Positions 1 through 64,000 of a stretch of 64,000 bases of DNA are shown here, one piece after another. Position 1 is the first letter of the stretch, and each line of letters opens with the position of its first letter. The DNA comes from Bacillales bacterium (GTDB lineage: Bacteria; Bacillota_I; Bacilli_A; Izemoplasmatales; UBA1188). Under the pieces are notes generated by a model. That model was not told the DNA's origin, made no database searches, and saw only the letters and a list, made by a program, of their open reading frames with translations. The position numbers were made by a program, and so were the translations under genes. The stretch covers positions 14,332-78,331 of the forward strand of contig JACKCW010000002.1 of assembly GCA_020633845.1 (NCBI GenBank). The letters run 5' to 3'.

Positions 1-479
1 TCCGGTTCAAATAATGAAAGACCAGGATACCCTTGTTGGCGAAGAGCTTCATATATTATGGCACATGCTGTGTTAGAAACATTTAAAGCGCGCACTCTAG
101 AAGACATTGGAAATCTTACACAGGTATCGATATGATCTTTCAAAATTGAAAGAGGGATACCCGTTGATTCTTTTCCAAGAATAAAATAATAATTAACGTT
201 CCTGTCGCTGTAATCTAGTTCATCCGGCCTTTTGAGTCCATATCTCGTGAGAAAAATATAGACACCTTTATTTTTGGATTGAAAATCATCAAAGTTTTCA
301 TAAACATAGTAGGTGAAATTATGAGTATAGTTAACAGAACTTCTCTTTATTTCCGAATCAGAAAGAGAAAATCCGAAAGGTTTTATCAAATGCAGAGTTG
401 AGTTTGTAGCAATTGCCGTCCGCATAATATTACCGGTATTTTGCGGAATTTCCGGTTCAAAAAGAACGATATTATTCAT
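1..479 (-). CDS. trmL: tRNA (cytidine/uridine-34 2'-O)-methyltransferase TrmL (SpoU/SPOUT family); the 3' end runs off the window
   Basis: Absent from the ORF track because it is open at the window edge. Hand translation from the ATG at 479 gives MNNIVLFEPEIPQNTGNIMRTAIATNSTLHLIKPFGFSL...ILGKESTGIP...RFPMSSRVRALNVSNTACAIIYEALRQ, which carries typical TrmL/SpoU motifs. The start overlaps the helicase stop (ATGAATAA). Confidence 0.75.
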   Translation of the reverse strand, partial: MNNIVLFEPEIPQNTGNIMRTAIATNSTLHLIKPFGFSLSDSEIKRSSVNYTHNFTYYVYENFDDFQSKNKGVYIFLTRYGLKRPDELDYSDRNVNYYFILGKESTGIPLSILKDHIDTCVRFPMSSRVRALNVSNTACAIIYEALRQQGYPGLSLFEP

Positions 480-1770
480 GCTTAGTCCTCTTTTTAAGAA
501 TAAGTTTCTTTTCTTTGTTTAGTTCAGCATTATATTTCTTTTTATATCCCGGTTTCACTGATTTGGAAATTGTTTTTTTGTTTTTCAATGAATGTTTTGC
601 TTCAATATTTATTTTAGATGCGAAAAATGTTTTTCTTTCTCTTTCGTACCTAGCTGTCGAATCAACTATGGTTCCGTTTTTTATATCTTTATATTCAGTG
701 TGTAATCCCTTTGCTTCCAGTTTATCAATATATGCGTCATCGTCATAATCATAAAACGAGATTGCAATCCCATCTCTAAACATCCGACCGGTTCTCCCGG
801 TACGATGAATATAAAACTCCGGGTCACTCGGAAGTTCATAATTAATTATATGAGATATCCCCTCAATATCGAGGCCTCTTGCCGTAAGGTCGGTCGAAAT
901 TATATAAGTGTATTTTAAGTCTCTGATATCCTTCATAGTCTTTTTTCTTTTTGAAGGTTCCATATCACCGTATATATACGCAACTTTTTTATCATTCTTG
1001 AAAAAAGAATAAACATAGTCTATCGTTTCTCTTTTATTGCAGTAAATTATAGCCAGATACGGATTAATTGCTTTCATCAATTCTTTCAAAAGTTGTATTT
1101 TGTCACGATATTTGGTCTTAATGAAATAGTGTGCAATATTTATAGGGGTAATTTCTTTGGCATTTTGATCAATAAAAACCGGATTAGATAGATATTTTTT
1201 TAAAAAAGGCGTAATTGATTCAGGAATAGTTGCGCTGAATACTTCAAAATTCGCTTGCGGTTTGGCTTTGCCCAGTATTTGGTCAACAAGCGGTAAAAAA
1301 CCGGAATCAAGGGTCATATCGGCCTCATCAATGACAAAAATATCGGCTTTATGAATATTTAATAAATTCATCTCGTTAGAGAGTTGATTTATCCTTCCGG
1401 GAGTGCCGATTGCGATTTGCGGGTTTCCTTTTTTTAATTTTTCAACTGATTTATTTAAATCATCACCGCCAACATAAAGGCGCATATCAATGCCTTCAAA
1501 AACGGCTAAAGGCTTTGCCATCTCGTAAATTTGTCTTGCTAACTCTCTTGTCGGCGAAGAAATAACAACTTGTAAGTCATTAAGATCTTTATTAACTGAT
1601 AAAAAAATAGGGAAGAGAAATGCATGCGTTTTTCCGCTTCCCGTAACACTCTTTACAACTAGGTTTTTACCTTTAAAGGATTCCTTGTATACAGCATCCT
1701 GAATTTCAGTTAATTCTGTAAAATTATATAATTTTAAATATTCTTTCAGTCTGTTGTCGTTTGTATTCAT
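472..1770 (-). CDS. DEAD-box ATP-dependent RNA helicase
   Basis: Motifs TGSGKTHAF (Walker A), PTRELA, VIDEAD, SAT, ARGLD and HRTGRTGR, followed by a Lys-rich C-terminal tail. Confidence 0.9.
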   Translation of the reverse strand: MNTNDNRLKEYLKLYNFTELTEIQDAVYKESFKGKNLVVKSVTGSGKTHAFLFPIFLSVNKDLNDLQVVISSPTRELARQIYEMAKPLAVFEGIDMRLYVGGDDLNKSVEKLKKGNPQIAIGTPGRINQLSNEMNLLNIHKADIFVIDEADMTLDSGFLPLVDQILGKAKPQANFEVFSATIPESITPFLKKYLSNPVFIDQNAKEITPINIAHYFIKTKYRDKIQLLKELMKAINPYLAIIYCNKRETIDYVYSFFKNDKKVAYIYGDMEPSKRKKTMKDIRDLKYTYIISTDLTARGLDIEGISHIINYELPSDPEFYIHRTGRTGRMFRDGIAISFYDYDDDAYIDKLEAKGLHTEYKDIKNGTIVDSTARYERERKTFFASKINIEAKHSLKNKKTISKSVKPGYKKKYNAELNKEKKLILKKRTKHE

Positions 1771-1840
1771 ACTTGATTTACCTCAAAATTCACTTTTTAT
1801 TATATAATAATGTCATAATTATATCAAAGGAAATGAGACT

Positions 1841-2683
1841 ATGAAGATTGATATTTTGGATTCAAGCGGTTTCTGCGGTGGTGTTACCAGAGCGCTTTAT
1901 CTATTAGATAAGACCATAAAAGAACATCCCGGAGAAATAATATATCTTATTGGCCCGATTGTTCATAATGGCTTGGTCAATGCAAAATACAAAGAAAAAG
2001 GCGTTAAATTTATTTCGCTTTCCGATCTAAAATCTCTTATAGACGGATCCATTGTGGTAATAAGCGCCCATGGAGTTTCCAATACCATAAAAAAAGAACT
2101 GGAAAGGTTTAATGTAATTGATACGACTTGTCCATATGTAATAAAGAATAAAAACGAAATTGACGTAAATGATCAAAATAATGTTATTTTTATCGGCAAA
2201 AAAGATCACTCCGAAACTAAAGCCATGACTGACGACAATCCCCATATAATAATTGTCGAAAAAGTTGACGACCTCAGTAAATTCCAAAGTAATTCTTTCG
2301 GAGAGGTTTTCAATCAAACAACATTTAATATCGACGAGTTAAGAAAAATTCATAATGAAATTAAAGAAAGAGCTCCATTTTATTCTATAAATAATACAAT
2401 GTGCTCAACATCAGTAGCAAATCAAGAGTTTATTAAAGACAAAAAAGACTATAACGTATGCATTATTGTTGGAGACAAGACCTCAAATAACGCAAATAGT
2501 CTGTTTGATATGAGTCCATATCAATCAACATATTTCATTCAATCACATGATGAAATAGCTAATATGAGGTTTAGGGATTTTGATTCGGTAATAATCATTG
2601 GCAGTGCATCTACACCAAAAAGCGAATTAAAACTTGTTAAGGAAGCAATAAAAAGAACAAAATTAATAGATACAACAACGTAA
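1841..2683 (+). CDS. ispH: 4-hydroxy-3-methylbut-2-enyl diphosphate reductase (MEP pathway)
   Basis: N-terminus GFCGGVTRA, SAHGVS and TCPYV Cys-ligand motifs, and a length typical of IspH/LytB. Confidence 0.85.
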   Translation: MKIDILDSSGFCGGVTRALYLLDKTIKEHPGEIIYLIGPIVHNGLVNAKYKEKGVKFISLSDLKSLIDGSIVVISAHGVSNTIKKELERFNVIDTTCPYVIKNKNEIDVNDQNNVIFIGKKDHSETKAMTDDNPHIIIVEKVDDLSKFQSNSFGEVFNQTTFNIDELRKIHNEIKERAPFYSINNTMCSTSVANQEFIKDKKDYNVCIIVGDKTSNNANSLFDMSPYQSTYFIQSHDEIANMRFRDFDSVIIIGSASTPKSELKLVKEAIKRTKLIDTTT

Positions 2684-2781
2684 AACAAAAAATAATACCA
2701 TCACAAAATATTTCTTTATTTTTGAAGGTTATTATACTATAATTAAAAAGAACAAAATATATAATATTATGAGGTGACAAG

Positions 2782-2958
2782 ATGCCTGAATCAAAAAAGA
2801 GGGTAGTTGAAAATAAAGAAGCAGCTCCACAAAAACACTACAATGTTGTAGAAAAGGGCAAAGGCGGAAGAATCTTAGTTACAATTCTCTGTCTCGGCAT
2901 GGTCGGTGGTTTGCTTTTTGCAGCAATTTACCTCATGATTATCAATTTAGCAGGTTAA
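2782..2958 (+). CDS. Small (58 aa) single-pass membrane protein, uncharacterised
   Basis: Below the ORF-track cutoff. A GAGGTG SD lies 5 nt upstream of the ATG. Translation is MPESKKRVVENKEAAPQKHYNVVEKGKGGRILVTILCLGMVGGLLFAAIYLMIINLAG: a basic N-terminus plus one hydrophobic helix. A hairpin terminator follows immediately. Confidence 0.5.
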   Translation: MPESKKRVVENKEAAPQKHYNVVEKGKGGRILVTILCLGMVGGLLFAAIYLMIINLAG

Positions 2959-2988
2959 AAAAATCAGCCGGTAGCTGATTTTTTTTAT
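2959..2988. terminator. Bidirectional intrinsic terminator between the small ORF and tlyA
   Basis: Stem AAATCAGC / loop CGGTA / GCTGATTT, flanked by an A-run and a T-run. Confidence 0.6.
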
Positions 2989-3698
2989 ATATTTATTTTT
3001 ATCAAGTATTCTTGATTTCCTGAGCCGCCTTTAATCGGAGAGTCAATTACTTCGTCATAGGATAGGTTCAACGATTTCAGAAATGCTTTTATATCATTTA
3101 ATATAGATTTTTGAATATTTTTATCTTTTAAGACACCATTTTTCATATATATTTTTCCGGCTTCAAACTGTGGTTTTATCAGTGCGATAATAATAGTTTC
3201 TTTAAAGTTCTCCACGATTCGTTTTATAATAGGCTTTATTGAAGTAAAAGAAACGTCTATACAAATCAAGTCTATTTTAGGCAAGACAGTAAGGTTAAAA
3301 TCTAAGAAGTTTGTTTGTTCATATGATTTCACTCGAGAGTCTTCTTTTAATTTTTTATGAAGTTGATCGGTACCAACATCAATTGAATAAACAAGTTTGG
3401 CGCCGTTTTGAAGCAAACAATCAGTAAAACCGCCGGTCGAAGAACCTATATCAAGACATGAATATCCTTTTGGACTGATTTTATAAAAAGATAGGGCCTT
3501 TTCTAACTTTAGTCCTCCTTTAGAAACATATTTAAGCGCATCGTCTTTAACTGATACTATGTCACTATCGGATACAATAAACGAAGGTTTGTCAACAACA
3601 AGGCCATTAATTAAAACAAGGCCTTTTTTTATTGAATAAACAGCCTTGTTTCTTGATTCAAAATATTGGTTTTGTACCAAATAAATATCCAGCCTCAT
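2985..3698 (-). CDS. tlyA: TlyA-family rRNA (cytidine-2'-O)-methyltransferase (S4 domain plus FtsJ-like methyltransferase)
   Basis: N-terminus MRLDIYLV...SRNKA...I..G.V.ING (S4-like) and SAM motif LDIGSSTGGFTD. Confidence 0.85.
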   Translation of the reverse strand: MRLDIYLVQNQYFESRNKAVYSIKKGLVLINGLVVDKPSFIVSDSDIVSVKDDALKYVSKGGLKLEKALSFYKISPKGYSCLDIGSSTGGFTDCLLQNGAKLVYSIDVGTDQLHKKLKEDSRVKSYEQTNFLDFNLTVLPKIDLICIDVSFTSIKPIIKRIVENFKETIIIALIKPQFEAGKIYMKNGVLKDKNIQKSILNDIKAFLKSLNLSYDEVIDSPIKGGSGNQEYLIKINI

Positions 3699-5515
3699 AT
3701 TATTTTTTTAATTTCATTCCTTATGGATTTTTTATCCATACCATATTTTATTCGGATTTCTTCAATGCTTCCGGATTCAATATAATCTAAAGGATACCCA
3801 AATTCAGTAATATTTTTATTTATTTTTTGTTCGTTTAAAAAGGAAATTATTGCCGCACCGAGTGAATTTTCTTTAACTGCTTCTTCGTATACAATTATCG
3901 GCCTATCCTTTGATACAATCTTCAATAATACATCTTTATCTATTGGATTAATAAATCTCGCATTGATTATTTCTACATTTAAATCTTCTATTTCTTTGGA
4001 TATATAATCAACAAGATTGGAATATGTAATAAGAAAAGCAGAAGGATTATTTTTCTTCGTTATGCTAATCCAAGATTCATTTATATGACTCTCTCCAGCT
4101 TTAAGATTAGCCTCTTCTTTTATGAATGTCTTCGGATAGCATATAGCAATTGGAGATTGGCATTTTAAAAAAGCATAATCCATTAATTCAAATAGGTCTT
4201 TGTAATCCTTAGGAGCGCATATTTTTAGATTTGGAATAGTTTTTAAGTAACTTATATTATAAATGCCCTGATGAGTCTTGCCATCTTCTCCGACAAGTCC
4301 TGATTTATCCACTCCTAGAACTACATGGAGATTTTGAAGGCATATATCTTGATGAACTTGATCATATGCTCTTTGTAAAAATGTCGAGTAAATCGGCAAG
4401 AAAACATAAGGAGAGTTAATGGAAAGCGAAGCAGCGAAGGAGGCGGCAAATTGTTCGGTTATGCCGGTATCAAAATAATTTGCGCCAAGAATTGATTGAA
4501 GATTATTCATTGATGATGAAAAAGTCATGGCTGGCATCACGACCTTTAAATCTTTGTACTTTTCATAAAAAGATATTAAATAAGTTGATGCGGCATGGCT
4601 GAAGGAAACCTCGTTATTCTCCACTTTTATGAATTCTCCGGTTGTTTTATCAAAAGACGGAACACTATGCCATTTACCTATCTTATCATCTTCAGCAAGC
4701 TTGTATCCTTTTCCCTTTTTAGTTATCACATGGATTATTGTCGGACGATTTTGGTTATCGGCGTATTTAAAGTATTTAAACATTTCTTTATAGTTATGAC
4801 CGTCAATCGGCCCATAATACTTGAAACCAAAACTCTCAAAAACCGAAGGCGGATAAAAGAAACCTTTTATTGATCTTTTTATTCTTTCTATGAAATCCCA
4901 AAATCCGGATTTTGATGCGCGGTGTTTTGATGAAATATTACTATAATTTCGTGTTGAACGAAGTTCATCAAGCATTTTATTTATAAATCCGACATTTTTA
5001 GAAATACTAAAGCCGTTATCGTTGATTATTATAATGGCCTTTTTATTTAGTGTTGAAAGGTATTCTAAACCTTCAAGAGCCTCTCCACCCGTTAAAGCTC
5101 CATCGCCGATTATGGAAACGCATGGTACTCCATTTTCAATTAATCCGGCTTGGGCCGCTAGTGAGGTTGAAGCGTGTCCCACTTCCCATACGTCATATGG
5201 TGATTCGGCGGGTGAAGAAAAACCCGAAAGACCATCCATTTCTCGTAAATGATTAAACTGAGACGCCCTTCCGGTCAGTATTTTATGTGTATACATCTGA
5301 TGTCCGACATCATAGATAAATTTCTCGCCATGAGAAAAATATTTGTTTATGGCAATCGTTAAATCGACAATCCCAAGATTGCCGGATAAATGCCCGCCGT
5401 GTTCAGATACTTTGTCGATAATAAAAGATCTTATCTCTTCTGCAAGAACGTATAATTCGTCATTTGATAAGTCGCTAAGAAAAGATGGATCTTTGATTTG
5501 GTTTAAATCAAACAT
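3695..5515 (-). CDS. dxs: 1-deoxy-D-xylulose-5-phosphate synthase
   Basis: GGHLSGNLG, GHQMYTHKILTGR and IIGDGALTGGEALEGL (TPP-binding) motifs; 606 aa. Confidence 0.92.
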   Translation of the reverse strand: MFDLNQIKDPSFLSDLSNDELYVLAEEIRSFIIDKVSEHGGHLSGNLGIVDLTIAINKYFSHGEKFIYDVGHQMYTHKILTGRASQFNHLREMDGLSGFSSPAESPYDVWEVGHASTSLAAQAGLIENGVPCVSIIGDGALTGGEALEGLEYLSTLNKKAIIIINDNGFSISKNVGFINKMLDELRSTRNYSNISSKHRASKSGFWDFIERIKRSIKGFFYPPSVFESFGFKYYGPIDGHNYKEMFKYFKYADNQNRPTIIHVITKKGKGYKLAEDDKIGKWHSVPSFDKTTGEFIKVENNEVSFSHAASTYLISFYEKYKDLKVVMPAMTFSSSMNNLQSILGANYFDTGITEQFAASFAASLSINSPYVFLPIYSTFLQRAYDQVHQDICLQNLHVVLGVDKSGLVGEDGKTHQGIYNISYLKTIPNLKICAPKDYKDLFELMDYAFLKCQSPIAICYPKTFIKEEANLKAGESHINESWISITKKNNPSAFLITYSNLVDYISKEIEDLNVEIINARFINPIDKDVLLKIVSKDRPIIVYEEAVKENSLGAAIISFLNEQKINKNITEFGYPLDYIESGSIEEIRIKYGMDKKSIRNEIKKII

Positions 5516-5516
5516 C

Positions 5517-5699
5517 TTATTCCTTTACTGTTAGTTTGCTTTCTGCTTCTTCTAAAAGTTTATATGCATGTTTAGATAATTCGATACCTTCAGTATATTT
5601 TTTTACCGATTCATCCAAGGTCAGTCCGCCTTCTTCTAGGGACTTCACAATACTTTCTAGTTCTTTCATCGTTTCTTCGAAAGTCTTTTCTTTATCCAT
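5517..5699 (-). CDS. xseB: Exodeoxyribonuclease VII small subunit
   Basis: 60 aa with FEETMKELESIV..LE.G.L.L.ES, and it lies immediately downstream of xseA. Confidence 0.85.
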   Translation of the reverse strand: MDKEKTFEETMKELESIVKSLEEGGLTLDESVKKYTEGIELSKHAYKLLEEAESKLTVKE

Positions 5700-5702
5700 T
5701 TT

Positions 5703-6977
5703 TTACTCCTTTATATCAATTATTTTGGAAAATACTTTCCCATTTTTTAATTTGGTTTCAATAATATCGTCTACTGATAATTCCTTAGTTGATTTTAATA
5801 TAATTCCATCTTTATATGTTATTGAATATCCTTTGTCTAAAACAGAAAGAGGATTCAAAAGAGAGATTTTCTCATTAAGAACTTTATATCTGCTTATGTA
5901 TGAATTAATAAGCATAACGTATGATTTGTCTAAATCTTTTGAAAGTGAATTTATTTTGTCTTTATGATTATTGAGTACATTTTGCGGTGACAATAAATCA
6001 ATTTTTTCCGAAAAAGAAAGAAGTTTCTGTTTATAGTCAAGAAGTATTCTTTCCGGAGTTTTAAAGACCGGCGAGGAAAAAACTTTATCAATAATGATTT
6101 TTCTGTCATTGACTTCTTTTTTGTAAGAAAGATTAAGCCTTAAAGACAATGAATCAAGCTCATTCTTTAAATCTAGTGAATTCTTAACTACAATAAGCGC
6201 CGCATCGGAAGGAGTTGCCGCTCTTAAATCGGCGGTATAGTCGGATATAGTAAAATCGGTTTCATGCCCTACTGCGGAAATAATCGGCTTAATAGAGTTA
6301 TATATAGCATCAGCAACAATTTCTTCATTGAATGGCCATAAGTCCTCAATTGAACCCCCGCCTCGTGCCAGAATAATTACATCAATATCAGGATTTTGAT
6401 TAGCCTTTTTGATATTTTCCACAATGGAATATTTAGCATCTTCTCCTTGAACTTTGGTTGGATAAAGAGTCATGTCGGAAAATTGGCTTCTTTTTAAAAT
6501 GATTGATTTTAAATCTTCGATCACTGAGCCAGTTTTAGATGTTAAAAGAGCGATATTTTTGGGAAAAGAAGGAAGTTTCTTTTTCCTTTCCGAATCAAAA
6601 TAACCTTTTGCCGAGAGTTTATTTTTCAGTTCCTCGTATTTTTGATATAGATCTCCTATTCCCTGCTCTCGCATTGAATGGACGTATATTTGATATACTC
6701 CTGATTTTGGATATATTTGAACCGAGCCTTTTACATAGACTTTTGCGCCGTCTTTCGGCATAAAATTAACAAGTTGTGCAAAACTTTTAAACATCACACA
6801 ACTTATTTGCGAGCTTTCGTCCTTTAATGTGAAGTACATATGTTCAGAAGAATTCTTTTTGAAGTTAGATATCTCTCCTTCAACAGTTACATTCATTAAA
6901 AAAGGTTCGCTTTCGAACATAGATTTAATAAATAAAGTTAAAGACGAAACGGACAAAAAATCATTATTTTCATCCAT
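5703..6977 (-). CDS. xseA: Exodeoxyribonuclease VII large subunit
   Basis: OB-fold N-terminus (VEGEISNFK..SSEHMYFTLKD), ARGGGS.EDLW.FN and SAVGHETD motifs. Confidence 0.9.
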   Translation of the reverse strand: MDENNDFLSVSSLTLFIKSMFESEPFLMNVTVEGEISNFKKNSSEHMYFTLKDESSQISCVMFKSFAQLVNFMPKDGAKVYVKGSVQIYPKSGVYQIYVHSMREQGIGDLYQKYEELKNKLSAKGYFDSERKKKLPSFPKNIALLTSKTGSVIEDLKSIILKRSQFSDMTLYPTKVQGEDAKYSIVENIKKANQNPDIDVIILARGGGSIEDLWPFNEEIVADAIYNSIKPIISAVGHETDFTISDYTADLRAATPSDAALIVVKNSLDLKNELDSLSLRLNLSYKKEVNDRKIIIDKVFSSPVFKTPERILLDYKQKLLSFSEKIDLLSPQNVLNNHKDKINSLSKDLDKSYVMLINSYISRYKVLNEKISLLNPLSVLDKGYSITYKDGIILKSTKELSVDDIIETKLKNGKVFSKIIDIKE

Positions 6978-7338
6978 ATATTAAATCCTTAGCCTTATCT
7001 AAGACCTTGTTGTTGAAAGGAACCTGTTTTCCATCAATATCAGAGTATTTTTTGGTTAATTCAAGGGCTTCGTTTATTGCGATTTCATAAGGAGACGAAA
7101 GATATTTCATCTCGTATACCGCATATTTAAGTATGGCCTTGTCAACTAAATTTAGGCGATCCAGTTTCCAGTTGACAAGGGACTTGTTTAAAATATCTTC
7201 TATTTCATCAGTGTGAGAAATAAGGTCGGAGATATTTTCAAAGACCTCGCCATCGACATTGTCTTTTTCATAATCTCCGCCAATTTCAAGCGTATATAAA
7301 AATATAACCGCTGCTTCTCTGTGTTCTCGTCTGTTCAT
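6970..7338 (-). CDS. nusB: Transcription antitermination factor NusB
   Basis: MNRREHREAAV..LY and the NusB-like fold length. I prefer the ATG at 7338 (AGGTGA SD 5 nt upstream) over the ORF-track GTG at 7347. Confidence 0.85.
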   Translation of the reverse strand: MNRREHREAAVIFLYTLEIGGDYEKDNVDGEVFENISDLISHTDEIEDILNKSLVNWKLDRLNLVDKAILKYAVYEMKYLSSPYEIAINEALELTKKYSDIDGKQVPFNNKVLDKAKDLIYG

Positions 7339-7377
7339 TATAATCACCTATATGATTATAACATAACAAGGACTTGT

Positions 7378-8442
7378 TTAATTATTTTTCGCTCTATCAA
7401 GAAGGTCGTTTAATTTATTGTAGTGTTCAATCGAAACATAGTGATACATTTCTCTCGTACTTCCTTCCGGATATGGGAAAAATATAGAAGCGTCATAATC
7501 ATAATCGTATTCCGTATAAAGAAGATTGTATACCGTTTCCGAAAGCGGAGCATAACCGATATATGCCGCGTTTTCAGCGCAATTTTCTGTGTCATTAAAA
7601 TAATTCATGAATGAATAAGCTAAATCAGCGTTTTGACAAACGCTTGTCAAGCACATTCCGTCTATCCAAATATTTGTACTCTCTGGAGCAAAATAACCAA
7701 AATTAGGAGTTTCTTCGTTAATTTCACAAGTGTATAGTTCGTCTAAATAATCTCCGGAATAAACCATGGCTAAATCAAGTTGTCCAGTTTGAATAAGCTG
7801 TTTTAAACTGTCGTCTCCCCACATTTCATAATCGGCCGCTATTAAGGTATTGAGAGCCGTGTTCAATTCGGTATCATCATTTGAATTGATGTCGTACCCG
7901 TTATATAGAAGTGCCATTGATAAAGCATCTCTAGAGGAATTGTACATTCCTTTTTTGTATCCGTTGTCGGTAAATATTGCCGATAGGCCGTTCGCTTCTA
8001 CGTATTCTTCTAAACCTTCGACATTGGTGTTATACATAATTCCGACGGTGCCCCAAAAATAAGGAACAAAATAGTTTTTAAAATTCGTACACTGATTATT
8101 AATCAAATTCTGCGCCTGAGTAAAATAGCCATCAAAATCGTAATTAGGTATTTGAGTATAATCAAGAGAAACGATTAAACCTTCTTGATACAATCGATCA
8201 ATCATATAATCCGATACTATGACAATATCATAGTCTTCGTTTTTCATTTTTTGATACATCTCTTCGTTTGAATTCAGTTCGGTGTATACTACTTTGCAAT
8301 TGTATTCATCTTCAAATGAATCAATAAGTTCATCATTGATATAATCTCCGAAATTCAAAACGTAGAGTTTTTCCTTTTGGGTGCAGCCTGCCAAAAAAAG
8401 AACCGCAGTTAAAAGAAAAGCAAACACAAACATTTTTTTCAT
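7378..8442 (-). CDS. potD: Spermidine/putrescine ABC transporter substrate-binding lipoprotein
   Basis: Lipobox LFLAGC, PotD-like sequence, and the last gene of a potA-B-C-D order. Confidence 0.85.
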   Translation of the reverse strand: MKKMFVFAFLLTAVLFLAGCTQKEKLYVLNFGDYINDELIDSFEDEYNCKVVYTELNSNEEMYQKMKNEDYDIVIVSDYMIDRLYQEGLIVSLDYTQIPNYDFDGYFTQAQNLINNQCTNFKNYFVPYFWGTVGIMYNTNVEGLEEYVEANGLSAIFTDNGYKKGMYNSSRDALSMALLYNGYDINSNDDTELNTALNTLIAADYEMWGDDSLKQLIQTGQLDLAMVYSGDYLDELYTCEINEETPNFGYFAPESTNIWIDGMCLTSVCQNADLAYSFMNYFNDTENCAENAAYIGYAPLSETVYNLLYTEYDYDYDASIFFPYPEGSTREMYHYVSIEHYNKLNDLLDRAKNN

Positions 8443-9302
8443 TATACTAATTCTCCTTTACTTTGTTTTTTTGTGAATTTACTGATTATAAGAGCTAGGA
8501 ATGCAATTGAGAAGACAATCACATTGAAAGCGTAAACTGTTTTTGGAATATAAGATCTTCTCATGGAGTTGTCTATCCATGTTGATACATTGAAAAATTC
8601 TCTTCCCGATACAAACATAGTGATAACGAAATCATCGATTGACATTGTGAAGGCAAACAGAGCTCCAGTGATTATTCCGGTCATGATTGCCGGAACAATT
8701 GCCTTGGTTACCGCCGAAAATCTAGTACAGCCAAGATCCCTTGCCGCTTCATATGTATTAGGATCAATTTGTTTAAGACGAGGAAGAACAGAAAGAACTA
8801 CGTATGGAATTGAAAAGAAAATATGTGCGATAAGAACTGTTATAAAGCCTCTTTCTAGTCCGGTAAATGTTTCCAGAAGAACAAATATAAGAAGTAAGAG
8901 AAAACCTGTAACTATATCCGGATTAATTACCGGAATATTGTTCATCATCATTAGAAAAGAACGTATCTTTTTAGAAAAACTGTTTATTCCAATCGCGAAT
9001 ATCGTTCCGAAGACTGTAGATATTGCAGTTGATAAAGTGGTAATTAATAGTGTATTTAGTATTGCATCCTTGAGAGTATCGATATTTGAAGCATATCTGC
9101 TCGCAATCTCCAGCGAATTATAGTCATTTGTAAAAAGCGAGGCATACCATCTTAAAGTCAAATGATCGGCACCGATTTCCGATAATGAGTTTGTATACGT
9201 AAAAGACATTACAAAAATAAGTATTACCGGTATATAAATAATGAAAAACGATAAGATTGTCGATAATATCGGAAGGAACCACGAAGAGAAAGATCTTTTC
9301 AT
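8442..9302 (-). CDS. potC: Spermidine/putrescine ABC transporter permease
   Basis: Polytopic protein with an EAA-loop-like YEAARDLGCTRF...VPAI motif. Confidence 0.85.
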   Translation of the reverse strand: MKRSFSSWFLPILSTILSFFIIYIPVILIFVMSFTYTNSLSEIGADHLTLRWYASLFTNDYNSLEIASRYASNIDTLKDAILNTLLITTLSTAISTVFGTIFAIGINSFSKKIRSFLMMMNNIPVINPDIVTGFLLLLIFVLLETFTGLERGFITVLIAHIFFSIPYVVLSVLPRLKQIDPNTYEAARDLGCTRFSAVTKAIVPAIMTGIITGALFAFTMSIDDFVITMFVSGREFFNVSTWIDNSMRRSYIPKTVYAFNVIVFSIAFLALIISKFTKKQSKGELV

Positions 9303-10156
9303 ATCAATGTTTCTCCTTCCTTATCCACTCTCATCACTAAAATAAAGCCGACAATGGAGAATACTACCGTTACAATAGAGAAAACACTTCCGACATTGAA
9401 ACCGCCGGTTCCTCTGAATCTTTCATATATTAAATTACCGAGAAGGGTAATGTTTTGATAAGAGACGGCGTCACTAACTTCAAAAGATGTAAGAGAAGGA
9501 AGAAAAGTCATAATTACACCGGAAATTATACCGCCAAGAGAAAGAGGCAGCGTCACTTTGAAAAAAGTCTGTTTTCGTGATGCACCAAGGTCATATGATG
9601 CTTCAATAATTTTCGGGTCTATTTTTTCAAGAACTGTATAGATAGGCAAAATCATAAAAGGAAGATACATTGATACCATGGCAATAATTATATTGATTTG
9701 ATAAAAATTGGTAGTGTTTGTCTGAAGTAATTCGAAAATTGTTCGCCAAGATACAATACGAAGCACTTGGTTACTCCAAAGAGGAAGGACTAGAAGTCCC
9801 ATAATGATCGCGCGTACTCTCGGTTTCATCGATTTCATCAAATATGCGACAGGATATCCTAAAAAGAAACAAATTACAGTAACCGCACCAGATATATAAA
9901 ATGACCTTCCAATACTAGGCCAGAAAACAGAAATTGCATATTCACTTCCAAAAATATAACTGAAATTATTAAAAGTAAAAGATACATCGCTTCCACTAGT
10001 AAAATCATAAGTCGAAAAGGCAATAAAAATCAAAACCAGGCTTGGAATCAGAATCAGCACAAAACACCATACTAAATAAGGTATGGCATAGTTTTTGGTA
10101 GACTTTAGTTTTTTATTTTTGTCAGCAGAAATAGGAAGACTTTTAGTCGCCTTCAT
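9299..10156 (-). CDS. potB: Spermidine/putrescine ABC transporter permease
   Basis: Polytopic protein with EAA loop IEASYDLGASRKQTFFKVTLPLS. Confidence 0.85.
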   Translation of the reverse strand: MKATKSLPISADKNKKLKSTKNYAIPYLVWCFVLILIPSLVLIFIAFSTYDFTSGSDVSFTFNNFSYIFGSEYAISVFWPSIGRSFYISGAVTVICFFLGYPVAYLMKSMKPRVRAIIMGLLVLPLWSNQVLRIVSWRTIFELLQTNTTNFYQINIIIAMVSMYLPFMILPIYTVLEKIDPKIIEASYDLGASRKQTFFKVTLPLSLGGIISGVIMTFLPSLTSFEVSDAVSYQNITLLGNLIYERFRGTGGFNVGSVFSIVTVVFSIVGFILVMRVDKEGETLI

Positions 10157-18222: not shown

Positions 18223-20076
18223 TTATCTTTTCACATCCGAAACAAGTTTAAAATCCAAATGACTATCCAAAGATGAATTAATTACCTTTAAAGCATCTGG
18301 AGAAGCGTTTCTTTTGTATTGTTGAGAGAAAAATCTTTTAAAGAATCTGTTTACTGTTTCTTCAATTTGTTTTTCCGTTAAGTCAAAAGAGGCATATTTC
18401 ATCATTTTAATTATTCTTTCTTTTGAATCGCCTCTTCTTAAAAACCTAAAGAGAATAAAATCTATATATTCATATTTTCCAATTTCTTTTTCCGTAAGTT
18501 GTCCTTCGTTTAGTTCGGCCGAGATTGGAGTATCGACTATATCTAAAAGAACATTCTTTAATTCTTCGCATCCGCAATATTCGGCATATATTCCAAGAAT
18601 CGACTGAATCATCGTCTTGGACAATGAAGCATTAATATTATACATGCTCATATGGTCGCCGTTATAAGTAGAGTATCCCATCGCAATTTCGGATAAATCG
18701 GAAGTTCCAAGCATTAACCCTTTATATTTATTGGCCAGTTCCATTAAAACCGTTGTTCTAACTCTGACCTGAGCGTTTTCATAAGTAATATCCTTGTTAT
18801 CATCATCAATTGACTTAAGAAGAGCGTCAACCTGCTCGTTTATCGGAATAATAATCGGGTTTAGCTTGAACGCTTCAACAAGCTTTTCCGCATTTCCCTT
18901 TGTTCTTTCGCTTGAATTAACATATGGGAGAAAAACCGGAATTATTGAAGAAACTGGGTCAATTTTTAAAACCTCGCAGGTTCGATAAGCGGCAATCAGC
19001 GCCATCGTCGAATCAACACCGCCTGAAACGCCGAGAATAATTTTTTCGGTATGAAGAAAAAGAAGCCTTTTACCGAATCCGTATGCTTGCAAATCAAGAA
19101 TTCTTTCAACGCTTTTTTTATCGTTCTTTTTCAGCACAAAAGGGTGTGATTCAATCAATATGGGGGATTCGTTGTTCTCAAGGCTAAATTCAACCGTTTC
19201 GAATTCGCGATCAAACTCATCTAGTGATTCTTTGTACGGAGAATCCTTTTTTCTTAAGTTGTCTATGTAACCCAGATCTATTGAAACGCTGTTTATTTTG
19301 TTTTCAAAAGTTAATGTATGGTCACTTAAAAGAGTTTCACCATAAAGGCAAGCAATTTCTGACGATCCAAAAACAAGGCCGCTAGATGATTCGGTCGGAT
19401 TACTCGAAACATATAAATATGCACCTCTGTTTTTTCTTGATGCTTCAGAAACCATATTATCTCTTTTTTTGTCTTTCGAAAGATATTCGTTTGAAGCCGA
19501 TAAGTTCAAAAATACATTGGCGCCGTTTAATGACATTATGTTTGATGGAGAAATTGGAGCCCAGACATCTTCGCATATTTCAATCCCAACCCCTAGATTG
19601 AAATCGGAATTAATGCATTTAAAGACGATCATCCCAAAAGGTACCTCTTCACCGAATATTTTAACCTTTTTTAATCTTTTAGCGATCAGGCCAGCGGTAA
19701 ACCAACGTGGCTCGCCAAATTCTTGATAATTCGGAAGATAATATTTCGGCACTATTCCGAGAATTTTGTTTTCTTTTATGACAAAAGCGACATTAAACAA
19801 TGCGGATTCATATGAAAAAATTCCACCGACGACAAGCAAACCTTTATATGGATTAACGTCTAAAAGTTTTTTTAAAGCTTTATCATTTTCTTCACGAAGT
19901 TCATCAAATAGGAAAAAATCCTGACAAGAGTATGATGTAATAGCTAATTCCGGAAAAAGGGCGATATCAGATTTTAGTGTTTTGAGTATTTTAATTATTT
20001 CTTCTATATTTCCAGCCGGGTTTCCGACTTCGACTTTGGGAGATATAAGGTCGACATTAATAAATCCGTCATTCAT
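18223..20076 (-). CDS. nadE: Glutamine-dependent NAD+ synthetase (CN-hydrolase domain plus NAD synthetase domain)
   Basis: N-terminal nitrilase-like domain (FPELAITSYSCQD, CEDVW) and C-terminal PP-loop GVSGGVDST. Confidence 0.88.
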   Translation of the reverse strand: MNDGFINVDLISPKVEVGNPAGNIEEIIKILKTLKSDIALFPELAITSYSCQDFFLFDELREENDKALKKLLDVNPYKGLLVVGGIFSYESALFNVAFVIKENKILGIVPKYYLPNYQEFGEPRWFTAGLIAKRLKKVKIFGEEVPFGMIVFKCINSDFNLGVGIEICEDVWAPISPSNIMSLNGANVFLNLSASNEYLSKDKKRDNMVSEASRKNRGAYLYVSSNPTESSSGLVFGSSEIACLYGETLLSDHTLTFENKINSVSIDLGYIDNLRKKDSPYKESLDEFDREFETVEFSLENNESPILIESHPFVLKKNDKKSVERILDLQAYGFGKRLLFLHTEKIILGVSGGVDSTMALIAAYRTCEVLKIDPVSSIIPVFLPYVNSSERTKGNAEKLVEAFKLNPIIIPINEQVDALLKSIDDDNKDITYENAQVRVRTTVLMELANKYKGLMLGTSDLSEIAMGYSTYNGDHMSMYNINASLSKTMIQSILGIYAEYCGCEELKNVLLDIVDTPISAELNEGQLTEKEIGKYEYIDFILFRFLRRGDSKERIIKMMKYASFDLTEKQIEETVNRFFKRFFSQQYKRNASPDALKVINSSLDSHLDFKLVSDVKR

Positions 20077-20639
20077 AGTGTTCCTCCATAAAGATGCTTT
20101 TCTTCAATATAATCATAAACTTTTTTATCAACGATTTTTTTTCTGTGAGTTAGTCTAAATTCTGATGACGAAATAGAAATATTAAAACCCTTAAGAATTA
20201 TAAAGTTGTTGATATGATTTTTTAAAACATGATGGTGTTTTATATAACTTTCATCATCGGAATTATCTCTTGAGATTACAATAAAATGAAATTCCGAAAC
20301 AAGTTTTTCAAATTCTATCCACGTCTCCAAATCTCTTAAGTTATCTGATCCGATAAGAAAAAATGATTCTTCTTTTTGGCTCTTTAAATAATGGTAAGTG
20401 CCTAAATATTTCTTGTCATCAAATTCGTCCCTGGATATGATTATGTCATCATAATTTTGTGTCATAAGTTTAAGCATGTTATAACGGTCTTCATTGGACA
20501 CAAGATTGTTTTTATGATAAACAGTTGAGACAGGAAGAAAAACAAATTTATCAAAATTTATTCTTTCTTTAACAAATTTGTATATTTCCAGATGAGCGAT
20601 GGTAGGCGGGTTAAAGGAACCTCCGAAGATAATTTGCAT
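20073..20639 (-). CDS. nadD: Nicotinate-nucleotide adenylyltransferase
   Basis: The GGSFNPPTIAHL motif, and the gene overlaps nadE by 4 nt. Confidence 0.88.
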   Translation of the reverse strand: MQIIFGGSFNPPTIAHLEIYKFVKERINFDKFVFLPVSTVYHKNNLVSNEDRYNMLKLMTQNYDDIIISRDEFDDKKYLGTYHYLKSQKEESFFLIGSDNLRDLETWIEFEKLVSEFHFIVISRDNSDDESYIKHHHVLKNHINNFIILKGFNISISSSEFRLTHRKKIVDKKVYDYIEEKHLYGGTL

Positions 20640-20691
20640 AAAACACCTCGTTTTAATTATACAATAATTGCTCTTTTAAAAAAAGAGAAGA

Positions 20692-21351
20692 CTATGCAGT
20701 TTCCTCTTTTTTATTATTTTGATTTTTATTTTTTTGTTTCTTTTTCGATTGTCTTTTAGCCGTTTCTTCTACCACATCATACCTTAAACTTCTCGTTAAT
20801 ATTATTACTATTTGAAGAGGAACTCCAATAAAGAAAATCATATAGAGATTTTTAGAAAGGAATTGTAGGAATATGGCGGTTAAAAATGTCCAAAGAAACA
20901 AACTCAGAAGTAAGTAAATAAGTCTTCTGTTCCAAAGAGAAGCAAAAATAATACCAAGCATAAAAGAAACTGGAACCGCCCAGATAAATATCTGCCAGAA
21001 AAATACTGGTTCTAGTCTTATACAACCAATAACAAACGTGACAACCGCGATAACCCAAACGGCAAGAACTCCAAGAAGAGCGATAACCGCCTTATTGGTT
21101 TTTCTGATTTTTTCAATCTGGTGGTATTCGTCAGTATCGACCGATTCTTTTAGAAGGGTATCAATTGGGATGTTGTAAAAATCGGATATTTTTACCAAAG
21201 TTTCAAGTGTCGGTAGTGCTTCGCCGTTCTCCCATTTTGATACAGTTTTATCCGAATATTTTAGAATGTCTGCCAACTCGGCTTGAGTAAGTTGTTTACT
21301 TTTTCTGAGGCGAGCGAGATTGTCGCTCAATATCTGGTATATATCTTCCAT
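20692..21351 (-). CDS. Membrane-bound XRE-family HTH regulator (BcrR-like architecture)
   Basis: The N-terminal HTH (LTQAELADILKYSDKTVSKWENGEALP) is followed by four hydrophobic helices and a Lys-rich tail. The start is moved to MEDIYQIL (GGTGA SD). Confidence 0.7.
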   Translation of the reverse strand: MEDIYQILSDNLARLRKSKQLTQAELADILKYSDKTVSKWENGEALPTLETLVKISDFYNIPIDTLLKESVDTDEYHQIEKIRKTNKAVIALLGVLAVWVIAVVTFVIGCIRLEPVFFWQIFIWAVPVSFMLGIIFASLWNRRLIYLLLSLFLWTFLTAIFLQFLSKNLYMIFFIGVPLQIVIILTRSLRYDVVEETAKRQSKKKQKNKNQNNKKEETA

Positions 21352-21534
21352 AATCACCATTATAACATACTTTTTATTCTTTCAATAAACAAGAAAAAAG
21401 CCAACTCTCCTAAAGAGAGAGTCAATTCTCATAAGATAGATTTTTCTATTTTTGATTTGTAGAGTGAGTTTCTACGAAAAAAGTCTTGTTTCTACCGCCA
21501 TTCTTATTTAAAATGTCGTGTAAAAGGAGAAATT

Positions 21535-22482
21535 ATGAAAACAATACCTATTTTCTTTGCCGCAGACAACAATTATGCCGGACCGCTCTCGGCCACTATA
21601 ATCTCAATAAGAGAAAACAGATCTAAAGCCTACAATTACCGTCTCGTTATTATGACCGATAATATGAACGAGGAAAACCGCAAGATGCTTTCTTCTGTTC
21701 AAGAAGATAAATTTACTATTGAATTTAAGGATGTCAATGATTGCCTTCAAACATTTAAAGAAAAATTAGTTTTAAGAGATTATTATACTCTTTCAACATA
21801 TTTCCGCTTTTTTATTCCGGAACTTTTCCCGGAATATTCTAAAGCTCTATACTTAGACAGCGATTTAATTATTACCGGCGATATTTCTAAACTATTTAAT
21901 ACTTTTGTCGGACCGGAAAATTATGTCGGCGGAATCAATGATGACGTTGTTCCGATAAGTCCCATCTTTTCCGAATATGTAGAAAAGATCGTTGGTGTAT
22001 CACGCTATAGATATTTCAATGCCGGTGTGCTTTTGATGAATTTAAAGCTCTTTCGTGAAGAAAAAATTATCGAAAAGTTTATCGAAATGGTTGGTAAGAA
22101 AAGATTTGTTGTTGCCCAAGATCAAGATTATTTAAACGCTTTATGTAAAGATAGAGTACAATATATTGGACACGGCTGGAATAAGACCGCTTTCTTCGAT
22201 GAAAACTTTGACGACAATAAGGCAAACCTAGTTCATTTTAAAATGAGTTTTAAGCCATGGCATTATAATGGTGTTCATTACGAAGACAGATTTTGGAAGT
22301 ATGCAGAAATGTCTCCTTTCTATAATCAATTGATTAGTACTAGAGATAACTATTCAAAAGAAGAACAGGAAAGAGACAAATTAGCCGGCGAGGGTCTTCT
22401 TAATCTTGCCATCAAGGAAGTTGAGGACCAGGAAAGGGAAATGGCAAGCGACAATGAAGGAGTCTTCTACCAAAAATTCTAA
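21535..22482 (+). CDS. Glycosyltransferase family 8
   Basis: IFFAADNNYA, YLDSDLIITGDI (DxD) and NAGVLLMNL motifs. Confidence 0.85.
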   Translation: MKTIPIFFAADNNYAGPLSATIISIRENRSKAYNYRLVIMTDNMNEENRKMLSSVQEDKFTIEFKDVNDCLQTFKEKLVLRDYYTLSTYFRFFIPELFPEYSKALYLDSDLIITGDISKLFNTFVGPENYVGGINDDVVPISPIFSEYVEKIVGVSRYRYFNAGVLLMNLKLFREEKIIEKFIEMVGKKRFVVAQDQDYLNALCKDRVQYIGHGWNKTAFFDENFDDNKANLVHFKMSFKPWHYNGVHYEDRFWKYAEMSPFYNQLISTRDNYSKEEQERDKLAGEGLLNLAIKEVEDQEREMASDNEGVFYQKF

Positions 22483-23317
22483 TCAAAACAGCAAATTTAA
22501 AGATACGATGGAAAATCGTATTTTTGAATTTGAAAAAGCCAAGATTTTTGATAAAGATGTTTTGGACGACCCGGAAGGCAGATTATTAAAGCCAGATGAA
22601 GTTGATTATCTTCAAAAAAAACTTAGCAGTAAAATTAAAGCCGGCATTGCCAATCTATTTGCCGTATGTTACTTTGAAAACTTAATTAAAAAGAATGAAT
22701 TAATTATTAAAGAAGTCACTGGCCAGGAAAACTATAAAGAAGTAGCCAAAAGCGGAGTTATCGTTACATCCAACCACTTTCATCCGTTTGATAATTACGC
22801 TATTTTAAAAGCAATTCAAAAAGATATGCCACACAAGAGATTATATAAAATAATCAAAGAAGGCAACTATACATCCATGACCGGGTTATACGGATTCTTC
22901 TTTAGGAACTGTAATACTCTTCCACTTTCTTCTTCTCTTGAAACTATGCGTAATTTTATTAAAGCCACTTCCACTCTTCTTAAAAGAGGAGAAACAATTC
23001 TTATTTATCCCGAACAATCTCTTTGGTATAACTATAAAAAGCCAAAACCATTAAAAACCGGAGCTTTTGAAATTGCCGTAAGAAATAATGTACCGGTTGT
23101 TCCAATCTTTATCACTCTTTCCGATAGCGAGAAAATGGGAAATGACGGCTATTTTATACAAGAGTATTCTATCCATATTCTTAAAGCCATTTATCCTGAT
23201 CCAAGCAAATCATACAAAGACAACGTAGAATATATGAAAAATACCAACTACGAGGCTTTTAAGGACACATACGAAAAAGTATACGGGGTTCCTTTAAAAT
23301 ATATAGGAGAGGAATAA
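22454..23317 (+). CDS. Lysophospholipid/glycerolipid acyltransferase (PlsC/LPLAT family)
   Basis: HX4D motif (SNHFHPFDNY) and the later IYPEQS motif. The start is uncertain (22454 or 22508), and the ORF-track start at 22406 overlaps the GT8 gene. Confidence 0.7.
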   Translation: MKESSTKNSNQNSKFKDTMENRIFEFEKAKIFDKDVLDDPEGRLLKPDEVDYLQKKLSSKIKAGIANLFAVCYFENLIKKNELIIKEVTGQENYKEVAKSGVIVTSNHFHPFDNYAILKAIQKDMPHKRLYKIIKEGNYTSMTGLYGFFFRNCNTLPLSSSLETMRNFIKATSTLLKRGETILIYPEQSLWYNYKKPKPLKTGAFEIAVRNNVPVVPIFITLSDSEKMGNDGYFIQEYSIHILKAIYPDPSKSYKDNVEYMKNTNYEAFKDTYEKVYGVPLKYIGEE

Positions 23318-23318
23318 A

Positions 23319-23906
23319 ATGGTTCTTTATCTCACAATTATAGGTATCAGTGTAGTAGTTCTTTCTGTCGTTGGCATACTTTTAACGCCAATAACCGGAA
23401 TGGCGATATGGCAAGTTATTTTGACAACGGTGATTCTAACTCTTTCTGTTATTATCCTTGATGCTATTCTTGCGGTAATCGGACGCCGGGCTTTCCCAAA
23501 AAAATGGTTTGAAAAAGACAGTAAATTTTTTGTGCCAGGTAAAAAGGAAATTAATCTACTGAATAAACTGAAAATAAGAAACTGGAAAGACAAAGTTTGG
23601 GAACTGGGCAAAGTTGGAACAGGCGTGTCTAAAGCTCATATAGAAGACAAAAACAATCTTGATTATATCAACCAGTTCATCATTGAATCCAATTACGGAC
23701 AGGTTATACATATCATCAGTGTCGTTCTAAGCTACCTCATCATCTTTATCTTCCCTTTTACCAGTTTTAAAACCAATTTAATTTTCTCAATACCGGTTGC
23801 AACTGTGAGTGCTATATTAAATCTAATGCCGCTTATGATATTAAGATATAATACTCCAAGACTCTTGTTGCTTAAAAAAAGAGCCTCCGCAAAAGAAAAA
23901 AGCTAG
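23319..23906 (+). CDS. Small polytopic membrane protein, CrtO-like (glycosyl-4,4'-diaponeurosporenoate acyltransferase family) by recollection
   Basis: RNWKDKVWE, FIIESNYGQVIH and ILRYNTPRL resemble, from memory, motifs of staphylococcal CrtO-type acyltransferases. It is translationally coupled to the acyltransferase gene. Confidence 0.45.
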   Translation: MVLYLTIIGISVVVLSVVGILLTPITGMAIWQVILTTVILTLSVIILDAILAVIGRRAFPKKWFEKDSKFFVPGKKEINLLNKLKIRNWKDKVWELGKVGTGVSKAHIEDKNNLDYINQFIIESNYGQVIHIISVVLSYLIIFIFPFTSFKTNLIFSIPVATVSAILNLMPLMILRYNTPRLLLLKKRASAKEKS

Positions 23907-23930
23907 ACCCGAAAGTCTAGCTTTTTATTT
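23899..23930. terminator. Bidirectional terminator between convergent genes
   Basis: AAGCTAGAC / CCGAAA / GTCTAGCTT followed by TTTATTT. Confidence 0.65.
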
Positions 23931-23937
23931 ACTTTAA

Positions 23938-24879
23938 TTATTTCTTTGCGGCTTCCATACCTGCCGATACAAAGGAAACCAAATCTTGAAGATTAGAAGG
24001 AACAATCAGTTTTGTAGCTTGTCCATTAGCTAATTTTTCCAGAGCCTCATATGATTTAAGCGAAAGAACAGCATGATCGACTTGAGCTGATTTTAAAGAT
24101 TCAAAACCTTTAGCTTCCGCATCTCTTTTGACAACGATGGCTTTTGCATCACCCTCAGCGACTTTGATTCTTGCTTCTTTTTCACCTTCAGCTTTTAGAA
24201 TAACTGCTTCTTTTTCACCTTCGGCTTTTAAGACTGCCGATGCTTTTTCACCTTCAGCTTTTAAAATAGCACTTTGTCTTTCGCCTTCAGCAAGAAGAAT
24301 TTTTTCTCTCTTCTCACGTTCGGCTCTCATCTGACGTTCCATGGCGTCTCTAATGTCTTTTGGAGGAAGAATGTTCTTAACTTCCACACGATTAACTTTA
24401 ATTCCCCATGGGTCAGTAGCTTCGTCGAGAATTGATCTCATCTTGGTGTTGATTATGTCTCTAGAAGTAAGAGTTTCATCAAGATCAAGTTCACCGATAA
24501 TATTACGAAGAGTCGTTGCCGACAAGTTCTCAATAGCGCCAATTGGATTTGATACGCCGTAAGCGTAAAGAACCGGGTCTGTTACTTGGAAGAATACGAT
24601 GGTATCAATCTGCATCGTAACATTGTCTTTAGTAATAACTGGTTGCGGATCAAAGTCCTTAACCTGTTCCTTCATAGTTACCCTAAGAACAATTCTATCA
24701 AAGAATGGAACCAGCATATGAAGACCAGTTTGCCAAGTTTTTAGGTATTTTCCTAATCTCTCGACAACGTATTTGTCAGTTTGCTTAACTATCTTGACGC
24801 ATGATACGAGCACCAGGACAACAACAACTGCAACAATAACCAGGGCGGCGATTTCGCCCGCTTGCATTAAAATGTTCAT
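23938..24879 (-). CDS. SPFH/band-7 (stomatin/prohibitin-like) membrane protein
   Basis: An N-terminal TM helix, the SPFH core, and five 11-aa LKAEGEK-type repeats in the C-terminal coiled coil. Confidence 0.88.
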   Translation of the reverse strand: MNILMQAGEIAALVIVAVVVVLVLVSCVKIVKQTDKYVVERLGKYLKTWQTGLHMLVPFFDRIVLRVTMKEQVKDFDPQPVITKDNVTMQIDTIVFFQVTDPVLYAYGVSNPIGAIENLSATTLRNIIGELDLDETLTSRDIINTKMRSILDEATDPWGIKVNRVEVKNILPPKDIRDAMERQMRAEREKREKILLAEGERQSAILKAEGEKASAVLKAEGEKEAVILKAEGEKEARIKVAEGDAKAIVVKRDAEAKGFESLKSAQVDHAVLSLKSYEALEKLANGQATKLIVPSNLQDLVSFVSAGMEAAKK

Positions 24880-24882
24880 TTT

Positions 24883-25338
24883 TTATTTATCCTCCGTATA
24901 TTTTTTTACTTTTAATTTATTTCCATTCACTTCTTCAACAACAACTTTTTCACCAGAAACGATAGGAGATAGGTTGTCACTAACTAAAGACGCTGCCCAA
25001 ACAAGACCATTTATTTTTACAGTTCCCGTTTGGAATTGAAGAATATCATCTTCTACAAAACCTATTTTGCCGACGATTGAGTCAACGTTTGATTTTAATT
25101 CACCTTTCTGGTTTTTCTTAATTAAAGGACGTATTGCCAGAATGAAGGCAGCCGATATCACTACGAAGACAACAATTTGTAGCCAAATTAGGTGTTCTTG
25201 AAGAAAAAGGGAGAGTATTAATGATACTAAACTTCCCGCTGCGAACCAGATCGAAACAAGAGCAGGTACAATAAGTTCGACCACGATAGAAACAATGAAT
25301 ATTGCGAGCCAAATATAAACCATAGTCATATCTATCAC
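24883..25338 (-). CDS. NfeD-family membrane protein
   Basis: Three N-terminal TM helices plus a C-terminal OB-like domain, located directly upstream of the SPFH gene (the classical NfeD-SPFH pair). Confidence 0.8.
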   Translation of the reverse strand: MIDMTMVYIWLAIFIVSIVVELIVPALVSIWFAAGSLVSLILSLFLQEHLIWLQIVVFVVISAAFILAIRPLIKKNQKGELKSNVDSIVGKIGFVEDDILQFQTGTVKINGLVWAASLVSDNLSPIVSGEKVVVEEVNGNKLKVKKYTEDK

Positions 25339-25415
25339 CTCATCATAATTATATCAAATTTCTTATATATTATCAATATATATCGTCTATATGCATTGAA
25401 TGCAAAGACAGCAAA

Positions 25416-26171
25416 CTAGACAGAATCTGAAAGATAAACTACCGTCGCATCAAGAAAATAATCGTTCCCGGATCCGATGGATATCTGATTAAATTCGTCT
25501 TCTGTTCCATAGTAATATATAGTATCTAAACTTCGACAATTATAGAAAGCATTTTCTCCGATAACCAAAATCGATGAAGGCAAATAAAGAGTATCAAGGT
25601 TCTTTAGGCCTTTAAAAGTGTTTCCTTTTATTTCTACTACTCGATAACCTCGATATGAAGACGGAATTGTTACCGATTGAACATTAGGAGGAAGAAAAGA
25701 TCTAGAAGTCACTGAAGACACGGCAACTTCACTATCATCAACTCTTTCGTAGTTTAAATAAAAGTTGTTTTCTCCATAATTGTATCTACTATTTCCGAAG
25801 TCGGAAATAATCTGTGATACAAGATTGACGAAGATGGCAGCAAATACGAAAAAGACGATTATACGCCCGAAATTAATTGCGCTTTTCGGATAAACATATC
25901 CGGATGAATACTCATAGTAGCGCTTATTTGGATTAAAGTTTTCGTCAACATATTCAGATTGTGCGCTTCCGTACTGATCGTAATTGGCTCTCGATTCCGT
26001 ATTTTTAAGAACAGAATAAGCTTCATTAATCAGTTTCATTTTTCCTTCCGCATTGGGATCATGCGATACATCAGGATGGTAAATAGACGCAAGATGTCGG
26101 TATGCTTTCTTGATTTCGTCTTCGGAAGCGTCTCTTGATACGCCGAGAATTCCGTAGTAATCTTTTTCCAT
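25416..26171 (-). CDS. J-domain membrane protein with a C-terminal BspA-type leucine-rich repeat
   Basis: J domain with HPD (DYYGILGV...IYHPDVS), one TM helix ([19 protein letters not shown]), then an LRR-like IPSSY...[40 protein letters not shown]. Confidence 0.75.
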
Positions 26172-26292
26172 TTCTATCACCGCGTATAATTATACAATAT
26201 AAATAATGACTTTACTGATTTCACACAAAACATTCATTAAAAACGCTCTTTAGACGATTTATGTTATAATCAAATACAAGAGAGGCTACAAT

Positions 26293-28254
26293 ATGAAAAA
26301 TATCACTATTCAAGACTTGTTTCAATATAAATTTCTTTCCAATCCGACTTTTTCGCCAAGCGGTAAAAACCGATGTTTCACTTTGACGGAAATCGATAAA
26401 GAAAAAAATGCATATCAGTCATTTATTTACCAAATAAAAAATGGGTTACCGCTAAAACTAACCGGTTTGGGTAAAGAGTCATCCTTCATCTTCCTTGATG
26501 ATGATAACATTCTTTTTCCAGGTAACCGAGAAGATAAAAAAGATGCTACTGAAACAATCTTTTATAAACTATCTTTAAACGGCGGTGAAGCCCAAAAAGC
26601 TTTTTCTCTTCCGTTCGTCGTTAATGAGATATATAAATTGTCCGGCCAAAGATATCTTTGTACTGGATTAATTAACACAAATTATCCGGACTACTACAAG
26701 ATGGAAGCCGATGACAAAAAGAAAGTTCAATCAGAAATCGAAAAAAATAAAGACTATAGAGAGCTATATGATATTCCATATGTGTTTAATGGCCAAGGTT
26801 TTATAAATGGCATTAGAACATCTCTTTTTTATGTTGATTTAGACAAAAATGAAATTAAAAGAATCACCACAAATTTTATGAATGTTGACAATTTCTTTGT
26901 TTACTCGGACGAAAGCGGCGCCTTCTTTGTCGCAAATGATTTTAAAGGCTGCATACAATACGACCAAACAAAACTTTTCTATCTCAATCTTGAAACTTTT
27001 AGTTATGAAGAAGTTGTTCTTCCAAACAAAGTTATTCCATTTTTGGTCGCCACTGCTAAAGATTTTTCTTATCTTTATGCACCCGATTTTAATCGTATCG
27101 GGAGTAATTCTAACGGCGATTTTTATCTGATAGATAAAGATCTTCACGTTTCTCTTCTCAAGAGTTTTGATAATTCCGTCGGATCATCAGTTCTTTCCGA
27201 CTGTGAATACGGAGGAGGGAACTTTTTTAAAACCGACAATGATATATTATATTTCACAATAACCAATTGGGAAAAAGCGCCCATCTATCGTATCGATAAA
27301 AAGGGTGTAATTGAAGAGGTTTACAGTGATATAGAATCAGTAATATCCTTTGATATTAATGCTGGCAATCTTTTCATGGTTGCGTTTAAAGATATGCAAC
27401 TTGAAGAGCTTTTTGACAATCAAGGACAAATTTCATCATTTAATGAAGAAAATCAAAAAGACAAGTATGTCGCAAAGCCTGAACTAGTTGAATTTAAAAA
27501 CGAAAACAATATTGTAATTCATGGTTTTGTGTTAAAACCTATCGATTATGAACAAGGCAAAAAATACCCAGCGGTTTTAGATATACACGGCGGTCCGAAG
27601 TGTGCATATGGGAAAACCTTCTTTCATGAAATGCAGGTCTGGGCATCAATGGGTTATTTTGTTCTCTTCGCTAATCCAACCGGTTCTGATGGAAGGGGAG
27701 ACGAATTCAGCAATATTAGAGGTAAATATGGAACAGTAGACTATAATGATTTAATGACATTCGTTGATGAATGTTTAAATAAATACAAAGAGATCGATCA
27801 AGATAACCTCTTTGAAACCGGCGGTTCTTACGGCGGTTTCATGACTAACTGGATTATCGGTCATACAGATAGATTCAAAGCTTGTGCCTCTCAAAGAAGC
27901 ATTTCCAATTTCTCGATTATGTACGGTGTATCTGATATCGGAATAGAATTCACCTATGACCAAAATTTATCTGATCCTTTAAACAACCCGGAAAAATGCT
28001 GGTGGCACAGCCCTCTCAAATATGCGAATAATGTTAAAACGCCGACTCTTTTTATTCATTCCGATGAAGACTATAGATGTCCGCTTCAAGAAGGATTATC
28101 TATGTTTACTGCCCTTAAAGTAAGAGGCGTTGAAAGCAAGATGGTTATTTTTAAAGGTGAAAATCATGAACTTTCAAGAAGCGGAAAACCGCTTCACAGA
28201 GAAAGACGCCTGTATGAAATCTCTGATTGGTTCGAAAATCATCGAAGCAAATAA
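26293..28254 (+). CDS. S9-family serine peptidase (prolyl oligopeptidase/acylaminoacyl peptidase-like)
   Basis: A beta-propeller-like N-terminal half, the catalytic GGSYGG motif, and distal Asp/His regions (HSDEDYRCP, GENHELS). Confidence 0.85.
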   Translation: MKNITIQDLFQYKFLSNPTFSPSGKNRCFTLTEIDKEKNAYQSFIYQIKNGLPLKLTGLGKESSFIFLDDDNILFPGNREDKKDATETIFYKLSLNGGEAQKAFSLPFVVNEIYKLSGQRYLCTGLINTNYPDYYKMEADDKKKVQSEIEKNKDYRELYDIPYVFNGQGFINGIRTSLFYVDLDKNEIKRITTNFMNVDNFFVYSDESGAFFVANDFKGCIQYDQTKLFYLNLETFSYEEVVLPNKVIPFLVATAKDFSYLYAPDFNRIGSNSNGDFYLIDKDLHVSLLKSFDNSVGSSVLSDCEYGGGNFFKTDNDILYFTITNWEKAPIYRIDKKGVIEEVYSDIESVISFDINAGNLFMVAFKDMQLEELFDNQGQISSFNEENQKDKYVAKPELVEFKNENNIVIHGFVLKPIDYEQGKKYPAVLDIHGGPKCAYGKTFFHEMQVWASMGYFVLFANPTGSDGRGDEFSNIRGKYGTVDYNDLMTFVDECLNKYKEIDQDNLFETGGSYGGFMTNWIIGHTDRFKACASQRSISNFSIMYGVSDIGIEFTYDQNLSDPLNNPEKCWWHSPLKYANNVKTPTLFIHSDEDYRCPLQEGLSMFTALKVRGVESKMVIFKGENHELSRSGKPLHRERRLYEISDWFENHRSK

Positions 28255-28256
28255 AA

Positions 28257-28285
28257 AAGGAGCTCAAGCTCCTTTTATTTTTTCT
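28257..28285. terminator. Bidirectional terminator
   Basis: AAGGAGC / TCAA / GCTCCTT followed by a T-run. It overlaps the 3' end of the minus-strand gene. Confidence 0.65.
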
Positions 28286-29018
28286 TTAATTCTTCCGGAG
28301 AACTCCATTTAATTCCGAATTCTCTTTCCAATATGTCTTTCTTCATATCAAAATACTTATGATAATTTATTTCATTGTCTTCTTCTTTTATTTTATCAAC
28401 GATTTCCTTTTCAATTTCCAGACTTATCTTTCTATAATTATCCGTATCTTCAATCGGATCTCTAAGAGATGTACTTATTTTTCCGGCCATCACGGCACTT
28501 TTAATCGAATTTACTTTTGATTTATCATAGGATAAAAAAAGATAATTATCCAAATCGTCATTTCTTAATTTTTCTATTTCGTAGAGAGTGGCGATGCTTC
28601 TTTTTAGGTTAAAGCCTACAGAGTAAACCTTAATCGAATAAATTGCCGTATCAAAGGCTTTTGAATAAGCTCCAATACTAATATAGTCCGCAGAAAGATC
28701 TAAAAGAAAAGCGTTGTTGTCGGCATAAAGTTTTTGGTCTTCGCTTTCAAGAATTGCTCTTTTGTAAAGAGATGAAACCTGATCTAGTATTTTTTCGAAT
28801 TCTGCAAATTCTTGTCTGTTTTTATAAAATGAAGCTAACCAATACAAAGTTTTAGCTTCCAAATCTAGATAGCCGATACGACGATAAATGGAACATAGTT
28901 CCATAATTGATTCTTTACCCTTCTCGATATCGTTTATATTTCGATAGTATATGCATTCTTCGGAAAGGGACTGAATCATTTCCTTATTGGCTTTGTATTG
29001 TTCCTCATCGCCGCTCAT
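28275..29018 (-). CDS. Uncharacterised helical (TPR-like) cytoplasmic protein
   Basis: Helical repeat-like composition with no catalytic motif. I prefer the start MSGDEEQYK (GAGGT SD) to the ORF-track TTG start. Confidence 0.5.
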   Translation of the reverse strand: MSGDEEQYKANKEMIQSLSEECIYYRNINDIEKGKESIMELCSIYRRIGYLDLEAKTLYWLASFYKNRQEFAEFEKILDQVSSLYKRAILESEDQKLYADNNAFLLDLSADYISIGAYSKAFDTAIYSIKVYSVGFNLKRSIATLYEIEKLRNDDLDNYLFLSYDKSKVNSIKSAVMAGKISTSLRDPIEDTDNYRKISLEIEKEIVDKIKEEDNEINYHKYFDMKKDILEREFGIKWSSPEELKKK

Positions 29019-29038
29019 ATAATACCTCAAACAAATAC

Positions 29039-30736
29039 TTAAGATACTGCAATAATATAACTATAGATATCCTGGTCACCGGAAATCTCTCCGATTTCCA
29101 AATTAGGATGTTTTTCTCTTACTGCAAGTTTGCTGGCTATTTTTTGCTCTTCATCAACATCTTTTCCGTATATAACTAAAAGTAGTTCTTTCTCGTCTAT
29201 CGAAGGTACTTTATCAATAGTACTTGTCAAACAATTTATTTTTTCCTCAGCGTCCACTAATAGTTTGTTGTCCATAATTCCAATATAGTGTCCTTTAGTA
29301 ACGGAAACTCCAGAAATCTTCGTTGTTCTGGTTGCTGTCGTTATCTCGATTGAGTTTATATCTTTGATTGACATATTAATGTCATCAATGATGGAATTAG
29401 CATCTTCGGCATCAAAAGAAAACATAGAAGCCGCAATATAACCTTGAGCCAAAGTCTTTGAATGAATCACAATAATTTTAACTTCCGGATTAGTTTCTGA
29501 GTATATTTTAGCTGCTTGCTCAGCCGTTAAAATAATATTTGAATTATTCGGCAAAACAAAAATGTTTTCGGCGTCCAGTTCATCAAAAGCCTTGATGAAA
29601 TCCTTGGCGGAAGGGTTCATCGTTTGTTTGCCATCAACAATGCCATCAACACCAAGATCAAGGAAAGCTTTCGTTAATCCTTCGCCTTGACATACAACTA
29701 CAGAAGCATATTTTTTATGAATTTTTTTCTTGGCGCTATTTTTCTTTCCAACAATAATCTGGTTATGTTGAAGAGACATATTTTCGATTTTTAAAGTTAA
29801 AAACTCTCCCCACATTTTTACATGGGATAAAATGGCCCCCGGATCCTTGGTATGAACGTGAGTTTTTATAACGCTGCCGTCTTTAAAACACACAATCGAA
29901 TCACCCTGTGTTTTAAGATAGTCAATGATAATTTTTTCATCAAAATTTTCTACATCAACTTTTGATGTTTGAAGTTGAAGAATAAATTCCGTACAATATC
30001 CAAAATCGAGAACAGAATTTTCGTTGAAAGCAGATAAATCTACTGCAGTTGGAACATTAGGCTGCTCGTGATATACTTCATCATACTGTATCTTTTTATC
30101 ATTTAGTTCGCTGCCTTCTAGATAAGCCTTGAATCCTTCAAAAATATATACTAAACCTGCTCCTCCGGAGTCAATAACGTCGGCTTCTTTTAAAACCGGA
30201 AGAATTTCTTTCGTATTTTGGAGAGAAATATGAGCCTGTTTTAAAAGGTTGCATATATAAGAATAAATTGTTGAAGAAATATTTTTGGTGGCATATGCCG
30301 CTGATTCCTTGATTACCGTAAGAATGGTTCCTTCAACCGGATTAACGACGGCTCCGTAAGCTTGACGAACTGCATAACGGAAAGCGCGACTTAGTCCGGC
30401 AGTCGAAACGTTCTTTTTTTGTTCAAGTCCAAAAGAAAATCCTCTAAATATTTGGGAAAGAATTACGCCGGAGTTTCCTCTAGCCCCCAAAAGCATTCCT
30501 TTTGACAAATCTTGAGCAACTTTAAAAAGAGGCTCTTTTTCTTTGCCTTCTATTACTTCATATCCGGTTTCAATTGTTCTTCTCATATTTGTTCCGGTAT
30601 CTCCATCGGGAACCGGGAATACATTTAAGTCATTAACTTCCTGATAATGATTTTTTAGATTCAGCATTCCATATTTTATCATTCCGATAAAATGTGCCGA
30701 GTCTAAAACTCTCATTTCTCTATAATCGTTATTCAT
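29039..30736 (-). CDS. fakA: DAK2-domain protein YloV / fatty acid kinase subunit FakA-like
   Basis: DhaL-type motif FPVPDGDTGTNM; 565 aa with a YloV-like C-terminal domain. Confidence 0.8.
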   Translation of the reverse strand: MNNDYREMRVLDSAHFIGMIKYGMLNLKNHYQEVNDLNVFPVPDGDTGTNMRRTIETGYEVIEGKEKEPLFKVAQDLSKGMLLGARGNSGVILSQIFRGFSFGLEQKKNVSTAGLSRAFRYAVRQAYGAVVNPVEGTILTVIKESAAYATKNISSTIYSYICNLLKQAHISLQNTKEILPVLKEADVIDSGGAGLVYIFEGFKAYLEGSELNDKKIQYDEVYHEQPNVPTAVDLSAFNENSVLDFGYCTEFILQLQTSKVDVENFDEKIIIDYLKTQGDSIVCFKDGSVIKTHVHTKDPGAILSHVKMWGEFLTLKIENMSLQHNQIIVGKKNSAKKKIHKKYASVVVCQGEGLTKAFLDLGVDGIVDGKQTMNPSAKDFIKAFDELDAENIFVLPNNSNIILTAEQAAKIYSETNPEVKIIVIHSKTLAQGYIAASMFSFDAEDANSIIDDINMSIKDINSIEITTATRTTKISGVSVTKGHYIGIMDNKLLVDAEEKINCLTSTIDKVPSIDEKELLLVIYGKDVDEEQKIASKLAVREKHPNLEIGEISGDQDIYSYIIAVS

Positions 30737-30872
30737 AAAATCTCCTCGTGGATTTATTTATAATAATTTACGCGGGTAACGGACTATTAAGCTATTTTTA
30801 CAAGCCGTTCCGATTTTCATCTTAAAACTATAGTTTTAAAAAATCAAGTAATATAAAACGACTAATTTCAAG

Positions 30873-30900
30873 TTGACAGATTAATTATATCATTTATAAT
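30873..30900 (+). promoter_or_regulatory. Near-consensus promoter for the TetR gene (TTGACA-16-TATAAT)
   Basis: TTGACA at 30873..30878 and TATAAT at 30895..30900. Confidence 0.6.
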
Positions 30901-30928
30901 TAATGTGACAATAGACATTTTAGTATAT

Positions 30929-30946
30929 ATGTCGCTTAAACGACAT
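30929..30946. promoter_or_regulatory. Palindromic candidate TetR operator ATGTCG-N6-CGACAT
   Basis: A perfect 6-6-6 dyad between the promoter and the TetR start. A further ATGT/ACAT pair lies at 30903..30918. Confidence 0.4.
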
Positions 30947-30980
30947 TTGTATTAAAAAAGATTATTTTCAGGAGAAAAAA

Positions 30981-31553
30981 ATGAAAAAAGATCTGCGAAT
31001 AGTAAAGACAGAACGAAACATTAAGAACGCTTTTGTCCAACTCATTATGGAAAAAAGTTATAAGAACGTAAAAATAAAAGATATTGTCGAAAGAGCGATG
31101 ATAAACAGAAATACTTTTTATCTGCACTATTCTTCCAAAGAAAATCTGGTGGATGCCGTCATCAACGATGCAACAAAAACACTAAGCGAAAGACTGAATC
31201 CTCGGCGTAGTTCACCTATCATCAATGACACCGAAGTTATTTCTGTTTACATAAATAAACTTCTGGAAATATTAAAAGAATATAAGTCACTTCTAAAGGC
31301 TGTTCTTCTGGACCCGGGACTTACCGGGTACTTCTTTTCTTTTAAATCAACTCTTACTGAAAGATTACTTAATTATGTCGATAAATCTTTGACAAAGAAT
31401 AAAATCATTGTCAGCTTTGCTTTATCCGGTTTATATGGTGTTATAGAGAGATGGATAATGTATGATGATTTAACACAAAAAGATATTTCTGAAGAATGCG
31501 CTAAACTTTGCGTAGCCTGCGTGAAAGGTGCTTCATATAAAGATAAAAGGTGA
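30981..31553 (+). CDS. TetR/AcrR-family transcriptional regulator
   Basis: N-terminal HTH (IVKTERNIKNAFVQLIMEKSYKNVKIKDIVERAMINRNTFYLHY). Confidence 0.85.
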   Translation: MKKDLRIVKTERNIKNAFVQLIMEKSYKNVKIKDIVERAMINRNTFYLHYSSKENLVDAVINDATKTLSERLNPRRSSPIINDTEVISVYINKLLEILKEYKSLLKAVLLDPGLTGYFFSFKSTLTERLLNYVDKSLTKNKIIVSFALSGLYGVIERWIMYDDLTQKDISEECAKLCVACVKGASYKDKR

Positions 31554-31568
31554 CAAAATGTCACCTTT
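31546..31568. terminator. Bidirectional terminator between the TetR gene and the ABC ATPase gene
   Basis: AAAGGTGACA / AAA / TGTCACCTTT. Confidence 0.6.
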
Positions 31569-32350
31569 TATAATGCTATATTGGCATCGCCGTCATCATC
31601 AAACTTCTTAAGTAGGTCTTCTTTGGTCAGCGTCTTTTTTTCATCTCCGGAAACATCAAAAATAATTTTTCCTTCTTTCATCATAATTAATCTGGTTCCA
31701 TAGTCAATCGCATCTTTCATATTATGAGTGATCATAAGTGTCGTTATTTTGCTTTCCTTGACCACTAGATCCGTAATTGATAGAACCAATTTTGCTGTTT
31801 TTGGATCGAGAGCCGCTGTGTGTTCATCAAGAAGCAGAATATCCGGTTTCGATAAAGTGGCCATCAGGAGAGTTAACGCCTGTCTTTGTCCACCGGATAA
31901 CAATCCTACTTTTTGATCCATTCTCGTATCAAGTCCTAAATTAAGTGTTTTAAGCGATTCTGCAAACTTTGTTCTGAGTTTTTTGTCGAATCCCCAACGT
32001 AATCCTTTCTTTTTATCTCTTCTATAAGCCAGCATCATGTTTTCAATAATCGACATTCCAGGAGCCGTACCTAAATTCGGATCTTGGAATACTCTTCCTA
32101 AATACTTCGCTCTTTTATGCTCATCAATAGAAGTAACATCAATTCCCTTAATCATTATTTTCCCGTAATCTAGGTTTATTACTCCTGATATTGCATTCAT
32201 CAAAGTAGATTTCCCGCTTCCGTTTCCACCGATTATGGTTACAAATTCTCCCTCTTTAACCGAAAGAGATAGGTCATCAAGAGCGATTCTGTCGTCTAAT
32301 GGGTTGTTAGTCAAATTAAATGTTTTCTTTGCGTGTTCAATCTCTAGCAA
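31568..32350 (-). CDS. ABC transporter ATP-binding protein (COG1101-type)
   Basis: Walker A GGNGSGKST, signature LSGGQRQ and Walker B LLLDEHTAALD. Confidence 0.88.
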   Translation of the reverse strand: MLEIEHAKKTFNLTNNPLDDRIALDDLSLSVKEGEFVTIIGGNGSGKSTLMNAISGVINLDYGKIMIKGIDVTSIDEHKRAKYLGRVFQDPNLGTAPGMSIIENMMLAYRRDKKKGLRWGFDKKLRTKFAESLKTLNLGLDTRMDQKVGLLSGGQRQALTLLMATLSKPDILLLDEHTAALDPKTAKLVLSITDLVVKESKITTLMITHNMKDAIDYGTRLIMMKEGKIIFDVSGDEKKTLTKEDLLKKFDDDGDANIAL

Positions 32351-33344
32351 GGCCGTTCCCTCCTATTACCTGTTTTTTATTCTTCTTGATATGCGATATA
32401 ACAAGCACCACCACAATTAAAACGGCATAGAGAAGTTTTAAATAATGTGGCTCTAGAAGGCCGGTATTTATTACTGTCGATATTATCATGTAGTAAATAA
32501 TAGCTCCAACAACTACGGCTATCAGATTACGTTTGAAAGTTTTCCTTCCAACAATTGCCTCACCAATAATTATGGAAGCCAGTCCAATTACAAGAACTCC
32601 GACGCCCATATTAGAACTTGTACTTCCGGAAACTTGCGAACTAAGTCCACCTCCCAAAGATATTAAAGCGTTCGATATTGCTAAACCAAGAATAGTCATG
32701 TTATCCGTATCTATCCCTTGCGCTCTAGCCATTACCCCGTTCATACCGGTAGCTCTGACACCCATACCTATTTCGGTTCCATAAAAATAATATACGATTA
32801 TCATTACTGCTACGGTGATGACAATGAGAAGTAAAATCGCCGAATACAGCGGTTTAAACCAAGATAAACCCAAAGTTGAATTGAAGAAAGCATAAAGGGA
32901 ATAGTAGAAACGATTACCTATTGATGTAGTAATATAATTCGTGTTGGATGTGAGTATGTTAAAGGGTTGACTAGAAGTCTGTGCCTTATAAATACCCATA
33001 ATGACAAGATTGATTGTAAAAAGCGCGGTCATAGTAATGATACCGGATAATAAAGCCGGTATCTTTAATTTAGTACATAAAAGGCCAGTAACCGAGCCGG
33101 CAAAAAATCCGGCTACTGATGCAAAAAGAAGGGCGATAAACGGATTGACCCCGCTATAAACAAGGACAGCGGTTACTGCTCCCCCAAGGGTGAAACTGCC
33201 CTCGGCTCCGAGATCGGCAAAATCTAATATTCTATAGGAAAGAAAGATGCCGAGAGCAAGCATTGCATAAGGAAGCCCGCTTGAAAAAGTATCAAGGGCG
33301 ATTCCGGTAACAATTTGCCATCCGGTTTGCGCCAAAACTAACAT
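32337..33344 (-). CDS. ABC transporter permease (COG4120-type)
   Basis: A polytopic, Gly-rich, BPD_transp_2-like protein that sits between the SBP and ATPase genes. Confidence 0.8.
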   Translation of the reverse strand: MLVLAQTGWQIVTGIALDTFSSGLPYAMLALGIFLSYRILDFADLGAEGSFTLGGAVTAVLVYSGVNPFIALLFASVAGFFAGSVTGLLCTKLKIPALLSGIITMTALFTINLVIMGIYKAQTSSQPFNILTSNTNYITTSIGNRFYYSLYAFFNSTLGLSWFKPLYSAILLLIVITVAVMIIVYYFYGTEIGMGVRATGMNGVMARAQGIDTDNMTILGLAISNALISLGGGLSSQVSGSTSSNMGVGVLVIGLASIIIGEAIVGRKTFKRNLIAVVVGAIIYYMIISTVINTGLLEPHYLKLLYAVLIVVVLVISHIKKNKKQVIGGNGLARD

Positions 33345-33345
33345 G

Positions 33346-34317
33346 CTAGTTACCCTGAAGCGCGCTTCTTACAGTATCAGGGTTAAGTCCTATTGCAGTA
33401 AGACTGGTTTCGTTTAAAACCACCAATAAATCGCTGAGTCCGTTTCCGACCGGGATTTCCGCTACTGATTTTCCATTTAATATTTCGACAGCCATTTCTC
33501 CGGTTTGAACGCCTAGAGCCGCGTAATCTATACTGTATGTCACACAACCGCCTTTGGTTGTCATTGATTCTTCGCCGCATACTGTTAATATTCCGGCATC
33601 AATCATTGCATCGGCAATAGTTTGAATATTTGATGCTACTAGATTGTCCGTCGGAAGGAATAATGCATCAATATCCGAGTTACTGATAGCTGTTAATGTT
33701 GCGTTTAATTCGGATACTTCATTAACTGTCCAGGTTTCAAATCCCAGGTTCTGGCTTGTGGCTTCCGTTTGAGCAGCGGTTGCTTGAACTTGCGAATTAA
33801 CCTCGGAAGAATGATATAAGACACCAATTTCTGTGGCATTTGGAAGAATCTTTTTTACCATTTGAATTTGCTTGGCAACATCACTTGCATCAGATGTACC
33901 AGTAACATTGTTATCAGTTACATCAAGAGCCGTTACCAGGCCGGCAGCCACCGGATCAGTTACGGCTGTAAAGAGAATTGGGATATCTGATCCTTCGTTT
34001 TCTCTCGCGTTTTTAAGAGCGACAGCGGCATCAGTCGCGATACCAAGAACGATGTCACAACTTCTAACAAGTTCTGAAGCATATGAGTTTAAAGCAACTG
34101 AATCAGCCTCTGGATTTCTAAATTCAATAACAATATTATCTCCATCGACGAAGCCTCCGTCGGCTAACGCTTCTTCAAACCCAGTCGTGCAAGCATCAAG
34201 AGCGTCGTGTGTTACTAGTTGGAGAATACCAACTGTGGTTGTCTTTGTGCACCCAGCAAGGCTAAAAGACAAAGCTAACGTGAATACCAAACTTAATACA
34301 GTAATAATTTTTTTCAT
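33346..34317 (-). CDS. ABC transporter substrate-binding lipoprotein (COG2984 / ABC_sub_bind type)
   Basis: Lipobox FSLAGC, and the sequence ILQLVTHDALD...LFTAVTDPV is typical of this family. Confidence 0.8.
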   Translation of the reverse strand: MKKIITVLSLVFTLALSFSLAGCTKTTTVGILQLVTHDALDACTTGFEEALADGGFVDGDNIVIEFRNPEADSVALNSYASELVRSCDIVLGIATDAAVALKNARENEGSDIPILFTAVTDPVAAGLVTALDVTDNNVTGTSDASDVAKQIQMVKKILPNATEIGVLYHSSEVNSQVQATAAQTEATSQNLGFETWTVNEVSELNATLTAISNSDIDALFLPTDNLVASNIQTIADAMIDAGILTVCGEESMTTKGGCVTYSIDYAALGVQTGEMAVEILNGKSVAEIPVGNGLSDLLVVLNETSLTAIGLNPDTVRSALQGN

Positions 34318-34346
34318 ATAATTTCTCCTTTTTTAAAGTTTTTTTC

Positions 34347-34380
34347 AAATAAAAATGCGTTACTACCGAAGTAATAACGC
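34347..34380 (-). terminator. Leader terminator (attenuator) upstream of the ABC importer
   Basis: Minus-strand RNA GCGUUAUUAC-UUCG-GUAGUAACGC (10 bp, C(UUCG)G tetraloop) followed by AUUUUUAUUU. It lies 30 nt before the SBP start codon region. Confidence 0.75.
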
Positions 34381-34482
34381 AAAATTATATAGGAGGGGGC
34401 CGTTATTACTTCTAATACTTAATTGTCGTATTATCTGTAATAACTGGAGGGGGAATACTTCTACTTTAAAAAGCCAAGTCGA

Positions 34483-34551
34483 TTACAGATTGCTCGGATA
34501 ATAATAGTAGAAGTAATAATATTGGCATGATTTAGCTGATTTTATATTCAT
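34483..34551 (-). CDS. 22-codon Tyr/Phe-rich leader peptide MNIKSAKSCQYYYFYYYYPSNL
   Basis: AGGAGG SD 5 nt upstream of the ATG at 34551 and TAA at 34485..34483. It has eight consecutive aromatic codons, and their sequence is repeated in the downstream RNA elements. Confidence 0.7.
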   Translation of the reverse strand: MNIKSAKSCQYYYFYYYYPSNL

Positions 34552-34581
34552 AGTATCCTCCTAAACTACCAACTTTTCCTA

Positions 34582-34609
34582 ATTATATACCTAGATTAAA
34601 TAAAATCAA
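34582..34609 (-). promoter_or_regulatory. Promoter of the leader/ABC importer operon (TTGATT-16-TATAAT)
   Basis: The -35 at 34609..34604 overlaps the ATPase stop codon, and the -10 lies at 34587..34582. Confidence 0.55.
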
Positions 34610-37386
34610 GACTTTTTTAAAACTTTTTTGATTTGTCTTACCAAAAAAGCGATTTCATGAACCACAAGCGGCAAAATAGATATTCCAAGAGTAATCAACC
34701 ATTCTTGCCAAGTTAGGTTGGCGGTTGAAAATAGTGTTCTGACTGAAGGCACTTCAATCACGAAAAGTTGAAGGGCAATACCGAAAAGGAAGGCGATAAG
34801 CATCATCCGGTTTTTATCTTTAAATACATGAACAAAAGATTTTCTGGTATTACTCATACCAATCATATGGAATAATTCAGCAAAACCGAGAGAAGTGAAG
34901 GCCATGGTTTGAGCTTGGAAAAGATAAACCGGGTCAGAATAAAGAGTTCTTATGGCATTATATGTGTATGCATCATTAAGCCAAGCGGTAGCAAGGAAGC
35001 CGATAAAAACACCAATGCTAATTACAAGGCCATAAAGAAGTGTGGTTCTCATACCACCGTTCGCGAATATTCCCTCTTTTGGATCACGAGGACTATCACT
35101 CATATTATTTGGATCCTTCGGGTCCATACCAAGCGCAATAGCCGGAAGTGAATCGGTTATAAGATTTATCCATAAAAGATGGATAGCAAGAAGCGGAGCT
35201 GGAAGTCCTATACAAATAACCGCGAACATTACCAAAACTTCGGCTATATTGCTGCTAATTAAGAATATAACGGTCTTTTTGATATTGGAGTAGATTCCTC
35301 TTCCTTCTTCTACCGCTTTCTCGATAGAAGCGAAATTATCATCAGCTAAAACCATATCGGAAGCTTCTTTTGATACATCCGTTCCGGTGATACCCATTGC
35401 AATACCGATATCCGCTCTTTTGAGGGACGGAGCATCGTTAACTCCATCACCGGTCATTGCGCAGATATTGCCGTTTTCTTGGAACGCTCTAACAATTTCC
35501 ACTTTGTTTTCCGGCGATACTCTGGCAAATACTCGCGCGGTTTTACATTTTTCTCTTAATTCTTCCGGAGAGAGAAGGTCAATATCCTTTCCTTGAAGAC
35601 AATCCTCTTTTCTCTCCACAATCCCAAGATCATGAGCTATCGCAAAAGCTGTATCAATATGATCCCCAGTAATCATTACGGTCGTAATTCCGGCATTTCT
35701 AAATTTAATTACCGCCGGTTTAGCTTCCGGACGAGCCGGGTCAATCATCGCCACTAGGCCGACAAAAATTAGTTTTTCTTCTTCTATAGACTCTTTTTCG
35801 TCATAAGCAAGCGCTAGAACACGCAAAGCTTTTGAAGCAAAAAGTTCGTTTATTTCATATATTTTTTCAACATCTTTTTCAGTTATATTTCTGACTTTAC
35901 CGTTTTCAAGAATCCTATCAGTATGAAGAAGAATACTATCTAAAGCTCCTTTTGTATACATAATAGACTTGTCATCATTAACAAAATGCATAGTAGACAT
36001 CATCTTTCTCACACTGTCGAAAGGAAGTTCGTCAATTCTTGGATGGGACTCCGATAAATCTTTTTTATGCATGTTAAATTCGTTAGAAAAAGCGACTAAT
36101 GCAATCTCTGTCGGATCGCCGAATAATCCTTCATCAATAGTTGCGTTGGAGCAAAGAGACATTCCTCTTGCCAAAAACTTTAAATCCTGATTATCATTTT
36201 CCTCATTGAAATCATCGCTTTTATATATACTCCCGTCAACATAAGCTTCGAGAACAGTCATTTTATTTTGCGTTAAGGTTCCGGTTTTATCCGAACAAAC
36301 AACACTAACCGCCCCGAGAGTTTCCACGCTGGCCAGTTTTCTTACAATAGTATTGGCCTTAACCATTCTTTGAACACCAATTGAAAGAACAATGGTGACA
36401 ACGGCTGGAAGTCCTTCCGGAATAGCTGCTACCGCAAGAGCAATTGATGAAAGAATCGCTTCAATCCAAGATTGTATATCTCCTTGTCCGTGATCAACAA
36501 AAATCCACACGATATCGGCAATTAAAACAGCGACAACCACCACTAAAGTTAAAATTCCCAATGTCTTGGATAATTTAGCCAACACTTTTTGAAGTGGGGT
36601 CATTTGTTCTTCAGAATCTAGGGCTTTGGCTATTTTACCGATTTCGGTGCCCATTCCTATTTCTGTGACAATACCGATACCTCTTCCGTATACAATCGGG
36701 GTCGACATGTATACTATATTACATCTATCACCAATTCCGACCGGTTTCGAGAAAGTATACTTTGCATCTTTTTCGACCGGCACCGATTCTCCGGTCAAGG
36801 AAGATTCGTTCGCCTTAAGATTATGAGATTCGATTAGTCTCATATCGGCACCGACAGTGTCTCCTTCTTCTAGAATGACAACATCCCCTCTTACCAGTTC
36901 GCTTGATCTAATTTTAATTCTTTCTCCATTTCTAATAACTAAAGATTCCGGAGAAGACATACTTTTAAGAGCGTCTAAAGATGTTTGTGCCTTGACCTCT
37001 TGAATTGTTCCGATTACGGCGTTCATGATAATTACCGCGAGAATAATAACTACGTCCGGCCAGTCTCCGGCCTCGACGAAACTAAAATGCCCATAGGTTC
37101 TTACATATTCGATAGTATCAAAAATAGAAATGCCTATTGTAAGAATAATGGCTCCGAAAAGCACAAAAATCGTGGGGTTATTCATCTGTTCGAAGAATAT
37201 CCTTATCCACGATTTTTTCTTTTTTTCATCAAGCTTGTTAAGACCGTCTCTTTCCAGCCTTTTTTTCGCTTCAGCGCTTGTTAAACCAGACTTTGAATTG
37301 GTTTCTAAAGCATTTATTGCTTGTTCAATTGTAAAAGATTCGTAAGAAATCTTTTGTTTACTGTCGGCAGCGTTTATAGCCTCCAT
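34606..37386 (-). CDS. P-type (type II, PMCA/SERCA-like) cation-transporting ATPase; probable Mn2+/Ca2+ exporter
   Basis: CSDKTGTLT phosphorylation motif, TGES, MITGD, GDGVNDAP and about ten TM helices. It is preceded by a yybP-ykoY riboswitch. Confidence 0.88.
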   Translation of the reverse strand: MEAINAADSKQKISYESFTIEQAINALETNSKSGLTSAEAKKRLERDGLNKLDEKKKKSWIRIFFEQMNNPTIFVLFGAIILTIGISIFDTIEYVRTYGHFSFVEAGDWPDVVIILAVIIMNAVIGTIQEVKAQTSLDALKSMSSPESLVIRNGERIKIRSSELVRGDVVILEEGDTVGADMRLIESHNLKANESSLTGESVPVEKDAKYTFSKPVGIGDRCNIVYMSTPIVYGRGIGIVTEIGMGTEIGKIAKALDSEEQMTPLQKVLAKLSKTLGILTLVVVVAVLIADIVWIFVDHGQGDIQSWIEAILSSIALAVAAIPEGLPAVVTIVLSIGVQRMVKANTIVRKLASVETLGAVSVVCSDKTGTLTQNKMTVLEAYVDGSIYKSDDFNEENDNQDLKFLARGMSLCSNATIDEGLFGDPTEIALVAFSNEFNMHKKDLSESHPRIDELPFDSVRKMMSTMHFVNDDKSIMYTKGALDSILLHTDRILENGKVRNITEKDVEKIYEINELFASKALRVLALAYDEKESIEEEKLIFVGLVAMIDPARPEAKPAVIKFRNAGITTVMITGDHIDTAFAIAHDLGIVERKEDCLQGKDIDLLSPEELREKCKTARVFARVSPENKVEIVRAFQENGNICAMTGDGVNDAPSLKRADIGIAMGITGTDVSKEASDMVLADDNFASIEKAVEEGRGIYSNIKKTVIFLISSNIAEVLVMFAVICIGLPAPLLAIHLLWINLITDSLPAIALGMDPKDPNNMSDSPRDPKEGIFANGGMRTTLLYGLVISIGVFIGFLATAWLNDAYTYNAIRTLYSDPVYLFQAQTMAFTSLGFAELFHMIGMSNTRKSFVHVFKDKNRMMLIAFLFGIALQLFVIEVPSVRTLFSTANLTWQEWLITLGISILPLVVHEIAFLVRQIKKVLKKS

Positions 37387-37411
37387 AATAATCCTCCCTA
37401 AATAGAAATTT

Positions 37412-37497
37412 TATATGGTCTGGCTAATTTACTCGTATAGTTCCGGGATAAAAAATCCGTGATTGACGTATAACTATACCTCGCTACTCCCCACACA
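37412..37497 (-). promoter_or_regulatory. yybP-ykoY (Mn2+) riboswitch
   Basis: Minus-strand RNA UGUGUGGGGAGUAGCGAGGUAUAGUUAUACGUCAAUCACGGAUUUUUUAUCCCGGAACUAUACGAGUAAAUUAGCCAGACCAUAUA. It has the conserved 5' GGGGAGUAGC and 3' UUAGC-AGACC blocks, P1 UGUGUGG/CCAUAUA, and an inner helix GUAUAGUU/AACUAUAC. A putative promoter TTGAAA-17-TAAATT lies at 37531..37503. Confidence 0.75.
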
Positions 37498-37531
37498 ATA
37501 TTAATTTAACTCATTAAACGGCTTTTTTCAA

Positions 37532-37568
37532 TCAAAAAAAATAAAAAAAGGACACATAATGTGTCCTT
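37532..37568 (-). terminator. Intrinsic terminator downstream of gpmA
   Basis: Minus-strand AAGGACAC / AUUAU / GUGUCCUU followed by a long U-run. Confidence 0.75.
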
Positions 37569-37584
37569 GATATAAAACTATATA

Positions 37585-38328
37585 TTATTTGGCTTTTCCC
37601 TGATTTTTAACTGCTTCCATCTTGGCCTTTAAGTCATCATCATTTGCGAGATAATACCTGTCGATAACATTAAAATCGTCGTCGAATTCATAAACCAGAG
37701 GTACTCCGGTCGGAATATTAACCGACACTATTTCGTCGTCCGATAATTTATCAAAATACTTCACAAGAGCTCTAAGAGAGTTGCCGTGAGCGGCTACTAA
37801 AACTCTTTTTCCTTTTTTCATATCTTCTTTTATTACGGATTCAAAATATGGAACCGCTCTTTCAATAGTATCTTTTAGGCTTTCAGCAAGCGGTAATTCA
37901 TCCTTATTTTCGGATCGATAAGCTTCTTGAAGCGCTGGGTTTCTTTTATCTGTTTCCTCAAGATAAGGAGGATTAACCGCAAAACTTCTTCGCCAAATTG
38001 TAACTTGTTCTTCCCCGTATTTTAAAGCTGTTTCACTCTTATTTAAGCCTTGAAGAGCACCATAATGTCTTTCGTTTAATTTCCAACTCTTATAAACTGG
38101 AAGCCATTCTCTGTCCATTTCTTCCAGAATATGATTTAAAGTGTGAATCGCTCTTTTAAGGTATGATGTGTAGCAGACATCAAAATCATATCCTTTTTCT
38201 TTTAATATTTTCCCGGCGTTTTTTGCTTCTTCATGTCCTTTTTCCGAAAGATCGACATCAGTCCAACCGGTAAATAAGTTTTCTTTATTCCAAACGCTTT
38301 CTCCATGCCTAACCAATACTAATTTCAT
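37585..38328 (-). CDS. gpmA: 2,3-bisphosphoglycerate-dependent phosphoglycerate mutase
   Basis: [20 protein letters not shown] and HGNSLRAL motifs. Confidence 0.92.
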
Positions 38329-38392
38329 AAATAATCTCCTTTATTTATTCTATTATTGCCAGTCTCAATTCTATCACAGAGGGGAACTATTT

Positions 38393-38959
38393 TCAAATAA
38401 AGAAGAAAATTGCGCCGAGGGCTGCTCCCATCAAAAGAATAATGTACGGGCTTATCGCTTTTTTCTTGATTTTCTTGTAGAGAAAAGCGGTGAAAAAAAC
38501 AACACAAAAAATAACTATTGCACTTATATCAAGCGAATAACTGTCGCCACTATCAAGTAAGAAATTCTGATATAAAAAATAGATTCCGGTCCCTATAATA
38601 AGGCCGATTACTATTCCTTGAAAACCGTGAAGAATAGCTTTTACAACCGGTTTTTCAATAATTTTAGTTAAGACAGAAGCGATAAGAAGGATGATGATAA
38701 ACGAAGGTAAAACAACCCCAAAGGTAGCGCAAAACGCGCCGAATACTCCGCCATGAAGCCTTCCGACGAAAGTTGCCATATTAACCGCAATCGGCCCGGG
38801 AGTGGATTCACTAATCGCAATCATATTATAAAATTCCGCTTCGCTTAACCAGCCTCTTGTGACAACCTCGCTCTCAATAAGCGGAATCATCGCGTAGCCA
38901 CCGCCAAAGGTAAAAAGTCCGATAAGGAAAAAAACATAGAAAAGTTCTAAATAGATCAT
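38393..38959 (-). CDS. chrA: Chromate transporter (CHR) half-size protein
   Basis: FTFGGGYAMIPLIE motif and about 5-6 TM helices. It is paired with the upstream half-size paralog (TAATG overlap). Confidence 0.8.
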   Translation of the reverse strand: MIYLELFYVFFLIGLFTFGGGYAMIPLIESEVVTRGWLSEAEFYNMIAISESTPGPIAVNMATFVGRLHGGVFGAFCATFGVVLPSFIIILLIASVLTKIIEKPVVKAILHGFQGIVIGLIIGTGIYFLYQNFLLDSGDSYSLDISAIVIFCVVFFTAFLYKKIKKKAISPYIILLMGAALGAIFFFI

Positions 38960-39555
38960 TAGTCTTTTTCCTCCTTTTTCTCTTTTTTATGTTTAATAAG
39001 AAGTGACAAGGAGTAAACCAAAAGTGAAACGCCGCCGCCGATTAATATCATGTAAATAGTAGAAAAATTAATATTAAAGAATTTAACCAATAAAAGAGTC
39101 ACAAGAGAAAAAGCGATAAGAATATAACTTAACGCATCTTTTTTTGCTGTTTTAAAAAGTTTGATTCCGGCCGAAAGAATTAAAAAAGTAACGCTTACCA
39201 TAAGGCCGGTGATTATTGCTTGAATGATTTTGACTTCAATAAATTTATCATAAAAAAACGAGATAATAAGGATGATGATAAATGAAGGAAGCGATACGGC
39301 AATTGTCGATATTAAAGAGCCAATAAAACCGAGCACCTTATAACCGATATATGTAGCGCAATTTATGGCTATTACCCCAGGAGTTGCCTCGGCAACCGAA
39401 ACAATATTCAAAAGTTCATCTTGGGTTAAGTATTTTCTTTTCTCGACAAAAGTCTTTTCGATAAGCGGAATCATCGCGTATCCGCCTCCAAAAGAGAAAA
39501 GGCCAATCTTTAAATAATCTAGGAAAAGCAGTAACGCTAACTTGATTTTTTTCAT
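38959..39555 (-). CDS. chrA: Chromate transporter (CHR) half-size protein
   Basis: FSFGGGYAMIPLIE motif. I prefer the start MKKIKLALLL (39555), which removes the overlap with the MFS gene. Confidence 0.8.
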   Translation of the reverse strand: MKKIKLALLLFLDYLKIGLFSFGGGYAMIPLIEKTFVEKRKYLTQDELLNIVSVAEATPGVIAINCATYIGYKVLGFIGSLISTIAVSLPSFIIILIISFFYDKFIEVKIIQAIITGLMVSVTFLILSAGIKLFKTAKKDALSYILIAFSLVTLLLVKFFNINFSTIYMILIGGGVSLLVYSLSLLIKHKKEKKEEKD

Positions 39556-39562
39556 AACTTCA

Positions 39563-40807
39563 TTATACCGCAACATTATAGACTTTAGAAATGGAATCTT
39601 TTCTAAGGACGACAAACACTAGCGTAGCTACCATATTAATCGCCATGGCACCAAACACTATCCACCTGAGATCAACCACTTCTCCCAGTGCTCCTGATAC
39701 AAGTTGACCCGTAACGCTACCTAGACCGGTTGTCGCCATATAGAAAAGACTATTGAATCGGCCTCTTTTTTCGTTCGGGACATAATTTTGGGTAGAACTT
39801 GTTCTAATGGTAAAGGAAGTCACGGCTAAGATGCCGCAGATGAAACTGATGATATACATAATAGGAAGTGTGGAAAACAACATTGCACCTTGAAGAACTG
39901 AGGTTGCAATATAGACAAAAAGTGCAATTTTATAATTGTTTTCCGGTTTACTGCTTTTAAAATAATGAATGATGGCCCCAATCACTCTTCCAAGGGCACC
40001 GACGGCCATAACAAAAGAGTAATCTTGTATTGTGTAGATGACACTTGATTCAAAAAAAGGCAGTAGCATTGTTGCAAAAGCGGAATACGCCATCATATTA
40101 AAAATAAAGTATATGGTAATAAATTTTAATCCCTTTTCTTTTTTTAGATATGAAAGACCTTCTTTTAAATCATTCATAAAATAACTGAGTTTATATACCT
40201 TCTCATCGGTTTTTTCCAGTGCCGGCTTATCGGTTGTAATAAACAATTCAAAAGTCGCTGTAAGCGTAAACAAGATACCAGAACCGATAAATAGGTATTC
40301 AACGCCGATGGTCTTGTATAAGAAGGCGGCAAGCGGGACCATTAAAGTAGAAGCTATCGGATAAATCATTGATGATATCGAATAAGCCTTTGAATAATTT
40401 CCTTTTGATACTAATGTCGGATAAAAAGAGTCATAGGCTATTTGGTAAAACGCGTTTTGCGAACCGATTATAAAACCCAAAGCAAGAATGAGAAAGTAAC
40501 TATCAGTCCAGCCTGCAAGATACATTAAGGCAATAATTATATAAAAAGATCCGGTTAGATAATCAAGAAAAACAATTATTTTCTTGCGGGAAAAACGATC
40601 TAAAAACGGTCCGACAAAGAAACTGACTATTACATAAGGAACAAGAGAAACTGTAGTGTATATCGCATAAAGCAAGGTTGATTCAGTATTTTGATACACT
40701 AAAAGACCAAGGGAAAAAGAGGCAACGCATTGCCCGACCATTGATATAATTGTTCCGATAGTAATAAGTGAAAAATCACTTGTCCAGAGTTTATTTCTCG
40801 TTTCCAT
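39563..40807 (-). CDS. MFS transporter
   Basis: About 12 TM helices and the loop motif GPFLDRFSRKK between TM2 and TM3. Confidence 0.8.
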   Translation of the reverse strand: METRNKLWTSDFSLITIGTIISMVGQCVASFSLGLLVYQNTESTLLYAIYTTVSLVPYVIVSFFVGPFLDRFSRKKIIVFLDYLTGSFYIIIALMYLAGWTDSYFLILALGFIIGSQNAFYQIAYDSFYPTLVSKGNYSKAYSISSMIYPIASTLMVPLAAFLYKTIGVEYLFIGSGILFTLTATFELFITTDKPALEKTDEKVYKLSYFMNDLKEGLSYLKKEKGLKFITIYFIFNMMAYSAFATMLLPFFESSVIYTIQDYSFVMAVGALGRVIGAIIHYFKSSKPENNYKIALFVYIATSVLQGAMLFSTLPIMYIISFICGILAVTSFTIRTSSTQNYVPNEKRGRFNSLFYMATTGLGSVTGQLVSGALGEVVDLRWIVFGAMAINMVATLVFVVLRKDSISKVYNVAV

Positions 40808-40884
40808 ATTAAGTAGCCTTATGAATTATAACATAAGGTAATAAAAAGAACGAACATAAGTGTCCGTTCTTTTGAATGATTCTA

Positions 40885-41895
40885 TTATCTTGCGCCCTTA
40901 TCGTAAGGAATACCTTCCATCTTAGGTGCTCTAGATTTCTTAGATGTAAAGGCCAAGACAACCAAAGTAACAATATACGGAAGCATTTTGTAAATTGAGT
41001 CTCCAGTTCCTTGAGCAAGATTGGAAAATGAAGGAAGGAAGTCGATTCCAGAACTGTATTTTCCAAGAGCGTTAAAGAAAGCGAATATAAGGGCGGCTCC
41101 AAGAATATTTTGCGGTTTCCAGTTACCAAAAATCATAACGGCAAGAGCTAGGAACCCAAAACCGGCCACTCCGGCTCCCGGTGCTACCCCGGATGTCGCG
41201 ATAAAGGCCCACATAATACCGCCAAAACCAGCTAGAAGACCAGATAAACCGACACCAATATATCTTGTGGTATAAACACCGATTCCGGCAGATGCAGCCG
41301 CTTGCGGATGTTCGCCGCACGACATCAGTCTTAAACCAAATCTAGTTTTATATAACACGATAGTCGATATGATCCAGATAAGGATAGCGATTGGGGTAGT
41401 TATAGCAAATCCTTTAAACAAGAGAATTCCAAAGAATGAGTTTCTAAATTCTTCACTAAAGCCTAAATTAAAGGTAACCCAGTCATAGTTGAATAAAACT
41501 GTAGTAGAGCCGGCAGAACTAAATTCCGATTGAATAGATGATACTAAAAGGTAACAGAAGGCGGGAGCAAAAATATTTAAAGCCGTTCCGCCAATTGTCT
41601 GGTCGGCTTTCATGTGAATTGAGGCAAATGCGAGAAGCATCGAATAGATACAGCCAGAAAGGGCGGCTACTAAAACAGCAATTAAAACTGCCCATTGCCC
41701 GGCAACTTCACCAAAGCCGTTCATGTTAAATGCTCTTATCGTAAGAGCCCCGAAAGTCGCACCTACTATCATTGTTCCTTCAAGACCGATATTAATGGTT
41801 CCGCTTCTTTCAGTAAACATTCCTCCTAAAGCAACAACCACTAAACAAAGCGCATAAAGTAAGGTTGAATTAATTAAACCAGGAAGCAGCGTCAT
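40885..41895 (-). CDS. BMP-family (nucleoside) ABC transporter permease, NupQ-like
   Basis: A polytopic BPD_transp_2-type protein (GGMFTERSGTINIGLEG), the last gene of a lipoprotein-ATPase-permease-permease order. Confidence 0.8.
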   Translation of the reverse strand: MTLLPGLINSTLLYALCLVVVALGGMFTERSGTINIGLEGTMIVGATFGALTIRAFNMNGFGEVAGQWAVLIAVLVAALSGCIYSMLLAFASIHMKADQTIGGTALNIFAPAFCYLLVSSIQSEFSSAGSTTVLFNYDWVTFNLGFSEEFRNSFFGILLFKGFAITTPIAILIWIISTIVLYKTRFGLRLMSCGEHPQAAASAGIGVYTTRYIGVGLSGLLAGFGGIMWAFIATSGVAPGAGVAGFGFLALAVMIFGNWKPQNILGAALIFAFFNALGKYSSGIDFLPSFSNLAQGTGDSIYKMLPYIVTLVVLAFTSKKSRAPKMEGIPYDKGAR

Positions 41896-43118
41896 TGCTT
41901 CTCACCTCCTTTTATATCCGCTATAACAGGCGGTTTATTTAATATATTTGATTGGTTGGATATTGCTAGGTCTCTCTTTACCCGGCCTTTTAAAATTAAG
42001 TTGCGGAAGAAGAGTGAGAAAGCGCTGAAATAAATAATTGTCGATGTTATAACACTTACTATTTCAGTATTATAAACTGGTTGCAGATTATCGCCACCGA
42101 CCTTAAGGAAGGCAATAAATAACCCGCTGAAGATGACGCCTATCGGGTTGGATCCACCGAGAAGAGCCACTGAAATTCCGTCGAATCCGGCCTGTTGTAA
42201 TACTTCTTCGGTTTTATAAACCGCCCCATTATTACCGGTAAGGTAGTAAAGAGCGCCGCCGACACCGGCTAAAGCCCCCGCAACTACCATCGAAAGGATA
42301 ATGTTCTTCTTATCATTGATTCCGGCATATTTAGCAGCGTTTTTATTTAATCCGCATGCTTTAAGTTCATAGCCGAAAGTTGTTTTATATAGTATTACCC
42401 AAACCACTATCGCAAAAACAATAGCGACGATAATGCCGACTGATACGTTGTCGTTACCGGCAAATAAACTTGCAAGATTTAAACGCGAAAGAATAATCCC
42501 GTCGCCGGTAAGAGTTAATGTTCGACTGGAATCGGCGCCTAAAGACTGAATAGCTGGTGTATTATATACAAAAATATTCACAAGATAGAGACCAATCCAG
42601 TTTGTCATAATACATGTTATAACCTCGTTTATATTAAGATATGCCTTAAACAAACCAGGAATAGCGCCCCAGATAGCACCGGCTATAAGGGCCGCAAATA
42701 TCGAAACGTACCAAGGAAGATGTAACATTCCGGCACAAATTATTGCTGCTATTCCACCGAACAGATATTGTCCGGAAGCACCGATATTAAACAAACCGGT
42801 TTTAAACGCAAAAGCCACGGAAAGCCCGGTCATAATTAGAGGCATCGCATAATAAAGCACTTGACCGATATTATACTTAAGAGTAGTAAAGCGTCTTAAA
42901 TATTCCGAATAACTTGAAGGATTAGAAAGGCCTAAACTTAAGATCTTTTTCATTCCCCAACTTGCCGAACTGAATCGTCCGGTAATCGCGCTTACCGAGC
43001 TTGATTTAGTGGCGCTGTATGTGACGAGTAAAACAACAAAGGCCAGAATAAGACCGATTACGATACATAAAAGCGTCGCTACTATGGAAGATAATTTAGT
43101 CAGAGTTTTAGTTTTCAC
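41892..43118 (-). CDS. BMP-family (nucleoside) ABC transporter permease, NupP-like
   Basis: A polytopic protein (FNIGASGQY) that overlaps the downstream permease gene by 4 nt. Confidence 0.8.
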   Translation of the reverse strand: MKTKTLTKLSSIVATLLCIVIGLILAFVVLLVTYSATKSSSVSAITGRFSSASWGMKKILSLGLSNPSSYSEYLRRFTTLKYNIGQVLYYAMPLIMTGLSVAFAFKTGLFNIGASGQYLFGGIAAIICAGMLHLPWYVSIFAALIAGAIWGAIPGLFKAYLNINEVITCIMTNWIGLYLVNIFVYNTPAIQSLGADSSRTLTLTGDGIILSRLNLASLFAGNDNVSVGIIVAIVFAIVVWVILYKTTFGYELKACGLNKNAAKYAGINDKKNIILSMVVAGALAGVGGALYYLTGNNGAVYKTEEVLQQAGFDGISVALLGGSNPIGVIFSGLFIAFLKVGGDNLQPVYNTEIVSVITSTIIYFSAFSLFFRNLILKGRVKRDLAISNQSNILNKPPVIADIKGGEKQ

Positions 43119-44663
43119 TTACTTTTTTTCCTCCACATTTTGTCTTTTGGCGCCGGCCATGTAAAGGCCAAGTTCTTTAACATTAGTTTTCTTCGGATCG
43201 AATTCGCCGACGATTTCGCCTTCATACATCACAAGAATCCTGTCTGATACATCCATTACTTCATCAAGCTCTAAAGATATAAGGAGAATTGCCGATCCTT
43301 CATCTCTAACTTTGATTAATTGTTTATGAATATATTCAATAGCGCCGACATCAAGACCTCTTGTCGGCTGGACAGCGATAAGAAGAGGCGCATCATAATC
43401 AAGTTCTCTTGCAACAATAACTTTCTGCTGATTTCCGCCGGACATACTTCTAGCCATCGTATCACTGCCTTGACCAGACCTAATGTCATATTGTTTTATC
43501 AGTTCGTCCGAATAAGTCGCAATCTCTTTTTCCTTCATAAAACCGGCAGACTGAAACTTTTTTTCAAAATACTTTTTCATAACTAAGTTGTAAGAAAGAG
43601 GATAATCAAGGATTAAACCATACTTCTGTCTATCCTCGGGAATGTGTGCCATTCCTACTAAATTTCTTTCTCTGATGCTCATGTTTGTTATATCTTTACC
43701 GCGTAATTCTATATGACCTGAATCAACCTTCTCAAGACCGGAAAGGGCGTATGCCAGTTCGGTCTGACCATTTCCTTCAATCCCGGCAATACAAAGTATT
43801 TCTCCGGCATGAACAGAAAACGAGATGTTGTTATTAACCATTTTTTTATTTAATTTGGACTTAACACAGAGATTATCAACTTTTAAAACAGTATCTTTAG
43901 GCTCTGCTTTCTTTTTATCAACAGTAAAGGAAACTTTTCTTCCTACCATCATTTCCGCAAGTTTTTCTTTGGTAGTATTCTTAACATTGACTGTCGCCAC
44001 ATGTTTGCCTTTTCTAAGAACAGTAACTCTGTCGGCAACCGCCATTATTTCGTTCAACTTGTGAGATATAAAAAGAATAGATTTTCCTTCTTTGGCGAAG
44101 TTTCTCATTATTTCCATCAGCTCGTCTATCTCTTGTGGAGTTAAAACAGCTGTCGGTTCATCAAAAATAAGAATATCCGATGATCGGTAGAGCATTTTTA
44201 GTATTTCCACTCTTTGTTGCATACCTACCGAAATATCCTGAACTTTCGCATCCGGATCAATCTTTAAACCATATTTTTCGGAAAGATCCATTACTTTTTT
44301 GCGGGCTTTTTTTCTATCAACGAAGATTCCGCCCTTCATTGGCTCCGAACCCAAAATAATATTATCCAGAACCGTAAATATATCAACTAATTTGAAATGT
44401 TGATGGACCATGCCTATTCCAAGGTTGGTCGCATCGTTCGGGTCATTTATCTTTACTTCTTTCCCGTCTTTTTTGATAATACCCTTTTCCGGCTGATAAA
44501 GACCGAAAAGAACGCTCATGAGAGTCGATTTTCCGGCGCCGTTTTCTCCTAAAAGAGCATGTATTTCTCCCTTTTTTAATTGAAGAGAAATATTATCGTT
44601 AGCAATGATGCCTGGGAAGGACTTTGTAATATTTAACATCTCGATTACATAGTTTTCTTCCAT
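43119..44663 (-). CDS. Duplicated-domain ABC ATPase of the BMP/nucleoside transporter, NupO-like
   Basis: Two nucleotide-binding domains: GENGAGKST, the degenerate signature VGMQQRVE and ILIFDEPTA in the first; SGGNQQKV plus a degenerate Walker A in the second. Confidence 0.85.
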   Translation of the reverse strand: MEENYVIEMLNITKSFPGIIANDNISLQLKKGEIHALLGENGAGKSTLMSVLFGLYQPEKGIIKKDGKEVKINDPNDATNLGIGMVHQHFKLVDIFTVLDNIILGSEPMKGGIFVDRKKARKKVMDLSEKYGLKIDPDAKVQDISVGMQQRVEILKMLYRSSDILIFDEPTAVLTPQEIDELMEIMRNFAKEGKSILFISHKLNEIMAVADRVTVLRKGKHVATVNVKNTTKEKLAEMMVGRKVSFTVDKKKAEPKDTVLKVDNLCVKSKLNKKMVNNNISFSVHAGEILCIAGIEGNGQTELAYALSGLEKVDSGHIELRGKDITNMSIRERNLVGMAHIPEDRQKYGLILDYPLSYNLVMKKYFEKKFQSAGFMKEKEIATYSDELIKQYDIRSGQGSDTMARSMSGGNQQKVIVARELDYDAPLLIAVQPTRGLDVGAIEYIHKQLIKVRDEGSAILLISLELDEVMDVSDRILVMYEGEIVGEFDPKKTNVKELGLYMAGAKRQNVEEKK

Positions 44664-44684
44664 ATTTGCCTCCTTTTTGTAAAT

Positions 44685-44714
44685 AAGGTCATCACGCTTT
44701 CACGCGATGACCTT
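44685..44714 (-). promoter_or_regulatory. Intercistronic stem-loop between the lipoprotein gene and the ATPase gene
   Basis: A 12-bp stem (AAGGUCAUCGCG/CGUGAUGACCUU, one G-U pair) with a hexaloop and no U-run. It looks like an mRNA-stabilising or partial-termination element. Confidence 0.5.
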
Positions 44715-44736
44715 ATATTGATATTAATTTTTAATA

Positions 44737-46308
44737 CTATGCGTTGTAATCAACAGTAACGTGAGTTAAACCAGCAGGAACAGCAGCAGTCGAATTGTTA
44801 ACAACAACTGAACCATCCTTTAGTGATGCAAATAAAGTGTTATATTCAGCAACTGTGAAAGTAGTGAGTCTCCAAGAAGATTCAGAAGTAGGAAGTCCTA
44901 CGCAGTCTTCAGCAGCGCCAAGAGTTAAAGTAATACCGGCATGATCAACATCCCAAGCACCATCATTGTCATAGAAAGAAGTAAGAGCTTGATAAGTTGA
45001 TTCAACAAGTTTCTTTTCGGCAGAAGTGATAATTCTATCAGATTCAGCAGATTGGTCAACGTCGACACCGATTACTTTTCCCGAAGTTGTAGCTTCAGCA
45101 GCAGCAACTACAGAAAGGTAAATTCCGCCTCCGCAAGAGAATACAACTTCAGTTCCGGCAGCGTACCATGCATCCATCTTAGTCTTAAGATCGGCAGATG
45201 GAGAGAAAGTACCAGCGTAATTATATTTTATTGTAACGTTAACGTTTTTAGCAACAGCGGCAGCTTCAGCTCCCTGAACATACCCATAACCATATCTTAC
45301 AACGGCCGGAACACTCATTCCACCGATGAATCCAAGTTTAGTATATCCTTCCATAACGGCAGCATATCCAGCTAAATAACCAGCTTGTTCTTCTTGATAT
45401 AATATGCAGCAAGTATTTGCAGCAGTATAGTAAGTTGCATAGTCAGCAGTATGAGGTTCTCCATCAAGTAATAAGAATGCTACATCAGGGTATTGACTCT
45501 GAAGGTTATAAATAGCCTCTTCAAATAAGTATCCTGGGCAAACGACAACATCAGCACCAGCAGCGATAGCGGCTTTGATTGAAACTTCACGAGCGGCTGT
45601 AGAGTCCTCGTTTGGACGCCAATACGCATAAGTAAGATTATTTTCTTCAGCATATTTGATAACGCCGTTCCAAGCTCCTTCGTTGAATGATTTATCATCA
45701 ATATTTCCAACGTCAGTAACAAGAGCGATATCAATTTCAGTTACAGGAACAAGACCCATAGCTTTAGTGCCGTCTTCAAGTTCAGCATAAACTACATAGT
45801 AAGTTCCGGCTTCAAGAGCACCAGGGTTGTCTCCCCAAGTTCCTTCTCCGTCAGTAGCAGTTTCCTGATAAGGAGGTAAATAAAGAGTATCAGGTGTTAA
45901 ATTGTCAATAGCGCCAGATTCTTTATTTTGTGCCCAGAAATCGATAGTATCAGGATCGCCAATAGCGGTTCTTACAACCTTAACAGCTAAATTTCCGTTG
46001 AATGTAACAACTTCGCCGTCAATTTTGTATTCAAAAGACCAGCCAGCATCGGTAGCCGGAAGAACAACTTGAAGAATGTATAAAGCGGTAGCACCTTTGA
46101 GTTCAGCTTTAATTGATGCAACTCTTTCGTCGTTAATAGCGATAGCAGTCATCTTGTAAGTTTCATCTCCAACCGCCGTTCCCCAACCATTGAATTGTCC
46201 TACTGCATAGTAGTCTTTTTCAGCATTCTCAAGGATAGTTCCGGCACATCCTGCAAGAAGCAAAGTAGAGCAGGCAAGCAACAGTAATGCAAAAATTCTT
46301 TTCATCAT
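44737..46308 (-). CDS. BMP-family (PnrA/NupN-like) substrate-binding lipoprotein with an extra ~170-aa N-terminal CBM-like domain
   Basis: Lipobox LLLAGC. The C-terminal two thirds are BMP-like (LVTDVGNIDDKSFNEGAWNG...GVDVDQ). The N-terminal domain has GQFNGW ... FEYKIDGE motifs. Confidence 0.8.
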   Translation of the reverse strand: MMKRIFALLLLACSTLLLAGCAGTILENAEKDYYAVGQFNGWGTAVGDETYKMTAIAINDERVASIKAELKGATALYILQVVLPATDAGWSFEYKIDGEVVTFNGNLAVKVVRTAIGDPDTIDFWAQNKESGAIDNLTPDTLYLPPYQETATDGEGTWGDNPGALEAGTYYVVYAELEDGTKAMGLVPVTEIDIALVTDVGNIDDKSFNEGAWNGVIKYAEENNLTYAYWRPNEDSTAAREVSIKAAIAAGADVVVCPGYLFEEAIYNLQSQYPDVAFLLLDGEPHTADYATYYTAANTCCILYQEEQAGYLAGYAAVMEGYTKLGFIGGMSVPAVVRYGYGYVQGAEAAAVAKNVNVTIKYNYAGTFSPSADLKTKMDAWYAAGTEVVFSCGGGIYLSVVAAAEATTSGKVIGVDVDQSAESDRIITSAEKKLVESTYQALTSFYDNDGAWDVDHAGITLTLGAAEDCVGLPTSESSWRLTTFTVAEYNTLFASLKDGSVVVNNSTAAVPAGLTHVTVDYNA

Positions 46309-46326
46309 TTCTCCTTTTTATGTCTT

Positions 46327-46372
46327 GCGTTTTGAAAACGCTTTCTATATACATTAATAACGCAAATGTCTA
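46327..46372 (-). promoter_or_regulatory. Candidate promoter (TAGACA-17-TATAGA) overlapped by the dyad GCGTTTTGAAAACGC and a cre-like TGAAAACGCTTTCT site
   Basis: A perfect 7-1-7 palindrome at 46327..46341. The 14-mer at 46333..46346 matches the CcpA cre consensus TGWAANCGNTNWCA at 13 of 14 positions. Confidence 0.4.
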
Positions 46373-46448
46373 GAAAAAACAAGAAAAAAGTCTAGAAACA
46401 ATGTAGTTGCTCAAATATTTATAAAAATAGAGAAGTTCATTCGTTTAT

Positions 46449-47021
46449 TTATGCACTAATTATAATCAGTCCCATGGCTTTATATGTACTGAATTCAGCA
46501 TAAACGAGATAATAAGTCCCATCTTCAAGAGCACCAGGGTTGTCTCCCCAAGTTCCTTCTCCGTCAGTGGCAGTTTCCTGATAAGGAGGCATATAAAGAG
46601 TATCCGGTGTTAAATTGGTAATAGCTCCAGATTCTTTATTTTGTGCCCAGAAATCGATAGTATCAGGATCGTCTTTGGCAGTTCTAACAACTTTAATGGC
46701 TTGGTTTCCGTCGAAAGTAACGGTTTCGCCATCAATTTTGTACTCAAATGTCCAGCCAGCTCCTTCTCCCTGAAGGGCAACCTGAAGTACATAAACGGCA
46801 GTAGCACCTTTAAGTTCAGCTTTAATTGATGCAACTCTTTCGTCGTTAATAGCGATAGCAGTCATCTTGTAAGTTTCATCTCCAACCGCCGTTCCCCAAC
46901 CATTGAATTGTCCTACTGCATAGTAGTCTTTTTCAGCATTCTCAAGGATAGTTCCGGCACATCCTGCAAGAAGCAAAGTAGAGCAGGCAAGCAACAGTAA
47001 TGCAAAAATTCTTTTCATCAT
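46449..47021 (-). CDS. Stand-alone CBM-like domain lipoprotein (copy 2, a chimera made by the tandem duplication)
   Basis: Its first 75 codons match the BMP lipoprotein gene at the DNA level except for one synonymous SNP, and its last ~150 codons are identical to copy 3. Lipobox LLLAGC. Confidence 0.7.
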   Translation of the reverse strand: MMKRIFALLLLACSTLLLAGCAGTILENAEKDYYAVGQFNGWGTAVGDETYKMTAIAINDERVASIKAELKGATAVYVLQVALQGEGAGWTFEYKIDGETVTFDGNQAIKVVRTAKDDPDTIDFWAQNKESGAITNLTPDTLYMPPYQETATDGEGTWGDNPGALEDGTYYLVYAEFSTYKAMGLIIISA

Positions 47022-47039
47022 TTCTCCTTTTTATGTCTT

Positions 47040-47085
47040 GCGTTTTGAAAACGCTTTCTATATACATTAATAACGCAAATGTCTA
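47040..47085 (-). promoter_or_regulatory. Second identical copy of the promoter/dyad/cre-like element (within the repeat)
   Basis: Identical sequence shifted by 713 bp, with the cre-like 14-mer at 47046..47059. Confidence 0.4.
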
Positions 47086-47161
47086 GAAAAAACAAGAAAA
47101 AAGTCTAGAAACAATGTAGTTGCTCAAATATTTATAAAAATAGAGAAGTTCATTCGTTTAT

Positions 47162-47767
47162 TTATGCACTAATTATAATCAGTCCCATGGCTTTATATGT
47201 ACTGAATTCAGCATAAACGAGATAATAAGTCCCATCTTCAAGAGCACCAGGGTTGTCTCCCCAAGTTCCTTCTCCGTCAGTGGCAGTTTCCTGATAAGGA
47301 GGCATATAAAGAGTATCCGGTGTTAAATTGGTAATAGCTCCAGATTCTTTATTTTGTGCCCAGAAATCGATAGTATCAGGATCGTCTTTGGCAGTTCTAA
47401 CAACTTTAATGGCTTGGTTTCCGTCGAAAGTAACGGTTTCGCCATCAATTTTGTACTCAAATGTCCAGCCAGCTCCTTCTCCCTGAAGGGCAACCTGAAG
47501 TACATAAACGGCAGTAGCACCTTTAAGTTCAGCTTTAATTGATGCAACTCTTTCGTCGTTAATAGCGATAGCAGTCATCTTGTAAGTTTCATCTCCAACC
47601 GCCGTTTCCCAACCATTGAATTGTCCTACTGCATAGTAGTCTTTTAATTCATTTTCAAGAACAACTTCATTATATGGATCATCTGTTGTTCCGCCTAAAA
47701 TAAAATCACAGCCGGAAAGTAAAAATGTGCAAATAAAAGCAAATAAAATCATAAATATTTTTTTCAT
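47162..47767 (-). CDS. Stand-alone CBM-like domain lipoprotein (copy 3, with its own signal peptide)
   Basis: Start MKKIFMILFAFICTFLLSGC (AAGGTGA SD), with the same GQFNGW...FEYKIDGE domain. The ORF-track start at 47788 is probably too far upstream. Confidence 0.7.
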   Translation of the reverse strand: MKKIFMILFAFICTFLLSGCDFILGGTTDDPYNEVVLENELKDYYAVGQFNGWETAVGDETYKMTAIAINDERVASIKAELKGATAVYVLQVALQGEGAGWTFEYKIDGETVTFDGNQAIKVVRTAKDDPDTIDFWAQNKESGAITNLTPDTLYMPPYQETATDGEGTWGDNPGALEDGTYYLVYAEFSTYKAMGLIIISA

Positions 47768-47810
47768 TATTTCACCTTGATGTAGCACTCGTTGTAATAT
47801 AGTTTAATGA

Positions 47811-48578
47811 TTACGCTTTAATTAGTTTATTTTTCGCCTTTATATCTTTAAGAATAAAAGGAAGATGAATTAATCCTTCAAGAGTAAAAGCCAATAATAC
47901 ATACTTAATAATATACATAACATACCCTTGATTAAGGTTTAAATACGGAAGACCATCGATTGGCGCATCGGCCGTAAAACAGAAATTATAGTACGAACCC
48001 CCGGTTGATAACATCGAGTTCATATAAATTGAACCGATAAAAACGGCAAGAAGAATTAAAATAGTGTGTCCTAGATCTACGGCATGAATATCAACATACT
48101 TGTAAACCACAATCGAAAGACCGAATGTTAAAAGACAAGCATGATAGATGAAATATTCATATGCTAGATAAGACGTAAATGAACACGACGAGATAGTAAC
48201 AATAAATACCGGAAGTATACCACTAAAAACACCTGTCGCAAAAACAAAGGCTAAAAGTGTGTGTCTCACATTCTCTTTTTTAGTTAATAAAGCCGCTAAA
48301 ATAAAAAACGGTTGGATAGAACAAAGTTGAAAAGGAAGGCCGAGTTTGCTTAATATGTAATGCCCGGTTTCTTCATAAGTCATTTGTATGAAATACGCAT
48401 ATTTCATTAATTCGGAAACTAAAGAAACACAAAGCATTATTATCATCAAAGTTTTAAGTGACGGTTTGAATTTTCCGATTAATACCATCCCCGAGACCGC
48501 GATAACAAAAACAATGCCGATCCAAAGTAAATGAGCTCCTCCATAAGCTCCGTCTGTCAGTAATAAATTGATTTGCAT
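47811..48578 (-). CDS. Polytopic membrane protein (YwaF/TMEM164-like?)
   Basis: About seven TM helices and an LPFQLCS motif reminiscent of the YwaF family. I prefer the start MQINLL. Confidence 0.45.
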   Translation of the reverse strand: MQINLLLTDGAYGGAHLLWIGIVFVIAVSGMVLIGKFKPSLKTLMIIMLCVSLVSELMKYAYFIQMTYEETGHYILSKLGLPFQLCSIQPFFILAALLTKKENVRHTLLAFVFATGVFSGILPVFIVTISSCSFTSYLAYEYFIYHACLLTFGLSIVVYKYVDIHAVDLGHTILILLAVFIGSIYMNSMLSTGGSYYNFCFTADAPIDGLPYLNLNQGYVMYIIKYVLLAFTLEGLIHLPFILKDIKAKNKLIKA

Positions 48579-48672
48579 ATGAACCCCCATAGTAAATATT
48601 CACATAGTTAGAATTCTATCACAACTAGAATAAAGAGTGAACACAAAAAAAGAAAAGACCGCCGAAACGGTC

Positions 48673-50289
48673 TTATCTGAGTATAACTGAGGTATGAGGA
48701 GCGATTGTCAGAATCGATCCGGAAAGGGTCGCATCTCCACTTCCGATGACAGCTGCAATAAATGTAAAGTTGAAGTCGGTTCCTTTTGAGAGATCAATTG
48801 TCAAAGTCGTAGAATAGGAAGTATTGTGAAATACACCCACCGTTCTTCCCTCATATGTAGAAAGAAAACCGCCAAAAGTTGTATAGTTCGCAAAATTAAG
48901 GGCAGTGTATTCGCCTAAAGCTATTTCCGGGTTGCATTTTCTAATAATAAGCAATTTTTTATAGTAGTTATAAAGGCTTGTCTTATCCTTCTTCTGTTCT
49001 TTAACTGTTCCGTTTGTCTGAAGCGAAGAATCATAAGTGGCACCGACAGGATCTTCAACCGTATCGTTATCGCCCCAAAGCATAGCCAGTCTCCGGTTGG
49101 CATCGGTGTTTTCGGTGCCTCTTGAACCTTTCATGCCAATCTCTTCGCCATAATAGATAAATGGCGTACCATAGGTCAAAATGTAAAGGTTGGCCGCCAT
49201 TTGCATTTCGCCTTCCTTAATTGATAAGTAGCCGGCAGCTCTATTCATATCGTGGTTAGATATAAAAGGGGTAAGAATTGCATCAGGATTAACTATTTCC
49301 ACCGAGTTTCTGTACTGTGATAAGTAACTAACATAACTGTTTACGCTTTCGTATTGTTTAGCGCAACTAGTAATAGCGCCATCGCTTCCAGACATCCCGA
49401 AATCAAAACAACTTATTGCCTCATAGTAGGAGGCAATTTCGCCGTCATTTGACCAATCTTCTCCGACTAAATAATAGTCATCGCTATATTTTTGGCATTC
49501 GCTGTCGACCCATTTTAGAAATTCAATATTTTTAGCATCGTCGCCGAGATAAAAATATTTGACAGCATCTAAGCGAAATCCGTATACTCCGACATCTTCC
49601 ATCCAGTATCTAATGATTTCGGATATTTCCGCTTTAACATCCTCGTTATCAAGATTAAGTTCCGGCATGCTGCGATCAAAATTTGCTTCATAGTAATAAC
49701 CATTTGAAAGAGCATAGTATGTTTTTCCGGTTTCTTCTTGATCTTCAGTGACTATTGAATAATAACTTATATACTTGTTTGAATAATCGCCTTCGCTTAT
49801 CGCCTTTGATGCTGTTTTAAACCAAGCGTTTAATGTCGATGTATGGTTAAGAACAAGGTCGATAATAACGTGCATATTTCTATCGTTGCATTCATTAACA
49901 AGATTAATCATATCTTCATTAGTTCCATAGGAACTATCAACACTCATATAATCAATCACATCATATTTATGATAGCTTCCAGCCTTCATTATCGGCATCA
50001 ACCATATACCGTCAACACCAAGGGATTTGCCGCTTGAAGGGTCGCCGTCATTCAGATAATCAAGACGGTTAATAAGACCATTGATATCACCGATTCCGTC
50101 CCCGTCGGAGTCGCTATAGGCTCCGACGAAGATTTCATAGTAAACGGAATTATTCCCGGTATCGTAAACAATTTCAGAACCATTACTATCGGTCAGAAAA
50201 GTATAATCGGTTATCTTTATTTCTCCGCAGCCGGATAAAAAGAGGATAAAAAGAATTAAGAGTGGAAGGATTAAAAATTTCTTTTTCAT
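48673..50289 (-). CDS. GH13 alpha-amylase-family lipoprotein
   Basis: Lipobox LFLSGC plus GH13 regions DLVLNHTS, GFRLDAVKY, VGEDW and FISNHD. Confidence 0.88.
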   Translation of the reverse strand: MKKKFLILPLLILFILFLSGCGEIKITDYTFLTDSNGSEIVYDTGNNSVYYEIFVGAYSDSDGDGIGDINGLINRLDYLNDGDPSSGKSLGVDGIWLMPIMKAGSYHKYDVIDYMSVDSSYGTNEDMINLVNECNDRNMHVIIDLVLNHTSTLNAWFKTASKAISEGDYSNKYISYYSIVTEDQEETGKTYYALSNGYYYEANFDRSMPELNLDNEDVKAEISEIIRYWMEDVGVYGFRLDAVKYFYLGDDAKNIEFLKWVDSECQKYSDDYYLVGEDWSNDGEIASYYEAISCFDFGMSGSDGAITSCAKQYESVNSYVSYLSQYRNSVEIVNPDAILTPFISNHDMNRAAGYLSIKEGEMQMAANLYILTYGTPFIYYGEEIGMKGSRGTENTDANRRLAMLWGDNDTVEDPVGATYDSSLQTNGTVKEQKKDKTSLYNYYKKLLIIRKCNPEIALGEYTALNFANYTTFGGFLSTYEGRTVGVFHNTSYSTTLTIDLSKGTDFNFTFIAAVIGSGDATLSGSILTIAPHTSVILR

Positions 50290-51195
50290 CTATTTGACAG
50301 ATCCGGCTGTCACTCCTTCGATATAGTATTTCTGCATCGAAAGGAAGAGGGTTACAATCGGTACGGCAACGCAGGTACAGCCTGCGCAGAACACCGTAAA
50401 GTTGTTGGAATCCACTCTGTTTCCATAAAGCATATCGTAAAGTCCGACTGCAACCGTCAGTAATTCTTTGTTTTCGACGCCAAGAATGACTCTTGCGAAA
50501 ATGAAGTCCATCCAAGGGCCGGTAAAAGACAATAAAGCCGTATAAATAATTATCGGTTTGGATAAAGGTAAAATTATTTTAAAGAATACCTGGGCATTAG
50601 TCGCTCCGTCTAGCCTAGCTGATTCGATTAAGGAATCTGGTATAACATCAAAGAATCCTTTTGCAATATAGAATCCAAGACCGGCACCGGCCGAATTAAC
50701 AAGAATGAGGGCAAAAAGCGATTGCGTAAGGTGCATTGACTTTAATATGTAATAAACGGCTATCATACTCATAAAACCAGGGAAAAGGCCGAGTATCATC
50801 GCAAATCTCAAGTAGGTTCTTCTCCAGCTAAATTTAATTTTACTCATTACATAAGCTACGCAAAGAGTGAAAATAGTGGAAATGATACAAGAGAAAGTTG
50901 AGACAAAGAGAGTATTTAAAAACCAAGTCGGAAAATAAGTTTCGGTAAATAGTATTTTGAAATTCTCGAAACCGAATCCAGTCGGCCAATAATTGGACAC
51001 GACGATACCGATTAAATTTCCGGAATCGTTATATTCGACACGAAAAGCGTTTAAAACTATCCATAGGATAGGATATAACCAAATGACCGAAAGTAGAATT
51101 AAAACGATGTAGGCAAGAGCGTTGGATATTCTTTGTTGTGTTTTGTAACTCTTGCTTCTTTTATTGAGACTAATCACATTATCATGTTTAATCAT
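50290..51195 (-). CDS. malG: Maltose/maltodextrin ABC transporter permease (MalG-like)
   Basis: EAA loop ESARLDGATNAQVFFKIILPLSKP. Confidence 0.8.
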   Translation of the reverse strand: MIKHDNVISLNKRSKSYKTQQRISNALAYIVLILLSVIWLYPILWIVLNAFRVEYNDSGNLIGIVVSNYWPTGFGFENFKILFTETYFPTWFLNTLFVSTFSCIISTIFTLCVAYVMSKIKFSWRRTYLRFAMILGLFPGFMSMIAVYYILKSMHLTQSLFALILVNSAGAGLGFYIAKGFFDVIPDSLIESARLDGATNAQVFFKIILPLSKPIIIYTALLSFTGPWMDFIFARVILGVENKELLTVAVGLYDMLYGNRVDSNNFTVFCAGCTCVAVPIVTLFLSMQKYYIEGVTAGSVK

Positions 51196-52580
51196 TGGAA
51201 AGCATCCTCCTGTTTAAACGCCTTGGAGCGGGAATAGAAAATAAGCGTGATAGATGCGGTAATTATGAAGGTCATTATCGAAATTACGGCCCCCATATTA
51301 TACTCGTTTTCATCAATAGTCAGTTTGTATAACCAAGTAACCAAGAGGTCTGTTTCGCCGGCTTTGAAGCCTGGATTAGTCGGGCCGCCGCCGGTAAGCA
51401 GGTAAATGATATTGAAACTCGTTATATTACCGACAAATGAACTGATTAAATACGGAGTAGTTACAAACAGAATATAAGGGAAGGTTATTTTCCAGAATGT
51501 CTGTCTTCTTGTTGCTCCGTCAACCGTTGCGGCTTCATATAGATCCTTTGGGATATTCATCAGGATACCCGATGTTTGAAGCATAGTATAAGGTATTCCT
51601 ATCCAAAGGTTAATTAAAAGAACCATGCCTCTCGCCGTAAATTCATTTGCGGCCTGATCTAAAAATTCCACCGGTGAGGCTAAAATACCCAGTTTTACCA
51701 GTAGTGTATTAACGGGTCCCAAATTACCCAATATTTTTCTTACAGCTAGAAGTGTAATAAACTGTGGAAGAGCGATAGTGAGAATAAAAATAGTTCTCCA
51801 TAAAACCTTAGCTTTAATTCCGCGTTTATTAATTAGTATACCCAAAAATATACCTAAGAAATAGTTAGAGAAAGTGGCGATAAAGGCCCAAACAAAAGTC
51901 CATCCTAAAACCGGAAAAAACATAGTTCCGATTTCTGATGCCGAACCGTTAAATATTTGGGCAAAATTGGAAAATCCGACCCAGTCAACCAAATTCTGAC
52001 CGGTATGAAGACTATCATAATTAGTGAATGCGATTAAAATCATAAAGATAGTCGGAAGTAAAGTAAAGATGAGAATGCCGACCATTGCCGGAATCATCAT
52101 GGTAAGATGGAATTTGGAATCGGTAAGATCGTGTAAATCTTCCTTAAAATTGGAAACCTTCTTTCCTTCCTTAAGCAGCATATCATTATGGTATGAACTT
52201 TTGGTGTTCGATACATATAATGCGAGATAAAGGAATGTAATTCCTATCATGAGTACTCCAAAAAGGAGCATCAGCATTGAATTATCGGCAGCGGTATTAA
52301 TGTCTCCGGGATTATCTCCAAGAGTTATAAGATTAGCAAAGGCTTTATATCCAAATGGAGTTGAATTTATTTCCGGGCATAGAACCATCAGTAAAACAAA
52401 ACCGACCTGGCATACCAAGAAAATCATGCCCTTCCAAATCTGTCCTCTCGCCAGGTTTCCGAATCCCATAATCAGATAAGATATTTTGGTATAAATCGAA
52501 CCGCGAACAAATCTGTCATAAAAATTCTTGAAACCTTTTCCGATCTTTTTGAAGACATTTGGTTTTTTCTTTTTTGTCAT
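51192..52580 (-). CDS. malF: Maltose/maltodextrin ABC transporter permease (MalF-like)
   Basis: EAA loop EAATVDGATRRQTFWKITFP; 462 aa. Confidence 0.8.
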   Translation of the reverse strand: MTKKKKPNVFKKIGKGFKNFYDRFVRGSIYTKISYLIMGFGNLARGQIWKGMIFLVCQVGFVLLMVLCPEINSTPFGYKAFANLITLGDNPGDINTAADNSMLMLLFGVLMIGITFLYLALYVSNTKSSYHNDMLLKEGKKVSNFKEDLHDLTDSKFHLTMMIPAMVGILIFTLLPTIFMILIAFTNYDSLHTGQNLVDWVGFSNFAQIFNGSASEIGTMFFPVLGWTFVWAFIATFSNYFLGIFLGILINKRGIKAKVLWRTIFILTIALPQFITLLAVRKILGNLGPVNTLLVKLGILASPVEFLDQAANEFTARGMVLLINLWIGIPYTMLQTSGILMNIPKDLYEAATVDGATRRQTFWKITFPYILFVTTPYLISSFVGNITSFNIIYLLTGGGPTNPGFKAGETDLLVTWLYKLTIDENEYNMGAVISIMTFIITASITLIFYSRSKAFKQEDAFQ

Positions 52581-52638
52581 AAATATCTCCTTAAAAGCGA
52601 AAAAAGCAGGGATCTGCTTTTTTCTTAATTTTGTCTAA

Positions 52639-53997
52639 TTAGTTTTGTGCTCCGGTTTTCCAAATTGTTTCACATGTCTGAAGACAACTTAGAATTGATG
52701 CATCGTCCGGATAAGCGTTATCCGTATTTTTAAGCATAGCGTAGATAAGATCCGGTGCGCCTTTAGAATAAAACCATGTGTTATATTTTTGAACATAACC
52801 AAACGGCTGAGCGATTCCGTAATTAAACATCTCTATTTCGCAGGAGGCAAGTTTAGCTGCTAAAGTGTCGGCGCTCATTGCTGCAAATTCATCAGCGGCG
52901 TTTTTATATGCCGGCAGGTTTGCGCAAGTTTCAAATGACTGTTCCTGAACGCTAACGCTTGAAAGATAAATGAGAATGTCTTCAAGATATGCTTGATAGT
53001 CGCTGCCTTTTTTCATAACAAAGCATTTGCAGTCGGTGAAAGTGCCGCTTTGATAAACAGTTCCGGCAGCAATTGTTCCGTATGCATCAGCATTAGTTAT
53101 AGTAAATTCCGGCAGAACGGCGATTCCAAGATTACTGCCAAGAGCGGCTAGAGCAGCATTGTAGTTCCATGCGCCGCCGATTAAGCACAGCGAGTATTCG
53201 TCTTTCAGTTCTTCTTCCCATCCGGATGATCCGGCTTGGTCAATACCGCCGCTTGTAAGTTGGAAATATCTTCTTCCCCATTTCATTGCGGCTATTGTGT
53301 CGTCACCTGTCGCATAGCATGCTGAGGCTACACCATTTTCATAAAGTTGAACGCTAGTTGTAAGTTCATTAGAAGAATTATAGTATTCGGACAAAAGCAA
53401 GAATGAATTATTGTATCCGTCAGTTCCGAGGATGGTTGCGGCTTTTACTTCGTGCCCGACTGTACTGCTATAAGCGATCGCTTTAGCGGAAATTCCTTCC
53501 CAAGTTTGTACATCTTCAGCGGTTAAAACGCTGGAATTATAATATAAAACTAAAGATTGAGACACATATGGAACGGCAAAATAATAAGTAGTTCCGTCGA
53601 CGGTCGATTTAGATACATCGAGGAAAGTCTGAGGATTGTCGGCTTCCATTTGTGCAATTAAAGCTTGATTGGTAATGGCGGCAATTGAAGATGACCCGGC
53701 GGTTAATTTACCCAAATTATCATGAGGAATAGTGAAAATGTCTGGTCCCGCTTCCGTATCATCTAAGAATTGTGCCGCAGCGGCTCCGCTGTCGACTCCT
53801 TTTACTACTATCTCAGAAGGGAAGTTTTCATCGTGTGTCGCATTATAATTCTCGACATAGTCATCAACCATTTGCTGATAGAATTCCTGAGATTCGGTTC
53901 CAACCCAAATCGTCAAGCTTTTCTTACCGCAAGCAGTTAATGAAAACGCTAACATCAATACTAATGCCAGTGACAGTAACTGTGCTATCTTTTTCAT
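52639..53997 (-). CDS. malE: Maltodextrin-binding lipoprotein (MalE/MdxE-like)
   Basis: Lipobox SLTACG, SBP family 1-like sequence, and the first gene of the operon. Confidence 0.75.
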   Translation of the reverse strand: MKKIAQLLSLALVLMLAFSLTACGKKSLTIWVGTESQEFYQQMVDDYVENYNATHDENFPSEIVVKGVDSGAAAAQFLDDTEAGPDIFTIPHDNLGKLTAGSSSIAAITNQALIAQMEADNPQTFLDVSKSTVDGTTYYFAVPYVSQSLVLYYNSSVLTAEDVQTWEGISAKAIAYSSTVGHEVKAATILGTDGYNNSFLLLSEYYNSSNELTTSVQLYENGVASACYATGDDTIAAMKWGRRYFQLTSGGIDQAGSSGWEEELKDEYSLCLIGGAWNYNAALAALGSNLGIAVLPEFTITNADAYGTIAAGTVYQSGTFTDCKCFVMKKGSDYQAYLEDILIYLSSVSVQEQSFETCANLPAYKNAADEFAAMSADTLAAKLASCEIEMFNYGIAQPFGYVQKYNTWFYSKGAPDLIYAMLKNTDNAYPDDASILSCLQTCETIWKTGAQN

Positions 53998-54034
53998 TTT
54001 TTCTCCTTTATTAAGACTGTTGTTTACAAATAAA

Positions 54035-54062
54035 ATTATAACATAGAAGCCCGATAATGCAA
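54035..54062 (-). promoter_or_regulatory. Promoter of the malEFG-amylase operon (TTGCAT-16-TGnTATAAT)
   Basis: On the minus strand the -35 lies at 54062..54057 and the extended -10 TGTTATAAT at 54043..54035. Confidence 0.5.
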
Positions 54063-54207
54063 CACAATACTTGCACCTAATGTTTAGTTTAAAACATAAT
54101 AATGTTTATCTTTCATAAGTAAATTCAACGAGAGGCAAGGAATAATATACATTGTTGATTTTTGATGCGATAAATATTACAATAAAATTAAATAAAGGAG
54201 ACAATTT

Positions 54208-56886
54208 ATGAGAAAGAACATTACAAAAGTTTTTCTGCTTTTTGTGTTGTTGCTTCCTTTTGTCCTTGTCGGATGCACAAAAACGACAGCGACAAGTAGT
54301 CCGACAACTGTTAGCACCGAACCTTTTGACGGTGCCTATGTATATTTACACTATTACCGTTATCAAGCCGATTACAGTGACTGGGATCTTTGGGGTTGGG
54401 CATATAAACCGGTAGGGAAAGACGGAGCGGCCTATAGTTTTACTGAGGACAACACTGAAGACTCTTATGGCGGCGTTGTTTGTTCCATACCTTTAAGCGG
54501 CGATCTTGAAGGATGTACACAAATCGGTTTTATTATTAGAAAAGGAGGAGATAGTTGGACGGATAAAGACATTTCTTCCGATCGTTATATAATCATTCCT
54601 GACGATATATCTAAAGACAATCCTCTTAATGTATACGTTATTGAGAACGAAGCGGAATTCGGATATTCCTTAGAAGAAGCTCCGGATAAAACAGAGAAAT
54701 TTACCAGCGCCTATTTCTCTGATACCAATAAAATCTATATAAGCGCAACCGGAACCATAGCCAAATCTTCTTTGGAATTATATAAAAATGATTCGGAGGT
54801 CGCAATAGCGGAAACCACCCTTGCGATAAACGGATTCTCCGGAACTATTACAATCGGGGAAAATGTTGATTATAATGCGGTTTATACCTTAAAAGGTACT
54901 TTTTCGGTACAACAAACCATTAACGTTACCTTCCAAGGCCTCTATGATAATGAAGGTTTTATTGAAGCGTTTGCCTACGACGGAGACGATCTCGGGGCAA
55001 TTGTTCAAAACGACGGATCGACTACCTTTAGAGTTTGGGCCCCGGTTTCTTCTTCGGTTAAACTCAACTTATACAGCACCGGCACTATCCTTGCGGACAG
55101 CACCGCAGGACACATTGGAACCGATACTCCGACTGAAACAATTGATATGACAAAATCAGTTAAAGGAACCTGGTACTATGAAAGCACAGAAAATCTTCAT
55201 GGTACCTATTATACTTACTCTGTAACAAATGGAAACAGCACTAATGAAGTTGTTGACCCTTATGCCAAAAGTTGCGGTTTGAATGGGGAAAGAGGGTTAG
55301 TGGTTGATTTTTCCGAGACAAACCCGGATGGGTGGAATTATGATGAAAGAGCGAATTCAGTGGTTGATTATACCGATTCTATAATTTATGAAATGCATGT
55401 CAGAGATTTTTCTATTGATGATACTTGGGATGGAGACAGTTCTTTAAAAGGCACATATTTAGCCTTGGCCGAAACTGGAACCACTTATGACTCCTATACT
55501 ACCGGTTTCGATCATTTAAAAGAAATGGGCGTCACCTCGGTACAAATCCTTCCATTCTTTGATTGGAGTGACGGAGTAGATGAGAGCCAAATGGACAGCG
55601 AGACATCAAAAAAATACAGTTGGGGTTATATGCCTTTAAACTATAACTGTCTAGAAGGCAGTTACTCTAGCGATCCTTGGGACGGTTTATCCAGGATTAC
55701 CGAATTTAAAGAGGTAGTAATGGCTTATACCGCCGCCGGCATTAGAATTAATATGGATGTTGTTTATAACCATACCGCACAGTCAGGCGATTCTAATTTC
55801 AATCTTATCGTCCCCGGCTATTATTACCGATTAACTACTGACGGAGCCTTCTCAAATGGTTCCGGATGTGGAAACGAAACCGCGAGCGAAAGATATATGA
55901 TGAGAAAATTTATTTTAGATTCTACCGAATTCTGGGCTACCGAATACAACATATCTGGTTTCCGTTTCGATCTTATGGGTCTTGAAGATATCGAAACCAT
56001 GAATGAGGTCAGTGCTAATCTTCACTCCATCGATTCAACCATTACTGTTTACGGCGAACCTTGGACCGGAGGGACTTCTACTCTTGCAAGCAGCGACCAA
56101 GCAATTAAAACACATATGTCAGAATTAACCGGGGTTGCCGCTTTCAACGATAATTTCCGCAATGGCGTTAAAGGCAGTGTATTTGATGCGGAAGCCGGCG
56201 GCTATGTCGAAGGCGTTTCTTCTTCGTCCGTTATAAGTGCCGTTAAAAACGGCATCCTAGGCAAGTTTTCGGAAACAAACGGAAATCCTTCTCAAGTTAT
56301 TAACTATGTCGCTTGCCATGATAATAATACTCTTCACGATAAACTGGTACAAGCTTGTCCTGATGCCACTGATAGAGAAATACTTACAATGGCCAAACAA
56401 GCTTACTCTTTTGTCTTATTGTCGCAGGGTATCAGTTTTATTCATGCCGGAGACGAATTCCTAAGAGCCAAAGTAAAATCAGACGGAACCTATGATTCCA
56501 ATAGTTATAATTCCGGAGACGAAGTAAATGGTATTGACTGGAGTTTAAAGGAAACCAATATTGAACTATGTGATTATATTGAATACTTAATCTCTTTTAG
56601 AAATGAACATACCTCATTTAAACTAGATACTAACGAAGAGGTTTCCGCGTCCATTACCTTCTTAGAAACTACCGGAAGTGTTATAGCTTATACCATTAAC
56701 AACAGTGTTTCTAATGATTCCTATGGAACTATTCTTGTGATATTTAGCAATGTCGGCACTACTTTCGCTTTGCCGACCGGCGCCGATTGGAATTTATGCG
56801 GAGAAGTGACTGTTCAACAGATTTTTGCGGGCGGCAGTCCAATCAATCTCCAAGCTAACGAAACATATGTTTTCTATCACAGTTAA
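54208..56886 (+). CDS. pulA: Type I pullulanase lipoprotein (CBM41 + CBM48 + GH13)
   Basis: Lipobox VLVGC, CBM41-like YLHYYRYQADYSDWDLWGW, CBM48 TTFRVWAP, and GH13 regions VVYNHT, GFRFDLMG, YGEPW and ACHDN. Confidence 0.9.
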   Translation: MRKNITKVFLLFVLLLPFVLVGCTKTTATSSPTTVSTEPFDGAYVYLHYYRYQADYSDWDLWGWAYKPVGKDGAAYSFTEDNTEDSYGGVVCSIPLSGDLEGCTQIGFIIRKGGDSWTDKDISSDRYIIIPDDISKDNPLNVYVIENEAEFGYSLEEAPDKTEKFTSAYFSDTNKIYISATGTIAKSSLELYKNDSEVAIAETTLAINGFSGTITIGENVDYNAVYTLKGTFSVQQTINVTFQGLYDNEGFIEAFAYDGDDLGAIVQNDGSTTFRVWAPVSSSVKLNLYSTGTILADSTAGHIGTDTPTETIDMTKSVKGTWYYESTENLHGTYYTYSVTNGNSTNEVVDPYAKSCGLNGERGLVVDFSETNPDGWNYDERANSVVDYTDSIIYEMHVRDFSIDDTWDGDSSLKGTYLALAETGTTYDSYTTGFDHLKEMGVTSVQILPFFDWSDGVDESQMDSETSKKYSWGYMPLNYNCLEGSYSSDPWDGLSRITEFKEVVMAYTAAGIRINMDVVYNHTAQSGDSNFNLIVPGYYYRLTTDGAFSNGSGCGNETASERYMMRKFILDSTEFWATEYNISGFRFDLMGLEDIETMNEVSANLHSIDSTITVYGEPWTGGTSTLASSDQAIKTHMSELTGVAAFNDNFRNGVKGSVFDAEAGGYVEGVSSSSVISAVKNGILGKFSETNGNPSQVINYVACHDNNTLHDKLVQACPDATDREILTMAKQAYSFVLLSQGISFIHAGDEFLRAKVKSDGTYDSNSYNSGDEVNGIDWSLKETNIELCDYIEYLISFRNEHTSFKLDTNEEVSASITFLETTGSVIAYTINNSVSNDSYGTILVIFSNVGTTFALPTGADWNLCGEVTVQQIFAGGSPINLQANETYVFYHS

Positions 56887-56896
56887 GTCAATAAAA

Positions 56897-64000: not shown

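Follow-up and report, generated by a model that had tools for sequence, protein, structure and literature searches.

The hisL leader of Escherichia coli and Salmonella combines consecutive codons for a single amino acid, six RNA segments that pair in alternating combinations, a pause hairpin ahead of the decision point and termination as the default outcome if the leader is left untranslated. Leader attenuators with Phe codons precede pheA and pheST of E. coli (pheL and pheM, respectively). In Acholeplasma, a lineage related to Bacilli, the Phe-run leader uORFC-13-1 is located upstream of aroF and is known from comparative analysis alone (PMC8632094). The aroR leader of Corynebacterium glutamicum, with a Phe-Tyr-Phe sequence, is reported to respond when Phe is limiting but not to the availability of Tyr (Neshat et al., 2014, summarised in PMC11802643). 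In the Bacillota, His leader-peptide attenuators have been described in the Bacillus cereus group, Peptostreptococcaceae and Erysipelotrichales (PMC9413887; PMC2965389), and a Leu attenuator peptide in the ilv-leu operon of Staphylococcus aureus (PMC5794164), indicating that classical leader-peptide attenuation occurs there alongside T-boxes and sometimes in their place. A full-text search of the literature found no validated or predicted leader-peptide attenuator with a Tyr run.

The element described here is located on the minus strand of the window, the whole 64-kb stretch of DNA that was analysed. It is probably a Tyr-responsive, ribosome-mediated transcription attenuator of the six-segment his-operon type, acting on an aromatic amino-acid ABC importer; this assignment was made from sequence. 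A promoter-like site TTGATT-16-TATAAT (34609..34582; 10 of 12 matches in the promoter scan), overlapping the stop codon of the upstream gene for a Ca-type P-type ATPase, is followed on this strand by the Shine-Dalgarno (SD) sequence AGGAGG (34562..34557), separated from the ATG by 5 nt as checked base by base, the 22-codon leader ORF MNIKSAKSCQYYYFYYYYPSNL (34551..34483, stop codon included) taken from the ORF list, a UUCG terminator with its U tract, and the importer operon. The leader contains eight consecutive aromatic codons, seven for Tyr and one for Phe (34521..34498), which constitute segment A, the putative sensing site. No other small ORF with a Tyr run is present in the window.

The intrinsic terminator (34380..34347) consists of arm E GCGUUAUUAC (34380..34371), the UUCG loop and arm F GUAGUAACGC (34366..34357), followed by AUUUUUAUUU. 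Its 11-bp stem was called by a terminator scan, which gave 3 terminator-like sites in the 1.4 kb covered, against 0.7 expected. The regulated operon (34317..31568) codes for an ABC importer of the PF04392/COG2984 type in three genes: a TrpX-like substrate-binding protein (SBP) of PF04392 (34317..33346; SD at 34330..34325), a permease (33344..32337) and an ATPase (32350..31568). According to the promoter scan, the stretch from the terminator to the start of the SBP gene lacks a promoter, and the operon therefore depends on read-through.

An alternative-frame ORF with a Leu run is also present at 34528..34466. It was rejected as a leader, being without an SD, not kept in relatives and a by-product of the UAUUAU repeats.

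Several segments of the leader RNA are complementary to each other. Base-by-base checking confirmed three exact reverse-complement pairs: UUAUUACUUCUA (34519..34508) with UAGAAGUAAUAA (34414..34403), UACUUCUACU (34515..34506) with AGUAGAAGUA (34465..34456), and GAAGUAAUAACG (34412..34401) with CGUUAUUACUUC (34379..34368). When ribosome-free, segment A has as partners either A' (34465..34456, 10 bp) or D (12 bp). The sequence-only reading had listed the promoter, SD, ORF, these complementarities, the terminator and two CCCCCUCC tracts, and all of them proved correct to the base. Hairpin P0 (34497..34468) is formed by CCGAG (34497..34493) and CUUGG (34478..34474), with C and U5 (34472..34468) directly 3' of the stem; it is a candidate RNA polymerase pause signal, here the equivalent of the A:B hairpin of the his operon. 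Segment B AUCUGUAAUCGACUUGG (34490..34474) spans the end of the leader ORF, with its final two sense codons and its stop codon (34485..34483), and continues for a further 9 nt. Segment C CCAGUUAUUACAGAUAAUAC (34447..34428), the 5' arm of an anti-antiterminator hairpin, has B as an alternative partner. Segment D GUAUUAGAAGUAAUAACGG (34418..34400) is the 3' arm of this C:D hairpin, and its core (34412..34401) is the antiterminator strand, complementary to E over 12 bp. The B:C duplex of the window has a predicted energy of -14.8 kcal/mol, whereas shuffled versions of B give -6.0 ± 2.2 (p = 0.001). The 236-nt leader RNA as a whole has a folding energy of -56.4 kcal/mol; shuffled sequences give -38.7 ± 4.0 (z = -4.4), and none of 200 equals it.

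According to the proposed mechanism, the promoter would start the transcript and a ribosome would translate the leader. Under Tyr-replete conditions, the ribosome reaching the stop codon would bury B. On an untranslated leader, or after the ribosome's departure, the Tyr run would pair with A', modelled as a clamp that closes P0 around B. With B buried or enclosed, C:D would form and then the terminator E:F (34380..34357 plus the U tract), so that transcription would stop before the SBP gene. During Tyr starvation, scarce charged tRNA-Tyr would halt the ribosome on the first codons of the eight-codon run, masking the run and exposing B. B would then pair with C (15 bp), D, free of C, would pair with the 5' arm of the terminator (12 bp), and the importer operon would be transcribed. 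P0 and its U run probably hold RNA polymerase until the ribosome arrives, and the lone Phe codon in the run may contribute a minor Phe input. Putative parts of this scheme are the halt of the ribosome on the Tyr codons, the sequence in which the helices form, the polymerase pause, and whether Tyr shortage induces or represses; a specificity for Tyr rather than for Tyr and Phe together is likewise presumed, as is the substrate of the transporter. The importer is most likely switched on when tyrosine is short, in an uncultured gut-type relative of Bacillus.

Like hisL, the window element has a codon run, the alternative pairing sets A:B/C:D/E:F and B:C/D:E, a candidate pause hairpin ahead of the decision point and, in the model, termination as the outcome for an untranslated leader; constrained folds reproduce the pairing sets in the window. 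In contrast to hisL, which senses His and controls a biosynthetic operon, it would sense Tyr and control an ABC importer; its sequence is unrelated and its host is an uncultured low-GC member of the Bacillota. Two features belong to the window element and not to hisL: the additional clamp between the codon run and A', and the sequence UUAUUAC of the codon run, found again in C and E. With pheL, pheM and uORFC-13-1 the window element shares an aromatic-codon-rich leader ORF followed by a terminator, but these leaders monitor Phe via UUU/UUC and target biosynthesis or a tRNA synthetase, whereas the window leader carries Tyr codons (UAU/UAC) with occasional Phe and targets a transporter. By its description, uORFC-13-1 differs in the regulated gene (aroF versus an ABC importer) and in the codon run (Phe versus Tyr). 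The aroR leader is likewise a ribosome-mediated attenuator connected with aromatic amino acids, and it includes a Tyr codon; however, this is a single codon between Phe codons, the host is an actinobacterium and the regulated gene is the biosynthetic aroF. The His and Leu attenuators of Bacillota differ in specificity, act on biosynthetic operons and are unrelated in sequence. The mechanism is classical, while the literature search gave no earlier description of Tyr as its signal or of this transporter as its target.

Comparative analysis covered 21 loci, including the window, in which the binding protein is at least 41% identical to the window SBP and upstream DNA was available. All related sequences come from metagenomes or metagenome-assembled genomes, with the close relatives drawn from Logan, ENA and JGI assemblies. 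Each of the 21 combines a Tyr-rich leader ORF with a terminator and an antiterminator, and together they encode 16 distinct leader peptides. Each leader contains 5–8 Tyr and 0–4 Phe codons, clustered over 6–10 codons and in frame with an ATG, and among the 16 distinct leaders the choice between UAU and UAC varies and the N-termini are unrelated. A -35/-10-like pair could be read from the locus sequences immediately 5' of the leader ORF in each related locus, and most leader ORFs have an SD-like sequence ahead of them, which in L021, L023 and L037 is weak or distant. Recurrence of the same arrangement in 20 further loci with different sequences places the feature far beyond chance. A search of GTDB representative genomes gave distant homologues only (at most 43% identity), none of which has the leader. 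The core of the sequence-only reading, a ribosome-mediated Tyr attenuator on a COG2984-type transporter, thereby gains strong support: its leader ORF, terminator and antiterminator recur in all 21 assessable loci, and distant homologues carry Tyr/Phe T-boxes at that position.

RNA structures were compared in 11 distinct loci. The P0 motif, CCAAG/CCGAG...CUUGG-N1-3-U3-5, is present in 10 of the 11 (U4-5 in nine loci, U3 in L034), and its TGG is invariant in alignment A2. The C:D hairpin is kept in all 11. Complementarity of B and C exceeds that of shuffled sequences at p < 0.05 in 10 loci, with a summed z of -11.6, under a uniform rule by which the search extended from the C:D 5' arm to the midpoint of the hairpin; the B sequences themselves are unrelated between loci (AUCUGUAAU, GUCGUUAAUAAC, AGAGAACUUAUG, GUCGUUUUACCUA and others). 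The terminator helix is 90% paired over the 11 loci, and at 9 of its 11 pairs both partners show compensatory change; the D:E helix was found in 10 loci and is 75% paired across A2. The terminated and antiterminated structures derived from the window are 71% and 72% paired on an unsupervised MAFFT alignment, against 32–52% with slid partners, a control inflated by the use of window-derived structures; the UAY repeats pair somewhat at slides of ±3. The stop codon keeps its place relative to B from locus to locus; in 10 of the 11, B would be covered by a ribosome at the stop codon but lie clear of one halted early or midway in the run.

Individual loci depart from this pattern in detail. L016 has a B:E pairing instead of B:C/D:E, and L034 has a longer ORF and shows no in silico switching. 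A B:C search confined to the C:D 5' arm misses the helices in L021, L023, L026, L033 and L034.

Constrained folds of the window and nine other loci yield both his-type sets, the terminated one (A:B, C:D, E:F) and the read-through one (B:C, D:E). With a ribosome stalled on a mid-run Tyr codon and the RNA ending before the terminator 3' arm, the minimum-energy fold contains B:C and D:E in 10 of 11 loci; with the ribosome at the stop codon, or for free full-length RNA, it contains C:D and E:F, again in 10 of 11. The stall moves the difference in energy between antiterminator and terminator towards antitermination in nine loci, and the sign of this difference flips in L021, L023, L033 and L037, in which a simple equilibrium switch holds. 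For the window such a switch was rejected. The terminator persists when 34498..34521 is kept unpaired, a test proposed in the sequence-only reading, and also when the RNA is masked to the front edge of the stalled ribosome. At full length it is favoured in all ribosome states, by 2.0 (stalled), 3.8 (at the stop codon) and 8.5 kcal/mol (free). The antiterminated fold of the window is the minimum only for a transcript ending before the terminator 3' arm, and in a transcript ending at D the C:D hairpin beats B:C. Since equilibrium folding leaves the terminator favoured, switching in the window must rest on the order and kinetics of folding. A co-transcriptional simulation, which refolded the growing RNA to its minimum energy using findpath barriers and masks for the ribosome, was discarded as unreliable, as its outcome was non-monotonic with the barrier threshold and it formed pairings across the ribosome.

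A simpler scheme, in which competition for D between the Tyr-codon run (A:D, 12 bp) and the terminator 5' arm (D:E, 12 bp) is the sole switch, is unlikely, although the codon run evidently serves as a pairing element throughout the family, as the sequence-only reading had proposed. The A:D pairing is a perfect 12-mer in the window, is significant there and in L017, L021 and L033, and accompanies the terminator in the free-RNA minimum-energy folds of L023 and L033. Summed z values over the loci are -6.5 for pairing of the run with D and -4.3 for pairing with A', and one or the other reaches nominal p < 0.05 in nine of 11. However, A:D is absent in L015, L016 and L026, the run pairs with A' and not with D in the free-RNA minimum-energy fold of the window, and the strongly conserved B:C complementarity is left unexplained. 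Moreover, the C:D hairpin of all 11 loci forms locally before E is made. It would sequester D whether or not the run is masked, and the wiring originally drawn for this locus is therefore incomplete: its A, D, E and F complementarities are present, but it left out C:D (34447..34428 with 34418..34400) and B:C. In the window, pairing of D with an uncovered codon run could plausibly act as an auxiliary route; in L023 and L033 it is the predicted default. In the six-segment model, the B:C pairing is the element predicted actually to depend on the position of the ribosome.

P0 with its U run could alternatively be a genuine early terminator that aborts transcripts without a following ribosome, acting as a checkpoint for coupling to translation. 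The stem followed by 3–5 U is conserved in 10 of 11 loci, and its 5' arm lies in coding sequence, where an advancing ribosome would melt it. This role is improbable, as a stem of just 4–6 bp with a loop of 9–30 nt is weak for an intrinsic terminator and was missed by the terminator scan; it would in any case be compatible with the six-segment attenuator and offers no real opposition to it.

Also improbable is a leader ORF that is incidental or encodes a functional micropeptide, with read-through uncontrolled or under other control, such as a protein binding UAY repeats or a riboswitch for tRNA or a small molecule. The UAU/UAC repeats are low in complexity and rich in AU, in a genome that is itself AU-rich, and they also create the Leu-run ORF, but that ORF lacks both an SD and conservation, whereas the Tyr frame with its ATG, and mostly its SD, is kept in 16 distinct leaders despite drifting N-terminal residues and synonymous codons, the place of the stop codon relative to B is conserved, no Rfam family matches, T-box included, and the repeats are contiguous in-frame triplets, unlike the spaced triplets of TRAP and HutP binding sites.

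The search against Rfam 15, whose curated leaders include those for Trp, His, Leu, Thr and Phe among others, gave no leader-family match at E ≤ 10 in 34200..34800, the three matches obtained (E = 1.6–7.5) being unrelated and at chance level. The lack of any RF00230 match at this threshold agrees with the sequence-only reading, which had noted the absence of a T-box. Among 18 loci scanned, the leader regions of the six with Tyr leaders likewise gave no Rfam match above the gathering score. Distant homologues at 35–39% identity, by contrast with the window, have a T-box at the position of the Tyr leader, with RF00230 matches of 97–134 bits. The specifier is GAA-UAC-A (Tyr) in L004, L006 and the second paralogue in L001, and UUC (Phe) in others. 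These Tyr/Phe T-box leaders (L001, L004, L006 and L012) belong to the same gene family, PF04392, lie directly upstream of the SBP gene and, like the window element, have a terminator versus antiterminator output and the charging of an aromatic tRNA as the signal. They differ in reading uncharged tRNA through the specifier codon and the T-box bulge, whereas the window element would sense it through the ribosome. In Streptococcus suis, trpX, the same kind of gene, has a Trp T-box upstream (PMC9382623). The presence of Tyr/Phe T-boxes at the equivalent position points to the likely substrate class of the window importer and to induction by uncharged tRNA.

It seems fairly likely, on sequence grounds, that a hitherto undescribed class of Tyr-specific leader attenuator, for which the name 'tyrL' is used here, is the standard regulator of this importer clade in uncultured Bacilli, replacing the Tyr/Phe T-boxes of neighbouring lineages. 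In such an element the codon run would double as a pairing element, with UUAUUAC reused in the anti-antiterminator and the terminator, and the CCAAG/CUUGG-U run hairpin would synchronise the polymerase with the ribosome. A dedicated Tyr sensor, if confirmed, would fill a gap in the specificities of leader attenuators, the nearest case, aroR, being reportedly unresponsive to Tyr. It would also provide a sequence-based label, tyrosine/aromatic amino-acid uptake, for a COG2984/PF04392 clade now annotated only as 'ABC transporter substrate-binding protein.' The exchange of T-box and leader peptide on one gene family within Bacillota would be a clean natural example, useful for studying the origins of attenuators, and the compactness of the element (about 230 nt) and its many natural variants would suit kinetic study and use as a reporter of tRNA-Tyr charging. 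The mechanism being that of textbooks, the paradigm would be extended rather than altered.

Several loci of this importer clade come from human-gut metagenomes. The tRNA genes located beside two related loci encode tRNA-Arg and are irrelevant to the regulation considered here. An Ile-run leader upstream of Ilyobacter homologues (L003 and L005) was rejected as an artefact, since its 'ORF' begins inside a TTGACA -35 box.

The two CCCCCUCC tracts of the window are located at 34453..34446, with the final two C's inside segment C, and at 34399..34392. A translational layer involving their pairing with SD sequences had been suggested for this locus as a weaker possibility. Part of it is reflected in the minimum-energy folds of the window and L017, where the second tract pairs with the leader SD (in the window, CCUCCUA with UAGGAGG), but such tracts occur in just 2–3 of the 11 loci. 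This pairing might shut off further translation of the leader, which is a weak suggestion from the folding model. The second tract is kept in L017 only, and L034 has CCUUCCUC at the equivalent place.

The feature on the minus strand of the window is quite probably a Tyr-responsive, ribosome-mediated attenuator. A promoter-like TTGATT-16-TATAAT sequence (34609..34582; 10 of 12 matches) is followed by a Shine-Dalgarno (SD) sequence AGGAGG (34562..34557) with a 5-nt spacer to the ATG at 34551, and by a 22-codon leader ORF, MNIKSAKSCQYYYFYYYYPSNL (34551..34483), containing eight consecutive aromatic codons (34521..34498). No other small ORF with a Tyr run occurs in the 64-kb window. Exact complementarity links 34519..34508 with 34414..34403, 34515..34506 with 34465..34456, and 34412..34401 with 34379..34368. 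The terminator, GCGUUAUUAC-UUCG-GUAGUAACGC plus a U tract (34380..34347), and two CCCCCUCC tracts lie on the same strand, as do the PF04392 substrate-binding protein (SBP) gene starting at 34317 and the permease and ATPase genes after it. All these elements and coordinates, taken over from the sequence-only reading, were borne out. Folding of the leader RNA gives -56.4 kcal/mol, versus -38.7 +/- 4.0 for shuffles (z = -4.4). Rfam, including T-box and curated leader families, yielded no match in the leader at E <= 10, in agreement with the earlier statement that no T-box motif was found here.

The window stems from an uncultured organism that carries the label 'Bacillales bacterium'. SBP homologues in GTDB representative genomes are only distant (at most 43% identical), and closer relatives (41-58% identity) were taken from Logan, ENA and JGI assemblies. 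Within the latter range, a short Tyr-codon-dominated ORF is present at every locus with enough upstream sequence. The proposed search of upstream regions of related SBP genes returned a Tyr-rich ORF with a terminator in 21 loci, which supports the tyrosine attenuator first suggested for this transporter. The 16 distinct leader peptides include MLKQSTISFQYYYYYYYFETKL, MIKQMNSKLYYYYYYYYQS, MNKKSTMSRQYFYYYYYPISL, MNKRSQNLFQSYYRYAFYYTYSN, M..FNTYYAYYYYYPRELxF, MQLTKSFTFSYFYYYFQVSVVNNE, MFKTLLNKIKSSFYYYFYYYFPSGIVITTLGVC, MSVSSVKQIANFAYFYFYYYR, MKKSIFKIANAQFYYYYYFPSVYRE and MKANLSFSRFYYFFYFQVNVVSNE. Each ORF has an in-frame ATG, its own promoter-like site upstream and an intrinsic terminator downstream, directly before the SBP gene, and an SD-like sequence precedes most of them. 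N-terminal residues and the choice of UAU or UAC differ while the Tyr run is constant, a pattern that at the level of sequence marks a regulatory leader peptide and disfavours a functional micropeptide or a chance ORF. The feature is genuine and very likely functional. A Tyr-dominated ORF is missing from all of the roughly 30 loci whose identity is 39% or lower.

In four such distant loci (L001, L004, L006 and L012; 39% identity or less), T-box leaders (97-134 bits) occupy the same place. In L004 and L006 the T-box directly before the homologue has the Tyr specifier GAA-UAC-A, as has the one before the second paralogue in L001; the remaining paralogues behind T-boxes have the Phe specifier UUC. 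Judged by these specifiers, this branch of the TrpX/HisX-type family is dedicated to aromatic amino acids, with uncharged cognate tRNA as the inducing signal. The T-box acts directly, whereas here the leader peptide does the same job through the ribosome. Three of these loci carry two tandem PF04392 SBP paralogues (L001:2696-5447, L004:1430-3960, L006:1317-3834), each with its own T-box, one with a Phe (UUC) and the other with a Tyr (UAC) specifier, which suggests substrate-specific SBPs using one common permease and ATPase. Ilyobacter homologues (L003:2880-2990, L005:250-300) have a long 5' region with a terminator-like hairpin, CCCCGUAAC.../GGGGAUUUUUUU, before the SBP gene; neither an Rfam match nor a leader ORF was found in it, and an apparent Ile-run ORF was rejected, being the TTGACA promoter box.

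The sequence-only reading let the codon run compete with the terminator arm for 34412..34401. Pairing of the run with this segment survives, but the scheme omits two conserved helices. Segment C (CCAGUUAUUACAGAUAAUAC, 34447..34428) is the 5' arm of a hairpin whose 3' arm is D (34418..34400); this hairpin is part of the window's minimum-energy fold and recurs in each of the 11 distinct loci analysed. C:D forms locally while the terminator is still to be transcribed, so that D would be sequestered whether the codon run is masked or not. Read-through was modelled with the ribosome on a mid-run Tyr codon and the transcript ended just before the 3' arm of the terminator (F). In the minimum-energy fold of the window under this model, the stop-codon region, segment B (AUCUGUAAUCGACUUGG, 34490..34474), forms 15 bp with C, and D forms 12 bp with the terminator 5' arm (E). 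Ten of the 11 loci yield this two-helix fold (B:C plus D:E) from B sequences that differ considerably, while a ribosome at the stop codon or free full-length RNA gives C:D plus the terminator in 10/11. In ten of the eleven, the native B:C duplex is more stable than duplexes with shuffled B (p < 0.05; summed z = -11.6; -14.8 versus -6.0 +/- 2.2 kcal/mol in the window). In 10/11 loci the stop codon is no more than about 15 nt away from B, so that a terminating ribosome covers B and one stalled early or mid-run leaves it free. Locus L016 apparently uses a direct B:E antiterminator, and L034, with a longer ORF, shows no switch in silico. On A2, an unsupervised MAFFT alignment, pairing reaches 71% for the terminated structure derived from the window (35-52% once partners are slid), 72% for the read-through structure (32-45%) and 90% for the terminator, which shows compensatory changes at 9 of 11 pairs; these pairing counts are somewhat inflated because the structures come from one member and UAY repeats pair at slides of +/-3.

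Hairpin P0 has its 5' arm directly after the Tyr run and its 3' arm after the stop codon (CCGAG 34497..34493 with CUUGG 34478..34474 on the minus strand of the window). A U3-5 run follows in 10/11 loci (34472..34468 in the window), and TGG is invariant in A2. The P0 loop and 3' arm constitute B, and P0 therefore corresponds to the A:B hairpin of his leaders. By analogy with his and trp leaders, P0 would pause RNA polymerase until the ribosome reaches the run and melts the hairpin; alternatively, P0 with its U run is a weak early terminator. Besides P0, the leader contains a clamp formed by the codon run. Its downstream partner is A' (34465..34456), just after the U run, in the window, L015, L016, L017 and L034, and D in the window, L017, L021 and L033 and in the free-RNA folds of L023 and L033 (summed z of -4.3 and -6.5, respectively). 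With either pairing, transcription would by default terminate in a leader that is untranslated or that the ribosome has left. The codon run is accordingly retained as the pairing element first proposed, but is incomplete as a switch on its own.

At full length, the preference of the window for the terminator conformer amounts to 2.0 kcal/mol when the ribosome is stalled, 3.8 when it sits at the stop codon and 8.5 in free RNA. The simple folding check with a stalled ribosome did not flip the switch, which is not visible in the window at equilibrium folding; in L021, L023, L033 and L037, the energy difference changes sign with ribosome position. C:D beats B:C in a window transcript ending at D, and with E present and F absent D:E is the minimum in every ribosome state. 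Lacking an equilibrium switch, the window must therefore decide by folding order: as classical models of trp and his attenuation assume, the outcome would depend on which of the two helices, B:C or C:D, has formed by the time E emerges. Our co-transcriptional folding simulation was unstable and was discarded. The suggested pairing of CCCCCUCC tracts with SD sequences is a weak proposal: in the minimum-energy folds of both the window and L017, CCUCCUA of tract 2 is paired to UAGGAGG of the leader SD and could perhaps shut off further leader translation, but no more than 2-3 of 11 loci have a comparable tract.

Leader-peptide attenuation is a textbook mechanism, with Phe leaders in E. coli pheA and pheST. 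The his leader opposes A:B, C:D and E:F to B:C and D:E, and the window system is of the same type with an added clamp; for the window itself, this detailed wiring is slightly more probable than not. In Bacillota such attenuation is rare, being documented or predicted for his operons of the B. cereus group, Peptostreptococcaceae and Erysipelotrichales (PMC9413887, PMC2965389) and for S. aureus ilv-leu (PMC5794164). A Phe-type uORFC-13-1 motif lies upstream of Acholeplasma aroF (PMC8632094), and for C. glutamicum aroR (Phe-Tyr-Phe) a response to Phe and none to Tyr has been reported (PMC11802643). COG2984/PF04392 transporters are under a Trp T-box in Streptococcus suis (PMC9382623) and under a His T-box in Lactobacillales, or HisR control (PMC9413887). 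A full-text literature search of incomplete coverage found no Tyr-run leader peptide and no leader-peptide control of these transporters, which is absence of evidence; this is consistent with the earlier remark that none was known for the family. The mechanism is classical, yet its amino-acid specificity, target and lineage are new, and a sizeable family represents it.

An alternative-frame ORF, MPILLLLLLLSEQSVIDLAF (34466..34528, minus strand), overlaps the leader, and in its frame the Tyr run becomes a stretch of Leu codons; this ORF was rejected as a second sensor, having no SD and a start codon not kept in relatives, and is a by-product of the UAUUAU repeats. The stop codon of a Ca-type P-type ATPase gene (926 aa, 37386..34606) overlaps, at 34606..34609, the -35 box of the leader promoter. 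No terminator lies between this gene and the leader promoter in the window, so that read-through from it would also enter the leader.

In one Tyr-leader subgroup, a conserved near-palindrome, (A)TGTAA(A/G)CGTTTTACA, lies directly upstream of the leader-promoter -35 box (L021:1103-1116, L023:912-925, L030:779-792, L033:824-837, L058:342-355, L059:338-351, L060:352-365). Its resemblance to cre- or LacI-type operators makes it a candidate operator that could provide a second, DNA-level control layer; it is missing from the leader region of the window, and elsewhere only chance-level matches (<=3 mismatches) occur. A TetR-family regulator gene (30981..31553, plus strand) is convergent to the end of the ABC operon in the window, and a TetR-family gene likewise converges on the operon end in the 58%-identical locus L015 (3382-3927), which may reflect conserved synteny.

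What the first reader, a model, noticed from the sequence alone, without database searches (positions are those of the whole stretch)
46088..47645. Near-perfect 713-bp tandem duplication generates an extra chimeric lipoprotein gene with its own copy of the promoter/operator region
The unit has three parts: the 5' 225 nt of the BMP lipoprotein gene, the 140-bp upstream intergenic region, and the 3' 348 nt of the small lipoprotein gene. It is present about 2.2 times, with only two SNPs that I could find (46099/46812, synonymous; 46894/47607, Gly/Glu). The middle gene (46449..47021) is therefore an exact chimera: the signal peptide and first 75 codons of the BMP gene fused to the C-terminal part of the upstream small gene. 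This is the product expected from unequal crossing-over between the identical 5' segments. Such an array can expand and contract. That would change the dosage of a surface lipoprotein domain and the number of promoter/operator copies feeding the downstream nucleoside ABC operon. It could act as a copy-number or antigenic-variation mechanism, as seen for mollicute-type surface lipoproteins. It is also an assembly hazard, since repeats can be collapsed or expanded.
Basis: seen in the sequence. Interest (0 to 1): 0.6.

Follow-up and report, generated by a model that had tools for sequence, protein, structure and literature searches.

The report
Recent tandem duplication of lipoprotein cassette
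A 713-base stretch spanning the end of one small surface-lipoprotein gene, a control region and the start of the next gene is copied head-to-tail without error, making one extra hybrid gene; this is an ordinary unequal-recombination product, at a locus where related bacteria also carry different numbers of the same module.

Summary
Window 46088-46932 repeats at 46801-47645 (period 713, ~2.18 copies). It contains a 794-nt perfect block and only two mismatches.

All three genes are on the minus strand:
- S (47162-47767), a small lipoprotein.
- M (46449-47021), the chimera.
- B (44737-46308), an N-terminal "D" module fused to a BMP/PnrA-type ABC substrate-binding domain.

The two "SNPs" are not post-duplication mutations. 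They are older S/B differences that bracket an 81-nt core identical in all three genes, and the crossover lies in that core. No substitution has accumulated since the event.

The best explanation is one very recent unequal homologous recombination (or replication slippage) between paralogous D cassettes.

Related contigs carry 1, 2 or 3 D cassettes at the same position after a maltodextrin operon. Their segments are mosaics that swap between free-standing and BMP-fused genes. The array therefore has expanded and contracted over evolutionary time.

I found nothing pointing to a dedicated phase- or antigenic-variation switch: no short repeats, no long homopolymer, no invertible element and no recombinase within ±10 kb.

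The source is a MAG, so a mis-counted assembly loop cannot be excluded without reads.

Verdict: ordinary and well explained, a new member of a known kind. The uncharacterised D module is a side interest.

The parts
46088..47645 (.). Whole near-perfect repeated region: 2.18 copies of a 713-nt unit
   Evidence: Offset-713 identity profile with two mismatches only
46100..46893 (.). Perfect 794-nt block, first copy (identical to 46813-47606)
   Evidence: Exact extension test
46813..47606 (.). Perfect 794-nt block, second copy
47162..47767 (-). S: small D-family lipoprotein (201 aa from the ATG; NCBI H6687_02220). It has its own signal peptide with lipobox LLSGC. It starts 43 nt after the TMEM164 stop, so it is probably co-transcribed with the maltodextrin operon. 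It is the positional orthologue of the conserved last gene of that operon.
46449..47021 (-). M: chimeric D lipoprotein (190 aa; 189 aa from the second Met; NCBI H6687_02215). The 5' part is identical to B (signal peptide, lipobox LLAGC) and the 3' part is identical to S.
44737..46308 (-). B: D-BMP fusion lipoprotein (523 aa). An N-terminal D module (aa ~5-192) is fused to a BMP/PnrA substrate-binding domain (PF02608, aa 196-475).
46309..46448 (-). Intergenic control region IG1, copy upstream of B (140 nt)
   Evidence: 91.5% identical to the L001 IG1
47022..47161 (-). IG1, duplicated copy upstream of M (100% identical)
46327..46346 (.). Palindrome GCGTTTTGAAAACGC overlapping a cre-like site TGAAAACGCTTTCT (one mismatch to TGWAANCGNTNWCA); candidate operator
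47040..47059 (.). Second copy of the palindrome / cre-like site
46813..46893 (-). Crossover interval in M: an 81-nt core identical in S (47526-47606), M and B (46100-46180). It is bracketed by diagnostic bases. On the + strand: B is G46099/C46181, M is A46812/C46894, S is A47525/T47607.
45781..46087 (-). Older, diverged part of the D module inside B (beta type, ~84% nt identity to S/M)
47811..48590 (-). TMEM164-family membrane protein gene. It lies between the GH13 amylase gene and S, and is present only in the window and the L001/L041 lineage.
48673..53997 (-). Upstream maltodextrin/starch operon: sugar-binding lipoprotein (52639-53997), two permeases (51192-52580, 50290-51195) and a GH13 amylase lipoprotein (48673-50289). 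D genes follow this operon in >30 related loci.
40885..44663 (-). Downstream ABC transporter genes served by B: a double ABC ATPase (43119-44663) and two BPD_transp_2 permeases (41892-43118, 40885-41895)
44664..44736 (-). B-ATPase intergenic region with a strong hairpin (AAGGTCATCGCG...CGTGATGACCTT followed by ATTT); possible attenuator/terminator
   Evidence: Read from sequence; not tested

Best explanation
This is a genuine and very recent tandem duplication.

Inferred earlier state: the locus was S - IG1 - B. S (a small surface lipoprotein made of one 'D' module) and B (the same kind of module fused to a BMP-type ABC substrate-binding domain) shared a 132-nt, 98.5%-identical stretch near their 5' ends. 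That stretch was probably a prior gene-conversion tract.

The event: one unequal exchange between sister chromosomes, or replication slippage between these direct repeats 713 nt apart, occurred within the 81-nt perfectly identical core. It produced S - IG1 - M - IG1 - B.

Consequences:
- M is the chimera B-5'/S-3'. It makes an alpha-type D lipoprotein almost identical in its mature form to S.
- M carries B's signal peptide and sits behind B's control region (a cre-like palindrome) rather than behind the maltodextrin operon.
- The net effect is one extra dose of a D lipoprotein, under different regulation, plus a second IG1 copy upstream of the ABC operon.
- The two 794-nt identical repeats make the array intrinsically unstable, so it can collapse back or expand further.

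What is shown: the sequence anatomy, the crossover interval, and cassette number variation and mosaicism in relatives. What is inferred: the mechanism (RecA-dependent versus slippage), expression, instability, and any selective value. I see no evidence that this is a dedicated variation system. It is the latest event in a recombination-prone paralogue cluster.
For: - Exact 713-nt periodicity, with a 794-nt perfect block and an intact chimeric ORF.
- The three-way alignment places the only two variant sites as parental markers on either side of an 81-nt core shared by S, M and B. Every base of M and its IG1 equals either S or B, which is the signature of a single homologous exchange.
- Outside the shared stretch, S and B are old paralogues. 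The middle segment is 70% nt identical and 53 codons differ, 19 of them synonymous-only.
- Relatives show the same cassettes in other numbers at the same position after the GH13 gene: L045 and L048 have only D-BMP (1 cassette); L046/L047 have D + D-BMP (2); L001/L041 have an S remnant + D + D-BMP (3, one decayed).
- Mosaicism is clear. The alpha middle segment is free-standing in the window but BMP-fused in L001 (97.7% identical), and the beta segment is the reverse (94.7%). The 3' conserved segment is more alike within genomes (95-98%) than between them (91-94%).
- Window B carries the signal peptide that sits on the free-standing gene in L001. Other D-BMP fusions carry L001's 'spC' type. This implies an earlier contraction followed by the present expansion.
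- Independent D-D tandem-domain proteins with 81-91% internal identity exist in other lineages.
Against: - The sequence comes from a metagenome-assembled genome (NCBI 'MAG: Bacillales bacterium', H6687_02215/02220). No reads were available.
- A loop traversed once too often in an assembly graph collapsed at the 81-nt core would give exactly this perfect structure.
- No second assembly of the same species was found to confirm three cassettes. The closest relative is only ~85.5% identical in the flanks.
- Perfect identity could be exaggerated by short-read polishing of repeats.
- Expression of M and promoter activity of IG1 are not shown.
Confidence: 0.65

Rival explanations
1. Assembly artefact. 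The true genome has S - IG1 - B. The assembler went round the graph loop (core - S 3' end - IG1 - B 5' end - core) twice instead of once, because the 81-nt core shared by S and B collapses at k-mers <= 81.
For: - The source is a MAG.
- The copies are 100% identical, and the junction lies exactly in the stretch that would be a collapsed node.
- No independent assembly shows the same three-gene state.
Against: - Assemblers usually collapse such repeats rather than expand them.
- Any read >= ~90 nt spanning the core would resolve the path, because the flanking SNPs mark each copy.
- The contig is long (173 kb). There is a circumstantial match to a 5-contig Izemoplasmatales MAG from a Nanopore+Illumina hybrid study (size, GC 0.367 vs 0.360, taxon). 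If correct, long reads spanned the array, but this link is unverified.
- Copy-number differences at this locus are real in other, independent assemblies.
Confidence: 0.2
2. Functional copy-number or antigenic variation system. The array switches length at high frequency in the population. This would tune the dose of the surface D lipoprotein and the number of promoter/operator copies, or supply donor cassettes (alpha/beta) to re-equip the D module of the BMP binding protein. Chimeric Vsp/Vpma lipoproteins in mycoplasmas would be the analogue.
For: - The organism belongs to a Mollicutes-related group: its relatives are Izemoplasmatales/Acholeplasmataceae.
- Perfect 794-nt direct repeats are recombinogenic.
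- Cassette number and alpha/beta placement differ among relatives.
- Chimeric lipoprotein genes arising by recombination at a 38-bp homology are documented for M. agalactiae vpma and cited for M. bovis vsp (PMC5634654).
Against: - There are only three cassettes.
- No intragenic short tandem repeats, no homopolymer longer than 6 nt in IG1, no invertible element, and no recombinase within ±10 kb.
- Mature S and M differ only in a short N-terminal linker and one residue, so there is little antigenic novelty.
- The alpha/beta divergence shows many synonymous changes, consistent with old paralogues under purifying selection.
- The variation seen is between species (~85% or lower identity), not within a population.
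Confidence: 0.1
3. No duplication event. M is the orthologue of the free-standing middle gene seen in L001 (P0002). Its 3' part was overwritten by S and the region upstream of B was overwritten by M's upstream region, through two separate gene conversions.
For: - L001/L041 also have a free-standing gene with the same signal peptide and the same IG1 between the S remnant and the BMP gene.
- Gene conversion is evident at the locus.
Against: - It needs two independent conversion tracts whose ends happen to produce an exact 713-nt period and a single continuous 794-nt perfect block.
- It must also erase L001-type IG2 and the third signal peptide without trace.
- A single exchange explains everything.
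Confidence: 0.04

Closest known systems
Tandem gene duplication by unequal homologous recombination or replication slippage between direct repeats (classical bacterial duplication-amplification)
   Same: - Head-to-tail copies with an exact period.
- A junction inside pre-existing homology, and a unique chimeric join point.
- The reciprocal product would be a deletion, and the one-cassette architecture is indeed seen in relatives L045 and L048.
- Expected instability of the repeats.
   Different: - The unit is small (713 nt) and cuts through two genes, so it creates a complete new in-frame chimeric gene rather than extra whole-gene copies.
- Copy number is only ~2.2, with no evidence of amplification under selection.
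Chimeric variable surface lipoprotein genes of mycoplasmas (M. agalactiae vpmaXY' formed at a 38-bp homology; M. bovis vsp chimera), PMC5634654 and its reference 29
   Same: - Adjacent paralogous lipoprotein genes in a Mollicutes-related lineage.
- Recombination at a short identical stretch yields a hybrid that is 100% one parent upstream and 100% the other parent downstream.
- Duplications and deletions occur in the cluster.
   Different: - Those families have dedicated switches (Xer1 site-specific inversion, a single movable promoter), many members, and repetitive, highly variable mature regions under immune selection.
- Here there is no switch element and no recombinase.
- The mature domains are well conserved globular modules, and the host appears to be a free-living environmental organism.
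Partial gene conversion / concerted evolution of tandem paralogues
   Same: Segment-wise mosaic identity. The shared 132-nt tract is 98.5% identical, the 3' segment is more similar within than between genomes, and the middle segment retains two old types.
   Different: The finding itself is a length change (duplication), not only sequence homogenisation.
Surface glycan-binding lipoproteins encoded with starch-utilisation genes (e.g. SusE/SusF of Bacteroides thetaiotaomicron)
   Same: - D is a lipoprotein encoded immediately after a sugar-binding protein, two permeases and a GH13 amylase lipoprotein in >30 loci.
- It is predicted to be a mostly beta module.
- SusF is the only starch-related structure to appear, very weakly, in both the fold search and the profile search.
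   Different: - There is no significant sequence or fold match (Foldseek E > 0.2; HMM E = 0.84).
- The D module is also fused to peptide, amino-acid and BMP binding proteins and to large repeat proteins, which argues for a more general surface role.
- Binding has not been tested.

Membership tests
Tandem duplication by unequal homologous recombination | Direct head-to-tail repeats with a constant period and no intervening foreign DNA | tested here: met
   Period 713, continuous from 46088 to 47645
Tandem duplication by unequal homologous recombination | The join point lies within sequence homologous between the two parental sites | tested here: met
   The 81-nt core is identical in S, M and B and is flanked by parental marker bases
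Tandem duplication by unequal homologous recombination | The novel junction is a precise chimera of the two parents, with no untemplated bases | tested here: met
   M is identical to B upstream and to S downstream of the core
Tandem duplication by unequal homologous recombination | Instability or copy-number heterogeneity in the population | not testable with these tools
   No reads are available. Only between-species variation (1-3 cassettes) was seen.
Mollicute variable surface lipoprotein systems (Vsp/Vlp/Vsa/Vpma type) | Cluster of lipoprotein genes sharing a highly conserved 5' region (upstream sequence plus signal peptide) | tested here: inconclusive
   M and B share an identical IG1 and signal peptide, but only because of the duplication. 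S has a different upstream region and signal peptide.
Mollicute variable surface lipoprotein systems (Vsp/Vlp/Vsa/Vpma type) | Mature regions built of short in-frame tandem repeats that vary in number | tested here: not met
   TRF found no arrays in 44000-50000. The D module is a conserved globular domain with pLDDT 93.6.
Mollicute variable surface lipoprotein systems (Vsp/Vlp/Vsa/Vpma type) | Switch element: a promoter homopolymer/SSR tract, or an invertible segment with a site-specific recombinase gene nearby | tested here: not met
   The longest homopolymer in IG1 is 6 nt. The only inverted repeat is a weak 23-nt, 74% pair. No recombinase or transposase domains were found in genes from 34.6 to 60.7 kb.
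Mollicute variable surface lipoprotein systems (Vsp/Vlp/Vsa/Vpma type) | High-frequency phenotypic switching | not testable with these tools
   Needs cultures or population sequencing
BMP/PnrA-family ABC substrate-binding lipoprotein (gene B) | PF02608 domain above the gathering score, a lipoprotein signal peptide, and adjacent CUT2-type ABC ATPase and permeases | tested here: met
   PF02608 scores 127.6 bits against a 24.1-bit cut-off; the lipobox is LLAGC; a double ABC ATPase and two BPD_transp_2 permeases lie downstream
BMP/PnrA-family ABC substrate-binding lipoprotein (gene B) | Nucleoside as the substrate | not testable with these tools
   There is only family-level similarity and no NCBIfam equivalog hit
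cre / CcpA operator (palindrome in IG1) | Match to TGWAANCGNTNWCA near a promoter or the start of a catabolic operon | tested here: inconclusive
   The IG1 site has one mismatch, and a perfect site sits in the 5' end of the sugar-binding gene at 53941-53954. However, window-wide there are 14 matches against 6.1±3.2 expected, and 2 of 100 shuffles reach 14. An AAGCGTTTWCA-like core recurs upstream of D or D-BMP genes in L001, L045 and L046.
SusE/SusF-like starch-binding lipoproteins (D module) | Detectable fold or sequence similarity to CBM-like starch-binding domains | tested here: not met

The most novel reading that the evidence does not exclude
The D cassettes may form a simple recombinational shuffling system in wall-less, free-living Izemoplasmatales-like bacteria. 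Free-standing D genes at the end of the maltodextrin operon would act as donors and acceptors for the N-terminal surface module of an ABC substrate-binding lipoprotein. Unequal exchange and gene conversion would then repeatedly change which D variant (alpha or beta), which signal peptide and which control region are attached to the transporter, and how many D lipoproteins are displayed. The duplication seen here would be one snapshot of a population-level, selectable copy-number polymorphism. In addition, D would be a previously undescribed extracellular module that has been recruited onto at least three unrelated families of ABC binding proteins.
Probability: 0.1. Interest if true: 0.6.

Novelty: new member of a known kind. 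Interest (0 to 1): 0.3.

Why it matters
Taken alone, this is a clean textbook example. The parental markers pin the crossover of a tandem duplication to an 81-nt interval, and the product is a complete new chimeric lipoprotein gene with a re-wired control region.

It matters in three practical ways:
- It flags a place where the MAG assembly must be checked.
- It shows that D-module number at this locus is evolutionarily labile (1-3 copies in relatives).
- It draws attention to an uncharacterised, confidently foldable surface module. That module is conserved at the end of maltodextrin operons in Izemoplasmatales/Acholeplasmataceae and is repeatedly fused to ABC binding proteins.

If population data showed copy-number heterogeneity, the locus would be a simple model for recombination-driven surface-protein dosage variation in environmental relatives of mycoplasmas.

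Tried and rejected
- Exact-protein look-ups of M, S (two starts), B and P0001 in public assemblies found nothing. No independent assembly of the same strain could therefore be compared.
- The genome-contig scan returned only relatives with <=56% identity, not the source genome. The metagenome scan returned one close contig, L041, which is the same type as L001.
- TRF reported nothing because the period exceeds its 500-nt limit.
- Rfam found no RNA family in the window. The IG1 RNA fold is not unusual, with z = -1.37, so I rejected a riboswitch or structured leader.
- The sigma-70 consensus scan found no convincing promoter in IG1. The promoter remains inferred.
- I considered D to be a dedicated starch-binding protein on the basis of synteny. 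I downgraded this after finding D fused to unrelated binding-protein families and to large surface proteins.
- I tried to identify the source study to learn the assembly method. An Izemoplasmatales MAG (HK-STAS-FIRM-1) in a Nanopore+Illumina hybrid study fits in size, GC and taxon, but no accession or contig length could confirm the link. I treat it as a lead only.
- A site-specific recombinase or invertible-element switch was looked for and not found.
Full report
**1. The observation**

All relevant genes lie on the minus strand.
- S (47162-47788 from the farthest start; 47162-47767 from the ATG that NCBI uses) is a ~200-aa lipoprotein.
- M (46449-47021) is a 190-aa lipoprotein.
- B (44737-46308) is a 523-aa lipoprotein. 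Residues 196-475 match the BMP/PnrA substrate-binding family PF02608.
- B is followed by a double ABC ATPase and two permeases.

An identity profile at an offset of 713 nt is essentially 100% from 46088 to 46932 (partner 46801-47645). Mismatches occur only at 46099/46812 and 46894/47607. A single perfect block runs 46100-46893 = 46813-47606, 794 nt. It is the only large repeat in the 64-kb window.

**2. What the two SNPs really are**

I aligned S, M and B in register. A 132-nt stretch is shared by all three genes. At the first variable site M equals B (Gly codon) and S differs. At the second, M equals S and B differs.

On the + strand the marker pairs are G/C in B (46099, 46181), A/C in M (46812, 46894) and A/T in S (47525, 47607). 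The 81 nt between the markers are identical in all three.

The SNPs are therefore parental differences that bracket the exchange point. Every base of M and of the intergenic region in front of it equals either B or S, so no substitution has occurred since the event. Only codons 1-43 of M are demonstrably B-derived, and codon 70 onward is S-derived.

**3. The module that is being duplicated**

Beyond the perfect zone, B continues with ~84% nt homology to S and M (45781-46087). B therefore carries a complete copy of the small-lipoprotein module, here called D, in front of its BMP domain.

**4. Genomic context in relatives**

The family occurs mainly in Izemoplasmatales, Acholeplasmataceae and other 'Mycoplasmatota' MAGs. 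In more than 30 loci the order is sugar-binding protein, two permeases, GH13 amylase lipoprotein, D. This is often preceded by a divergent GH13 gene and followed by a phosphorylase.

The window has the same order on its minus strand (52639-53997, 51192-52580, 50290-51195, 48673-50289). A TMEM164-family gene is inserted before S. S starts 43 nt after the TMEM164 stop. S is therefore the positional orthologue of the conserved last gene of a maltodextrin operon and is probably transcribed with it.

D-BMP fusions are rare. Among thousands of BMP homologues only P0042 (B itself), P0043, P0044, P0045 and P0047 have the extra N-terminal module.

**5. Cassette number varies at this very locus**

- L045 and L048: the D-BMP fusion follows the amylase gene directly (one cassette).
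- L046/L047: a free-standing D gene plus D-BMP (two cassettes).
- L001 (ENA) and the nearly identical L041 (JGI): TMEM164, an internally deleted remnant of S, a free-standing D gene (P0002) and D-BMP (three cassettes, one decayed).
- The window: S, M and D-BMP (three cassettes).

L001 is the closest relative found but is only 85.5% identical in the flanks. These are therefore differences between species, not strains.

**6. The cassettes are mosaics**

A nucleotide alignment and a segment table show the following.
- The 132-nt 5' stretch is 96-99% identical among window S, window B and L001 P0002. It is only 69% identical to the L001 BMP gene.
- The middle segment exists in two old types. Alpha is found in window S/M and in the L001 BMP gene (97.7% identical). 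Beta is found in window B and in L001 P0002 (94.7%). Alpha and beta are ~70-78% identical to each other.
- The next segment is more alike within genomes (95-98%) than between them (91-94%). That is the mark of gene conversion.
- The 3' tail of B matches the L001 BMP gene (93.4%).

A neighbour-joining tree agrees. The signal peptide on window B is the one carried by the free-standing gene in L001. The other D-BMP fusions carry L001's third type.

The simplest history runs in four steps:
- An L001-like three-cassette ancestor.
- A deletion by recombination between the free-standing gene and the BMP gene, giving S - IG1 - B.
- Conversion of the 132-nt tract.
- The present unequal exchange between S and B, giving S - IG1 - M - IG1 - B.

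The reciprocal product of that last exchange would be a single D-BMP gene directly after the upstream operon, which is the L045/L048 architecture. Independent D-D double-module proteins with 81-91% internal identity in other lineages show that the module duplicates readily.

**7. The duplicated control region**

IG1 (140 nt) is 91.5% identical between the window and L001, against 85.5% for the flanks. It contains a perfect palindrome, GCGTTTTGAAAACGC. The palindrome overlaps a one-mismatch match to the cre consensus.

A perfect cre match lies in the 5' end of the sugar-binding gene at 53941-53954. The window-wide excess of matches is only modest, however: 14 against 6.1±3.2 expected. A similar AAGCGTTTWCA core recurs upstream of D or D-BMP genes in L001, L045 and L046.

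IG1 shows no Rfam match, no unusual RNA fold, no consensus sigma-70 promoter and no homopolymer longer than 6 nt. No terminator follows S or M. That IG1 is a promoter/operator is plausible but is inferred, not shown.

**8. Consequences**

Mature S and mature M differ only in the linker after the lipidated cysteine and in one Gly/Glu residue. The duplication therefore adds a dose of an almost identical surface protein, but with B's signal peptide and behind IG1 rather than behind the maltodextrin operon. It also places a second IG1 upstream of the ABC operon. Whether this changes expression is unknown.

**9. Is it a variation system?**

The locus fails the tests for the mollicute variable-lipoprotein systems that could be run here.
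- No intragenic short repeats.
- No switch tract.
- No meaningful inverted repeats.
- No recombinase or transposase from 34.6 to 60.7 kb.

Alpha and beta differ by many synonymous changes, as expected of old paralogues under purifying selection.

Chimeric lipoprotein genes formed by homologous recombination at short identities are known in mycoplasmas (vpma at 38 bp, and vsp; PMC5634654). The mechanism resembles these, but membership of such a system is not supported.

**10. Artefact risk**

The sequence is from an NCBI MAG (H6687_02215 and _02220 on a 173,089-bp contig). With k-mers of 81 or shorter, the core collapses into a simple graph loop. A mis-counted traversal of that loop would give exactly this perfect structure. 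Reads of ordinary length spanning both markers would prevent the error, and assemblers more often collapse than expand.

A hybrid Nanopore/Illumina study lists an Izemoplasmatales MAG whose size statistics, GC content and taxon are compatible. I could not confirm that it is the source.

I put the artefact at about 0.2.

**11. Side observation on D**

A profile search of 1.84 billion representatives found 235 clusters. Long members carry D together with:
- SBP_bac_5 or Peripla_BP_6 binding domains;
- Listeria-Bacteroides repeats plus RCC1 repeats;
- a beta-helix;
- cohesin/dockerin.

D is thus a general extracellular module that has been fused repeatedly to ABC binding proteins. A starch-binding role is suggested only by synteny.

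**12. Verdict**

The structural and mechanistic reading is right. The SNPs are reinterpreted as parental markers. The 'expand and contract' idea is supported only between species. The antigenic or copy-number-variation function is unsupported.

This is a new member of a known kind and is of modest interest. A clear read-level test is available.

Noticed in passing
window 46449-47767 and 45736-46308; loci L002-L044: The small lipoprotein ('D' family, ~190 aa, no Pfam or NCBIfam model) is the conserved last gene of a sugar-binding protein / two permeases / GH13 amylase operon in >30 Izemoplasmatales, Acholeplasmataceae and Mycoplasmatota loci. Its AlphaFold model is confident (pLDDT 93.6) and has no significant PDB fold match.
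   Followed up: partly
proteins P0170, P0179, P0182, P0184, P0199, P0203, P0212: The D module also occurs in large proteins. There it is fused to SBP_bac_5 or Peripla_BP_6 binding domains, Listeria-Bacteroides + RCC1 repeat proteins, a beta-helix protein and a cohesin/dockerin protein. An unannotated extracellular module has been recruited repeatedly onto different ABC binding proteins.
   Followed up: partly
L001 1160-1390 (and L041 1455-1685): In the closest relative, the S gene is a pseudogene remnant: the signal-peptide region is joined to the 3' tail with most of the D module deleted. The same IG1 follows it.
   Followed up: yes
window 53941-53954: A perfect match to the cre consensus (TGAAAACGCTAACA) lies 43-56 nt inside the 5' end of the sugar-binding lipoprotein gene of the maltodextrin operon. 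This suggests CcpA-type catabolite control in this organism.
   Followed up: partly
window 44664-44736: There is a strong hairpin (AAGGTCATCGCG / CGTGATGACCTT followed by ATTT) between the binding-protein gene B and the ABC ATPase gene. It may be an attenuator that sets the ratio of binding protein to transporter.
   Followed up: no
L023, L024, L031, L027, L040: These lipoproteins carry two D modules in tandem (81-91% internal identity). In L023/L024/L031 they follow a Pro/Thr-rich (APTTE-type) linker after the lipobox. These are independent in-frame duplications of the same module.
   Followed up: partly
L045 1-420: A diverged D-like gene end (32-38 bits to the D profile) lies upstream of the sugar-binding gene in this relative. 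This is an additional, older paralogue on the other side of the operon.
   Followed up: no
window 47811-48590: A TMEM164-family (possible membrane acyltransferase) gene is inserted between the amylase gene and the D gene. It is present only in the window and the L001/L041 lineage, and absent from L045-L048 and from more distant loci.
   Followed up: no
window 38393-39615 (repeat 38874-38944 / 39458-39528): The only other repeat in the window is a 71-nt, 75% match between two adjacent chromate-transporter-family half genes (PF02417). This is an ordinary paralogue pair.
   Followed up: yes
window 1-24000 vs 32000-56000: G+C content rises from ~0.33 in the first 24 kb to ~0.385 between 32 and 56 kb. 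The cause was not examined.
   Followed up: no

Follow-up and report, generated by a model that had tools for sequence, protein, structure and literature searches.

A starch locus that ends in three related lipoprotein genes, the last of which continues in frame into a nucleoside-type binding protein, raises the question of what the domain shared by these proteins is and what it does beside an amylase and a maltodextrin importer. In the whole 64-kb stretch of DNA that was analyzed (the window), this domain, here called X, occurs exactly three times (domain HMM, E about 1e-68), far beyond chance. We predict, with a probability of about 0.55, that it is a new alpha-glucan-binding surface module of the SusE/F-like kind.

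The starch locus and its three X genes

The three X genes are encoded on the minus strand (Table 1), and all of them carry the lipoprotein domain that the earlier note on this DNA had described, with the motifs quoted there, over a length of ~165 aa. Each protein begins with a signal peptide and a lipobox of the form [LVI][ASTVI][GAS]C, which reads FLLSGC in copy 3 and LLLAGC in copies 2 and 1; a lipobox is present in nearly all X relatives, and its Cys is invariant in the family alignment. Over the part they have in common, identity to the fusion protein is 86% and 78% for the two standalone proteins. Copy 3 has 201 aa from the ATG at 47767, with the ribosome-binding site AAGGTGA (an alternative GTG at 47788 would give 208 aa), and bears a signal peptide of its own type (MKKIFMILFAFICTFLLSGC) as well as an extra linker of ~20 aa. 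The protein of copy 2 is identical to the NCBI MAG protein H6687_02215, annotated as 'hypothetical protein'.

The neighborhood that had been described for these genes (malEFG, a lipoprotein amylase, a membrane protein and an opposing lipoprotein pullulanase) is confirmed by the gene positions. The membrane protein is TMEM164-like; most related loci lack it here, and the sibling contig L056 has it. In the window, the stop codon of its gene lies only 22 nt from copy 3, and copies 2 and 1 each stand behind the same 140-nt spacer, the palindrome of which (TGCGTTTTGAAAACGCT) is cre-like, with one mismatch to WTGNNARCGNWWWCAW. Cre-like sites precede each of the X genes, and the 5' end of malE contains a perfect cre match (53940-53955). 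The proposal that the X genes are probably co-transcribed with malEFG is subject to a caveat, since a terminator-like hairpin and T-run directly 3' of the amylase stop (48674-48655) separate the amylase from the X genes, and since spacers lie between the X genes themselves.

Table 1. Features of the starch locus, the X genes and the adjoining BMP operon in the window.
Feature	Position	Strand	Evidence
BMP-type ABC ATPase (two cassettes) and two permeases, with the fusion protein as binding component; downstream of fusion gene	40885..44663	-	
Fusion: BMP/PnrA-type substrate-binding domain	44737..45738	-	Pfam Bmp PF02608
Fusion (copy 1, 523 aa): signal peptide, lipobox and X, residues 1-190	45739..46308	-	
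140-nt spacer upstream of fusion gene, identical to that upstream of copy 2, same palindrome at 46326-46342	46309..46448	-	
Standalone lipoprotein X, copy 2, 190 aa	46449..47021	-	Sequence comparison with copies 1 and 3
140-nt spacer upstream of copy 2, palindrome at 47039-47055	47022..47161	-	
Standalone lipoprotein X, copy 3	47162..47767	-	X HMM, E 5e-68
TMEM164-like integral membrane protein between amylase and X	47811..48590	-	
Lipoprotein GH13 alpha-amylase, without recognizable CBM	48673..50289	-	
malG, malF, malE (lipoprotein SBP), maltodextrin ABC importer	50290..53997	-	
Divergent lipoprotein pullulanase: PUD, CBM48, GH13 and all-beta domain	54208..56886	+	

Domain X and known carbohydrate-binding modules

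X is an autonomous module of surface lipoproteins, ~165 residues in length, with a discrete all-beta sandwich fold (two high-confidence AlphaFold models, pLDDT 93 and 97.7; pTM 0.92), and it represents a family unnamed in any library, no Pfam or NCBIfam model matching it. The family alignment contains nine positions that are at least 90% aromatic, together with a near-invariant Lys. The conserved residues include W42, W90, W125, Y143, Y147, W158 and K110, many of them in or beside a long, ordered, aromatic-rich loop that is the most conserved region of the domain.

The earlier classification of this domain as CBM48/CBM20-like was not supported. Searched up to E<=10 in 60 diverse X domains, the Pfam CBM models (CBM_48, AMPK1_CBM, CBM_20) were silent, the sole Pfam CBM match in this set being one to CBM53 (E 0.094), and the three window proteins gave no CBM_48 or AMPK1_CBM match at E<=1; as positive controls, CBM_48 was detected in the window pullulanase (E 2e-8) and AMPK1_CBM in the C-terminal domain of P0115 (0.0017). 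The Foldseek search that had been proposed as a check returned no significant neighbor in the PDB or BFVD for two models of X: the CBM20 entry 7czj was matched at E 2.1 with TM 0.16/0.29, below the same-fold criterion of TM > 0.5, and the lowest E values (0.18-0.33) belonged to matches with junk TM-scores. The likeness to G-x-F-N-x-W is that of a single beta-strand motif, and the lysine of Y-K-x-x-x-D-G is not conserved across the family. X does have in common with CBM48/AMPK-beta and CBM20 the beta-sandwich and the G-x-F-N-x-W strand with a near-invariant Trp (W42). In AMPK-beta, the Trp corresponding to W42 contacts glycogen. Unlike classical starch CBMs, X was never found fused to GH13 or any other glycoside hydrolase among 150 representatives, ~90 of them multidomain, which places it outside the CAZy definition of a CBM as a discretely folded module of carbohydrate-active enzymes.

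The similarities that X does show are weak, none of them significant, and all point toward the starch-binding domains of Bacteroides SusE/SusF. The top Foldseek TM was obtained with SusE in its alpha-cyclodextrin-bound form (4fem_A; TMq 0.39, prob 0.20, not significant), and SusF was the only PDB sequence match of the X profile (E 0.83-1.4, not significant), a match that with the broad X profile covers the first strand of each of the three SusF starch-binding domains. The Pfam model SusF_SusE (PF16411) did not match any of the 60 diverse X domains at E<=10, and hhalign of X against co-occurring SusE/X25-like domains gave a probability of 21-32%, with 20 of 150 block-shuffled controls reaching the real score. 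Like SusE/SusF of Bacteroides thetaiotaomicron (4fem, 4fe9), X is non-catalytic, lipid-anchored and encoded in an alpha-glucan locus next to the genes for a surface amylase and an importer; it is all-beta, opens with the strand motif Y-Y-x-V-G-x-F-x-x-W, and has canonical SusE/F-like modules as its commonest fusion partners. On the other hand, X is longer (~165 aa against ~100-110 aa), its predicted structure having in addition an inserted helix, a further hairpin and an ordered loop of ~30 residues; its profile and structure matches are not significant (E about 1, TM 0.39); and it occurs in Bacilli of Gram-positive descent, most of them wall-less, whose importer is of the ABC type and not SusCD. 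Another point of comparison is the non-catalytic capture of starch at the Gram-positive surface by X25/CBM26 proteins, as in Sas20 and the amylosome of Ruminococcus bromii (PMC9112005). X, a candidate for such a role, co-occurs with X25, CBM26 and cohesin/dockerin modules, but none of these models matches it, and in most members the anchor is a lipobox and not dockerin or sortase.

Genomic contexts, domain partners and possible role of X

In 39 X loci from GTDB species representatives, mostly Izemoplasmatales and Acholeplasmataceae, a GH13 amylase lies directly upstream of X in 30 (median gap 188 nt), malE and malG are also upstream in 26, and a divergent pullulanase is present in 23. The same gene order is seen in metagenome contigs whose X homologues share only 49-55% identity, and the most distant standalone X (P0038) adjoins a MalK-like ATPase and a pullulanase; a minority (L037, L047, L050, P0179) have no mal genes nearby. 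This position of X, as the last gene after a divergent pullulanase, malE-malF-malG and a GH13 amylase, is ancestral, and the complete locus is found in Izemoplasmatales and Acholeplasmataceae, Bacilli that are wall-less or related to Mollicutes, and in some Clostridia; its carriers include the cultivable Mycoplasmatota strain zrk7 and Izemoplasma sp. B36. Ancestral as well is the standalone architecture of 190 aa, which is the commonest one and keeps 40-60% identity across orders. A divergent subfamily of ~330-aa lipoproteins, in which X stands N-terminal to a domain matching SusF_SusE, X25 and AMPK1_CBM, lies in alpha-glucan loci in two of three contexts. Among the ~90 multidomain representatives, the commonest Pfam partners are SusF_SusE (15), X25 (7), CBM26 (2) and PUD (2), the only other glycan-specific partner being a single CBM_4_9. 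These partners, and the position after an amylase, support the functional tie to alpha-glucan use that had been suggested for the X genes. In dozens of wall-less Bacilli, X almost always follows the genes for a maltodextrin transporter and a surface amylase, which makes it a good candidate for a new kind of surface protein that captures starch. X further occurs in proteins with cohesin/dockerin modules and makes up the extracellular region of Ser/Thr kinases, both of them places where binding modules are typically found.

As a SusE/F-like module, X would be lipid-anchored at the cell surface and would hold starch, glycogen or maltodextrin chains through the conserved aromatic surface formed by the six Trp and Tyr residues named above, plus K110, so that the polymer stays close to MalE and to the amylase, which lacks a CBM. 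X would do what SusE/SusF do in starch utilization by Bacteroides, but with a fold that is different and much elaborated. Surface exposure, glucan binding and cooperation with the amylase and MalE are what we infer for X, together with nucleoside specificity for the BMP part of the fusion.

A possible but less probable explanation is that X binds no glycans and serves instead to raise or arrange proteins on the membrane surface, as a rigid pedestal or a protein-docking domain. The standalone form would then attach without a covalent bond to MalE, the amylase or the transporter, and the fused form would carry SBPs or CBMs covalently. This is a live rival because X is fused to four unrelated ABC binding-protein families (Bmp, SBP_bac_5, Peripla_BP_6 and SBP_bac_8), usually directly N-terminal (within ~5-20 residues in the case of Bmp, SBP_bac_5 and, twice, Peripla_BP_6), and to generic surface repeats, its further partners without a starch link being RCC1, LRR, Flg_new and beta-helix proteins. 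A pedestal would also agree with the missing glycoside hydrolase fusions, with the lack of significant CBM similarity, with the replacement of the flexible BMP tether by X in the fusion, and with the N-terminal place of X before SusE/X25-like CBMs in the ~330-aa lipoproteins, in which X need not bind starch because a canonical starch-binding module is already there. The N-terminal Ig-like domains of SusE/F, which are non-binding, offer a comparison. A model for such a role is DUF1735, another PUL-associated all-beta lipoprotein domain of unknown function, which has been proposed to be a membrane-bound spacer in Bacteroidota PULs (PMC11216935), although the two are unrelated in sequence and X is found mainly on its own or in a distal position. 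However, the widely conserved 190-aa standalone form would, as a pedestal, carry nothing, and neither the most distal C-terminal place that X often occupies in long lipoproteins (P0048, P0057, P0046, P0063) nor its extracellular place in kinases is that of a spacer. The conserved, ordered, aromatic-rich loop is less typical of stalks than of ligand-binding or interface sites, and the variable position of X in lipoproteins (N-terminal, internal or distal C-terminal) suits a module better than it would a stalk of fixed place.

The glucan-binding reading has a bolder form, rather unlikely when taken as a whole, according to which X is the first member of a new CBM family that binds alpha-glucans and has a fold absent from the PDB, mediates 'Sus-like' starch capture in wall-less Bacilli and, in its SBP fusions, tethers these proteins to particles. 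If this were true, X would define a Sus-like surface starch-capture system of Izemoplasmatales and Acholeplasmataceae, its repeated independent fusions (with nucleoside, amino-acid, peptide and sugar SBPs) would tether nutrient-binding proteins to polysaccharide particles, and nutrient uptake would occur at the site of detritus degradation. It is distinctly unlikely that X is instead a general adhesion or ligand-binding module for a target other than alpha-glucans (a small molecule, a glycan of host or matrix, or some other polymer of detritus), in which case its presence in starch loci would reflect co-regulated particle attachment and not starch recognition. The broad range of partners (LRR_5/BspA, RCC1, Flg_new, SH3, Big, CBM_4_9, kinases, and amino-acid and peptide SBPs), the four contexts without mal genes nearby and an X-BMP fusion located away from starch genes (L013) would suit such a module, but the only recurrent specific association, seen in gene order as well as among the fused domains, is that with alpha-glucan proteins.

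The X-BMP fusion and the repeated X genes

As the earlier note had claimed, X precedes a PnrA/BMP substrate-binding domain in a single 523-aa ORF (46308-44737). In this protein, the short linker MGLVPVTEIDIALV joins X to the BMP domain (Pfam Bmp PF02608 at residues 196-475, E 6e-37, 127.6 bits versus a cut-off of 24.1), and the C-terminal 330 residues are those of a normal member of the family of PnrA, BmpD and NupN, with the usual ABC operon of a two-cassette ATPase and two permeases downstream; unlike these proteins, the fusion has a folded 165-aa module between its lipid anchor and its binding domain. The best PDB relatives of the BMP part are 7x0r (Lbp), the pneumococcal lipoprotein 6y9u/6yab, 2fqw (TmpC/PnrA) and 6shu (BmpD), and the D-x-S-F-N and G-V-D-x-D-Q stretches are conserved in its alignment to 7x0r. 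In PnrA and BmpD, the nucleoside ligand is contacted by a stacking pair of Phe residues and by Asp/Lys that bind the ribose. Among the matches listed, 5 of 120 relatives have the X-BMP architecture, the remainder being unfused proteins of 353-429 aa save P0189, a sixth relative with an extension, in which a Flg_new repeat takes the place of X. It is a rare architecture, conserved across five protein clusters at 53-75% identity; the gene stands in the order amylase-X-XBMP, in the order amylase-XBMP-ABC or, in L013, away from any mal genes. The fusion originated at loci in which a BMP operon adjoins the starch genes. This picture agrees with the suggestion that an unrelated transporter acquired X both as a fused part and as a neighbor, the starch-locus position being ancestral and the fusion being confined to a small clade beside the BMP operon. 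With the BMP/PnrA nucleoside ABC operon directly downstream of the starch locus in this lineage, X was joined in frame to the mature BMP binding protein, taking the place of its flexible tether, and the resulting protein most likely still binds nucleosides through the BMP part.

The second reading of the earlier note, a BMP part that binds a sugar-derived ligand, is not supported, given the 65-72% identity of this part to very many unfused orthologues in unrelated contexts and its nearest solved relatives, PnrA, BmpD and BmpA; most likely, it is an ordinary nucleoside binder. A switch to a starch-derived sugar, by which the fusion would couple glucan capture to its own uptake, is very improbable: the fusion gene does come after the starch locus, and BMP proteins are kin to the sugar-binding Peripla_BP_4 (a weak match, E 1.9e-6, below the cut-off), but beside the evidence of these orthologues the closest solved structures are nucleoside binders, as ligand data for BmpD/PnrA document (PMC7093131), a dedicated MalEFG importer is already in the locus, and L013 retains the fusion away from mal genes.

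Copies 2 and 3 differ by one mismatch from codon ~30 through the stop and the downstream spacer. Copy 2 is a chimera, its 5' part (the signal peptide and ~70 codons) being identical to the fusion gene and its 3' end, with the downstream spacer, identical to copy 3; together with the 140-nt spacer upstream of the fusion gene it makes up a repeat unit of 713 nt. The middle gene is a very recent product of unequal crossover between the other two X genes. It is scarcely credible that the tandem copies, the fusion or both are an assembly or gene-calling artefact of a metagenome-assembled genome, for although the window matches a MAG contig and contains a near-perfect repeat that short-read assemblers could mis-join, the fusion ORF is uninterrupted and is found again in six independent assemblies (53-90% identity), the ends of the copies differ (copy 3 has a different signal peptide, and the core of copy 1 has diverged), and repeats are usually collapsed, not expanded, by assemblers. 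Doubt about the array is limited to the exact number of standalone copies, two versus one. In the sibling contig L056 there is one standalone X, and the cores of the standalone and the fusion X are swapped, which points to ongoing homologous recombination between the two forms. Finally, the comparison of fusion X with standalone X over codons 71-176 gives a dN/dS of 0.19 (dS 0.55), a value indicative of purifying selection on X.

The X domain and its place in the window

The three lipoprotein genes carrying X, a predicted beta-sandwich domain of ~165 aa, form an array next to a starch locus (see table). In all three products X comes after a signal peptide that closes with a lipobox (FLLSGC or LLLAGC), and a six-frame scan of the window with an HMM of the domain has placed X in these genes only. 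In the fusion protein, X (residues ~25-190) is joined by a short linker, MGLVPVTEIDIALV, to a BMP/PnrA substrate-binding domain (Pfam PF02608, residues 196-475, E 6e-37). The arrangement described in the earlier note, that is, a domain shared by three lipoproteins, one of them a BMP fusion, among starch genes, is therefore confirmed. The X genes do adjoin malEFG and the amylase gene, as the same note stated, but their proposed co-transcription is the weak point, because a terminator-like hairpin with a T-run immediately follows the amylase stop. The same 140-nt spacer precedes both copy 2 and the fusion gene.

Features of the X array, its surroundings and other parts of the window
Feature	Position	Strand	Remarks
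X lipoprotein gene copy 3	47767-47162	-	201/208 aa, X alone; alternative GTG start 47788
X lipoprotein gene copy 2	47021-46449	-	190 aa, X alone
X-BMP fusion gene	46308-44737	-	523 aa
malE, malF, malG, lipoprotein GH13 amylase, TMEM164-like membrane protein			upstream of X genes
TMEM164-like / TP0381-type membrane protein	47811-48590	-	putative acyltransferase family; between amylase and X
Lipoprotein pullulanase			PUD + CBM48 + GH13; divergent to X-side genes
BMP-type transporter			two-cassette ATPase + two permeases; downstream of X genes
Terminator-like hairpin + T-run	48674-48655	-	immediately 3' of amylase stop
Strong hairpin AAGGTCATCGCGTGAAAGCGTGATGACCTT	44668-44720	-	no clear T-run; between X-BMP gene and ABC ATPase
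Perfect cre-like site WTGNNARCGNWWWCAW	53940-53955		inside 5' end of malE
One-mismatch cre-like sites (WTGNNARCGNWWWCAW)	47807-47822; 47045-47060; 46332-46347		one before each X gene
PotABCD-like ABC operon	7378-11516	-	
Gene pair beyond pullulanase	59190-60758; 57829-59187	-	

The domain belongs to a family without a name. A word-indexed search has retrieved 38 relatives, nearly all of them standalone lipoproteins of ~190 aa without any Pfam domain, and an exhaustive profile search has found X in 236 cluster representatives (50% identity), 179 of them at E<=1e-10; every source-annotated copy is called "hypothetical protein". No Pfam or NCBIfam model covers X in the three window proteins. The earlier note had taken X for a CBM48/CBM20-like module, a label that does not hold: among 60 diverse X domains searched against Pfam at E<=10 no CBM model, nor anything else, was recurrent. 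In a control with the same library, CBM_48 was recovered from the window pullulanase, and SusF_SusE, X25 and AMPK1_CBM from domains at the C-terminus of proteins that contain X. AlphaFold2 predicts the structure with confidence (pLDDT 93.1 for the full protein; 97.7, with pTM 0.92, for the mature domain) as an all-beta model of about nine strands with a short helical insert and an ordered loop of ~30 residues. Foldseek comparison of two X models with PDB and BFVD has given no significant neighbour (best PDB E 0.18-0.33); rotavirus VP8*, the top-ranked match, was disregarded (TM 0.11-0.14, RMSD 13-15 A). In both PDB runs SusE with alpha-cyclodextrin ranks first by TM-score and by probability (4fem_A; TMq 0.39, probability 0.20, not significant), and a broad X profile searched against PDB sequences at E<=10 matches SusF alone (E 0.83, likewise not significant), the alignment pairing the strand Y-Y-v-v-G-x-F-x-G-W with the beginning of all three starch-binding domains of SusF. 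Matches to transthyretin (E 0.2-1.5) disappeared with the broader profile, and this protein was rejected as a relative. In hhalign, X and the SusE/X25-like C-terminal domains of family members are collinear over both ends with a probability of 32%, a value that does not beat block-shuffled controls, so homology is not claimed. Distant kinship of X to SusE/F/X25-type modules is possible on these profile and model comparisons, and the CBM48/CBM20 label should be replaced by "SusE/F-like in role, unclassified in fold".

Genomic context and the putative role of X

The strongest evidence for the role of X is its genomic context. In all, 39 loci were collected from GTDB species representatives and searched with the window proteins as queries; they are mostly Candidatus Izemoplasmatales, Acholeplasmataceae, "Mycoplasmatota" and old "Bacillales bacterium UBA" MAGs, with a few Oscillospiraceae and Bianqueaceae. 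A GH13 amylase gene lies directly upstream of X in 30 of the 39 (median gap 188 nt), preceded by malE and malG in 26 of those 30, and a divergent pullulanase is also present in 23 loci; two of the nine exceptions to the amylase-X order have too little upstream DNA to judge. The same gene order recurs on metagenome contigs whose X relatives are only 49-55% identical, the most distant standalone relative adjoins a MalK-like ATPase and a pullulanase, and a divergent subfamily of ~330 aa, in which X is combined with a SusE/X25-like CBM, sits in alpha-glucan loci in two of three contexts examined. None of these loci has a BMP operon adjoining X, so that the position in the starch locus is the ancestral one and the link to BMP is local, in agreement with the suggestion of the earlier note that the domain was recruited next to an unrelated transporter.

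X is probably a lipid-anchored, non-catalytic alpha-glucan-binding protein, a reading to which we assign a probability of about 0.55. It would hold starch, glycogen or maltodextrins at the cell surface and place the glucan beside MalE and the amylase, in which Pfam finds no CBM of its own. Contacts with the glucan may be made by the conserved aromatics W42, W90, W125, Y143, Y147 and W158 and by K110; the majority of these candidates are found where strands end or in the conserved loop N-L-T-P-x-T-L-x-x-P...G-x-W-x-x-N-P. X would act as a functional analogue of SusE/F in mostly wall-less organisms, where lipoproteins form the cell surface.

The partners of X bear on this role. Across ~90 multidomain representatives, the commonest Pfam partners are SusF_SusE (15), X25 (7), CBM26 (2) and PUD (2), a single CBM_4_9 being the only other glycan-specific module, and X has never been found on a glycoside hydrolase. 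It also occurs alongside cohesin and dockerin modules, joined to Flg_new repeats, RCC1, BspA-type LRR and a beta-helix, and, in two Ser/Thr kinases (P0150, P0165), as their extracellular portion. Moreover, X is joined to four unrelated ABC substrate-binding protein families (Bmp, SBP_bac_5, Peripla_BP_6 and SBP_bac_8), usually immediately N-terminal of the binding domain. Independent fusions to the last three, with Peripla_BP_6 represented twice, are seen in lipoproteins of 810-1916 aa (P0060, P0062, P0077 and P0069). The main rival explanation, that X is a pedestal or docking domain without glycan binding, would suit the joining of X to SBPs and CBMs and its absence from enzymes, but it is less likely given that free-standing X is the dominant form and that the domain, which may be N-terminal, internal or C-terminal, often takes a distal position. 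Binding of some other ligand is less probable still.

Surface glycan-binding lipoproteins of the SusE/F type are a defining feature of starch utilisation in Bacteroidota. We know of no described equivalent in Mollicutes-related, wall-less Bacilli, organisms common in marine sediments, bioreactors and guts. Neither this domain nor Izemoplasma starch loci were found described in literature searches. Surface glycan-binding lipoproteins encoded in starch loci are a known kind of component; the libraries and literature searched describe neither the X family and its fold nor the range of its hosts and its fusions to ABC binding proteins. Because it combines an unnamed family, a confidently predicted fold without PDB counterpart and a tight gene-order link to malEFG, amylase and pullulanase, X is a well-defined candidate for a new CBM family. 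The domain would also serve well to flag alpha-glucan loci in these genomes, and the existence of cultured carriers with complete genomes, Mycoplasmatota strain zrk7 (CP076021, locus near 1.43 Mb) and Izemoplasma sp. B36 (NZ_CP168077, locus near 1.91 Mb), makes genetics and physiology feasible.

The X-BMP fusion and recombination in the array

Proteins of the X-BMP type form five clusters, 53-75% identical to the window protein, and almost all other BMP relatives among the matches listed are ordinary lipoproteins of 353-429 aa without X, 65-72% identical over the BMP part. The fusion gene is found in the orders malFG-amylase-X-[X-BMP] (loci L010 and L011), malEFG-amylase-[X-BMP]-ABC (L012 and L057) and [X-BMP]-ABC with no mal genes nearby (L013). 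In the simplest history, a BMP operon would have arrived just downstream of the starch locus before X was joined in frame to the mature BMP protein. This fusion has since persisted over a time sufficient for divergence to 53% identity and for separation from the mal genes. Among solved structures, the BMP part is closest to nucleoside binders, namely the pneumococcal PnrA-type lipoprotein, TmpC/PnrA, BmpD and BmpA (ligand data in PMC7093131); judged from these, there seems to be no reason for a changed, sugar-derived ligand, which we regard as very improbable. An artefactual fusion or array deserves hardly any credence; for the fusion it is rejected because X-BMP recurs in independent assemblies, and doubt is limited to the exact copy number.

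The array has a repeat period of 713 nt, which Tandem Repeats Finder (period limit 500) missed and which was found by a repeat search with in-register comparison. Copies 3 and 2 differ by one mismatch from about codon 30 through the stop and the downstream spacer, and a single mismatch separates copy 2 from the fusion gene over the stretch made up of the spacer, signal peptide and first ~70 codons, beyond which their nucleotide identity is ~80%. From this pattern, copy 2 is a chimera, with its 5' end from the fusion gene and its 3' end and spacer from copy 3; a recent unequal crossover involving two older paralogues would be expected to yield, and is implied by, such a chimera. The diverged part of the X cores has a dS of 0.55 and a dN/dS of 0.19, and both cores are therefore old and under purifying selection. 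A sibling contig, L056 (85-90% nucleotide identity; region 1520-3124), has the order TMEM164, a single standalone X and X-BMP. Here the core types are reciprocally swapped, the window's standalone core being in the L056 fusion and vice versa, so recombination moves X cores between free and fused genes. This exchange argues that X probably has the same function in both, and, together with the chimeric copy, it indicates that the adjacent paralogues are in ongoing recombination or concerted evolution. Given the X-SBP fusions and the natural core swapping, X behaves as a portable module.

In other Izemoplasmatales (loci L035, L036, L039 and L043) a tandem pair of X domains directly follows the amylase (about 8001-9053 in L035/L036), and two proteins (P0039 and P0040) contain two or three X repeats. 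Tandem X in several Izemoplasmatales means that copy-number expansion at this position is recurrent.

Putative regulatory sites and neighbouring genes

The cre-like sites within malE and before the X genes fit carbon-catabolite control, being compatible with it though specific neither to it nor to starch genes; at one mismatch the whole window holds 16 such sites (7.5 +/- 2.7 expected). Two of the three sites before the X genes fall within a 17-nt palindrome, TGCGTTTTGAAAACGCT. This spacer palindrome was considered as an operator common to the malE and pulA promoters, and no further close copies were found in the window. The strong hairpin after the X-BMP gene was noticed by sequence inspection; hairpins between binding-protein and transporter genes are frequent where the binding protein exceeds the transporter in amount. 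The TMEM164-like gene occurs at its position in the sibling contig L056 and in none of the other ~50 related loci.

Elsewhere in the window, the binding protein of the PotABCD-like operon also matches Pfam Lipoprotein_8, the Mycoplasma MG045 family. This match is consistent with a Mollicutes-related (Izemoplasmatales/Acholeplasmatales-like) origin of a contig labelled "Bacillales bacterium" by NCBI. In the gene pair beyond the pullulanase, judged by sequence inspection alone, one product resembles a GH20 hexosaminidase and the other a membrane-anchored metallophosphoesterase.
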